Part shown: piece after piece, positions 1-64,000 of the stretch | How the letters are laid out: every line of letters begins with the position of its first letter | Numbering within the stretch: position 1 is the first letter of the stretch | NCBI GenBank assembly: GCA_002269645.1 | Contig: NIVC01000725.1 | Coordinates: forward strand, 1 to 64,000 | DNA from: Macrostomum lignano | Taxonomy: Eukaryota | Length of the DNA: 64,000 nucleotides | Reading direction: 5' to 3' | Translations under genes and position numbers: made by a program | Notes under the pieces: model-generated | What the model saw: the letters and a program-made list of their open reading frames with translations, nothing else | Told to the model about the DNA's origin: nothing | The model's database searches: none

Positions 1-5258
<5,258 letters not shown>

Positions 5259-5704
5259 CTTTGCTGTAATGCAGCTTTTCAGCGCATAATGTACAGTAAT
5301 GCAAAAAAATCGGATATCAATAAAATGACAAATCTGTTTAAAAATTAAACAGTGGTACCCGGCACGGTTACCTAGGTCTCAAACTTTTGTATATAAAGGT
5401 TTTAAGCAAAAATTGTTTTTGCTTAAAATTATTTTTTTTTAAAAATAATACATTTTTACATAACGTTGTACATACCTAAAGAGTCTTTTTAACACAATTT
5501 GTTATAATAGTAATACAAAATTACGACTCTTGTTAACCCGTCAAGGGTTAACTGGGATTTATATGCATTTCAATGTGGGCGTCCTGCAAATGACAAATAA
5601 TCCATACAAATAAAGACTTTCCGTGACAATATTTGCGTTCTCCGGGATTTTATTTGGTAATATTCAATAATATCCCGTAAGTCTTTATGTCTATGGTTTA
5701 TACG

Positions 5705-5888
5705 AGATTACACATGCCTTTTTCGGGAGTTATTTTCATAAATCCCTCGGGTCTGTCGGTGCGGCTGCCGCTCCGGCGGCTGAGGCCGGCCCTGGCTGTC
5801 ATCGGCGGCTGCTGCGTGGCGCCGCAGAGTCTGGGCGGCGGCCCTCGTGATTTATACAAATAACTCCCTCAAAAGGCATGTTTAATCT
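5705..5888. mobile_element. Fold-back/MITE-like element: 40-bp imperfect inverted repeats around a 104-bp GC-rich core
   Basis: Arms 5705-5744 and 5849-5888 match at 35 of 40 positions by manual alignment. Confidence 0.6.
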
Positions 5889-6526
5889 GATACTTAAACC
5901 TCTCAATCAACTGATCCGTATTACCCGACGTTTCCAATTAAGTAGACCTTACTTATATTTATTAGTCTTTTATGCGTTCTCACTGGGCGTCGCATATACC
6001 CATCGTCCTAAAATACTTTAATTATACGTACTGATCGATGATGTTGTTACAGTGTACATGTAGATGTCATAGCTGTTCACATAGAGCTCTATTCTTCAGA
6101 TAAAAATACAAGTGTCCGAGTCCTTCGTTCAATATCGCAGCAAAAACACGTGTCTTTGTGGTAGTATTTACCCTATGTTGTACATGTACATGTAGATGGT
6201 ACAGACGTATACATGTACGTACATGTTGTAGAGTCTAATGTACATGTACAGTAGCTAGTACATTTTTTTTTCTAGACTAAAAGCAACGAAAGTTGTCACG
6301 GTATGCCTTTATTTTATCAACAACTAATGAATGTACGGACTGTCACAAAATCAATACTACACAATTATTGGCCGTTTAATTATTGCATGTACAGTACCGC
6401 GTGTACAACCTGTACATGTAAAATTCACAACACGTCATGCATGCAATACCTACGTATAAGTACGTACTAGTCGCTGCTAGTAGTATGCATGTATATATAA
6501 ATTTCACGTACATTAATGCTTATAAA

Positions 6527-6925
6527 TTAACCACAATTCTGTAACCAGAATCGGCCACATTCGTGTTGCAACTTGTAAATCCTTGCTCCGTCCAAAAATA
6601 GATGAAGCTTTATTGCACCATGCATTGGCAATGTACAATGGGAGAAAATAAAATTTAATCCGTGTACAACGCCGAAGTGATAGTAATTGCCAGGCTCCAC
6701 GCTTTCTAACGACAATTGATCACGAGGTGTCTGCATCAGACTTCGATAGTCAGCAGGAAGCTCGGGATGAATTTCTAGCATTCGCCTCAGAAGCTAGGTC
6801 ATTAACTGAGGTCACTGATGGGTTATTAGCAATTGCACCCAATCAAACAAAACACTACGCATTCCATTGGAGTGCTGCCGGTCAAACTCATAAATTTCTT
6901 CCTTAGCAGAGTCAGAGCCTGACAA
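6527..6925 (-). pseudogene. Decayed CACTA/EnSpm-like (CMC) DNA transposase fragment
   Basis: HPELPADYRSLMQTPR...GNYYHFGV...IKLHLFLDGARIYK...RFW parallels the animal CMC/EnSpm transposase pattern LPKDARTLLKTP..G.YYHFG..NIDGLPLFKS..QFWP. There are stops and frameshifts upstream of 6781 and the match ends at 6527. Confidence 0.65.
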
Positions 6926-7309
6926 AATGGAAAAAGTTAGTTGCAATTTATTAATGACATGATGATACGCTCGAGAGGGCTAAAAGTAATCAATTCGATG
7001 ATTCGACCACGGAAAATTTTCTTATGTGGTTCCCAAACTGCACTAGCTAACTGAAACTATAACTGATTGAAACTCGTTTGGACTAAAATGCGTGTACCGT
7101 TTAACTTTGAGCTACCGCTAGAACTGTCACTAAAATGTCCGCTATCTGATGCATGTACTGTAAATGCTTATAGCACAGCTTCAGTTATAGACTACAGTGA
7201 TTCAGTGAAAATTTATAATCAGCAAATTAACAACTTAATTACACAACAGAATTGAATTAACAAATGCAAAGAGGCCATAAAACCCACGTACGCAGCTACA
7301 TGTATCTGT

Positions 7310-7408
7310 CCACAGGAAGCGGGGATCGAACCGTGGCCCAATCCGCTAACCCAATCCTGATCAACCTTCATCCAATAGCAAATTAGCCGCTCAGATGAGC
7401 TCCTCATA
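7310..7408 (-). mobile_element. tRNA-derived SINE-like head (Pol III A/B boxes), not an intact tRNA
   Basis: The minus strand has GAGCTCATCTGAGCGG (A-box-like) and GGTTCGATCCCC (B-box). The acceptor and T stems pair poorly. Confidence 0.45.
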
Positions 7409-9464
7409 TCTTCTTTGTATTGTTGTTTCAGTCAAAAAAGCAAAGAACAATTGCTGAATGAACTTCAGCATATATTGAGCACGGCATGCCATCAATTAGT
7501 CTCTTGATATAAACTTCTAATGAATCAGTTTTTGACGCTACATGTATACGCGACTGAATATGGTGGACTTCGCTTAGAATGCATTTATTCTACAACAAAT
7601 TGAGTAATCGGGTGTGATTTTCCAGTGGGTTATATTGATGCTTTCAAACGAATACTCTTTAGGACCTTACTGTCAGTAGTAGCTAACTAACGGGCAACCA
7701 TATTATACATGTATGAAGACGTTTTTCACCCGACCATCAAAATCAAAATCAAAATATAAAGTTATTCTCGGCGCCTTCAGCAAACTGGAAATTTAATAAG
7801 CTCATTAATTAATTGTACGTGTAATGTAGCTTATAGCAGAAATATCTGATTAATTGTAATTGCCATCAGCTCAGCTATAGCTGCATGTACACTCGTACAT
7901 GTAGCAGAAAAACAGTTTCAGCTTCCGTATCGTCGTCCAGCGAATTTATTTTTTCATCTTATCTTCGAGCTCCATGTACGAAAAGCTTTGCATAATTAAT
8001 ACAAGCGGGAACAGATTATTTTATCCGATTAACAGAACAGAGTTTTTCAAAAAATCTCCGACAAATTCGTCTATTTTGTACAGGTATACAAACATGCATA
8101 TGATGCTACTAAAAGTAAATGTGCCGCAAATGTGCGGTATTTTCCTTCGTTGAATGTCCCACATTGTTCCAACGTTTTTTCAACAGCCCATACGACTATT
8201 CACTTTGCCCAAATATCCTTTTGGTTGGACGAACGTTTTTTGGCAGCCCGGGCATGTAACTACTACTATTGTGTGGTTTACATGGTAAATAGGCATTCAG
8301 CTTTAGGCAGAACAAATTGTCTTTGCAAATTAATTGCTACACTCTATGTTTAGGTATTCTAACGAGCTAATTCAATACATGCTTATCTTTTTGTCAGCAA
8401 CCCGGCCCCTGGCCCAGCAGTTGTAGTAGTATAACCACCTCATGCAGCTTGGCTGCAACTGTTATTTGTGTGTGATGAGTCAAAAAAAGATGAAAATTAG
8501 CTTTGTGTTATATAACGGGCTAACTTATCTTAAATATAACTTATCAAGCTATTACGCTCGTAATTGTATCAAATACACAAGAATATATGTAAGTAATTTG
8601 TTATCTGCTTATATAGCCATCAAAATATGCACCACAATTATGTTCTTTTGACATGCAAACACGCCGCAAAAGCAGATCAAGTTCGAAGCCACACAGTGCT
8701 CAGCATGATCAGTATCAGTTTCCTCCTGATACCTTAGCTAGATGTTTTACGTCACCGAGTTCATCGCTACAGTCAAAAACTTCTCTTTTATTTTCTGTAG
8801 AACTGAGCTGAACTTTCTGGTGTTGACAGAAATTGTAACGAAATAACTACGATGCTGTAGACGAAGAAGCCCCGAATCTGCGCGTGCCTGTTATTACCAA
8901 AGCGAGGAAACCGCCCACATTTGCAGTAAACAAGCATGCAAGCGTGTCATTTGGGAATCAATTAAAGGCGGGGGTATAAAAAACTTTTATCGAAAAAAAC
9001 ATTAATTGGGGACTGGTTTCCTTATTTTTCGCTGCATTTGAAAACTTGTTTCGATTCAAAATTGCAGTATGAGCTTTCATTGAGTAGAAAATTCGGTTTT
9101 GTTTTCGCAAGTTTTGTGTAGAATACGCAGAAAATACAATTAGCTAATTTCTAAAGATGATGTCTTGTGATAGCTACTTTATACAGAAAATTAGAGGCTT
9201 TCTCACAGTTAGGACGTCATTCTGGTAAATTTATACGATACGATCGGATCGTAATTACGCAGCGTCAGATTGATATGTACTTTTGCAGTTGAGGAATTTT
9301 ACACTTATAAAATATTCGATGTTGTCTTTCACTCTTTTTCTACTGTCTGTTTCACTGGAATATTTTGAAGGAAAATTTCAAAAATACATGTCAGGTTCAA
9401 TTTTCTACAAGTCTACAAGGACAGGAAGAATGTTACTACTATTTTACACGGGCAGTACACTGTA

Positions 9465-10535
9465 GTATATCCATTGGAGTCAATGTACACTCAGGGAGGG
9501 AAGAAAGGAATGAGTTAAAGGAGGGCAGGGCCATGGACTTATTAAGTGGGGTTTATAATTGTATCCATTGGAGTCAATGTACACTGACTGCAGGGGAGGG
9601 AAAGAAAGAAAGAGCTAAATGAGGGCAGGGATGGACTTATTAAGTGGAGTTTATAATTGTATCCATTGGAATCAATGTACACAGCAGGGGAGGGAAGGAA
9701 AGAAAGAGCTAAATGAGGGCAGGGATGGACTTATTAAGTGGAGTTTATAATTGTATCCATTGGAATCAATGTACACAGCAGGGGAGGGAAGGAAAGAAAG
9801 AGCTAAATGAGGGCAGGGATGGACTTATTAAGTGGGGTTTATAATTGTATCGATTGGAGTCAATGTACACAGCAGGGGAGGGAAGGAAAGAAAGAGCTAA
9901 ATGAGGGCAGGGATGGACTTATTAAGTGGAGTTTATAATTGTATCCATTGGAATCAATGTACACAGCAGGGGAGGGAAGGAAAGAAAGAGCTAAATGAGG
10001 GCAGGGATGGACTTATTAAGTGGGGTTTATAATTGTATCGATTGGAGTCAATGTACACTGCAGGGGAGGGAAGGAAAGAAGGAGCTAAATGAGGGCAGGG
10101 ATGGACTTATTAAGTGGGGTTTATAATTGTATCGATTGGAGTCAATGTACACTGCAGGGAGGGAAGGAAAGAAGGAGCTAAATGAGGGCAGGGATGGACT
10201 TATTAAGTGGGGTTTATAATTGTATCGATTGGAGTCAATGTACACTGCAGGGGAGGGAAGGAAAGAAGGAGCTAAATGAGGGCAGGGATGGACTTATTAA
10301 GTGGGTTTTATAATTGTATCGATTGGAGTCAATATACACTGCAGGGGAGGGAAGGAAAGAAGGAGCTAAATGAGGGCAGGGATGGACTTATTAAGTGGGG
10401 TTTATAATTGTATCGATTGGAGTCAATGTACACTGCTGGGGAGGGAAGGAAAGAAAGAGCTAAATGAGGGCAGGGATGGACTTATTAAGTGGGGTTTATT
10501 GTATCGATTGGAGTCAATGTACACTGCTGGGCAAG
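9465..10535 (+). repeat. Minisatellite, 94-bp unit, ~11 copies
   Basis: Unit ATCCATTGGAATCAATGTACACAGCAGGGGAGGGAAGG...TTATTAAGTGGAGTTTATAATTGT repeated in tandem. Confidence 0.95.
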
Positions 10536-11384
10536 GAAGGAGAATTAAAGAACTAATGAGGCTGGTTAGTTAATAAAACTGAACTCGCTCGACAGAACAA
10601 TTAAAGCCAAAAGTGGATACAGATGGAAGAATTTTTTCAGGATTGATTTTGCTTTACGAGTATAGCATTAACTAGTTCTTTTATCTGCTTGCTGACAATA
10701 ATTTCTCCCAGAAACAAATTAGCTGAATTAGCTAGTGCAATAGCTCGCAAGTTTTCTGATTTGTTTACCGAAGAAGCGTCTGAGATACTTTTAAATTTGA
10801 CAAGACGAGCTCTGATGAACATTTAGTAACGAGTGCACTTCAAAATCAAATCACAATACGCTCGTAGAAATTATATTATAAATCTTTATTTTCTGTCCAT
10901 TTACGCGTCTTTAAGCTGCTGTAAGCTCGATCTTAATCTTTTTTGACGCATCTTTTAATCCTTCCTTTCGAGAAAAAATTCCACTGGTATAATTGCCACC
11001 TCTGGCAAGGATTATACTGTACGATTTCTTCACGGAGAGCAGAGGTTTATGGGATGACGCTTATTATTTTTCTTGCTCTAAAAAGATGAGTGCCTGCGCT
11101 TTGCGCTTGAAACACTAGGCCTCTAGACTACAGATCAAAACACTTTTGGGCAAGCGATCAAAAACCCATGCATGGGCTTAATTACGAGTTTAAAGGTCAC
11201 ATTTTGGCCTGCGATTAGGACAAAACATGAAAGCCTGTTTTGGACAAATTTCAGGACGAAGCCAGCTTTAATTTTATTAATTTTTCACAATTTAGTTTGT
11301 CATTATTAGTTGGGCGCAAACCTCTACGATTTTTAGGGGCCAAGATTCACTCATAAATTTACAATGTACATTGCTCTAGCTCCG

Positions 11385-11935
11385 AGATAACCAGTCAACC
11401 CAGCGAATAAACGGACACGAGATTCTAAATGTACATTGCTTCCCCGATCCAACCAGTCTATCCCGCGAGCAGACGGGGACGAGATTCTAAATGTACATCG
11501 CTTCCCTGATCCAACCAGTCTATCCCGCGAGCAGACGGGAACGAGATTCTAAATGTACATCGCTTCCCTGATCCAACCAGTCTATCCCGCGAGCAGACGG
11601 GGACGAGATTCTAAATGTACATCGCTTCCCTGATCCAACCAGTCTATCCCGCGAGCAGACGGGAACGAGATTCTAAATGTACATTGCTTCCCCGATCCAA
11701 CCAGTCTATCCCGCGAGCAGACAGGGACGAGATTCTAAATGTACATCGCTTCCCTGATCCAACCAGTCTATCCCGCGAGCAGACGGGGACGAGATTCTAA
11801 ATGTACATCGCTTCCCTGATCCAACCAGTCTATCCCGCGTGCAGACGGGGACGAGATTCTAAATGTACATCGCTTCCCTGATCCAACCAGTCTATCCCGC
11901 GAGCAGACGGGGACGAGATTCTAAATGTACATTGC
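11385..11935 (+). repeat. Minisatellite, 62-bp unit, ~9 copies
   Basis: Unit AAATGTACATCGCTTCCCTGATCCAACCAGTCTATCCCGCGAGCAGACGGGGACGAGATTCT. Confidence 0.95.
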
Positions 11936-12824
11936 TCTCCACGTCTAGATTTAAGTGTGCTGCACAAGATGAGATTTTCTACGAAAAGTTTATAAACGCC
12001 AGTTTAGCAACTTTTGCTCCTAATTACGGTTCATTAATCATTCGTGCCGATGTACTAAAAGCGAACGCAGAGCATCGACGTGAAATCTCCAACACAATCT
12101 CAGCAATCATCATCAGCCAATGCTTATTAATCGCGCGTGATTTTTGCGCTTAATGATCATTTCTTTAAAACAGATTTTTTGTCAGTTTTTTTAATCTAGC
12201 AATAAGCCGGAACGCAAAATCATTAAATTCGAGATCGATTTTTTATTTCAGCTTTAAAAACTAAGACACCGTACCAAACCGAGTCTCTCATTAAGTCAGA
12301 ATACATTTTTCAGATTCGCAAACTGTCATTCTATCCATCAGGAATTGACTCGATCTGGAGGGGCATCATTTAGAAACACCCGCGAGTCGGATTGCTCAAA
12401 TTTCCTTGACGGCTTCTAAATTTGCTTTTTCATCATACTCACGATCAGTATATCCGACCTTCTGGCATTCCTTTCGGCATTTAATCTCACGACGGCTATG
12501 AGATTGGCTCTTTCTGTGTAAGCCTCACTTTTTAATCTCTTTTCAATATTGTTTCCTCCCAGCTATCACCTTCTGACAGCGAGACAAATAAATATCACGA
12601 GACCTGGATTGGGACAGAAGAGTTGCGTACATCTAACTCACTCGAATCAATAAACTGTTAGCGAGATTCCCATAGCTTCTGTTAATGCATTTCATGGTCG
12701 ATTTAACGATCAAGTTGATGTAGCTGGAAAGTGCAAACACTAACAAAGAACGGTTGAGGATGTCAAAGATAATTACATGCAATATCGAATCCTAATATGA
12801 AATGAGCATTATGCATGAGAAAAA

Positions 12825-13280
12825 ATGTAGCTGGCGCCCCTCTGTAGCTGGCGCCCTCGCTGTAGCTGGCGCTCCTCTGTAGCTGGCGCCCCTCTGTAGC
12901 TGGCGCCCCTCTCTGTAGCTGGCGCCCTTCTGTAGCTGGCGCCCCTCTCTGTAGCTGGCGCCTCTCTGTAGCTGGCGCCCCCCTCTGTAGCTGGCGCCCC
13001 CCTCTGTAGCTGGCGCCCCCTCTGTAGCTGGCGCCCCCCTCTGTAGTTGGCGCCCCCTCTGTATTGGCGCCCCCCTTTCGCCCTCGGTAGTTGGCTTCGC
13101 TCGGTAGTTGACGCCCCCTTTGTAGCTGGCGACATCTGTATCTGACGCCCTCTCTGTGGCTGGCGCCCCCTCTGTAGTTGGCGCCCCTTCTGTAGTTGGC
13201 GCCCCCTCTGTAGTTGGCGCCCCCTCTGTAGCTGGCGTCCTTTCTGTAGCTGGCGTCCCTTCTGTAGCTGGCGCCTCTCT
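12825..13280 (+). repeat. Minisatellite, ~19-21-bp unit CTGTAGCTGGCGCCCCCT(CT), ~22 copies
   Basis: Seen directly. Its reverse complement resembles the 2.4-3.7 kb unit. Confidence 0.93.
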
Positions 13281-13734
13281 CTGGAGGTGCTCCTTGCTGT
13301 CACGGCTGTACTATAAACCATTTTCGTCTGAAACAAGAATTAAAAATTTCCTCAGCGTGGTTACTGGGTGCAAGTTATATTTCTCAGAGAGAGGATTTGA
13401 TGGAACAAGAAATCGGACCGCTCGACTTTCAGTGTTTCAAACAGACTTTTCAATTTTTCGAATAAGGCAATAAGAAGTTTTGCAGCACGTTTCTAAGTAT
13501 ACGAGCCTCGTATATAACTGCAGTTTTTCAATATTTCGAAAGTGTCCGTTTTTTAGTTAGCTTTGCCCCGTCTGCTGCGGCAGTTCAAAGGCGAGCTCAG
13601 TCGACCCGCAGCGACGGAGGAGACAAGCAGAAATGCTCATTAGCATGCGTATAGCGATCCACTTTAGGTTCTAATCATCATACAGCTTGCTATTGCTCAC
13701 CCAGGGTGCAACAGGCGGAACTGCAGGACAGGAA

Positions 13735-13741
13735 AGAGGAG

Positions 13742-13837
<96 letters not shown>

Positions 13838-14545
13838 GTGGAGGAAGATCGGAGGGAAAAGAGAGGGAGGCGAAAGAAAGGAGAAAAGGAGAGAGAAAGG
13901 AGGAGAGTGAGAGGAGGAGAGGGAGAAGAGGGAGAGGAGGAGAGGGAGAGGAGGAGAGGGAGAGGAGGAGAGGGAGAGGAGGAGAGGGAGAGGAGAGGGA
14001 GAGGAGGAGAGGGAGAGAAGGAGAGGGAGAGGAGGAGAGGGAGAGGAGGAGAGGGAGAGAAGGAGAGGGAGAGGAGGAGAGGGAGAGGAGGAGAGGGAGA
14101 GGAGGAGAGGGAGAGGAGGAGAGGGAGAGGAGGAGTGGGAGAGGAGGAGAGGGAGAGGAGGAGAGGGAGAGGAGGAGAGGGAGAGGAGGAGAGGAGAGAG
14201 AGAGAGAGAGGGAGAGGAGAGAGAGGAGAGAGAAGAGAGGAGAGAGAGAGGAGAGGAGAGAGGAGAGGAGAGAGGAGAGAGAGGGAGAGGGAGAGGAGGA
14301 GAGGAGAGGAGGGAGAGGGAGAGGAGGAGAGGGAGAGGAGGAGAGGGAGAGGAGGAGAGGGAGAGGAGAGGAGAGGAGAGAGGAGAGGAGAGAGAGGAGA
14401 GGAGAGAAGGAGGAGAGGGGGAAAGAAGGATAGTAAGAGGGGAGAGGGGGAGAAAAGGAGGAGGGAAGGAGAAAAGGGAGAGAAGGAGAGGGGAAGATGG
14501 AGAGAAAGATGACTGGGAGAAAGAGAGGGCAAGAAAGCAAGAGGG
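13735..14545 (+). repeat. (GA)n followed by a GGAGA/GAGGA low-complexity polypurine tract, ~800 bp
   Basis: Almost exclusively A/G on the plus strand. Explains the ER-rich and SL/P-rich spurious ORFs. Confidence 0.97.
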
Positions 14546-15177
14546 AGACTGTATTTCCTAAATCTACTAGTCGTGTATGTGTACAAAATGCTATCTGACG
14601 GATGCTAAAGGATGGAAATTATAAATAAATAAGTATTATTACTGTAATTATTTTTTTGGAAAAAACAAGTTTTATAATCTGCCGCATGCACTGAAGCTGC
14701 AGCTCATAATGAGATTTTGATTGTCAGCTTTGCATAAAATCGAGATACCTTTAGGAGCAGAGGTTTAATGAGAGAGGAATGAAGAGATAGAATTATGGGA
14801 GAGAGAACTGAAGCACTGCAATTAGGCATAACTATTTAATGAATGCTTGCCAAGAATAACAGCGAAGCGACTTCTATCTGCAAGGGTGAAAGGGTTAAAA
14901 ATGAAGTGATTTTTCTATTCTTAGAAATGTAGCTATAGTTGGGAAAGAAGAATTGACTTCCTTTTTGATTTGCTTCTCAGCTACTAGTGCCCCGTCTTTG
15001 GCAGCTTCCCTGCCTGTTTCTTGCCAGCTCAGCCGCTCAGCTCTACCAAAGTAATTAGCCAGACAGCTAAGAAGTTTGAGATTGCGAATCCGGCTTAATC
15101 CGTCAAGTCTAGAGTCCTTTTTCTGTCTCGTTTAGCAGCTGTGTTCGAGCCAGAATAGGCATGTCTAGACACGCTTA

Positions 15178-15720
15178 TCTAGGCGAGCCCCCACCCCTCT
15201 CACCCCCAAATTACAAACCCTGTAGGCTAGCTCCCGGCCACCCTTCCAACCCTTAATGTACACACCATTGAGACTAGCCCCCACCCTTCTCACCCCCAAT
15301 GTACAAACCCTCTAGGCTAGCTCCCGGCCACCCTTCCAACCCTTAATGTACACACCATTGAGACTAGCCCCCACCCCTGTCACCCCCAATGTACAAACCC
15401 TCTAGGCTAGCTCCCGGCCACCCTTCCAACCCTTAATGTACCCACCATTGAGACTATAGCCCCCACCCCTCAATGTAAATACCATCTAGGCTAGCTCCAA
15501 CACCTCTCCCCCTCAATGTACACACAATTGAGACTAGCCCCCACCCCTCTCACCCTTAATGTACACACCATTGAGACTAGCCCCCACCCCTCTCACCCTT
15601 ATGTAGACATCATTGAGACTAGCCCCCACCCCTCTCACCCTTATGTACACACCATTGCGACTAGCCTCCACCCCTCTCACACTTAATGTAACACACCATT
15701 GCGACTAGCCCCAATACTCT
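15178..15720 (+). repeat. Minisatellite, ~43-bp unit (CTAGCCCCCACCCCTCTCACCCTTAATGTACACACCATTGAGA), with an alternating two-unit pattern at the left end
   Basis: Seen directly. Confidence 0.88.
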
Positions 15721-17099
15721 CATTTTCAATGCAACAGCTACTTATCAAGGACCACTTCTGTAGTATGACGGGATGTAAACCTCAAGGATGCTGTATATTT
15801 TAGCAAGAATTTCCTGGAAAAATATGACAGAGATAGGAAATAGTTAATCATTTCTTTCATCACGAAAGATTCATCACGTAATTCAGCATGCACAACATGC
15901 TACTCTGCTATATTTTTTATAGTTTTTTATTTCATGCCCAAACCAATTTAAAGCTGTACATGTATACTCACGGGTGAAATATTTGTTTTGTAATTTCCTG
16001 AATCAAGGTATTATTTGTAATAAAGTTTTTGCATGCAGGTAGCTACTCTTGGCCTTAAGCAGGGCCTTAACTTAACTTGATAGCTTTCTAAACACTGCGT
16101 CAACAACAATATAAAAAATGATATTGGTAAACTTTCAATTACATTTAATTACTTAGAAAAGACTACGAATAGCTACTAATATGTATTTAAATTATGGAAC
16201 TACCTTCAATAATGGCTTAAGAGTACCTGAATGCAACAATTTTATTACAAATATACTTGATTCAAAAAGGAACCAAACAAAGATTTCATTCGTATGTACA
16301 GCTTTGGCTGAGGCTTATGAAATAAAAAATCGATATGAAGATATAACTTTCACTACACAACTCGCTCGTGCTAAATTTAAAGGAATGGTGATCTTCACTG
16401 CCCCAGTGCAAATTCAATCATTGATTTTGTGATGAAAAAATGATTATTCCCTATCTCCGCAGTGTATTTTTCCAGGAAATCGACCTAAAATTGAACACGA
16501 TTTATATCGCGCGAGTTTTATGTCGTGTTTGATCCTTGCTACTTTCATGTAGAGCATTATTCTTCATCTTCGAATTTAAAGTCGACATCAATGTGGCGAA
16601 AGTATTTTTTGGCAAGCGTGAGTGGTTGCTTATAAATTTAAATGAAACCTATAAAGGCTGAGTTTGCCGATGTCAATACCACAGAAATGGATCTATGCAG
16701 ATTCTAGAATTACCTCAAAACTGTACACACCTCCATTTCGTATCCACTTTCACCCAGCTCGCCAACCCACGCGCGCTACACGCAACTGATTCCGGCTTCT
16801 TTAGGAAACTTCGATTGAACGTATTACACGCGCTGTTTGCGTGACGCTGCATTGAAAGGATAATAGCTACTCACTTCTACCTTGGGAAAATATTAAATCG
16901 ATACACTCGCAGAACCCGATATCCTGTCAATAGCTGCCCTTGGAGTCGATGAGGTCAAAGTGAATCTGGGATTGATCAATCAGACACGATAGATATATGA
17001 GATTTTTTTCAAGCTGAATAGAAAGTTAAAGACTCAAGAAAAACAGATGGGTTCAACTACATCTATGAAGGGATTTCCTCTATCTAGATCGCTGCACCG

Positions 17100-17512
17100 A
17101 CTCCCTCTAGATCTCTGCCCTGATTCCCTCTAGATCTCTGCCCTGATTCCCTCTAGATCTCTGCCCTGATTCCCTCTAGATATCTGCCGTGATTTCTTTT
17201 AGATCTCCGTTCTAATTCCCTCTAAATCTCTGTTCTGATTCAATCTAGATCTCTGCACTGATTTCTCCTAGATCTCTGCCCTGATTCCCTCTAGATCTCT
17301 GCCGTGATTTCTTTTAGATCTCTGCACCGATTCACTCTAGATCTCTGCTCTAATTCTCTCTAGATCTCTGCAGTGATTTCTTTTAGATGTCTGCAGTGAT
17401 TTCTCCTAGATCTCTGCCCTGATTCCCTCTAGATCTCTGCTGTGATTTCTTTTAGATTTCTGCACTGATTCCCTCTAGATCTCTGTTCTGATTCTCTCTA
17501 GATCTCTGCTAA
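17100..17512 (+). repeat. Minisatellite, 23-bp unit CTCTAGATCTCTGCCCTGATTCC, ~17 copies
   Basis: Seen directly. Confidence 0.92.
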
Positions 17513-17869
17513 TTCCTACTCAAAAAAGAATTCGCGTAAAAGTGCTGCGGTTAGAAATCCTACAATAGTTTAAGTATTTCACAGATTATTTTCAATTTTA
17601 ATGTTTTAAGACATCAGCATTGAGTTAGATTTTCCTTTTCTCAATTCACTCTTAGAAGAAGCTATGCAGTTCGTGAAGCCCACTCAACTTACTTCCGTTC
17701 TACTCGAGTAAGGCACTTGAAAAACGGAGCTTATATACGATATCGTTCAAGTGCTAGCAAACAGCCATGAAAATATTAGCTTTACAGTGAATGCTTACAT
17801 TGAAAGCCTGTTAAACTTTTAGAATGTGTTGACATACACGCAACAAGAAATTGTAGTCATCATCTACAT

Positions 17870-17990
17870 CTCCATTGGCTGACCAATGAAAACAGAACGC
17901 AGAATCTTATATTTAATGGCGGACAAGCAGTGACGAGCAGAAAATTGCAGCATATTTTGTAAATTAGTTTCAAATCTTATTTAAAAACAC
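17870..17990 (+). promoter_or_regulatory. Candidate promoter of the prohormone-like gene: paired CCAAT boxes, TGACG half-site, TATA-like TATTTAAA
   Basis: ATTGG-CTGA-CCAAT at ~17874-17887, GTGACG at ~17930 and TATTTAAAA at ~17979, upstream of ATG 18038. Motif match only. Confidence 0.3.
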
Positions 17991-18037
17991 CAAAACTAAT
18001 CAATTACTAAGAGGTCCAACGTTGTTAAAAGTAGGAA

Positions 18038-18672
18038 ATGATTTGGAAGACTAATTTTCTGGTCGCTTTGATCTGCATAGCTGCAGGTAAGTTAGTCTGT
18101 TTTGCGGCGATATATTTTGCTAATTAATTTAATACGCAATTTTTGCCTGCGAGACAATTGATAATCAAGCTTCTTTTCCAGGAATTGCAATTCTGCCTGG
18201 CAGCTTTGGAGCCCCGGAGGTCGAATGGAGCTCGAGCAAGTTCAGCAACGAAGGAGAGTTCAGGAATGACAAGCGAATCCTCAGGGATCCCATGATTGAC
18301 AAGAGAATCCTCAGGGATCCCATGATTGACAAGAGAATCCTCAGGGATCCCATGATTGACAAGAGAATCCTCAGGGATCCCATGATTGACAAGAGAATCC
18401 TCAGGGATCCCATGATTGACAAGAGAATCCTCAGGGATCCCATGATCGACAAGAGAATCCTCAGGGATCCCATGATTGACAAGAGAATCCTCAGGGATCC
18501 CATGATTGACAAGAGAATCCTCAGGGATCCCATGATTGACAAGAGAATCCTCAGGGATCCCATGATCGACAAGAGAATCCTCAGGGATCTCATGATCGAC
18601 AAGAGAATCCTCAGGGATCCCATGATTGACAAGAAGAGCTATACCACGGACAACCAGGAACGCAATGATTAA
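18038..18672 (+). CDS. Putative neuropeptide/peptide-hormone precursor, 179 aa. Exons 18038-18086 and 18182-18672; signal peptide + 12 x KR-ILRD(P/L)MID
   Basis: The spliced product is MIWKTNFLVALICIAAG-IAILPGSFGAPEVEWSSSKFSNEGEFRND(KR-ILRDPMID)x12-KK-SYTTDNQERND-stop. The 95-nt intron has a CAG|GTAAGT donor and a TTCTTTTCCAG acceptor with matching phase 1. The N-terminus is hydrophobic. Most repeat variants are synonymous in this frame (ATT/ATC, AGA/CGA); one is P>L. Confidence 0.85.
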
Positions 18673-20916
18673 AAGCCGCATGTAAGCAGCAACTGATGGA
18701 GCACCTGTCCAATGACTCATTCTAAGCGCGGTTAAGCAACAAACTACCCAATGTCCTACTATACGCTTTAGCTGACTAATATAATTACTTTGCAATAAGA
18801 CTAAAGGTACATCCGTACGAAAAAATACATATTGGCAAAGACAGAATTATTCAAGGGTCTTTGTTCTTATCAGAACAACAAGCAACTAAAACTATTGTTG
18901 TAGCTGGTTGGACGATTTTTTCGCCTTCTATAATCTATAGCTATGTAAGAAAATCTGCGCTCAGTTTCAAGAATGCTGTACATGGAGTTTTTTGTTGACA
19001 TCATTGGTAAAAAGATTGCTTGATTTAAGAAAAGAACCGCCAAATTAGGATTAATAATCCCTACTGCATGCTTTGTTATATAGCGTTTTTTCATTTTAAT
19101 TTTTTCATTTCATTAGTTAGATTAGAACGTATAGTACTTTCTTTGGGAAGTAGCCTCTGGGTCTGTCCGATCAAAGACGGATCAAGGAAGCGTTGGTGAA
19201 TTGGGACGGGAGGAGGGCGTCGGCGGTTCCAAAGTTGATCTCGCGAACGAGCTATTCGCGAAGTTGCCAAGTGATCAAACACTAGCTTGCTAAATTGGAA
19301 AAAATGGTGACAAAAATCGAAGGAAATGCGACAAGCAGGAACGTAAGACTGCAAGGGATCAATAGGTAGGACGCCTGAAGAAGTTTATGGCCGTTCATTT
19401 GTCGCTGCATGGAACAGGATCGTTCGGTTGTGAATGTCTATTAAATAACGCACGGTTTAATCTTCAAAGACAGGTAAGGTTGTGCCATGGACTACTAAAA
19501 GCTACCGACGTAAAATACACAATCATGTTATAATAAATTGATAAACTATATTCGTAGACTTCCAAGACGCGAAGGCCGCAAAGTCAACCCAAAAACGGTC
19601 TACTCTCCCGACAAAAACGGTACCTAGGCCAAGAAGTGTCCCAGAGACGTTGCAGGTAAATAGGAAAGAAGCGACTCTAAAACGACTCCGAACGCTTCTA
19701 TAACAAGTCATTTTAGTGACTCTGGGGGTGTAGATTCGTATCTGAGGCGCGCCAGTCGCTGTAGAATCACTGAGTTGCGTCTGAAGCGCATCTGCGTCAC
19801 TTCATGAATAAGAATCGCATTTCGCATTTATAAACACTGTTTGTTTAGTCTACTTGAGTTAGTAGAAAGTTAAGCGCTAACACGACTTTTGGACGTAATG
19901 TGTTCAGGATCCAAAATTTGCCTCTCCATCGCATTACAGTCGTTTGAGTCGGTAAAAAGTCACAAGAGTCGATGCTAGAGTCGCCTGTGAGTATATCGAT
20001 TGATCAAATTATGAAATTTATTAACAGCCGAGTCGGAAAAATTTAATTTTGATCATTTTTTTACTTTGATGTAATTGTAGGCTTGCTAGTCTGTTAGTAG
20101 AGTTATCTCAGTCGTAGCTAAGGAACAGATGGGCGAGTCAAAGAGGACCTTCTCACAAAATTTGGCTTGACTTTGGTCTGGTACAACAGATGATTTCGAT
20201 TATCACTGTTTCATCTTGAAGCAAAATAAATTCTCCACTGCAATTTACTGATGGCTTTCGATTGCAGACAAAATGTCTACAAAGACAATCCGTCCTAGCT
20301 ACAGATTTATTTACTACTCGTATGTTATATATTACTTAATAAGTTGTTACCATATTCTAAGAAAAACGCAAGCTAATAGAACATAAAACGCATGAAATAG
20401 ATTAAAATAATATACAAAACGCAATGCAAAGTGCAACAAATTTACTTTCTATACTACTGATAAGTAGCCAGTCACAGACATGCACTTGATGCTACATAGA
20501 AAAAATGTTATCAGGAGAAATTCAGTTGAAATCAGTCACAAGAGTCACAAGAAGATGAAGCACTTCGATATATTAATTTTTTCTACTTCTGCATGCGTGT
20601 TAGCTGTAGCATACTTTACTTTACGTTTAACTATTAAGCATTTTATTCTAAAAAGTGGCACATTTTACACTGCACCTTCTACTTCTTATCAGCACTCAAC
20701 GCAGTAGTCAAGACTCAAAAGTCCAATATATAATTAAGGCACTTGTTGTTTTTCGACACGGAAATAGCAGACCTTAATCTAACAAAAAGTTACAAATCAA
20801 AGTTATTAAAGAAATAACATAAGCATCGAGAAATTGGCAGATTCTAGTTACTAAGGCATTAATATTTATTTCTGTTGTCTTAGTCTCCTATTACATGCAA
20901 TGGGTCGCCATTACAA

Positions 20917-20993
20917 ACCCGAAAAATCACAACTCCGAAAACCAAAATAGTGTTGAACATTGCTAGAACTTTCGGAGTTGTGATTTTTCGGGT
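20917..20993. repeat. Perfect 24-bp inverted repeat with a 29-bp spacer (MITE-like remnant)
   Basis: ACCCGAAAAATCACAACTCCGAAA (20917-20940) and its reverse complement (20970-20993). Confidence 0.8.
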
Positions 20994-21368
20994 CCGTGAT
21001 GCCCCCCATGCAATTCCCAAAATGAATTCAGAATAAAAGTGCAAAGCGCGTCCAAGTAATGATAATAATAGTATGATATATAATAATATAATATGATAAT
21101 AATATTTAACTGGAATGCACTAAGGGCGTGTATATTAATTCTAGCTAAAAATAACACTCCGTCAGAGATACAAGTCTGTGAGCAATATGATATGTAAATT
21201 GTTCTTTCCAGAAAAATCATCAAATAAAATTTACAGACCAAATTTTGATTGCACTTGCGTAAGCTGAGGTGCTTTAAAAACGTCTAGCTAGCAATAAAAT
21301 GTGCCTTACAAATTAGAAAGAAAAACTCTAAAGTAAAAAAAACATTGCCTTGACGCTTACATTGTCAC

Positions 21369-21827
21369 AACCACGGATACTAGAACAACTGGATGGGCCA
21401 GCCACTCAGCACATTTGCGTGTAAGCTACTTTCAGTTCAGTAGTAAGTTGAAGGGAAGCATTTGAATAGGTATTTTTAAAGCCAAGGCTCTTTTAATGAC
21501 TCTTCCCCCCAGATTAAACCATCTAACCGCGCCTTTCCAAACTACCCACCGCCCCGCCTCCATTTTTATTACCTTTTTCGGACTTCCTAGCCTAAAGCTG
21601 CCATGTACATTTCAGTGGACTGGCCAATGTACATTATTGCTGAACCAACTAGCAAGTTGTTTACACCTGCAAGTATGGGATTCTAAACTTATCAAAGTCA
21701 TTTCAGCTGCTTTTATTCTTATAAAATAGCTTATATATTCTTATTTGCTACTGAACTGAAAGTAGAAAGCTGTTTTGCTAAGTATATCTGAATGAGTGGC
21801 CCATTTAGTTATTTTAGTATCTGTGGT
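21369..21827. mobile_element. Degenerate fold-back/MITE-like element with ~80-bp inverted arms
   Basis: 21369-21446 matches the reverse complement of 21745-21827, including the shared block CTACTTTCAGTTCAGTAG and ACCAC.GATACTA.AA.AACT..ATGGGCCA. Confidence 0.55.
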
Positions 21828-22412
21828 CGCAACTTGGCACTTGAAATGTTTATTCTAATCTTCTCTAACTTTAATAAAGAAGGGTTAATTAGCAGGAAAT
21901 AAAACTACAACACAAGATTGGTTATTTGAGCAGAGCTAAATGAATCACAACCATGATGTCTTGCAAATTGTGATTGTGATTTAAATACAATAACTGCCCA
22001 TCTCTAAAGCCTTAAGTACTGGACGCAAAAACTAATATAATATATAATATTATTATTACTAAAACTAATAACTATGTGTGAAAAATAAATGTTTAACTAA
22101 AATACAAATGTGTACTTTGATCGAGTTCAACAATAGCTATACTACTAAAATGGCTTAGTACTGCCTGACATCTGACTACATAAATTATTTAACTTCGAAT
22201 ATATTCTACACAGAATAAGAGTTAAAAAACTGCTTATGAAATGTCAGCAAGACTTAAAGAAGCTATAAAAATCTGCGTGGTACTACAGCAGGTGAATCAA
22301 AGATTTTTATTATTAGCGAAATAGGCACGTACTGGTATTTAAGTTGGACACAAAGACAGATTGAAGAAAATACAGTGGGGACAGACAGTCAATCAGTCAG
22401 AAAGACGCAAGA

Positions 22413-22414
22413 TG

Positions 22415-22476
<62 letters not shown>

Positions 22477-22523
22477 GAGACACACAGACAGACAGACAGA
22501 CAGAGAGACAGACAGACAGACAC

Positions 22524-22584
<61 letters not shown>

Positions 22585-22631
22585 GAGACACACAGACAGA
22601 CAGACAGACAGAGAGACAGACAGACAGACAC

Positions 22632-22728
<97 letters not shown>

Positions 22729-22780
22729 GAGACAGACAGACAGACAGACACACAGACAGACAGGCAGACAGAGAGACAAA
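22413..22780 (+). repeat. (GACA)n microsatellite with GAGA/CACA interruptions
   Basis: Seen directly. Confidence 0.97.
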
Positions 22781-22983
22781 CAAGCAGGTAGGCACTATAA
22801 CAGGACCAGACAGGTTCCCAAATACAGGCAAACTGACACTAAGAATGAATGATAAAAAAGACCCGCAGACAGCACAACAAATACAAGAAGACAAGCGCCA
22901 AGACACAGAGACAAGCAGACACTGTTGGACCCACACAGGCGAAACGAAATTAAATGTAACCAGACGTTTCTAGATTCCTAGAT

Positions 22984-25721
22984 TCACCGAGCTTTCTTAG
23001 AACTAGAACCCTGCGAAACGCCCTCAGGACTGGCGCTGGACGCTCCGCCGCCAAGACCGTAGCTGGATGACTTGCGGATTTCAGTGACGCCAATGAGCTT
23101 TCTGGCACCGTAGGACATGAAAACCAATAGCAGGACAAATAGACAGCAGTTCAGCTTAGACTGGACAATGTAAGGCAATACGAAGACTGCAAACACTAGG
23201 ATGGACCAGGCCAACCAGATCAGATAGGCGGTGATGTCTTTGTTACGGCGAGCCAAATGCATATCGGTGGCCGCTTGGTCTGGGAACTGGCCGTGCTTGA
23301 AGTAGTAATCCAGGGCGTCGTCCTGAAGTATCACAAATTTAATTATTCATAGAGAGTTAGGTAACTGGCGGTGAACATCAAAGCTTGAATTTGAATACCT
23401 GGGTTAGGGGAATGGCGGCAATTGACTTTGAATACCTAGGGTGGAGGAATGGCGGTAATTGACTTTGAATACCTGGGGTGGAGGAATGGCGGTAATTGAC
23501 TTTGAATACCTGGGGTGGAGGAATGGCGGTAATTAGCTTTGAATACCTGGGGTGGAGGAATGGCGGTAATTAGCTTTGAATACCTGGGGTGGAGGAATGG
23601 CGGTAATTAGCTTTGAATACCTGGGGTGGAGGAATGGCAGTAATTAGCTTTGAATACCTGGGGTGGAGGAATGGCGGTAATTAGCTTTGAATACCTGGGG
23701 TGGAGGAATGGCAGTAATTAGCTTTGAACACCTGGGGTGGGGGGCATGGCAGTAATTAGCTTTGAATACCTGGGGTGGGGCATGGCAGCAATTAGCTTTG
23801 AACACCTGGGGTGGAGGAATGGCGGTAATTAGCTTTGAATACCTGGGGTGGAGGAATGGCGGTAATTAGCTTTGAATACCTGGGGTGGGGGCATGGCAGC
23901 AATTAGCTTTGAACACCTGGGGTGGAGGAATGGCGGTAATTGACTTTGAATACCTGGGGTGGAGGAATGGCGGTAATTAGCTTTGAATACCTGGGTGGGG
24001 GGAATGGCGGTAATTAGCTTTGAATACCTAGGGTGGGGCATGGGGGCAGTTAGTTTTTTATATAAGAAAAAACTGCCTACTAGGCCTAGGGGAGTCTCTT
24101 CACAACACTGAAATTTTCTAGAGGGATTCTAATTGGGGATTGATACCGGGATGAAGAGATCTCTAATTATGGACCAATGTTAGATTAAGTGATTTCTAAT
24201 CAGGAGACTTTTTACTGACCTTTTTCTTATAGAGATCGAACAGCCATTTCGAGCACTCCGCGTCGTCGCTGGGCACATCGTCCAGGGGGATTCGCTCGCA
24301 AAGGAAGTCAGCCCGACAGGGACGGCCATTCAAGGCAGCCATCATAGTTGGATCCTCGCCTGCTGGCACGGCCAGGGTCATATCGTAGATGCAGGAGGCG
24401 CGGCCTTTCAGAGACTGCAACAGCAGAATGAAGCCGCGAGTGCGCGGCAGCAGAAGGTGCCGCATTGGAGAGAGGCCTTTGGCGGCGGCGACTTCGTTGC
24501 ATGCGGCCAGTTTGGCCTCGGTGAACCTGGTGCCCTCGGGGAAGAACAGCACGCTGACCGGGTGCTCCTTCGGGTAGGAGATCATCTCCTTGGAGTGGTA
24601 CTCCAGTACTCGACGGTCGTGATCGAGGTTTCTAGATAGGAACATGCACTCGGTGAAGTAGAAGGACCAGCCGATGATGGGGATGAACTTTAGCACCTTC
24701 TTGCCCACCATCTTGGAGCTCTGCGGGGGAAAAAGGGGAGATCAAATTCAAGTAATTTTTGAGTTGTTTGGGGTTGCCTGTCGAGCTGGCCAGCAACAGA
24801 AATTTATGAGGCTGGCTCAGCAACTGGGGATCTGGGAGGCTGGCCCAGCAACTGACACTCTGGGAGGCTGGCTCAGCAACTGGGGATCTGGGAGGCTGGC
24901 CCAGCAACTGACACTCTGGGAGGCTGGCCCAGCAACTGAGAATCTGAAAGGCTGGCCCAGCAACTGGGGATCTGGGAGGCTGGCCCAGCAACTGAGGATC
25001 TGGGAGGCTGGCTCAGCAACTGAGGATCTGGGAGGCTGGCCCAGCAACTGAGGATCTGAAAGGCTGGCCCAGCAACTGAGGATCTGGGAGGCTGGCTCAG
25101 CAACTGAGGATCTGGGAGGCTGGCCCAGCAACTGAGAATCTGAAAGGCTGGCCCAGCAACTGAGGATCTGGGAGGCTGGCCCAGCAACTGAGAATCTGAA
25201 AGGCTGGCCCAGCAACTGAGGATCTGGGAGGCTGGCTCAGCAACTGAGGATCTGGGAGGCTGGCCCAGCAACTGAGAATCTGAAAGGCTGGCCCAGCAAC
25301 TGAGGATCTGGGAGGCTGGCCCAGCAACTGGAATTAGAAAGTTTTGGCCACACGCACCAGCACCCAGTTCGCTCACCCCAAGCATTCCCAGGCGTTCAAC
25401 AGCGCACCAGCCGAGCATCCAGTCCGTCTCGTAGCGATGATTCATAATCACAATACTGTGCTCGGTGCCCAGGTGAGGCACCTGCTCAGGCCGCACAAAC
25501 ATACGAATTTTACTGTTAGCATACCATTGCGACAGCATAGTAAACTGGCACCAGATTTGGAAGGCCAGCCATGAATTGAGCTTTCTATAAAGCCAGCGAC
25601 TAAATGGCCAAACTAGCAGAGTGAGCAGTTGAAGAAAATTCACAGTCAGGCCAATAACTAGAAAGCCCCAGATCAACAGGATGTGAACTGGGGGTAGGCG
25701 CTTCCACCAACTGCCGGGCAT
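22984..25721 (-). CDS. AGPAT3: 1-acylglycerol-3-phosphate O-acyltransferase, AGPAT3/4 type, ~394 aa. Exons 25377-25721, 24220-24720, 22984-23322
   Basis: Contains the acyltransferase motif NHRYETD (NHX4D), LG-SSKMVGKKVLKFIPIIGWSFYFTECMFLSR, FFPEGTRF and HLLLPRTRGF, plus a C-terminal dilysine ER motif KKAR. All junctions are GT-AG, phase 0. AGPAT3 and AGPAT4 cannot be distinguished by eye. Confidence 0.93.
23385..24050 (+). repeat. Intronic minisatellite, 37-bp unit GAATGGCGGTAATTAGCTTTGAATACCTGGGGTGGAG, ~18 copies
   Basis: Seen directly, in AGPAT intron 2. Confidence 0.95.
24805..25330 (+). repeat. Intronic minisatellite, 28-bp unit GCTGGCCCAGCAACTGAGGATCTGGGAG, ~19 copies
   Basis: Seen directly, in AGPAT intron 1. 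Confidence 0.95.
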
Positions 25722-26325
25722 GTTGATTTGACTTTTAATTTAAAGTATTCCAATTATGGAAAATTGCAACTTCTTGCTGAAAATATAATTATACTACTGT
25801 AAAGCCAATGATTGATTGGTATAATAAACAACAAAAATATTTCAAAATAGGATGATGTTCTAATCAGCTAGTAATAAAAATCACTCTTAAAGTACATTAA
25901 AGAAGGCCAATTGTGAAGTTGAAGTTGAACAAACACATTGTCAATCAAGTACATGAAATTCCTAGAAACCATAATACACAATGAGGCCTAGAATTAATTG
26001 CAAATATTGTCTTAACCTATACACACTACAACAGATTCACCATTGCCACTATCAGTCCCACTATGCTATATGCAATTTGAAAGACCTTGACTAGTCAGAA
26101 AAGTCTGAAAAAACTGACAATAATTTGCAAATCATAAAGACAAGTAGACTTTATTAAGGTTTTTAAATGTCAAAATTATGAATTTTCACAAATCTAATAT
26201 AGAAAGCGCTTACCATTATTTTATGATTTCAAAAAAGCCTTAACTTATTAAAATTAGTTTAGGATTCTTTTAAAATGGATTTATATTTTTAATAATAGCA
26301 GTCTAACTTATATGTGGGATAATTA

Positions 26326-26710
26326 GGCGGCTACACTAGAGCAGCAACTGAACTGGACAAGAGCGTTAGGACCAAAGCCCTGTGCAATTGGGCCAAGCTG
26401 CAACACCCATCCACCATCCTGCACTGGCGGCAACTTCAACTGGCAGGCCATGTGATCCAGGCCAAGAGCTACTGCCCCCAACCTGTTCAGGACGTCCTGC
26501 TGCTCAACTTGTAGGGTCCGTTCAAGCGGGGTCAGGCCCAAACCTGTCAATGTACAGACTGCCTACTGTGCGATGCAGGGGCACCTGACACTGCCAACAG
26601 AATAGACTTTGTTTGCTCCCAGGCTCTGTGGCATGCCATCTGACATGTTCTGCTCTAACTATGACATTTTGCTTGCAGGGCCATATACTTTTTGTTGTTG
26701 TTGTTGTTAT
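26326..26710 (+). mobile_element. 5'-truncated RTE-like non-LTR retrotransposon remnant with (TTG)n tail
   Basis: The translation ...PSTILHWRQLQLAGHVIQAKSYCPQPVQDVLLL*GPFKRGQAQT...DCLL.DAG resembles the RTE-type RRL.LAGHV.R C-terminal region. It has an internal stop and a TTG tail at ~26690-26710. Confidence 0.72.
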
Positions 26711-27954
26711 GAGATAAATATAAATCAATATATATTTTAATAAAAACAAAGAATTCTTCAACTATAAGTATGACAATAAAAGCATTTTATTACTTGATTT
26801 TTATTTCTATCTAAATATTTGAGACCACCTTAAGTTTATAAGAGCTAGATATATTTAACTTTAGTACTACAGTTAGAGCTATTAAGACTGTTTAGGAGAG
26901 GGCTTCATTTAGATGTATTTGTATTGATTCACCTACCTGTACTGTTTATCATACCATTATTTTTTGTATACATGTTTTAGCCCCATCCCCCATTTGTAAT
27001 ATGTTTAGCAGTACCCACCCCATTTATTTAGAAAAATTGATTTGTTGATTTAATTATAAAATTATTGGTCTCTCTAGGAAGAGTGTGCTTTGTTTTGCTT
27101 CTTTGGCTAATAGCCAAAAATAAAGCCTTATTTGTGAAGACTCAATTCATTGCATGAACCTTCAAAACAGAGATTGCTCTAGAATAGAGATCCAATAAGA
27201 CTAATAATAGTGATATTTACCAAGGCAAGTATAACCAATTAGAAATTATGCAGTGCATAAAATGATAGTCTAATCTCTAACTAAGTTAGTCTCAATGCTT
27301 ACATCTTTCCAAGTATTGAAAGAATTTGTGCCTCTGCTCCTTTGGCTAGATTAAACAAAGACTTCTATGTCTAACAAGGAGCATACTAAAGATACTAGGA
27401 GATCCTACCATTTGGATCTAATGGATCTAATAGCAATAGCACTACAATGAAGTCCTTGAATAAGAAACAAAGTTTAGGATAAAACATCTTAATGGGAGAC
27501 CTGTCTAGAGTTAAATCCATAGGTAAGTAAGTAAAATTTAGTATATAAGGGAATGCAAGGATGAGCTTAATCTGTTTCAATAATTGAAGCTGCTGTTACT
27601 GAGCTTCAAGTAGGTTACAAGCTATTATCTTAACAACTTGTTAATTTCTTAGAAGCAGAAGCAGCAGAAAAACAAGCCAAAATTATAAAGCTAAACAAAT
27701 AGCTTTGTTGCCATTTACAAATGTACATTAGGATTCTAAATGTTTTTATAGTATATGGATGCCATGGTATCCTGACTTTCATTTAGGCATCTTGGATTTA
27801 GAACCCAAATGCCAAATTGACATGCTGTTTTTGAGATTGATACCAACTTACTAAATTCTAGTAAGTTAACTGTGATAAATTAACTTAACTTAGGCCTATC
27901 TAATAGATCTTTCTATATCTTCCAAAATCTGCCCTCCATTTTTACTATTAAGAA

Positions 27955-28150
27955 TCAGCCCCCTGGGTCTTTACCTTCTAGTATCTGCCTTACTGGGTCT
28001 TTACCTTCCAGTATTTGCCCCACTTGGTTTTTACCCTCTAGAATCTACCCTCTGGGTCTTCACCCTCCAGAATCTGCCTTTCCCCTGGTTTTTTACCTTC
28101 TAGAATCAGCCCCTTAGGTCTTTACCCTCTAGAATCCACTTTTGGGTCTT
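27955..28150 (+). repeat. Degenerate ~35-bp tandem repeat (CTGGGTCTTTACCTTCTAGTATCTGCC-like)
   Basis: About 5 diverged copies seen. Confidence 0.6.
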
Positions 28151-28344
28151 TACTAAATTACACATTTGTACTCCTATTATTGGCCCACCACCACCTCACT
28201 TTCCTTTGCTGCCAGTTCTCTTATTTCTATTCTATTCAAAAGTTTGAATTGATGTGCTATCCGTCTTTTAGAGTTTATAAACTCTAGACTCTTTGTGTAC
28301 CAGATTATAATAATTAAGGAAGGATTAATTAAGGATTAAGGAAG

Positions 28345-28394
28345 TTCGCGGGCCGCATAGAAAGTCTTTGCAGGCTGGAGGTTGCCAACCCCTG
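28345..28394 (-). mobile_element. hAT-type MITE terminus fragment
   Basis: The minus strand begins CAGGGGTTGGCAACC with an internal GCGGCCCGCG, typical of hAT MITE ends. The partner end was not found. Confidence 0.45.
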
Positions 28395-29420
28395 TTGTAT
28401 AGTGTCTCAAGATCAATATTTTTTGGTTTATTTTGTACATTTGTTACCCATGTGTTATTTTGGCTAATGATGATAATGCATTTGCTGTCCTATTGCAAAG
28501 TTTATTTGTAATAAACAAATATTTAGTATATAAGTCAGTCAACATTTAAAATTTAAAATAGGATCTGGGTTTTTAAAAATGAGTAGGCCTATGTTATCTT
28601 TACTTTAAGTATTTTTAAGATATACAATCCAGATCCAGATATTTCCTTTTAGTATTATACACATGAATACTGACGTTGTATTTCATATTTTGTTGGCAGA
28701 CGAAATAACTGCATTGTTTTGCGAAATAACTGCAACGAAATAACTCCATCAGGAACAACCATTACAGGACTTTATACCATAAAATATTCTGTGATGATTT
28801 CCAAACTTGAATTGTTAGAAGCTAAGTCAACTTTTAAGCATGATATTTTCTGTCTCCAAGAACCTTGATCCTTGGATAATTGACACAAAAAGTAACGATA
28901 AACTTCTCAACAATGTCAACAAATTTTATGACAACTACATAATATTTCAAAAGTCTGCAAACAAAAAAGGAAGCAACTTTATTGGTAGGGCATCTTGTGA
29001 AAAATAAATAAATATTTAAATATATATTATTTATATTATTTATATTATATACATTATATATTTATAAAAAATATCGCTTGAAATTAATTTGGACAGTCGC
29101 GCGTCTATAACGTCTATAACGGCGTCTTCAGAGGAATGAACAAATGCTTCTTGGAAATCACATTTGAAAAGCAAAATAATTAGATAAAACAAACTAATTA
29201 TTAAGAAAAGCTATTTAAATGCATTAACTAATACTGTTATAATATTATAATATAATATTGTTGTGTGAAATAACTACTTGAAAACTATGCACTGTTTTTT
29301 TATTGTCACTGAAACACTTAATCATGCAGAAGATGTCTCGAAGTCGAAAATAATCCAATCTAATGATAGCAATCATTAAAATATGGTTCCATCAACAGAC
29401 CATGACTATGGGGGGGGGGT

Positions 29421-29701
29421 CACAAGGTCGGAATTTTACAACGTCGAAAGCACCTTCATAACATAAGTTCAAAATTTTAGAACATCGAAAACTCAACTGT
29501 AGCAGCCATTTCACTGCACAAGGTCGCAACTTCAAGGTCGAAATTTCACACAAGCTCGCGGAATTTGACAAACGTCGAAAGCTTAAACAAAAATCATGCA
29601 GTACGTGAAGTTTTGGCGTTAAGAATTTCGTTATTTGATCGGCCCCATGAAGTCTGGCCCTTGTTTTCGACGTTGTGAAGGACAGTTGAATTCGACCTTG
29701 T
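29421..29701. repeat. MITE-like segment with inverted subterminal motifs (ACAAGGTCG / ACAACGTCGAAA)
   Basis: Left copy ACAAGGTCGGAATT..ACAACGTCGAAA, an inverted copy at ~29665-29701, and internal direct copies. Confidence 0.4.
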
Positions 29702-31131
29702 AAATTACTGTAAGCACCCGGATTATAGTGTCTCTTAAAGTTCTTTACCCCGGCAGGCAACAGCACTTTAAAACTTATTGACCTCAACTCTTCGTCATAA
29801 ATGTAACTCCGTATACATGTATACATCTGGCTCAAAGAAATTTCTGGTCCGTGCATTTATACGTTAAATATACGATAGTACGTACGGTGGCAGCTTCACT
29901 AGTTTAACGTCGACGTTAAATCCTCATGGTCTGATCTGTTGTCTGAAGATCGTGCGAACATATATATGTACATGTACATGAAGTAAACCTAAACGACAAA
30001 ACCTACAGACCGCGATCGCCAACGATTTTCTATCCCCCCCCCTGATATTTAAAGGACCCCGTGGCAGACTGAGAGAGTTGTAGTTGTATCTACTGAATAT
30101 ATAAATGTTTGAACGCAAAGAATTGTGCTGGAGATTTAGGACTGGAGTGCGTGAATTCGAATTCTGCACTTAATATCATGTATATGCACGCTGATCAAAT
30201 CCCCCTGCAGACCCAATTCCATTGATTCTTTATCTGAAAAACTGTTTAAACAGTAATTACTGTTAACAAATTGAGAAGCTAAAGAAATCAGCAAAATAAG
30301 TACACATATGCGTGTAACATATAATTATATAGAAGTTAGAAGTTAGAACATGTCTCGCAAATTGTACTAGCGTATATATCACTTTATTCTCTGGTGCCAA
30401 AACCACTTGTGCTAAAATTGTGAAGCTAAAGGCCTTAGTGTCAATTTTTTCGTGATTGTCGGGAGTTTCAGGATGTTTCCTCATTTGTCAGGCGTGTCAG
30501 GATGTTTCAGGAGTGTCAAGAGGGTCAGAAATACCATCACTATCATACAGGAGCGTCAGGAGTGTCACCTTTAGGAGTATTGGCGGCTCTTGCAAAGTTC
30601 TTCAAAGCAGCAATAAGAAAATCAAAACTTTTAAGTTTGAAAGAAGAAGTCTTAGCGCCGGGGCTGTTGCCCCCAGGACCCCGGGTCCTGCACGTAATGG
30701 CGTGGTGAACTATCTGTGCAGTATGAGACTGGTATGGCCTTTATCCCAGCCAGCGATGCTCACACCTGCCTCCCCTGGCGGGCTGATAGCTCAAGAGACT
30801 CTGTCTCCTGATTTTCACCTTGCAAGGCGCACTTCGAAGGGTACTCGTCCCGTGGGTGTTAAGGCAGGCCCCCTTGGGCCCTGCCGAGCTGATTCGTTGG
30901 CGCCGGGTCCTGGTGTGACCATAAACGCACCCTCTAATGTCCCAGTGTAACTCCGTGCTGATGGACGCTTGGCCAGGGAGTAGTCTGGTCGCTAACGGTT
31001 CCCCTTGCGCTTTTGGGTCCCCCGCAGGGTGGTATTTTGCTTTTTGGGGGCCTGCCGCTTGGTTTGGGGTTGCGGCCTTGCGGCTCTTTGCCTGTGTTCT
31101 GCAGGAAGTCCCACCTTTTTACTTCCAGCCA

Positions 31132-32651
31132 ATGGCTTCTAACCGAAGTAACAAACCGGCTGTGGATGACACAGTGCCTCCGGCCTCGGCTGGGGCCGTG
31201 GACTCCTCGGCCATACCACCTGCTACCATCGGGGACGCCTCGGCGAGACCCGTGGAGCCAACTCTGAGCGGTGCCTCCGAGAAGACACCTGCTACTCCAG
31301 CTGCTAAGAAACGCAGCACCACCTCTGGAGCTGCCCGCCGTCGACTTAACAAGGCGAGGCGGGCCAAGGAGGGCGGAAGCCAAACCGGTGCCAGGGGCCA
31401 ACGGCCCGCGGCAGCGGAAGCTTCCCAGTCTGGGGCGGTGGCGGAAGAGGGCCTCGAGCCCACGGAAGCCCCTGCCCAGGATAGGGAGGCCGATGCAGCC
31501 GGGAGGGTGGACAGCCCACCTGAAGAAAGCTCCACTGACCCCCGGGCCTCCTACGCTGATGCGGCAAAGAGGCAACCGGCGGTTGTCATCCTGGGAAAGG
31601 ACGCGCGCCTGTCTCCCGATCAGCTGAAGCAGGTGAGAAGTGCCGTTGATGGCCTCCTGTGGAAGCAAACTCTGAAGGGCACGCCTCTGAACATTCATTC
31701 GAATGCGACGAGGGACTCGTGCCTTCTCATTTGGCCCAGTGATGCTGACTCGGGTCGGCGGCTCCTTGAGCTGCTGCCCGAGCAGAGCTGGGACCTCAAC
31801 CTAGCCTTCTGCAGAGAGGACGAGCGCCCCCGGACCAAGAGGCATCGAATCTGGGTCCCGGCCAGGAGCGTTGTTACCTCTGCTGACGAGCTCCGGAAAG
31901 GACTGCTAGCAGTCAACCGGGAGCTTCCCGCCGCGGGCCTAGTGGTGCATGACACCCTTAAGCGCACCGACGGCACTGGCTTCACAGCCATCCTGGGGCT
32001 GTCGGACGCCTGGATGAGGCGTTATCCACACGGCAGCTTCATCAACGTCGGCCTTTGGAAGCTGCGCATCCGCTCCTACGAGGCCGACCCTCCCCGTGGC
32101 AGTGAGCAGGGCGGGCGGGATGCGGAGGCGGCCGGGGCCGAGGCGCAAGCCTCTGCTCAGACTGCCAAAGCAAACCGCCCTGCCCGGCAGCACGGCCGCG
32201 CGGGCAAAGCTGAGCGCGCTGCTGAGGGCGGAGGCGACCGACGCCCGGCGCGTAGCACCAAGCGGCGCGGCCTGTACCAGCGTGCAGCTGAGGCAGTCCG
32301 TACCGCCAAAATCTCCCAGCTGAGGCGAGAGGTCGCCGGGACGCCTAGGCGCACCAGTTCGTCCAGGGAGGGTGGGGACGTCCCAGCTGGGCCCAACCCC
32401 TCGGGGCAGGGCCGACTGGAGACGGACCCGCCTGCCCAGGCGGCTGGCTGCTCCAGGGCATTGGGCCAATCTGAGGCGGAGGACCCCATGGATGGTGGGC
32501 AAAGGGCGGCGAACGCTGCCTACTGCCTTCCGGCCAATCGGGGCCTTTTGCTGAAGAAGAGCCCATGGACACCGGCGACCCCGACCCGAAGCCGGTGAGC
32601 GCCGAGGAGGAGGAGGAACTCCTGGCGGCTGCAACATCCGATCTGCAATGA
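31132..32651 (+). CDS. LINE ORF1 (gag-like nucleic-acid-binding protein), with a probable -1 frameshift near 32490-32547
   Basis: Called ORF 30937-32598; likely start MASNRSNK at 31132. It contains SYADAAK..VVI..LSPDQ..V and RIWVP, as recalled for LOA-type ORF1 (DUF4780-like). The -1 frame continues FAEEEPMDT...EEEEELLAAATSDLQ to a stop at 32649-32651. Confidence 0.72.
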
Positions 32652-35600
32652 TGCCAACGACTACCTGGTGTCTGCAGATCAACACCCAGCACTGCGTGGC
32701 GGCGTCGGTCAACCTGATGCGCACGGCAGAGCAACAGCTTCCGGGCCTGGTCTTCGTACAGGAGCCCTGGATGACTAAAGGTAAGCCAAATAATGTGCCA
32801 TCTGGCTACCACTGTTTTTGCATGGCGGGCTCTCAGCCTCGCCCAAGATCTCTGGTCTTTGCTGCAAAAGCTTTTGAGGCATGGATGAGACCTGATCTCT
32901 CGACTGGGGACATCTGTGTTGTTCAAATCAATAACCTCATTCCCAATAAACCTGTGCTGGTAGCTTCTGCCTATTTCCCGGGCGATGCCCCAGTTGTCTG
33001 CGACGCGTTAGTCAACCTTACTGACTATGCTGCGTCCCATCGGTTCGAGCTGCTCATTGCAGGGGATGTGAACGCACACCACCTGCATTGGGGCAGCAAG
33101 AACATCAATAGCAGAGGCGAGGAGCTGCTGGCCTATGTCAGCAGCACTAACCTCAACTTCTGTAACGTGGGCAATGCACCAACGTTCAATAATGGGCGGT
33201 GGGCCGAAGTCATCGACACCACCATCGCCTCACCCGGACTGCTTTCCGCAGTTACGGGCTGGCGAGTGTGGGACGAGGACTCGCTCTCGGACCACCGCTT
33301 TATCCGCTTTTGCATTGGGCCGACCAAGCAAAAGCCTAAGGTCACTTGGAGTCGGAACGTCAGAAACACCGATTGGGCCGCCTTTGGCTCGAAGCTGAGC
33401 CGCGGCCTTCGGGATCTTGACCCCCCAGTGACCTCTCTGACTGCCAGGTGGTGGACGATCTCGCCTCCTCCCTGGGCGGGGCGATCACCACTGCCTTTGA
33501 AGCAGCCTGCCCCCTAAAGGCCTATAAAGGCAAGAAATCTGCTCCCTGGTGGAACCCAGAGCTCGGGGCCCTTCGGCGCCGAGCCAGGACCCTCCAAAGG
33601 CGAGCGCTCAAAACCAAAGACCCATCTGACAGAGAGGCCTATACCCGTGCGATCCACGAGTTTAAGGGCCAAGTCAGAAGGGCCAAGACGGCCAAGTGGC
33701 GCCAATATTGCGAAGGGCTTGAGGGCTCTCGCCCCGTAGCCCGCGTGGTTAAGGCACTCACTAATGACCGTTTTTCTAAACTCTCTGTTGTGAAGAGACC
33801 TGACGGCTCGGTCACAGAGAGTTCGGAAGAGACTCTAGAGCTCATGCTCAACAGTTTTTTCCCTAAATCTCCGACTCAGCAGGGCCCGCCCGACCACACA
33901 GTGGGAGGGCAAGGCCTAGCAAAGTCTATGATCACCAAAGACCGCATTATTAGAGCGGCAAGGTCCTTTAACCCGTTCAAGGCGCCTGGGCCCGACGGCA
34001 TCTACCCAGCGTTCTTGCACGAGGCGGTGAAAAACCACCGCTTCCTGGACCTGCTCTGTCGTCTCCTTCGAGCTTGTATGGAGCTGGGCTATGTACCAGT
34101 TGCATGGAGAGAGGCCCGGGTGGTCTTTATCCCCAAGCCTGGAAAGAGCGACTACCAATCGGTGAAGGCCTTCAGGCCTATCAGCCTCACTTCTTTCTGC
34201 CTCAAGCTCCTCGAGAGACTGGTGCTTTGGCGCCTACTTTCGGTCGAGCTGAAGCGCTTCCCACTCTCGCAGAACCAGCACGCCTTCCGCGCGGGCAGGT
34301 CAACCGAGAGTGCTCTCCATGTCATTGTTGACTTCCTGGAGAGGGCCGTTCTTGGCAGCGGCTTTGCCCTCTCGCTTTTCCTGGACATTGAGGGGGCCTT
34401 CGACAACGTCATCTTCGAGGCCTTTTGCAGAGCCCTGGAATCCAGGGCCACGCACCCTCACCTTGTCCGGTGGATCATGTTCATGATCCGAAACCGCACT
34501 GTTGTGGCCCACCTGAGCGGCAGCTCTCTTTCGGTGCCTGTCCTGAAAGGGGGCCCCCAGGGCGGCGTTCTCACCCCCGTTCTCTGGAACATGGTCATGG
34601 ATGAGTTGCTTTGCAGTGATCTCCACGACCCCATTCTCAAGGTGGGCTATGCCGATGATGTGACCGCGATATGCGCGGGCCCCTCGGTTGATACCATCAG
34701 AGACCTTCTGCAGGGCTTTCTGGGACGAGCGGAGCGTTGGGCAGACCAATGTGGCCTTAGACTCTCAGAGTCGAAAACCACAGCAGTCATGTTTACCAAC
34801 AAACTGCTCTGGACCATTAAGCCCCTCACCCTCTATGGAAAGAATATTTCCATGGAGAAGCAGGTCCGCTGCCTGGGCCTCACTCTGGACCACAGGCTTA
34901 ACTGGACTCCGCACATTCAAACTAAAGCCAAAAAAGCCCTGGCTGTACTGGCTCAGATCAGGCGCGCCGTGGGCACCACCTGGGGGCTCACCCCCAGGAA
35001 GCTGTGGTGGATTTACACTGCCATCATCCGCCCCTCGATCAGTTACGCCAGCCTCGTGTGGGCTAGCGGCCTGAGCGTCAAGAGCAACCTCGACGCTCTC
35101 TACAAAATCCAGGGCAGAGCCTGCCGCATGACTATGGGCGCTCCACCCTCTACTCCTTTTGAAGGCATGAATGCCTTCCTCTGCGCCCCTCCTTTGGATA
35201 TTTATATCAAAGGAGAGGCGGCGAAGAGCACCCGGCGTCTTCTGGATGCTGGGGTGGCCTTCAAGAAAGTGCGGGCCTTTAAGAAGCGGTCGCTTATCCC
35301 GCACTCTGACCTCTGCCTCAAGGCTCTCGAGGAGTGTGGCGGGCTCAACATCCTCACGGACTCGATCCCAGCCACCCTTCTCCTGAGCCAAAGGTATAAG
35401 GTCACCATTCAGCCTCGACACGAGGCGAGTGACAGCTGGAGCGACTCTGAAGTCCACTGTTACACTGACGGCTCTATGAGGCATGGTCTTTCAGGCTTCG
35501 GAGCTTGCGTCTTCTTCAAGGGAGAAGTGGTGTGGAGCTACTCCCAGCACACTGGGCTCAACTCCAGTGTTTTTCAGAGCGAGGTGCTTGCCATCAGCTC

Positions 35601-36351
35601 CTGCGCGGCAGAGCTGCGCCGAAGGCAGCTTAGCGGCCGGAAATTTATTTTTCACTCTGACAGCCAAGCAGCCCTTCGGGCCCTCTGCCGCAGCACCGCC
35701 AGCTCCAGGTCCGTCCTGGACTGCAACACCCAGCTCAACGGGCTTGCGCTAGGCAACCAGGTGGAGCTCAGATGGATCCCGGGCCACGCCGGCTTCCTCG
35801 GCAACGAGCGCGCTGACCTGCTGGCCAAGGCTGGCTCCGCCGGCGCGCTATTGGGGCCGGGCCCGGGTGCCCCCATCCCCGCCTCGGTGATCAATTCCCG
35901 CGTTAAGCGCTGGGCTGACTCCGAGCATCTCCGCAGGTGGCACGACACCCGGAATTGTAGGCAATCCCGTGCTGCCGTCCCCTGTCCCTCTCCTCTCCTG
36001 CGTAGAGCCCTCCTCAGGCTCAACCGCAGAGACCTCAGAGCAGTTAGCATGGCCCTCTCCGGGCATGGCTGCTTCTCTCGCCACCGCTTCCTTCAGGGCC
36101 AAGTACCCGAGGAGCGGTGCCCCTTCTGCCGCTCAGGCAGTGAAAACGCCGAGCATTTTATCTGCCACTGCCCGGTTTTCACCAGGGCCAGGCTTACTCA
36201 CCTCGGGCCAAACCCGGTTCTCTCCGACGTTTGCAGGCCCGAGAGCATCCCACTGCTCGCCCGGTACCTCAGGGACACCGGACGAGCTGATTTCTTCCCC
36301 ACCGTCGGTGAGGAGGACCGCGCTGCAGGCGAGACCGACGGGTCCCCCTGA
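32648..36351 (+). CDS. LINE ORF2 (AP endonuclease + reverse transcriptase + RNase H + Cys/His motif), split by a -1 frameshift near 33445
   Basis: APE motifs: LQINTQH, VQEPW, GDVNAHH..WGS, PTF, IDTT, SDH. RT motifs: KAPGPDG, FRPISLTSF..K.LERL, FLDIEGAFDN, GGPQGGVLTP.LW, GYADD. RNase H motifs: YTDGS, FQSEV.AI, SDSQAAL, WIPGH.G..GNERAD. C-terminal CPFC..ENAEHFICHC. Confidence 0.95.
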
Positions 36352-36842
36352 GCGACACCACTTCAACGGAAGTCGATGGTCGCCAGGGGCTAGCGGAATG
36401 GGCGGTCTCCTCCGCCTCCTCGCTGCATCCGCCGGACGCCCCCTGCAGCTAAGTCAAAGTAAGTCAAGAAGTCTTAGCTTATAGTTCTACAACTGTGAAA
36501 AGGTTGCACTGTAACAAAAAATGAAGGCGAATTTTATAGCTTTTTTGTCTGTCAAAAGTGCTTTGACGTGAACAATATTTCCAAAATTAATCGGTGAAAA
36601 CTTTTCGCGTTCCAAAAAAGTTCAGTGTGAACTTTACTTAAGCTACGAATTCGTACCCTCATTTTGACAAGAAATGAAAATCAATAGCATTAAATAGAAG
36701 CGTCAAAAGAAACTACGTACGAAGTGAGTCGTACATAGGAACCGAGATGAGTGTTATGTAACAGCGTTCCTTAAATTTGTTCTTAAAATAGCCAGTCTTT
36801 TTAAAGTACATCTTGTCCCCGTCTAATCTAACAGTGTCCTTT

Positions 36843-39800
36843 TCAGAGCTGCTCCTCTTCAGCGAATGGCCACTCCAGAGGATTATCAGATTGGTACACC
36901 GTTCGCCTGACAGCTCGGCAGAACTGGCGCTTGCTCAGGGCCATCTCCTCCGCCGCCTGTTGCAGCTCCTTTTGCCGCCGTTGCTGCTGTGTAGTGGCGG
37001 TGGTGCCGTCGGAAGCGGCGGAGGCGGGCTGTTGAAGATCCACCCGGCTAAGTCTAATGAGTCGTAGCTGGATCAGATGTAGTCCGATGCGGATGTTGTG
37101 CAAGTCCGAGCTCACCTTGCTCTCTGCGTACATGTAGTTGTTGTAAATTTTTTAAGTTAGGAGAAATACATGTACATTTAGTAACTCATCGAACATCGGG
37201 CTCTTCTCTCATTGGCTAACAGGGGTAGGGGAAATAATGACTCATCGAACATCGGGCTCCTCTCTCATTGGCTAATAGGGGTAGGGGAAATAATGACTCA
37301 TCGAACATCGGGCTCCTCTCTCATTGGCTAACAGGGGTAGGAGAAATAATGACTCTTCGAACATAGGGCCCTTCTCTCATTGGCTAACAGAGGTAGGGGA
37401 AATAATGAGTAATGACTCATCGAACATCGGGCTCTTCCCTCATTGGCTAACAGGGGTAGGAGAAATAATGACTCTTCGAACATAGGGCCCTTCTCTCATT
37501 GGCTAACGGGCGTGGGCCAGTTAGTAGGGATTAGAGAAAAAGTGAACCATTGAACGCTAGGTGTTCTCTTATTGGCTGTAAACTATAAACTGACCTTGGT
37601 GACTGTGAATGTAGTCCAGCCTAGACTTGAGTCTCGGATTGGCGATGTTCAGCACCGTTGCCAGCCATCGCAGCAGCCGCACAGTCGGTGAGCACAAAAT
37701 CGACTTCAGCAGTCCCGGCGTTGCTTCGTCAGCGACATCGCCAAAATCATTGACATCTCGACTTCGACGCTTCGCCGATTCCTCGGCGTAGCACTGAATG
37801 ACGAGGGCGCTAAGAAACCGTACGACAAGAAGGCCAATTGCCGTCACAAAAACCGCCAATAGCAGGATCGCCAACGGCCAGCGGTTAAGATCGCGCCAAT
37901 GAGCGTGCTTTGCCTCGCCTGAGGGTACATTTTTGAAATGAAAACGAATGACTTATCCAGCGATACTTATCGCTGATTGGCTGTCACAAATAGAAGAAAA
38001 CGAATGACTTATGCAGCCATGCTTCTCTCTGATTGGCTGACACAGATAGAAGAGAATGAATGATTCATCCAGCAATGCTTATCGCTGATTGGCTGACACA
38101 AATAGAAGAAAATGAATGACTTATGCAGCCATGCTTCTCTCTGATTGGCTGACACAAATAGAAGAGAATGAATGATTCATCCAGCAATGCTTATCGCTGA
38201 TTGGCTCACGCAGATAGAAGAGAATGAATGATTCATCTAGCAATGTTTATCTCTGATTGGCTGACACATAAAAGAAAATAAGAAATGTCTTTTAGTGAGG
38301 CTCATATAGTGATTGGATACAGCTAAATATGGTTGTAGAATCAACAGTATGATCGGGTACTTTAGCAGCTCTGCAGTAGTTTAACAATTTCGTATACTTG
38401 TTGCTAATTAGCAGCTTAGCATGCTTAAATACTGTTGCAGATACTACAGCTCAGACTTACGAAGTGTAGTAACAATCAGGCTCTGCATCAGCGTTGCGAA
38501 ATTGTACCAACGTTCATGTCCAAACTCAGAGGCCAGGGCAGCCAGCAGGTACAGACAGGTGGCGAGGCACAGCAGGCAGAGGGCCGCAGCCAGCCCAGCA
38601 AGTTTGCCAACAACTCTTCCAACCACTGAGTAGAATTTGGCCAGCCTCTGATGCAGCAGCATTGCTTCCAGCAGTTGCAGAGTGCAAAGAAATGCTTGAA
38701 TGGCTAGTAGGCTGCTGAAGGCCTGAAGGAAGGATAAATTATCTATGAAATGAAATATTTGCAAAAGGGCTCTGGGCAACCTGGCGCAACGACTTCTGCG
38801 ACATCGTCCCACAACATCAGCGTTGATGACAGTTCTGCACATTCCGCTGACTCGGAGGCACGCGCTCACACAGGGTGTACAGCGGCCCTGACTTTCTAAT
38901 CGTCAGGCATGTACACTCACTGTGTCTTGGGGGCTGGCCCTCATAGCTGTGAATTGCATGACAACCGCACGACAACAAAATCATGGTCTCTTTACCAGAA
39001 GCTGTGGCGTTCTTCTGGAGAATTACTATACTGGATTCTGGCAAGCGAGCGAAAATTCCACTAAAGTTACCGGCACTTCCTACCTATTTAATGGATATTT
39101 CTTCATGTAAAAAAACTCAGTTGATGCAAATGCATTCTAAAAAACAACCAGATTTTATAGAACACGCACCAACTATTTTCCTTTGGCTCTATAGCCTTCT
39201 GTAGCTATTTTTTATTAGTGGCAGAAGAGGGACACAACTGGCAAGAGACAATATTCCCCATTCTGTTACGCAGCCATACGCACAAGCACACACACACACA
39301 CACAGGAGTGTACAGCGGCATTTATCGTTAGGCATGTACACTTCACGGTGTTAATTGCACGAGCAGAGTCAAGCCGGGATTCCCAATTTAGCTCCAACTT
39401 AATGTGACTGCACTTGGAATCCGCTGGGACATCAGAGCGACGTGCTGGACCACACCCAGGGTCGGCCCTCATGGCTGCTCAAACAGCAAAACAAACCCTT
39501 ACTGACCTCGCCAAACTCCGCCGTCGCCTTGACCGCGGCGAAGGCCTCCGCCGCCTGTCCCGCTGCCAGACGTCGCCTCGCGTCCAGCTCGCCGCTGCAG
39601 CGCAGCGTCAGCGCTACTCCGGACGCCAGGATGGCGCCGAAACACGTGGCCCGATGCCAAAGCCACCCGGCGCCAATCCGACCGTACAAATCGCTGAAGC
39701 GACGCGTTACCATGACAACAACAATGATGAGCGCGGCGCCCAGTAGCAGGCTGGCCAGTTCGAGAGTGAGAGCCGCCGCTGATCTGCCATCGCCCGGATA

Positions 39801-40584
39801 GTCCCTCACCGGGTGCAGCCACAGCCGCAGCCGGGACTGCCCGGTCGTCCCGGCAACCGGCAGCCGCAGCTGCATCTGGCAGGCTGCCAGCAGGCCGCAG
39901 CCAGTCTGGTAGAGCACAAACTCAACCGACAGACTGCGGGTCCTTAACAACGGAGCCCAGTTGGCCGATTCCAATGCGTCAATAGTTGCCATGGCTACCG
40001 TTGCATTGTGGCCTAATGATTGAATCTCCTTTTCTAAGTTTGCCGACAGAGTGCCGTCGGCGCTGCCTGGCGCCAGGCAAACGGCGCCAGGCGGATCTTG
40101 CAGAGCCTGCGGCAGTCCTGAAGGACACGGCGTGCCAGACGAGGGACTCAGCGCCAGGCTGATTGCCGGTTGTCCCGCTATGCGCAAGGCAACTCGTGAC
40201 TCGGGCGCGTAGAAGAGTCCCGGCACAAGGCGCGCGCGCGCCCAGCGCCAAAAACCGGCCACAGTCGAGTTGTAAGGTGCCGCGCCCGGTTCGAACAGTC
40301 GGTGGAGATGCCGGCGCAGCAGCAGCTGCTCGACGCCCCGGCGATCGGCGCAAGCGGCGGTCAGAACCAGCGCCAGATGCGCAACAGTTGTCAGAAACAG
40401 CGCCAAACGACGTTTCGCCGCTCGGCGCAGAGTCTGGCGCCGCTGCCAACTGCCGTAGCCGCTGGCCGCCGGTTCTGTCTCGTCTTTAATTAGTTGCCAT
40501 GGCAACCTGGCTAGGATGGCTGTTTGAAAGCGACAACGCCAGCTGTTGCTGTTCGACATCGGGGCAGTTGCTATGGCGACAGTT
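36843..40584 (-). CDS. PKD1-like polycystin, channel/TOP domain and C-terminus (5' part unresolved). Exons 39503-40584, 38461-38742, 37595-37918, 36843-37123
   Basis: Polycystin-channel motifs FWRWARARLVPGLF, LG..A...I..LE..NW....TRSLSVEFVLY, AFSSLLAIQAFLCTLQLL and an S6-like ILLLAVFVTAIGLLVVRFLSALVIQCYAE. The four exons join through GT-AG with consistent phase 1. Confidence 0.8.
37178..37505 (+). repeat. Intronic minisatellite, ~56-bp unit containing ATGACTCAT and CTCATTGGCT, ~6 copies
   Basis: Seen directly. Confidence 0.9.
37945..38270 (+). repeat. Intronic minisatellite, ~58-bp unit containing CTGATTGGCTGACAC, ~5-6 copies
   Basis: Seen directly. The unit is related to the 37.2 kb unit. 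Confidence 0.88.
38865..39365 (+). repeat. Two diverged copies of a ~90-bp dispersed repeat (CACAG..GTGTACAGCGG...TCGT.AGGCATGTACAC) at ~38865-38965 and ~39290-39365
   Basis: Visible local similarity. The second copy is preceded by (CA)n. Confidence 0.5.
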
Positions 40585-40611
40585 CTGAAAAATGTTTTCG
40601 GAGTTTCGGAA

Positions 40612-41250
40612 TTCACTGAGGTGTTTTGAAATTCACTGAGGTATTTTGGAATTCACTGAGGTGTTTTGAAATTCACTGAGGTGTTTTGGAATTCACTGAG
40701 GTATTTTGAAATTCACTGAGGTATTTTGGAATTCACTGAGGTGTTTTGGAATTCACTGAGGTGTTTTTGGAATTCACTGAGGTATTTTGGAATTCACTGA
40801 GGTGTTTTGGAATTCACTGAGGTGTTTTGAAATTCACTGAGGTATTTTGGAATTCACTGAGGTATTTTGGAATTCACTGAGGTGTTTTGGAATTCACTGA
40901 GGTGGTTTGAAATTCACTGAGGTGTTTTGGAATTCACTGAGGTGTTTTGGAATTCACTGAGGTGTTTTGAAATTCAATGAGGTGTTTTGGAATTCAATGA
41001 GGTGTTTTGGAATTCACTGAGGTGTTTTGGAATTCAATGAGGTGTTTTGGAATTCACTGAGGTGTTTTGGAATTCACTGAGGTGTTCTTGGAATTCACTG
41101 AGGTGTTTTGGAATTCACTGAGGTGTTCTTGGAATTCACTGAGGGTGTTTTGGAATTCACTGAGGTGTTCTTGGAATTCACTGAGGTGTTTGGAATTCAC
41201 TGAGGTAATTTGAAGTTCACTGAGGTAATCAAAAATTCACTGGGGTGATT
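40612..41250 (+). repeat. Minisatellite, 20-bp unit GGAATTCACTGAGGTGTTTT, ~31 copies
   Basis: Seen directly. Confidence 0.96.
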
Positions 41251-41544
41251 TGAAATTGCAGGTCTCCAAGTTTTTCGCAACAGTACGTCTATTTATGCTG
41301 TTAAGAACGTCTTACCTGAGTTCGGAATTAATTGGCTTTCAATACGTATATATATTTCAGATTGTTTTTGAAACAGATTTAACAAAGCGTCAATATATCC
41401 AACCCGAAATTGTGTGAGCAATTCAAGCTTCTGTGAATGAGCCGACTAAGCAGATTTGTGTTTGAGACAATGGGCCTGCTCAACACTGAAATAGTGCTCA
41501 GCTCAGCAAAAGTCGCCATATGAAGCTCCGTTCGGCTGGAACGG

Positions 41545-41849
41545 TTCACTGCTGAGAAAAAACTTGGCCTGCTTTGCGATTATTGGATGCTGCGCCAGCC
41601 GGCTCTCTGCAGCCTCTGAGTGACTCTCAAAATAGGGAGAAAAAATCTGCAACAATAGATGCTATGGGTTGCGTTGCCATGGAGACCAAAGCGTGCCTGC
41701 CAGAAGCGTTAGATGATTTGTGGGGGGCGCCACTTTTTTTAGATTTTTTCACCTTGGAATCTTCGATGGAAAGCACTGAGTGCTGAGAGTGGGGACGACT
41801 GGGAGGGGTGACTGAGGCAGGAGGGAGCCCGGTCAGACAGGTACGCTGG
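41545..41849 (-). CDS. Possible upstream exon of the PKD1-like gene (hydrophobic ALVSMATQPIASIVADFF), frame apparently broken
   Basis: A (TGTC)n-TCTCCAG acceptor at ~41850 is followed by a helix with a QP motif reminiscent of PKD1-like TM segments. A stop follows unless there is a homopolymer indel. Confidence 0.3.
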
Positions 41850-42003
<154 letters not shown>

Positions 42004-42819
42004 CAATGGCAGAGATAATTAAGGGCACCTTAGCTGGACAACTAATTCACTTTCTGACTATCATTTATTTAATCTCATACTTTCAGCTAACTTCCACGAT
42101 GTTGGACTGTCGTATGCCTTAGAAACAAAACTAAAGCGTGAAAAAATACCAGTGCGGCGGAAACACCTGTATAGTTGTGTTGTCGTATCACCTCTCGCTC
42201 ACCTGTCCATCTATAAGTATCAAATCTTTTACATTGCTCTCGAAAGCTAGAAAAAACATACCTTTAGTATATGATGAAAATTTTTTAGCTAAGCAAGCGC
42301 GTGTGGAGCATGAGCTTCCATTGTTTAAAACTTTTCGGGTTTTTTGAAACGATGCATGCATCAGCGCTGCAGGGCAGGGGGCGGGGGGCTCTGAACCGCG
42401 GAGTCTGGAGTGACAACTCCGAGAGACAACCATAGGCTGAAAAGCTTAACTAAAAAAGCTTCAGGTAGCCTATACAGTTGTCAGTTCAAGTCTCTGGTTC
42501 CTGGTCCCCTTGACTAAAGTTACCCCCAGACTTTGTCTCCATCTTGCTGTGCATTGTTTAGCTGGCAGTATGCTTGGCAAATACTTGCAGTTCAACTTCT
42601 AGCCTTTACGAGTAGCTAGTCTAGAGCGTCTTGTCGAGACAATGACTTTCATGGCCTTGCCATTCTTTAACTTTAAAGGCTGAGAATAGGAAGGAGTTTT
42701 TTCACTTCTTCAAAGTTTAACTGAAGGGTTGCTAAGCTACCTACAGCCTGAGCGGGTTGAAGGAAACTTTAAAGGAGGGTGGATTTGGGTATGTAGACAG
42801 TCTTGCAAGCAGAGATGGC

Positions 42820-43555
42820 ATTGTTAGGAAGAGATGGCACTCTTAGGAGAAGATGGCACTCTTAGGAAGAGATGGCACTCTTAGGAAGAGATGGCACTCC
42901 TAGGAAGAAAGGGCACTCTTAGGAGAAAATGGCACTCTTAGGAAGAGATGGCACTCCTAGGAAGAAATGGTACTCTTGGGAAGAGATGGCACTCTTAGGA
43001 AGAGATGGCACTCTTGGGAAGAGATGGCACTCTTAGGAAGAGATGGCACTCTTAGGAAGAGATGGCCCTCCTAGGAATAAATGGCACTCTTAGGAGAAGA
43101 TGGCACTCTTAGGAAGAGATGGCACTCTTAGGAAGAGATGGCACTCTTGGGAAGAGATGGCACTCTTGGGAGAAGATGGCACTCTTAGGAAGAGATGGCA
43201 CTCTTAGGAAGAGATGGCACTCTTGGGAAGAGATGGCACTCTTAGGAAGAGATGGCACTCTTGGGAAGAGATGGCACTCTTAGGAAGAGATGGCACTCTT
43301 GGGAAGAGATGGCACTCTTGGGAAGAGATGGCACTCTTAGGAGAAGATGGCACTCTTAGGAAGAGATGGCACTCTTAGGAAGAGATGGCACTCTTGGGAA
43401 GAGATGGCACTCTTGGGAAGAGAATGCACTCTTAGGAAGAGATGGCACTCTTAGGAAGAGATGGCACTCTTAGGAAGAGATGGCACTCTTAGGAAGAGAT
43501 GGCCCTCCTAGGAAGAAATGGCACTCTTAGGAAGAGATGGCACTCTTAGGGAGAG
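42820..43555 (+). repeat. Minisatellite, 19-bp unit TAGGAAGAGATGGCACTCT, ~38 copies
   Basis: Seen directly. Confidence 0.95.
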
Positions 43556-44014
43556 ATTGTATTCTTAGGTAGAGTTTGAAGGTTGAACACATTTAATTAA
43601 TGAGTTAATAGTCAAACCGTGTTTACCCTATCGCACATACGTTTAGCATTTATTTCATCCTAATTAGTAGCGTAATGCCACTTGACAATATCCAATCAGC
43701 CAGTGACCTGCTAAAGTAGGTTGTCAAGCATTTCTGCTATTCTGGCTGTGTGCACTCGCATTGCACTGTTTCAGGTTGAATACAGCCTTGCGTGGTGCAG
43801 GCCATAATTAAATATGGAGTGTGCTCATCTGACTCCAATCGTTATATAGTTGATTTCATTAATTATGTTAGACTAAACAATAGGTTCTATGATTATGAGT
43901 ACCTATTTTCGTTGACTTTCGCGTGATTAAAATTAATCTACAGCAGTGGCCAATAGAAAAGTATTTTTGCAGTAAACAACATTTATGTGCTAGTACAGGC
44001 AGTAGTAGATTTTC

Positions 44015-44370
44015 ACTGAACACGTTAGAATGTCACTGAACACGTTAAAATGTCACTGAACACGTTAGAATGTCACTGAACACGTTAGAATGTCACTGAA
44101 CACGTTAGAATGTCACTGAATACGTTAGAATGTCACTGAACACGTTAGAATGTCACTGAACACGTTAAAATGTCACTGAACACGTTAGAATGTCACTGAA
44201 CACGTTAAAATGTCACTGAACACGTTAGAATGTCACTGAACGCGTTAGAATGTCACTAAACAGGTTAAAATGTCACTGAACACGTTAGAATGTCACTGAA
44301 CACGTTAGAATGTCACTGAACGCGTTAGAATGTCACTGGACACGTTACAATGTCACTGAAAACTTTAGAA
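44015..44370 (+). repeat. Minisatellite, 20-bp unit AATGTCACTGAACACGTTAG, ~17 copies
   Basis: Seen directly. Confidence 0.95.
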
Positions 44371-44689
44371 TGTCACTTAATGCTTTATGACGTCACAAAG
44401 TACAGTAGGATGTCACTCAAAAATTGAGAACATTGCTGAAAGTCCTTCCACTGCCATCGAAGAAATCAGCTGAATAACTGCGAGGTCAATTGGGCATCGG
44501 AGAAGACAGAATTTCATCCAACATCTATTATAGTCAGATGTCAGAAGCAAGCAATACTACTGCTAGCTTCAAGTAGTACAATGCAGTTTTTAAACCTTTT
44601 AAAGTCCATAAAATCGAAGTCACTCAGAGTATCGTAGTTTCAAACTCTGCGTTAAAACTTGGCGCAATATTAAATTCTGTTAATTACAG

Positions 44690-45330
44690 TAACTTTTCGC
44701 CACCTGAAATAAAATTAAATAACTTTGGTGCCACCTGAAATCCAATTAAATAATCTTGGCGCCATCTGAAATACAATTAATTAATCTTGGCGCCACCTGA
44801 AATATGATTAATTAACTTTGGCGCCACCTGAAATACAATTTATTAACCTTGGCGCCACCTGAAGTACAATTAATTAACTTTGGCGCCACCTGAAATACAA
44901 TTAATTAACTTTGGCGCCACCTGAAATACAATTAATTAACTTTGGCGCCACCTGAAATAAAATTAATTAACTTTGGTGCCACCTGAAATCCAATTAAATA
45001 ATCTTGGCGCCATCTGAAATACAATTAATTAATCTTGGCGCCACCTGAAATATGATTAATTAACTTTGGCGCCACCTGAAATACAATTTATTAACCTTGG
45101 CGCCACCTGAAGTACAATTAATTAACTTTGGCGCCACCTGAAATACAATTAATTAACTTTGGCGCCACCTGAAATACAATTAATTAACTTTGGCGCCACC
45201 TGAAATACAATTAATTAACTTTGGCGCCACCTGAAGTACAATTAATTAACTTTGGCGCCACCTGAAATGCAATTAATTAACTTTGGCGCCACCTGAAATA
45301 CAATTGATTAACTTTGGCACAAACTGAAAT
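44690..45330 (+). repeat. Minisatellite, 31-bp unit GGCGCCACCTGAAATACAATTAATTAACTTT, ~20 copies, with a 248-bp (8-unit) internal duplication
   Basis: Variant markers recur 248 bp apart (CACCTGAAATAAAATT at 44701/44949; GCCATCTGAA at 44761/45009). Confidence 0.94.
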
Positions 45331-45729
45331 ACAGTTAGCTTCGGTGCCAACTCAAATAGAGTTAATTTGGCGTCTCCCAGGGCATAAAAATGAGCAGTTC
45401 TGAGTCAGTCATCATTTTTAAGGCCCCCACCCAGAGTACGCCGGCACCCCTTTGATTTCACGATGCAATCCGCGCAGTCCAAATCAAGTCAGCACTTCGC
45501 TTGCGTACAAAACCGATTATTAGCTAGGTCCCCCCTCATCCCCCACCCCAGACCGCCGCCACCCCTCAGCCGCCAGCCAATTAGAAACGAGCAAGTCCTC
45601 CGATAACATCAGCCATTGACCATAAGTTAATTAAAATAGGAACGGCTTGTTTTTTAGGCCCTCGGAAAGACGGAGAGACAACAAACTCATTGTGACAATT
45701 AAAAGACTGCAATAACGTATTTTCCCAGA

Positions 45730-48700
45730 ATGCAGCAGCAGCAGCAGCAGCAGACAAACTTAAAACGCACCGTTCGGGTCAGATTTTATCGCAACGGCGA
45801 CTCGCACTATTCGGGATTCCAGATGGCCTTGACTGCAGAGCGCTATCGAACATTCGAAGCACTGCTGGACGACCTGACCCGAGGCCCGGTGTGCAATCGC
45901 AACGTCCTGCCGCAGGGAGTTCGATACCTGTTCGAGGCGCAGACAGGTAGACGAGTTCGAGGTTTGCAAGATTTTATCGAAGGCGGCAGCTACGTGTGCG
46001 CTTCGTTTGAGCAGCTGAAGAAGCTGAATTATGGAGCTGCTGCTGCTAAAAAGCAGAAGGCTGCCAATGGAAATGGCCCGCAGCAGCAGCTGCCAGCAGC
46101 TCCGTCATCTTCAGCATCCGCATCGGCTGCAACTCGAGGCCGCATCGCCGTGATTCTGCCCGGCGGCGGGGTGCCGAGGCCACGCCGCCCAGCTCGAGTC
46201 CTGCTCAACAGTCGGACGGCGAAATCGTTCGACAGAGTGATGGCCGACATCAGTCAGGCTGCCCGACTGCCCGGCGGAGCTGTCAGACGGCTGTATAGAT
46301 TGGATGACAGGAGACTGGTGAGTGAAACCCCTTGGAGTGAAACCCCTTTGGAGTGAAACCCCTTGGAGTGAAACCCCTTGGCAGTGAAACCCTTTGGGAG
46401 TGAAACCCTTTGGGAGTGAAACCCCTGGGAGTGAAACCCCTGGGAGTGAAACCCCTGGGAGTGAAACCCCTGGGAGTGAAAACCCTGGGAGTGAAACCCC
46501 TGGGAGTGAAACCCCTGGGAGTGAAACCCCTGGGAGTGAAACCCTCTGGAGTGAAACTCCTTGGGAGTGAAACCCCTTGAGACTGAAGCCCCTTGGGAGT
46601 GAAACCCTCTGGAGTGAAACCCTTTGGAGTGAAACCCTTTGGAGTGAAACCCTTTGGAGTGAAACCCTTTGGAGTGAAACCCTTTGGAGTCAAACCCTTT
46701 GGAGTGAAAATCTTTGGAGTGAAACCCTTTTGGAGTCAAACCCTTTGGAGTGAAACCCTTTGGAGTGAAACCCTCTGGAGTGAAACTCCTTGGGAGTGAA
46801 ACTCAGCAGTGACACAGGCACAGCTGGGGTGACAGCTAGAGTGACGAGTGTCAGCTGAAGTTACACCGTGAGACCTTAATAGTTAAAGTATTGAGCAGTG
46901 GAGAACATGTTATTTTCCCACTAATCTAGAACTAATTTAATTCATAAATTAAAACAAAAATTTTGGATTCTATACAGGTTACCTGCCTCGAGGACTTCTT
47001 TGCTGACGCCAGCGTGTTTGTTGCCTATGGCAACGAGAAGCTAAACAATGCTGATTTTGTATTGGACGAGCAGGGTAAGGCAAATTTGATTGATTAGTTC
47101 TGGGTGCTTTTTTATATTATTCAAGTGGATAGCTAATCTAGCCAATGATTAGAGTGGATTGCTAATCTAGCCAATGATTAGAGTGGATTGCTAATCTAGC
47201 CAATGATTAGAGTGAATTGCTAATCTAGCCAATGATTAGAGTGGATTGCTAATCTAGCCAATGATTAGAGTGAATTGCTAATCTAGCCAATGATTAGAGT
47301 GGATTGCTAATCTAGCCAATGATTAAGGTGGATTGCTAATCTAGCCAATGATTAGAGTGGATTGCTAATCTAGCCAATGATTAGAGTGGATTGCTAATCT
47401 AGCCAATGATTACAGTGTACTGCGATTTAAGATGTTAAGTCTATTTTTAAGGCTACAAATCAATATAATATACAGTCCTATCAAAAAAGCAATACTTTAT
47501 TCACAATGACTCACGCGGTGCCTCTTCAACTCTTTGATCATTCATTCTCTTGAGCAGATTCCTACTTAAGACTCTGTGATGTGGCCTAGAATAGTTGACA
47601 AAGATGGATAAAGCTCTCAAAAGCAGCTGCCAACCTCCATTCGACCCAATGCTAGTATGACGTCATCGAACAGCCGACCAGGTATAGAAAATTAGCGATG
47701 ACACATACAAGTAAAGCTAACTAACTAAGAGAAAATATGAAGCCGCATTGGAAGGTCGTTGAGGTGTCTCAAGTCTCAAATATTATTGCATAACACTATC
47801 GAGAATGGATTTGATCCAACTTCTGAGATCTCACTTTATGCTGCATTATCAGGTTACGTAATAGGCTCTGCTGAGCGTTATGTTTTGCCGAGAGTGAGTC
47901 AGATAGTCAGTCAGAGCAGGTTTACTCGGGCGAATATCTGTGTGGAGTCACAGAATCAGACTGTGCAAATGTCTGGGTCAGTTTGATATGAAGAAATTTT
48001 CCAGGACTGAGAGTCCTTTATCTCATCTTATGTAATGTAATGCACTGTGTCTCATCTCTGCTTATCGTGTCTCATCTCTTCTCACCGTGTCTCATCTCTG
48101 CTTATTGTGTCTCATCTCTTCTCATCGTGTCTCATCTCTTCTCATCGTGTCTCATCTCTTCTCATCGTGTCTCATCTCTGCTTATCGTGTCTCATCTCTT
48201 CTCACCGTGTCTCATCTCTTCTCATCGTGTCTCATCTCTTCTCATCGTGTCTCATCTCTTCTCATCGTGTCTCATCTCTGCTTATCGTGTCTCATCTCTT
48301 CTCACCGTGTCTCATCTCTGCTTATTGTGTCTCATCTCTTCTCATCGTGTCTCATCTCTTCTCATCGTGTCTCATCTCTTCTCATCGTGTCTCATCTCTT
48401 CTCATCGTGTCTCATCTCTTCTCATCGTGTCTCATCTCTTCTCATCGTGTCTCATCTCTTCTCATCGTGTCTCATCTCTTCTCATCGTGTCTCATCTCTT
48501 CTCATCGTGTCTCATCTCTTCTCATCGTGTCTCATCTCTTCTCATCGTGTCTCATCTCTTCTCATCGTGTCTCATCTCTTCTCATCGTGTCTCATCTCTT
48601 CTCATCGTGTCTCATCTCTTCTCATCGTGTCTCATCTCTTCTCATCGTGTCTCATCTCTTCTCATCGTGTCTCATCTCTTCTCATCGTGTCTCATCTCTT

Positions 48701-50508
48701 CTCATCGTGTCTGATCTATTCTCATCGTGTCTGATCTATTCTCATCGTGTCTTATCTCTTCTCATCGTGTCTTATCTCACGTCATCCCATTGTGTCTCAT
48801 CTCATCTAATCTCATCGCATCTCATCCTAATCGTGTCTCATCTCACCCATACTACATAATCTCGCCTATCATGTTTTGTATCATCGCGGAATTCAAACAT
48901 GCTCGCTCTATAGTCTCGCTTTTTAACTCGCTTTTGTTTGTTTTTATGAGTGTTTTTAATACTTATAATTTTTTTCTAAATGGTTTGTTTAACCCGCAGA
49001 CAACAAGTTCATCAACGCCAACGTCAGGTCCCAGCATAACAACCGCACTCGAGCCAATTCAACAGGTGAGAAACCGAGACTGGAGAATTACTTTCTAGTT
49101 TCCATGCGTTATACCTGCAACATCGTGTATCTATCTATCTCATCCTATCGCTAAAGTCATGCCTACCATCTTGGCGCTAAATTGGCGCTGAAGTCATACC
49201 TGCCATTTTGACGCTAAATTGGCGCTGAAGTCATACCTGCCATTTTGGCGCTAAATTGGCGCTGAAGTCATTCCTGCCATTTCGGCGCTAACATCCTCTT
49301 TTTAGTGACTGGGAACTGGGACTCTTTTGCCCTACCTTGGGGACAAAGCTTTTTTCCGAGGCACCTGCTTATTGCTATTGATTTTTCCTATGGAAACAAG
49401 CGCGCGTTGAACTCGACGAAATTTTCGCATTTCAGGCCCAGACACTCCGGCTGTCTCTCTGAAGCCGCCATCGATAAAGGTAAGAAAAAATTTGAAGTAG
49501 CATTTGCTATCGTCATATTTAAGTTTAACAAAAAACTGGGCCGTTTTTGAACAAGGGGCCACAGGGGTCATACAGCAACTACGATCCAATTTTATAATGA
49601 ATTGAACTAAACTACGAGTATAAACCTTGTTTAAATCTGTTTAAATTTGTTAAAATCTGTTTAAATCATGAATTTTTTTCATGAACTCCGTCGAGACCAG
49701 CCGATTGGGCATTTCTTAGAAACTCGCAGGGTTTTAAATTGAGGCTGAAGTTCCAGTTTTTTTTTGGTTTCTTGGCTCGCCACTCAACGCCCCAGAAGTT
49801 TTTTTCTTTTTTTTCAATTAAGAAATTTCCCTACAAAATAAGAAGAAACGGCAAATCGAAGAGTGTCGAGCACGAGCATAATGCAACTAGAAAGAAATTG
49901 TTGCGCTTTTCAAGCTACTTGAGCGCACTGCGGTGCAGGAAATTCTGTACCTGGGAAACGGTTTCAGCTACACCTTGTGGCGCTGCAGAGGTAACCTTAT
50001 TAAGGAGAAATTGCTACTTAAAGGTAGAATTTGCGCAGGAGAAGTGAAGTCTGCTTTTCGGTATAAAATAATATTTAATTGGCCGGATTTTTGTATGAAT
50101 GTAGCTCTCTGCAGGCTAGAGGGGGCTGATCCTATTGAACCTGTCTGCAACCTGTTTGCTTCCAAGGCGCAGCAGAGGCGGATGCACAGCTCTTCGCCGT
50201 TGCTTGAAGAGCAACAAACCGGAACTGCGCCAGATGAGGAAGTCAGCGAGCCGGAAGTGCAGCAGCCTGGAACACCGTCTGCTTCTTCAACGATATCCTC
50301 CACTGTTGCGGCCAATCGGCCGCTTAGCAACGGGAAGCTGAGCGCTTCATCGCGCTGCTCTAATAGAGAATTTAGCGATGCTGTCGCCCAGGCGGAGCAG
50401 TCCTTTGACCGGCTGACCGACCAGATCTCTGCGGAGTTGGCTTCGTCTGCCAGCCTCAATGGCAGCTGCGGCGGCAGACAGGAGTTGATGAAGCCGACAA
50501 CTGGCTGA
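45730..50508 (+). CDS. DCX: Doublecortin/DCLK-family microtubule-associated protein with two DCX domains and no kinase, ~378 aa. Exons 45730-46317, 46978-47074, 49000-49065, 49436-49479, ~50167-50508
   Basis: DCX1: VRFYRNGD..RTFEALLDDLTR..LPQGVRY..GGSYVCAS. DCX2: PRRPARVLLNSRTAKSFDRVMADISQA..AVRRLYRLD-VTCLEDFF...VFVAYGNEK. Junctions are GT-AG and phases match (0,1,1,0). The last acceptor could be 50167 or 50173. Confidence 0.9.
46318..46803 (+). repeat. Intronic minisatellite, 15-16-bp unit CCTTTGGAGTGAAAC, ~31 copies, starting at the splice donor
   Basis: Seen directly. Confidence 0.95.
47122..47412 (+). repeat. Intronic minisatellite, 29-bp unit GGATTGCTAATCTAGCCAATGATTAGAGT, ~10 copies
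   Basis: Seen directly. Confidence 0.95.
48040..48850 (+). repeat. Intronic minisatellite, 20-bp unit CTCATCTCTTCTCATCGTGT, ~38 copies
   Basis: Seen directly. Explains the SHL/SSC-repeat ORFs. Confidence 0.96.
49165..49290 (+). repeat. Short array, 37-bp unit TGCCATTTTGGCGCTAAATTGGCGCTGAAGTCATACC, ~3.5 copies
   Basis: Seen directly. Confidence 0.85.
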
Positions 50509-50525
50509 TCGGCGAAATGGCTCAG

Positions 50526-53500
50526 ATGGATTGCTAGTCTAGCCTATGAGCGAAGGAACGATGGATTGCTAGTCTAGCCTATGAGCGAAGGAATGGTGGA
50601 TTGCTAGTCTAGCCTATGAGCGAGGGAATGATGGATTGCTAGTCTAGCCTATGAGCGAAGGATGATGGATTGCTAGTCTAGCCTATGAGCGAAGGAACGA
50701 TGGATTGCTAGTCTAGCCTATGAGCGAGGGAATGGTGGATTGCTAGTCTAGCCTATGAGCGAAGGAATGATGGATTGCTAGTCTAGCCTATGAGCGAAGG
50801 AATGATGGGTTGCTAGTCTAGCCTATGAGCGAAGGAATAATGGATTGCTAGTCTAGCCTATGAGCGAGGGAATAATGGATTGCTAGTCTAGCCTATGAGC
50901 GAGGGAATAATGGATTGCTAGTCTAGCCTATGAGCGAGGGAATAATGGATTGCTAGTCTAGCCTATGAGCGAAGGAATAATGGATTGCTAGTCTAGCCTA
51001 TGAGCGAAGGAATGATGGATTGCTAGTCTAGCCTATGAGCGAAGGAATGATGGATTGCTAGTCTAGCCTATGAGCGAAGGAATGATGGATTGCTAGTCTA
51101 GCCTATGAGCGAAGGAATGATGGATTGCTAGTCTAGCCTATGAGCGAAGGAATGATGGATTGCTAGTCTAGCCTATGAGCGAGGGAATAATGGATTGCTA
51201 GTCTAGCCTATGAGCGAGGGAATAATGGATTGCTAGTCTAGCCTATGAGCGAGGGAATAATGGATTGCTAGTCTAGCCTATGAGCGAGGGAATAATGGAT
51301 TGCTAGTCTAGCCTATGAGCGAGGGAATAATGGATTGCTAGTCTAGCCTATGAGCGAGGGAATAATGGATTGCTAGTCTAGCCTATGAGCGAAGGATGAT
51401 GGATTGCTAGTCTAGCCTATGAGCGAGGGAATAATGGATTGCTAGTCTAGCCTATGAGCGAGGGAATGATGGATTGCTAGTCTAGCCTATGAGCGAGGGA
51501 ATAATGGACTGCTAGTCTAGCCTATGAGCGAGGGAATAATGGATTGCTACTCTAGCCTATGAGCGAAGGAATGATGGATTGCTAGTCTAGCCTATGAGCG
51601 AGGGAATAATGGATTGCTAGTCTAGCCTATGAGCGAGGGAATGATGGATTGCTAGTCTAGCCTATGAGCGAGGGAATAATGGATTGCTAGTCTAGCCTAT
51701 GAGCGAGGGAATAATGGATTGCTAGTCTAGCCTATGAGCGAGGGAATAATGGATTGCTAGTCTAGCCTATGAGCGAGGGAATGATGGATTGCTAGTCTAG
51801 CCTATGAGCGAAGGAATGATGGATTGCTAGTCTAGCCTATGAGCGAGGGAATAATGGATTGCTAGTCTAGCCTATGAGCGAGGGAATAATGGATTGCTAG
51901 TCTAGCCTATGAGCGAGGGAATAATGGATTGCTAGTCTAGCCTATGAGCGAGGGAATAATGGATTGCTAGTCTAGCCTATGAGCGAGGGAATAATGGATT
52001 GCTAGTCTAGCCTATGAGCGAGGGAATAATGGATTGCTAGTCTAGCCTATGAGCGAGGGAATAATGGATTGCTAGTCTAGCCTATGAGCGAAGGATGATG
52101 GATTGCTAGTCTAGCCTATGAGCGAGGGAATAATGGATTGCTAGTCTAGCCTATGAGCGAGGGAATAATGGATTGCTAGTCTAGCCTATGAGCGAGGGAA
52201 TAATGGATTGCTAGTCTAGCCTATGAGCGAGGGAATAATGGATTGCTACTCTAGCCTATGAGCGAAGGAATGATGGATTGCTAGTCTAGCCTATGAGCGA
52301 GGGAATAATGGATTGCTAGTCTAGCCTATGAGCGAGGGAATGATGGATTGCTAGTCTAGCCTATGAGCGAGGGAATAATGGATTGCTAGTCTAGCCTATG
52401 AGCGAGGGAATAATGGATTGCTAGTCTAGCCTATGAGCGAGGGAATAATGGATTGCTAGTCTATCCTATGAGCGAGGGAATAATGGATTGCTAGTCTAGC
52501 CTATGAGCGAAGGAATAATGGATTGCTAGTCTAGCCTATGAGCGAAGGAATAATGGATTGCTAGTCTAGCCTATGAGCGAAGGAATGATGGATTGCTAGT
52601 CTAGCCTATGAGCGAGGGGAATAATGGATTGCTAGTCTAGCCTATGAGCGAGGGAATAATGGATTGCTAGTCTAGCCTATGAGCGAGGGAATAATGGATT
52701 GCTAGTCTAGCCTATGAGCGAGGGAATAATGGATTGCTAGTCTAGCCTATGAGCAAGGGAATAATGGATTGCTAGTCTAGCCTATGAGCGAAGGATGATG
52801 GATTGCTAGTCTAGCCTATGAGCGAGGGAATAATGGATTGCTAGTCTAGCCTATGAGCGAGGGAATGATGGATTGCTAGTCTAGCCTATGAGCGAGGGAA
52901 TAATGGATTGCTAGTCTAGCCTATGAGCGAGGGAATAATGGATTGCTACTCTAGCCTATGAGCGAAGGAATGATGGATTGCTAGTCTAGCCTATGAGCGA
53001 GGGAATAATGGATTGCTAGTCTAGCCTATGAGCGAGGGAATGATGGATTGCTAGTCTAGCCTATGAGCGAGGGAATAATGGATTGCTAGTCTAGCCTATG
53101 AGCGAGGGAATAATGGATTGCTAGTCTAGCCTATGAGCGAGGGAATAATGGATTGCTAGTCTAGCCTATGAGCGAGGGAATGATGGATTGCTAGTCTAGC
53201 CTATGAGCGAAGGAATGATGGATTGCTAGTCTAGCCTATGAGCGAGGGAATAATGGATTGCTAGTCTAGCCTATGAGCGAGGGAATAATGGATTGCTAGT
53301 CTAGCCTATGAGCGAGGGAATAATGGATTGCTAGTCTAGCCTATGAGCGAGGGAATAATGGATTGCTAGTCTAGCCTATGAGCGAGGGAATAATGGATTG
53401 CTAGTCTAGCCTATGAGCGAGGGAATAATGGATTGCTAGTCTAGCCTATGAGCGAGGGAATAATGGATTGCTAGTCTAGCCTATGAGCGAAGGAATGATG

Positions 53501-56500
53501 GATTGCTGGTCTAGCCTATGAGCGAGGGAATAATGGATTGCTAGTCTAGCCTATGAGCGAGGGAGTAATGGATTGCTAGTCTAGCCTATGAGCGAGGGAA
53601 TAATGGATTGCTAGTCTAGCCTATGAGCGAGGGAATAATGGATTGCTAGTCTAGCCTATGAGCGAGGGAATGATGGATTGCTAGTCAAGCCTATGAGCGA
53701 GGGAATAATGGATTGCTAGTCTAGCCTATGAGCGAGGGAATAATGGATTGCTAGTCTAGCCTATGAGCGAAGGATGATGGATTGCTAGTCTAGCCTATGA
53801 GCGAGGGAATAATGGATTGCTACTCTAGCCTATGAGCGAGGGAATGATGGATTGCTAGTCTAGCCTATGAGCGAGGGAATAATGGATTGCTAGTCTAGCC
53901 TATGAGCGAGGGAATAATGGATTGCTACTCTAGCCTATGAGCGAAGGAATGATGGATTGCTAGTCTAGCCTATGAGCGAGGGAATAATGGATTGCTAGTC
54001 TAGCCTATGAGCGAGGGAATGATGGATTGCTAGTCTAGCCTATGAGCGAGGGAATAATGGATTGCTAGTCTAGCCTATGAGCGAGGGAATAATGGATTGC
54101 TAGTCTAGCCTATCAGCGAGGGAATAATGGATTGCTAGTCTAGCCTATGAGCGAGGGAATAATGGATTGCTAGTCTAGCCTATGAGCGAAGGAATGATGG
54201 ATTGCTAGTCTAGCCTATGAGCGAGGGAATAATGGATTGCTAGTCTAGCCTATGAGCGAGGGAATAATGGATTGCTAGTCTAGCCTATGAGCGAGGGAAT
54301 AATGGATTGCTAGTCTAGCCTATGAGCGAGGGAATAATGGATTGCTAGTCTAGCCTATGAGCGAGGGAATAATGGATTGCTAGTCTAGCCTATGAGCGAG
54401 GGAATAATGGATTGCTAGTCTAGCCTATGAGCGAGGGAATAATGGATTGCTAGTCTAGCCTATGAGCGAAGGATGATGGATTGCTAGTCTAGCCTATGAG
54501 CGAGGGAATAATGGATTGCTAGTCTAGCCTATGAGCGAGGGAATGATGGATTGCTAGTCTAGCCTATGAGCGAGGGAATAATGGATTGCTAGTCTAGCCT
54601 ATGAGCGAGGGAATAATGGATTGCTACTCTAGCCTATGAGCGAAGGAATGATGGATTGCTAGTCTAGCCTATGAGCGAGGGAATAATGGATTGCTAGTCT
54701 AGCCTATGAGCGAGGGAATGATGGATTGCTAGTCTAGCCTATGAGCGAGGGAATAATGGATTGCTAGTCTAGCCTATGAGCGAGGGAATAATGGATTGCT
54801 AGTCTAGCCTATGAGCGAGGGAATAATGGATTGCTAGTCTAGCCTATGAGCGAGGGAATAATGGATTGCTAGTCTAGCCTATGAGCGAGGGAATAATGGA
54901 TTGCTAGTCTAGCCTATGAGCGAAGGAATAATGGATTGCTAGTCTAGCCTATGAGCGAAGGAATAATGGATTGCTAGTCTAGCCTATGAGCGAAGGAATG
55001 ATGGATTGCTAGTCTAGCCTATGAGCGAGGGAATAATGGATTGCTAGTCTAGCCTATGAGCGAGGGAATGATGGATTGCTAGTCTAGCCTATGAGCGAAG
55101 GAATGATGGATTGCTAGTCTAGCCTATGAGCGAGGGAATAATGGATTGCTAGTCTAGCCTATGAGCGAGGGAATAATGGATTGCTAGTCTAGCCTATGAG
55201 CGAGGGAATAATGGATTGCTAGTCTAGCCTATGAGCGAAGGAATGATGGATTGCTAGTCTAGCCTATGAGCGAGGGAATAATGGATTGCTAGTCTAGCCT
55301 ATGAGCGAGGGAATAATGGATTGCTAGTCTAGCCTATGAGCGAAGGAATAATGGATTGCTAGTCTAGCCTATGAGCGAAGGAATAATGGATTGCTAGTCT
55401 AGCCTATGAGCGAAGGAATGATGGATTGCTAGTCTAGCCTATGAGCGAGGGAATAATGGATTGCTAGTCTAGCCTATGAGCGAGGGAATAATGGATTGCT
55501 AGTCTAGCCTATGAGCGAGGGAATAATGGATTGCTAGTCTAGCCTATGAGCGAGGGAATAATGGATTGCTAGTCTAGCCTATGAGCAAGGGAATAATGGA
55601 TTGCTAGTCTAGCCTATGAGCGAAGGATGATGGATTGCTAGTCTAGCCTATGAGCGAGGGAATAATGGATTGCTAGTCTAGCCTATGAGCGAGGGAATGA
55701 TGGATTGCTAGTCTAGCCTATGAGCGAGGGAATAATGGATTGCTAGTCTAGCCTATGAGCGAGGGAATAATGGATTGCTACTCTAGCCTATGAGCGAAGG
55801 AATGATGGATTGCTAGTCTAGCCTATGAGCGAGGGAATAATGGATTGCTAGTCTAGCCTATGAGCGAGGGAATGATGGATTGCTAGTCTAGCCTATGAGC
55901 GAGGGAATAATGGATTGCTAGTCTAGCCTATGAGCGAGGGAATAATGGATTGCTAGTCTAGCCTATGAGCGAGGGAATAATGGATTGCTAGTCTAGCCTA
56001 TGAGCGAGGGAATGATGGATTGCTAGTCTAGCCTATGAGCGAAGGAATGATGGATTGCTAGTCTAGCCTATGAGCGAGGGAATAATGGATTGCTAGTCTA
56101 GCCTATGAGCGAGGGAATAATGGATTGCTAGTCTAGCCTATGAGCGAGGGAATAATGGATTGCTACTCTAGCCTATGAGCGAGGGAATAATGGATTGCTA
56201 GTCTAGCCTATGAGCGAGGGAATAATGGATTGCTAGTCTAGCCTATGAGCGAGGGAATAATGGATTGCTAGTCTAGCCTATGAGCGAGGGAATAATGGAT
56301 TGCTAGTCTAGCCTATGAGCGAAGGAATGATGGATTGCTAGTCTAGCCTATGAGCGAGGGAATAATGGATTGCTAGTCTAGCCTATGAGCGAGGGAGTAA
56401 TGGATTGCTAGTCTAGCCTATGAGCGAGGGAATAATGGATTGCTAGTCTAGCCTATGAGCGAGGGAATAATGGATTGCTAGTCTAGCCTATGAGCGAGGG

Positions 56501-58300
56501 AATGATGGATTGCTAGTCAGCCTATGAGCGAGGGAATAATGGATTGCTAGTCTAGCCTATGAGCGAGGGAATAATGGATTGCTAGTCTAGCCTATGAGCG
56601 AAGGATGATGGATTGCTAGTCTAGCCTATGAGCGAGGGAATAATGGATTGCTACTCTAGCCTATGAGCGAGGGAATGATGGATTGCTAGTCTAGCCTATG
56701 AGCGAGGGAATAATGGATTGCTAGTCTAGCCTATGAGCGAGGGAATAATGGATTGCTACTCTAGCCTATGAGCGAAGGAATGATGGATTGCTAGTCTAGC
56801 CTATGAGCGAGGGAATAATGGATTGCTAGTCTAGCCTATGAGCGAGGGAATGATGGATTGCTAGTCTAGCCTATGAGCGAGGGAATAATGGATTGCTAGT
56901 CTAGCCTATGAGCGAGGGAATAATGGATTGCTAGTCTAGCCTATCAGCGAGGGAATAATGGATTGCTAGTCTAGCCTATGAGCGAGGGAATGATGGATTG
57001 CTAGTCTAGCCTATGAGCGAAGGAATGATGGATTGCTAGTCTAGCCTATGAGCGAGGGAATAATGGATTGCTAGTCTAGCCTATGAGCGAGGGAATAATG
57101 GATTGCTAGTCTAGCCTATGAGCGAGGGAATAATGGATTGCTAGTCTAGCCTATGAGCGAGGGAATAATGGATTGCTAGTCTAGCCTATGAGCGAGGGAA
57201 TAATGGATTGCTAGTCTAGCCTATGAGCGAGGGAATAATGGATTGCTAGTCTAGCCTATGAGCGAGGGAATAATGGATTGCTAGTCTAGCCTATGAGCGA
57301 AGGATGATGGATTGCTAGTCTAGCCTATGAGCGAGGGAATAATGGATTGCTAGTCTAGCCTATGAGCGAGGGAATGATGGATTGCTAGTCTAGCCTATGA
57401 GCGAGGGAATAATGGATTGCTAGTCTAGCCTATGAGCGAGGGAATAATGGATTGCTACTCTAGCCTATGAGCGAAGGAATGATGGATTGCTAGTCTAGCC
57501 TATGAGCGAGGGAATAATGGATTGCTAGTCTAGCCTATGAGCGAGGGAATGATGGATTGCTAGTCTAGCCTATGAGCGAGGGAATAATGGATTGCTAGTC
57601 TAGCCTATGAGCGAGGGAATAATGGATTGCTAGTCTAGCCTATGAGCGAGGGAATAATGGATTGCTAGTCTAGCCTATGAGCGAGGGAATAATGGATTGC
57701 TAGTCTAGCCTATGAGCGAGGGAATAATGGATTGCTAGTCTAGCCTATGAGCGAAGGAATAATGGATTGCTAGTCTAGCCTATGAGCGAAGGAATAATGG
57801 ATTGCTAGTCTAGCCTATGAGCGAAGGAATGATGGATTGCTAGTCTAGCCTATGAGCGAGGGAATAATGGATTGCTAGTCTAGCCTATGAGCGAGGGAAT
57901 GATGGATTGCTACTCTAGCCTATGAGCGAAGGAATGATGGATTGCTAGTCTAGCCTATGAGCGAGGGAATAATGGATTGCTAGTCTAGCCTATGAGCGAG
58001 GGAATAATGGATTGCTAGTCTAGCCTATGAGCGAGGGAATAATGGATTGCTAGTCTAGCCTATGAGCGAAGGAATGATGGATTGCTAGTCTAGCCTATGA
58101 GCGAAGGAATAATGGATTGCTAGTCTAGCCTATGAGCGAGGGAATAATGGATTGCTAGTCTAGCCTATGAGCGAGGGAATAATGGATTGCTAGTCTAGCC
58201 TATGAGCGAGGGAATAATGGATTGCTAGTCTAGCCTATGAGCGAGGGAATAATGGATTGCTAGTCTAGCCTATGAGCGAGGGAATAATGGATTGCTATAT
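50526..58300 (+). repeat. Satellite, 35-bp unit GGATTGCTAGTCTAGCCTATGAGCGA(G/A)GGAAT(A/G)AT, ~220 copies, with a ~2.83 kb higher-order duplication
   Basis: Seen directly. Rare variants recur 2831-2832 bp apart. Confidence 0.98.
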
Positions 58301-59710
58301 GAGCGAGTGGATTGCCAGCTAGTTTAGCCTAAATAAAAAATGCCTTTTACTACTCATCTGGCATGCCTAATGTTACACTAAAATTACTGTATTAAATTGC
58401 ACGAATCATCGCCAAAAACAGAGCATTGTTGTCCTTTTTTTCATTAAACTCGCAAATTTTTGTAATGATCCGGTCCCCATGATCCAAATATGTTCAAAAC
58501 GAACGCAAAACAAATTTTAATTTGTTTAAATTGTTTATCTGCAATCGATCCGGTCGCCAAACATTGGCACTCAATGGCGCACCGAAGCTTTGCCAACCGA
58601 ATTACCTCAAATTGTAAACTAGCTACTTTAAGTAGAGAATATCGCATCCAGCTGTTTGATGAAACCTAATAAAAAGATGTGTGAGTAAATGCTGTCGATC
58701 GTTCTTACATGTACGTATTAGAAATCAATTTTTAAAAAACCTGCCTGTTTTAATTTACCATTTATAATTTTAATTTTCATTTGTAATGCAGTTTCAAATA
58801 CATAAATATAACTGCAATTATTACTTAACAATTTGGTTAATTAAATAAAACTGCGTTGGCAACGCAAATTCTGGCAATACATTTTTTTACTTAATCGGAC
58901 TCGTCGCGAAAAAAAATTGCACTAGAATTATTTAGCTTTCGTTTTTTTTTTAAATTATTTTTGTTTAAATGGCTTGCCACGTATTATCAGTAGACTATAG
59001 TTAATTAATATAAAGCTGTAAGAAATATATTTTTTATAAAGAAATAGGCTATAGGATAATTAGGTAGTTTGGTAATTATCAATTGATAAAGAGCCGTTGT
59101 AACAATTGCATGAAAAATGTCCCCCTAATGCTCATTTTTCGATTGATTAATAAAATAAGTAAATATTGTGCTTTCTATTTGTTTCATTAGTATACTAAAT
59201 TTCAGTTAGTCAGGAGTCTCCGGACAAAAGCAGAAATGATTGTAAATTTTTTATTATAATTTATTTTTAACAATTAGCAGAAAGGCAAAGTCTCCAATCT
59301 AGCTATGCTACTGCAAGCAGTGCAACACACATTTACAATACGCGTATATATATATTTAAAAGCGAAAAATCAGACATCGCTTACTTGGCAAATGTTACAT
59401 GGAGAATGAGCTCTATTTTGTAAACAGAAAATCACAGCAGCAAAAAATGTTTTTTATGCACCCGTTGTTATTAGCTACAGATAGCCAGCTAATTCAGTGC
59501 CGCATAGATTGTGCAACTATATTGCATGTAGCTAACGCAAAATTAACTTTTTAACTTTTTTGAAGTCATTCGATAATAGTGGGTTGGTCATTGAACACAA
59601 GGGCCGAACATCTCGGGGGAACATCCCGAATGTCCACGCGGCAAGTTTCGACAAAAACAAATCTGATTAAAATTGTGCAGCAATGTATAAAAAAACATTG
59701 TTCCACTTAA

Positions 59711-64000
<4,290 letters not shown>

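Follow-up and report, generated by a model that had tools for sequence, protein, structure and literature searches.

Proenkephalin, FMRFamide/FLP, orcokinin and achatin-type (GFxD) precursors are multicopy precursors cut by PC1/3 and PC2, and the orcokinin, achatin and enkephalin peptides are unamidated. In flatworms, multicopy precursors confined to one lineage are well known (Collins 2010, PMC2953531). In the planarian precursor Smed-SPP-15, a signal peptide of 25 aa and a spacer of 21 aa with D-KR at its end are followed by KR-separated peptides, 8 of FDPIQF(G) plus FDPIMF(G), which were confirmed by mass spectrometry (MS) (PMC2953531). The schistosome precursors Sma/Sja-NPP-26 contain non-amidated 7–8-mers (xxFDPILF, e.g., SYFDPILF), and peptide plus KR give a period of 10 residues. 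The planarins Smed-SPP-6/-7/-8/-9/-17 are lineage-expanded flatworm prohormones whose MS-verified peptides begin KR|LIDPMTFG... (PMC2953531). Another planarian precursor, SPP-5, yields the non-amidated octapeptide NDLFRLLD, which ends in Asp, is cut out between KR sites and was verified by MS (PMC2953531).

The window analysed in this study is a stretch of 64,000 nt of Macrostomum lignano DNA (contig NIVC01000725.1, positions 1–64,000). It contains a gene whose predicted product appears to be a lineage-restricted multicopy secretory-peptide prohormone; the class is well known, and the gene is annotated but mis-modelled. The gene layout was read base for base over positions 17700–19000 together with the translation. 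It comprises two exons on the + strand, with the start at 18038 and the end of the stop codon at 18672. The two-exon model of the preliminary description was right, and its start, donor, intron, acceptor and product were all reproduced. The features are as follows.

17874–17916, + strand: promoter-like elements ATTGG (17874), CCAAT (17883) and TATA-like TATATTTAA (17908), 120–165 nt upstream of the ATG; candidate promoter
17978, + strand: a second TATTTAA, noted by sequence only
18038–18086, + strand: exon 1, 49 nt, beginning with ATG and comprising 16 1/3 codons (MIWKTNFLVALICIAA and the first base of G17), ending CAG|GTAAGT; it covers the n-region and the larger part of the h-region in the predicted signal peptide, and its start is the same as that of the GenBank CDS BOX15_Mlig009070
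18087–18181, + strand: phase-1 intron, 95 nt, GTAAGT...TTTTCCAG, with the polypyrimidine tract TTCTTTTCCAG at its 3′-end
18182–18672, + strand: exon 2, continuing in phase from exon 1
18182–18210, + strand: rest of the predicted signal peptide, G17-IAILPGSFG (residues 17–26), with the predicted cut SFG|AP after residue 26
18211–18270, + strand: acidic spacer, 20 aa, APEVEWSSSKFSNEGEFRND, followed by the first KR (18271–18276)
18260–18499, + strand: stretch skipped in the deposited CDS, 240 nt or 8 units, with the boundaries TC...TC
18277–18636, + strand: repeat array, 12 exact 30-bp units, each an octapeptide plus a dibasic site
18637–18672, + strand: C-terminal tail, 11 aa, SYTTDNQERND, and TAA (18670–18672); the stop agrees with that of the GenBank CDS
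18778–18799, + strand: candidate variant poly(A) signals, AATATA at 18778 and AATAAG at 18794, proposed from the letters alone

The spliced CDS of 540 nt encodes a product of 179 aa in the order MIWKTNFLVALICIAAGIAILPGSFG / APEVEWSSSKFSNEGEFRND / KR / eleven ILRDPMID and one ILRDLMID / KK / SYTTDNQERND. An in-frame stop inside the intron (18130–18132) closes the exon-2 frame upstream, and this frame has no unspliced alternative start before the Met of the first repeat. The signal peptide therefore needs the splice. On the two strands of the 64 kb, the sequence CAGGTAAGT has a single occurrence, which is precisely the exon 1 donor. No canonical AATAAA was found within 330 nt of the stop.

The leader was assessed by heuristics. 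It has K4 in the n-region and an h-region of 15 residues (F7–L21) with a mean Kyte-Doolittle value of 3.05, and a cut after G26 in the c-region PGSFG|AP conforms to the (−3,−1) rule. Of the 473 open leaders of 26 codons in the window that begin with ATG, only 1 is comparably hydrophobic, which places this leader in the top 0.2%. The product thus begins with a predicted signal peptide, as expected for the prohormone class. The spacer that follows has the same sequence in all three genomic copies of the gene.

The array encodes 11 copies of ILRDPMID and one of ILRDLMID (unit 11, 18577–18606). A KR precedes all 12 octapeptides and follows 11 of them, and KK follows the last; the two other genomic copies show the same arrangement. 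Tandem Repeats Finder (TRF) returned a period of 30, 12.3 copies, 97% matches and 0% indels for the array. Together with the translation, this bore out the earlier claim of 12 KR-flanked copies of a 30-bp unit free of indels. The unit count was 12 in the window versus 0 in shuffles. With the signal peptide, the spacer and the dibasic sites, every sequence hallmark of a convertase-processed multicopy prohormone is present, in agreement with the standard layout claimed before.

The likeness to SPP-15 and NPP-26 is in the layout: a signal peptide of ~25 aa, a spacer of ~20 aa ending in D-KR, 8–12 tandem KR-separated copies and a precursor of 125–180 aa. NPP-26 further shares the 10-residue period and unamidated peptides, and its central D-P-[I/M]-[L/I] lines up with that of ILRDPMID. 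Where these peptides have aromatic residues (F preceding DP and F/Y at the C-terminus), ILRDPMID has R and D, and what it has in common with their core is D-P plus two aliphatic residues. FDPIQF is amidated, whereas ILRDPMID lacks a Gly for amidation, and no similarity to SPP-15 was found outside the KR sites. Pairwise BLASTP of the M. lignano product against NPP-26 gave E = 3e-5, a value inflated by repetition. ILRDPMID and SYFDPILF have a BLOSUM62 score of 7, with P ~0.01–0.03 for a single comparison, which is not significant against hundreds of catalogued peptides. Membership in the SPP-15/NPP-26 peptides (FDPI[LQM][FY]) was rejected; the tandem layout is shared, but the F-D-P-I-x-[F/Y] core is missing. 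By analogy, the product would work like SPP-15 and NPP-26 without belonging to their family.

The planarins share L-x-D-P-M between LIDPMTFG... and (I)LRDPMI(D). They differ in having two distinct peptides of 13–14 residues and no tandem array, and the motif covers 4 of 6 residues in a shifted register. In register, the score of the planarin peptide with the octapeptide was not above permutation. The generic metazoan precursors resemble the product in having a signal peptide, tandem short peptides bounded by Lys-Arg and acidic spacers, but they have no sequence relationship to it. All units of the array end in ...MID-KR, without a C-terminal Gly, in line with the non-amidated peptides described before. 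Assignment to the amidated flatworm neuropeptide class (FLP/NPF/xxRFamide) was rejected because no Gly precedes the basic site.

Databases and literature were searched for relatives and earlier descriptions. A word-indexed search with the full 179-aa protein found no match among 5.8 billion protein clusters. Exhaustive phmmer with exon 2 against 1.84 billion representatives gave 758 matches at E ≤ 0.001; among the best 150 of the 758, the sole apparent true relative was the M. lignano paralogue PAA84435.1. The other inspected phmmer matches (for example a crayfish "hemagglutinin-like" protein, hypothetical proteins of fish and environmental ORFs) were repeat-against-repeat matches. The best-looking non-trivial match was P0111 (marine metatranscriptome of Tara Oceans, MERC ERR1712130_690379), a secreted protein with KR-Y[VL]RDDxxE repeats and an octapeptide score of 18. 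Its family has 10-residue KR-containing repeats with x-L-R-D-x-x-I-[D/E], e.g., KR-YLRDDTIE. The unit copies in this family range from one to many, and its members have a conserved C-terminal Cys domain (ACRDWWFVIAPACFFIEG.GHDP.SSYPCCG) that is missing in the 179-aa product. The family was rejected as a relative because this defining domain is absent, and the resemblance was judged convergent or due to chance. Pfam had nothing above the cut-off for the product, and the sub-threshold matches were repeat-driven.

In the literature searched, ILRDPMID was not mentioned; its precursor may be listed under an npp name in the flatworm catalogues (McVeigh 2009, Koziol 2016). Neither the text nor the supplements of the planarian prohormone catalogue of Collins 2010 (PMC2953531) contain the strings LRDP, ILRD, RDPM or DPMI. 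The Mlig009070 and Mlig021643 identifiers were not mentioned in the searchable literature text or in the supplements of the M. lignano papers looked through. The octapeptide had been called unfamiliar, and within these searches no named family, paper or protein from outside M. lignano matched it. The protein collections searched apparently lack other Macrostomum genomes and transcriptomes, and only M. lignano copies were found in them.

The preliminary description called the gene hidden. It is in fact already annotated at three loci as a hypothetical protein, though with the repeats wrongly collapsed. The GenBank sequence of the locus on NIVC01000725.1 was identical to positions 8038–28672 of the window. 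The GenBank CDS BOX15_Mlig009070 ("hypothetical protein") spans exactly 18038–18672, with the same start, first intron and stop. The deposited proteins of assembly GCA_002269645.1 are PAA77719.1 and PAA79507.1 (BOX15_Mlig009070g1/g2), each of 99 aa, and PAA84435.1 (BOX15_Mlig021643g1) of 89 aa. PAA84435.1 begins MIGKTNFLVALICIAAG|IAILPGS... and so carries the predicted exon 1/exon 2 junction, which is common to all three annotated proteins.

For the M. lignano annotation, Wudarski et al. (2017, PMC5730564) combined stranded RNA-seq, assembled with StringTie and TACO, with a de novo transcriptome that had been mapped. Low-expression and antisense filtering were applied, and ORFs were called by TransDecoder (PMC5730564). 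Because this annotation derives solely from RNA-seq and transcript assemblies, the annotated junction joining 18086 to 18182 is RNA evidence for a spliced mRNA from the + strand. The transcript-derived annotation at three loci is indirect evidence that a + strand spliced mRNA with this reading frame is expressed, and it answers the earlier concern that a spliced transcript might be lacking.

The same data bear on the opposite strand, where the real product could instead be an ORF running across the array, 198 aa from its first ATG, with the form MSHWTGAPSVAAYMRLLIIAFLVVRGIALLV-(NHGIPEDSLV)n. No stop interrupts this ORF (18124–18795 on the − strand) at any of the three loci, and its N-terminal segment is hydrophobic. 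The annotated transcripts lie on the + strand and come from stranded libraries with antisense filtering (PMC5730564), which answers the earlier concern about transcription from the minus strand only. The 95-nt intron has GT-AG boundaries on the + strand only. The recurrent T/C variant of the units, silent in the + frame, exchanges N and D in the minus-strand ORF, and locus L001 places a Lys within the hydrophobic stretch. We consider a minus-strand product highly improbable.

Removing exactly 18260–18499 from the spliced CDS gives the 99-aa PAA77719.1/PAA79507.1, and this was the sole solution found. The stretch is not a real intron, since its boundaries are TC...TC and not GT-AG. At the second locus, a gap of 210 nt is needed to obtain the 89-aa model (PAA84435.1). 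The faulty models bear the marks of short-read transcripts with collapsed repeats that were aligned to a long-read genome. The GenBank/UniProt models PAA77719.1, PAA79507.1 and PAA84435.1 are thus wrong in the repeat, with 89–99 aa against the 159, 169 and 179 aa of the genomic ORFs. The collapse is a systematic error, and other repeat-coded secreted proteins of the M. lignano genome are probably affected.

The three loci (L001, L002 in the window, and L003) have arrays of 10, 11 or 12 units, 12 in the window, which give the ORFs of 159, 169 and 179 aa. Each copy lies 4.3–4.7 kb upstream of an opposite-strand acyltransferase (AGPAT-like) gene. The three copies are allelic or homeologous, in a partly duplicated genome (PMC5730564). 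The divergence between L002 and L003 is 0–0.5%. For L001, the flanks diverge by 1.3–3.9%, and the non-repeat CDS has 2 changes in 183 nt, both of them non-synonymous (W3G, and Y→F in the C-terminal tail). In the 500 bp upstream, the window copy has 9/500 differences from L001 and 0/500 from L003. Within the units, ATT/ATC varies silently, L001 has one L→R, and L002/L003 have one P→L. Across the 33 units, the reading frame is unbroken and every internal KR as well as the terminal KK is preserved; at such divergence this has no statistical weight. No conservation or selection signal was detectable from the three paralogues; the copies are only 0–2% apart, so the comparison has no power.

The array is both a minisatellite and a coding sequence: its 30-bp units are arranged head to tail with 97% identity, and the copy number is 10, 11 or 12 among the loci. 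Minisatellites are common in the window, with 45 TRF rows in 64 kb. The units are 97–100% identical to each other, so the array is either very young or homogenised. Across the array, three of the six frames lack a stop, and several frames are also open in other arrays of the window whose period is a multiple of 3. Because of this, the open frame across the array is no evidence for coding. The statement that the unit variants are mostly synonymous stands in part. The recurrent ATT/ATC change and one CGA/AGA change are silent, but P→L and R→K are not, and the events are very few. The recurrent ATT/ATC change would also be silent if one of the minus-strand frames were read. The weight for a real gene comes from the combination of the hydrophobic leader, the unique donor and the in-phase acceptor.

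These properties of the array suit another explanation, in which a 30-bp minisatellite grew in a lineage-specific transcript and the product is a functionless young transcribed ORF, with the KR sites and the leader incidental. It draws on the window being saturated with minisatellites, three of six frames being open as is usual for periods divisible by 3, and near-identical units (97–100%) whose copy number varies among loci. No homologue outside the species was found in the collections searched, and both differences in the non-repeat CDS are non-synonymous; these two points also count against the prohormone reading, as do the near-identity of the units and the L→R or P→L change carried by two of them. 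For the ORF to be functionless, several features would have to coincide by chance: a leader in the top 0.2%, a CAGGTAAGT donor that is the one perfect match in the window, an acceptor in phase, dibasic residues in each of the units and a layout identical to that of a verified prohormone. Its transcript would also have been abundant enough to survive expression-filtered annotation at three loci. We think this explanation unlikely. If the locus is merely a transcribed young ORF, the gene is ordinary.

Under the prohormone reading, we propose the following course of processing and secretion. The spliced + strand mRNA would encode the 179-aa preproprotein, and the N-terminal leader would direct it into the ER and be cut off after G26. 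A PC2/PC1-type convertase in the regulated secretory pathway would cut after each KR and after the final KK, and a carboxypeptidase E-like enzyme would remove the basic residues. Up to 11 ILRDPMID peptides and one ILRDLMID would be released, along with the 20-aa acidic spacer peptide and the 11-aa tail. The released peptides would be unamidated because they carry no Gly. They may be secreted as an intercellular signal, and neurons or other secretory cells of the peptidergic kind are the most likely source. In the genome, the coding array acts as a minisatellite: its near-identical loci have 10, 11 and 12 copies, and the peptide dosage would vary in this way. From standard residue masses, ILRDPMID has an [M+H]+ of ~972.52, and its average mass is 972.16 with a net charge of ~−1.

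The vertebrate data of Rholam et al. (1995) reportedly show that Ile at P1′ is disfavoured for dibasic cleavage, and each octapeptide of the array begins with Ile. This worry is lessened by the planarian cuts at KR|I and KR|L that were confirmed by MS, and by the unamidated KR.NDLFRLLD.KR of SPP-5. The MS-confirmed cleavages in Schmidtea include KR|I, KR|L and D-KR|, among them those of SPP-6 (Collins 2010, PMC2953531). The PC2 homologue of M. lignano (RNA815_2403.2) has an in situ pattern in the nervous system and a lethal RNAi phenotype (PMC4490696). According to this literature, the processing enzymes and matching cleavage contexts are present in the lineage.

The same composition might suggest that the protein is secreted without being cleaved, as a disordered polyampholyte of mucus, eggshell or adhesive in which the KR pairs are mere charged residues. 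The predicted signal peptide, the low-complexity charged repeat and the disordered AlphaFold2 model agree with this. The AlphaFold2 model, run in single-sequence mode, had a pLDDT of 38.5 throughout and no fold; it is also consistent with a precursor, although single-sequence models are often poor and the point is weak. The product is only 179 aa long, and each unit carries a consensus KR site and nothing further. Cleavage of the same contexts by flatworm convertases is documented, and the product lacks the Cys, Gly/Pro-rich or glycosylation-type composition typical of structural secretions. An uncleaved secreted protein is, in our view, quite improbable.

A convertase-processed precursor could also come from a non-neural gland, with the peptide acting externally as an allohormone or pheromone, in mating or in defence. 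Prostate/seminal fluid, pharyngeal, epidermal and adhesive-associated cells can be named as possible sources. Species restriction and rapid copy-number change, both observed for this gene, are typical of reproductive or external peptides. The sequence evidence is the same as that for a neural or other internal signal. Planarian prohormones are also expressed in the pharynx, intestine, marginal adhesive glands and sub-epidermal cells (PMC2953531), and many short, secreted, lineage-specific transcripts are reported from the prostate of M. lignano (PMC5977470). On the other side, the gene and the peptide were not found in the supplementary text of the seminal-fluid screen, which is weak evidence at ~27,000 characters. 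The net negative charge speaks against a classical cationic antimicrobial peptide in the defence variant. We regard the external gland product as a minor but real possibility.

ILRDPMID is acidic and unmodified, unlike most flatworm neuropeptides, which speaks against the prohormone reading. A further point against it is that the collections searched yielded no orthologue outside M. lignano. On balance, we lean slightly towards a Macrostomum-restricted gene of the prohormone type (BOX15_Mlig009070, with the third copy BOX15_Mlig021643), processed and secreted as proposed above. Neuropeptide status is plausible on the features of the predicted product. A more tentative idea, which we think could well prove wrong, is that ILRDPMID has genuine bioactivity peculiar to Macrostomum, as a neuropeptide or as a mating or water-borne signal, and acts on a receptor of its own. 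The gene would then be evolving as a coding minisatellite, and the peptide dose would vary via the 10–12 copies between homeologous loci.

If ILRDPMID is bioactive, the locus would represent a peptide-signalling gene of very recent, possibly de novo, origin in a flatworm model capable of transgenesis. If the peptide is made and active, an orphan ligand would be added to the flatworm peptide repertoire. The locus would then be a clean example of a peptide-hormone gene with a live minisatellite as its coding region. RNAi, in situ hybridisation and transgenesis are routine in M. lignano, so the source cells, the PC2 dependence and the receptor are directly testable.

Rfam and tRNA scans of the 64-kb window gave no matches. 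One ORF of the window encodes a doublecortin sequence that matches a UniProt entry of M. lignano with 100% identity across 147 residues.

The deposited models of the peptide gene (PAA77719.1, PAA79507.1 and PAA84435.1 in GenBank/UniProt, representing all three copies) are 89–99 aa long, whereas the genomic ORFs encode 159–179 aa. The gap in these models is non-canonical and 7–8 repeat units long, and it results from the mapping of collapsed short-read transcripts. The same mis-modelling probably affects other repeat-coded proteins in the Macrostomum lignano annotation. The array is also crossed by an antisense ORF that is open in all three loci and has its own hydrophobic stretch (MRLLIIAFLVVRGIALLV) at its start. 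This ORF is almost certainly a repeat artefact, and it is a pitfall for ORF-based callers.

Peptide gene, repeat gap and antisense ORF
Window 18260–18499: repeat stretch skipped in the deposited model of the peptide gene
L001 (further copy in the assembly) 10001–10575: peptide gene
L003 (further copy in the assembly) 10001–10605: peptide gene
Window 18124–18795, minus strand: antisense ORF across the peptide array, (NHGIPEDSLV)n

Minisatellite density in window 1–64000 was extreme, with 45 TRF rows (periods of 12–168 bp) spaced at approximately one per 1–2 kb. Microsatellites of 150–470 bp, namely (TCTG)n, (GACA)n and (AGAC)n, were also present. The CCAAT-box-like motif ATTGGCT/AGCCAAT recurs within two 56-bp minisatellites (37184–37507 and 37940–38279), and such motifs form an inverted pair immediately upstream of the peptide gene (17874–17888). 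The recurring motif may be regulatory or may just be a common repeat seed.

Other genes and arrays in the window
22950–25721, minus strand: gene for an AGPAT-like acyltransferase (GenBank product of 402 aa)
45730–46356 and 49933–50508, plus strand: doublecortin-domain gene
47124–47417: shorter array, 29-bp unit AGTGGATTGCTAATCTAGCCAATGATTAG
50526–58297: array of 7.8 kb, 222 copies of the 35-bp unit ATGGATTGCTAGTCTAGCCTATGAGCGAGGGAATA
30937–36351, plus strand: non-LTR retrotransposon (LINE) carrying long open frames
32648–33517, plus strand: LINE AP-endonuclease ORF
33448–36351, plus strand: LINE RT and RNase H ORF
3697–4317, minus strand: gene fragment with CCDC81 HU domains
39432–40616, minus strand: ORF of 394 aa that matches Polycystin_dom below threshold
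63545–63910, minus strand: C2H2 zinc-finger exon

A 28-bp minisatellite (24808–25330) sits in the first intron of the AGPAT-like gene. The exon-1 ORF runs directly on into this array, an illustration of how readily arrays here pass for coding sequence. P0001, a UniProt entry for a doublecortin domain-containing protein of Macrostomum lignano, is identical to the continuous ORF over 147 residues and then diverges from it; a 15-bp minisatellite (46320–46802) begins where that ORF (45730–46356) ends. The C-terminal part of the P0001 model matches ORF 49933–50508. The 35-bp and 29-bp arrays, whose units are visibly akin, flank or interrupt this gene.

The LINE is by eye far more GC-rich than its flanking DNA. 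Its ORF1 encodes 553 aa, and its ORF2 is in two overlapping parts in different frames. No functional connection with the peptide gene was evident for the CCDC81 HU, 394-aa ORF and C2H2 fragments of the window.

The Tara Oceans protein P0111 belongs, together with P0165, P0166, P0170 and P0171, to a family that has no name; its members are small, secreted and come from marine metatranscriptomes and metagenomes. They share a C-terminal domain that is conserved and contains Cys (ACRDWWFVIAPACFFIEG.GHDP.SSYPCCG). They also carry a propeptide-like repeat, KR-Y[VL]RDDxxE, whose expansion varies among members.
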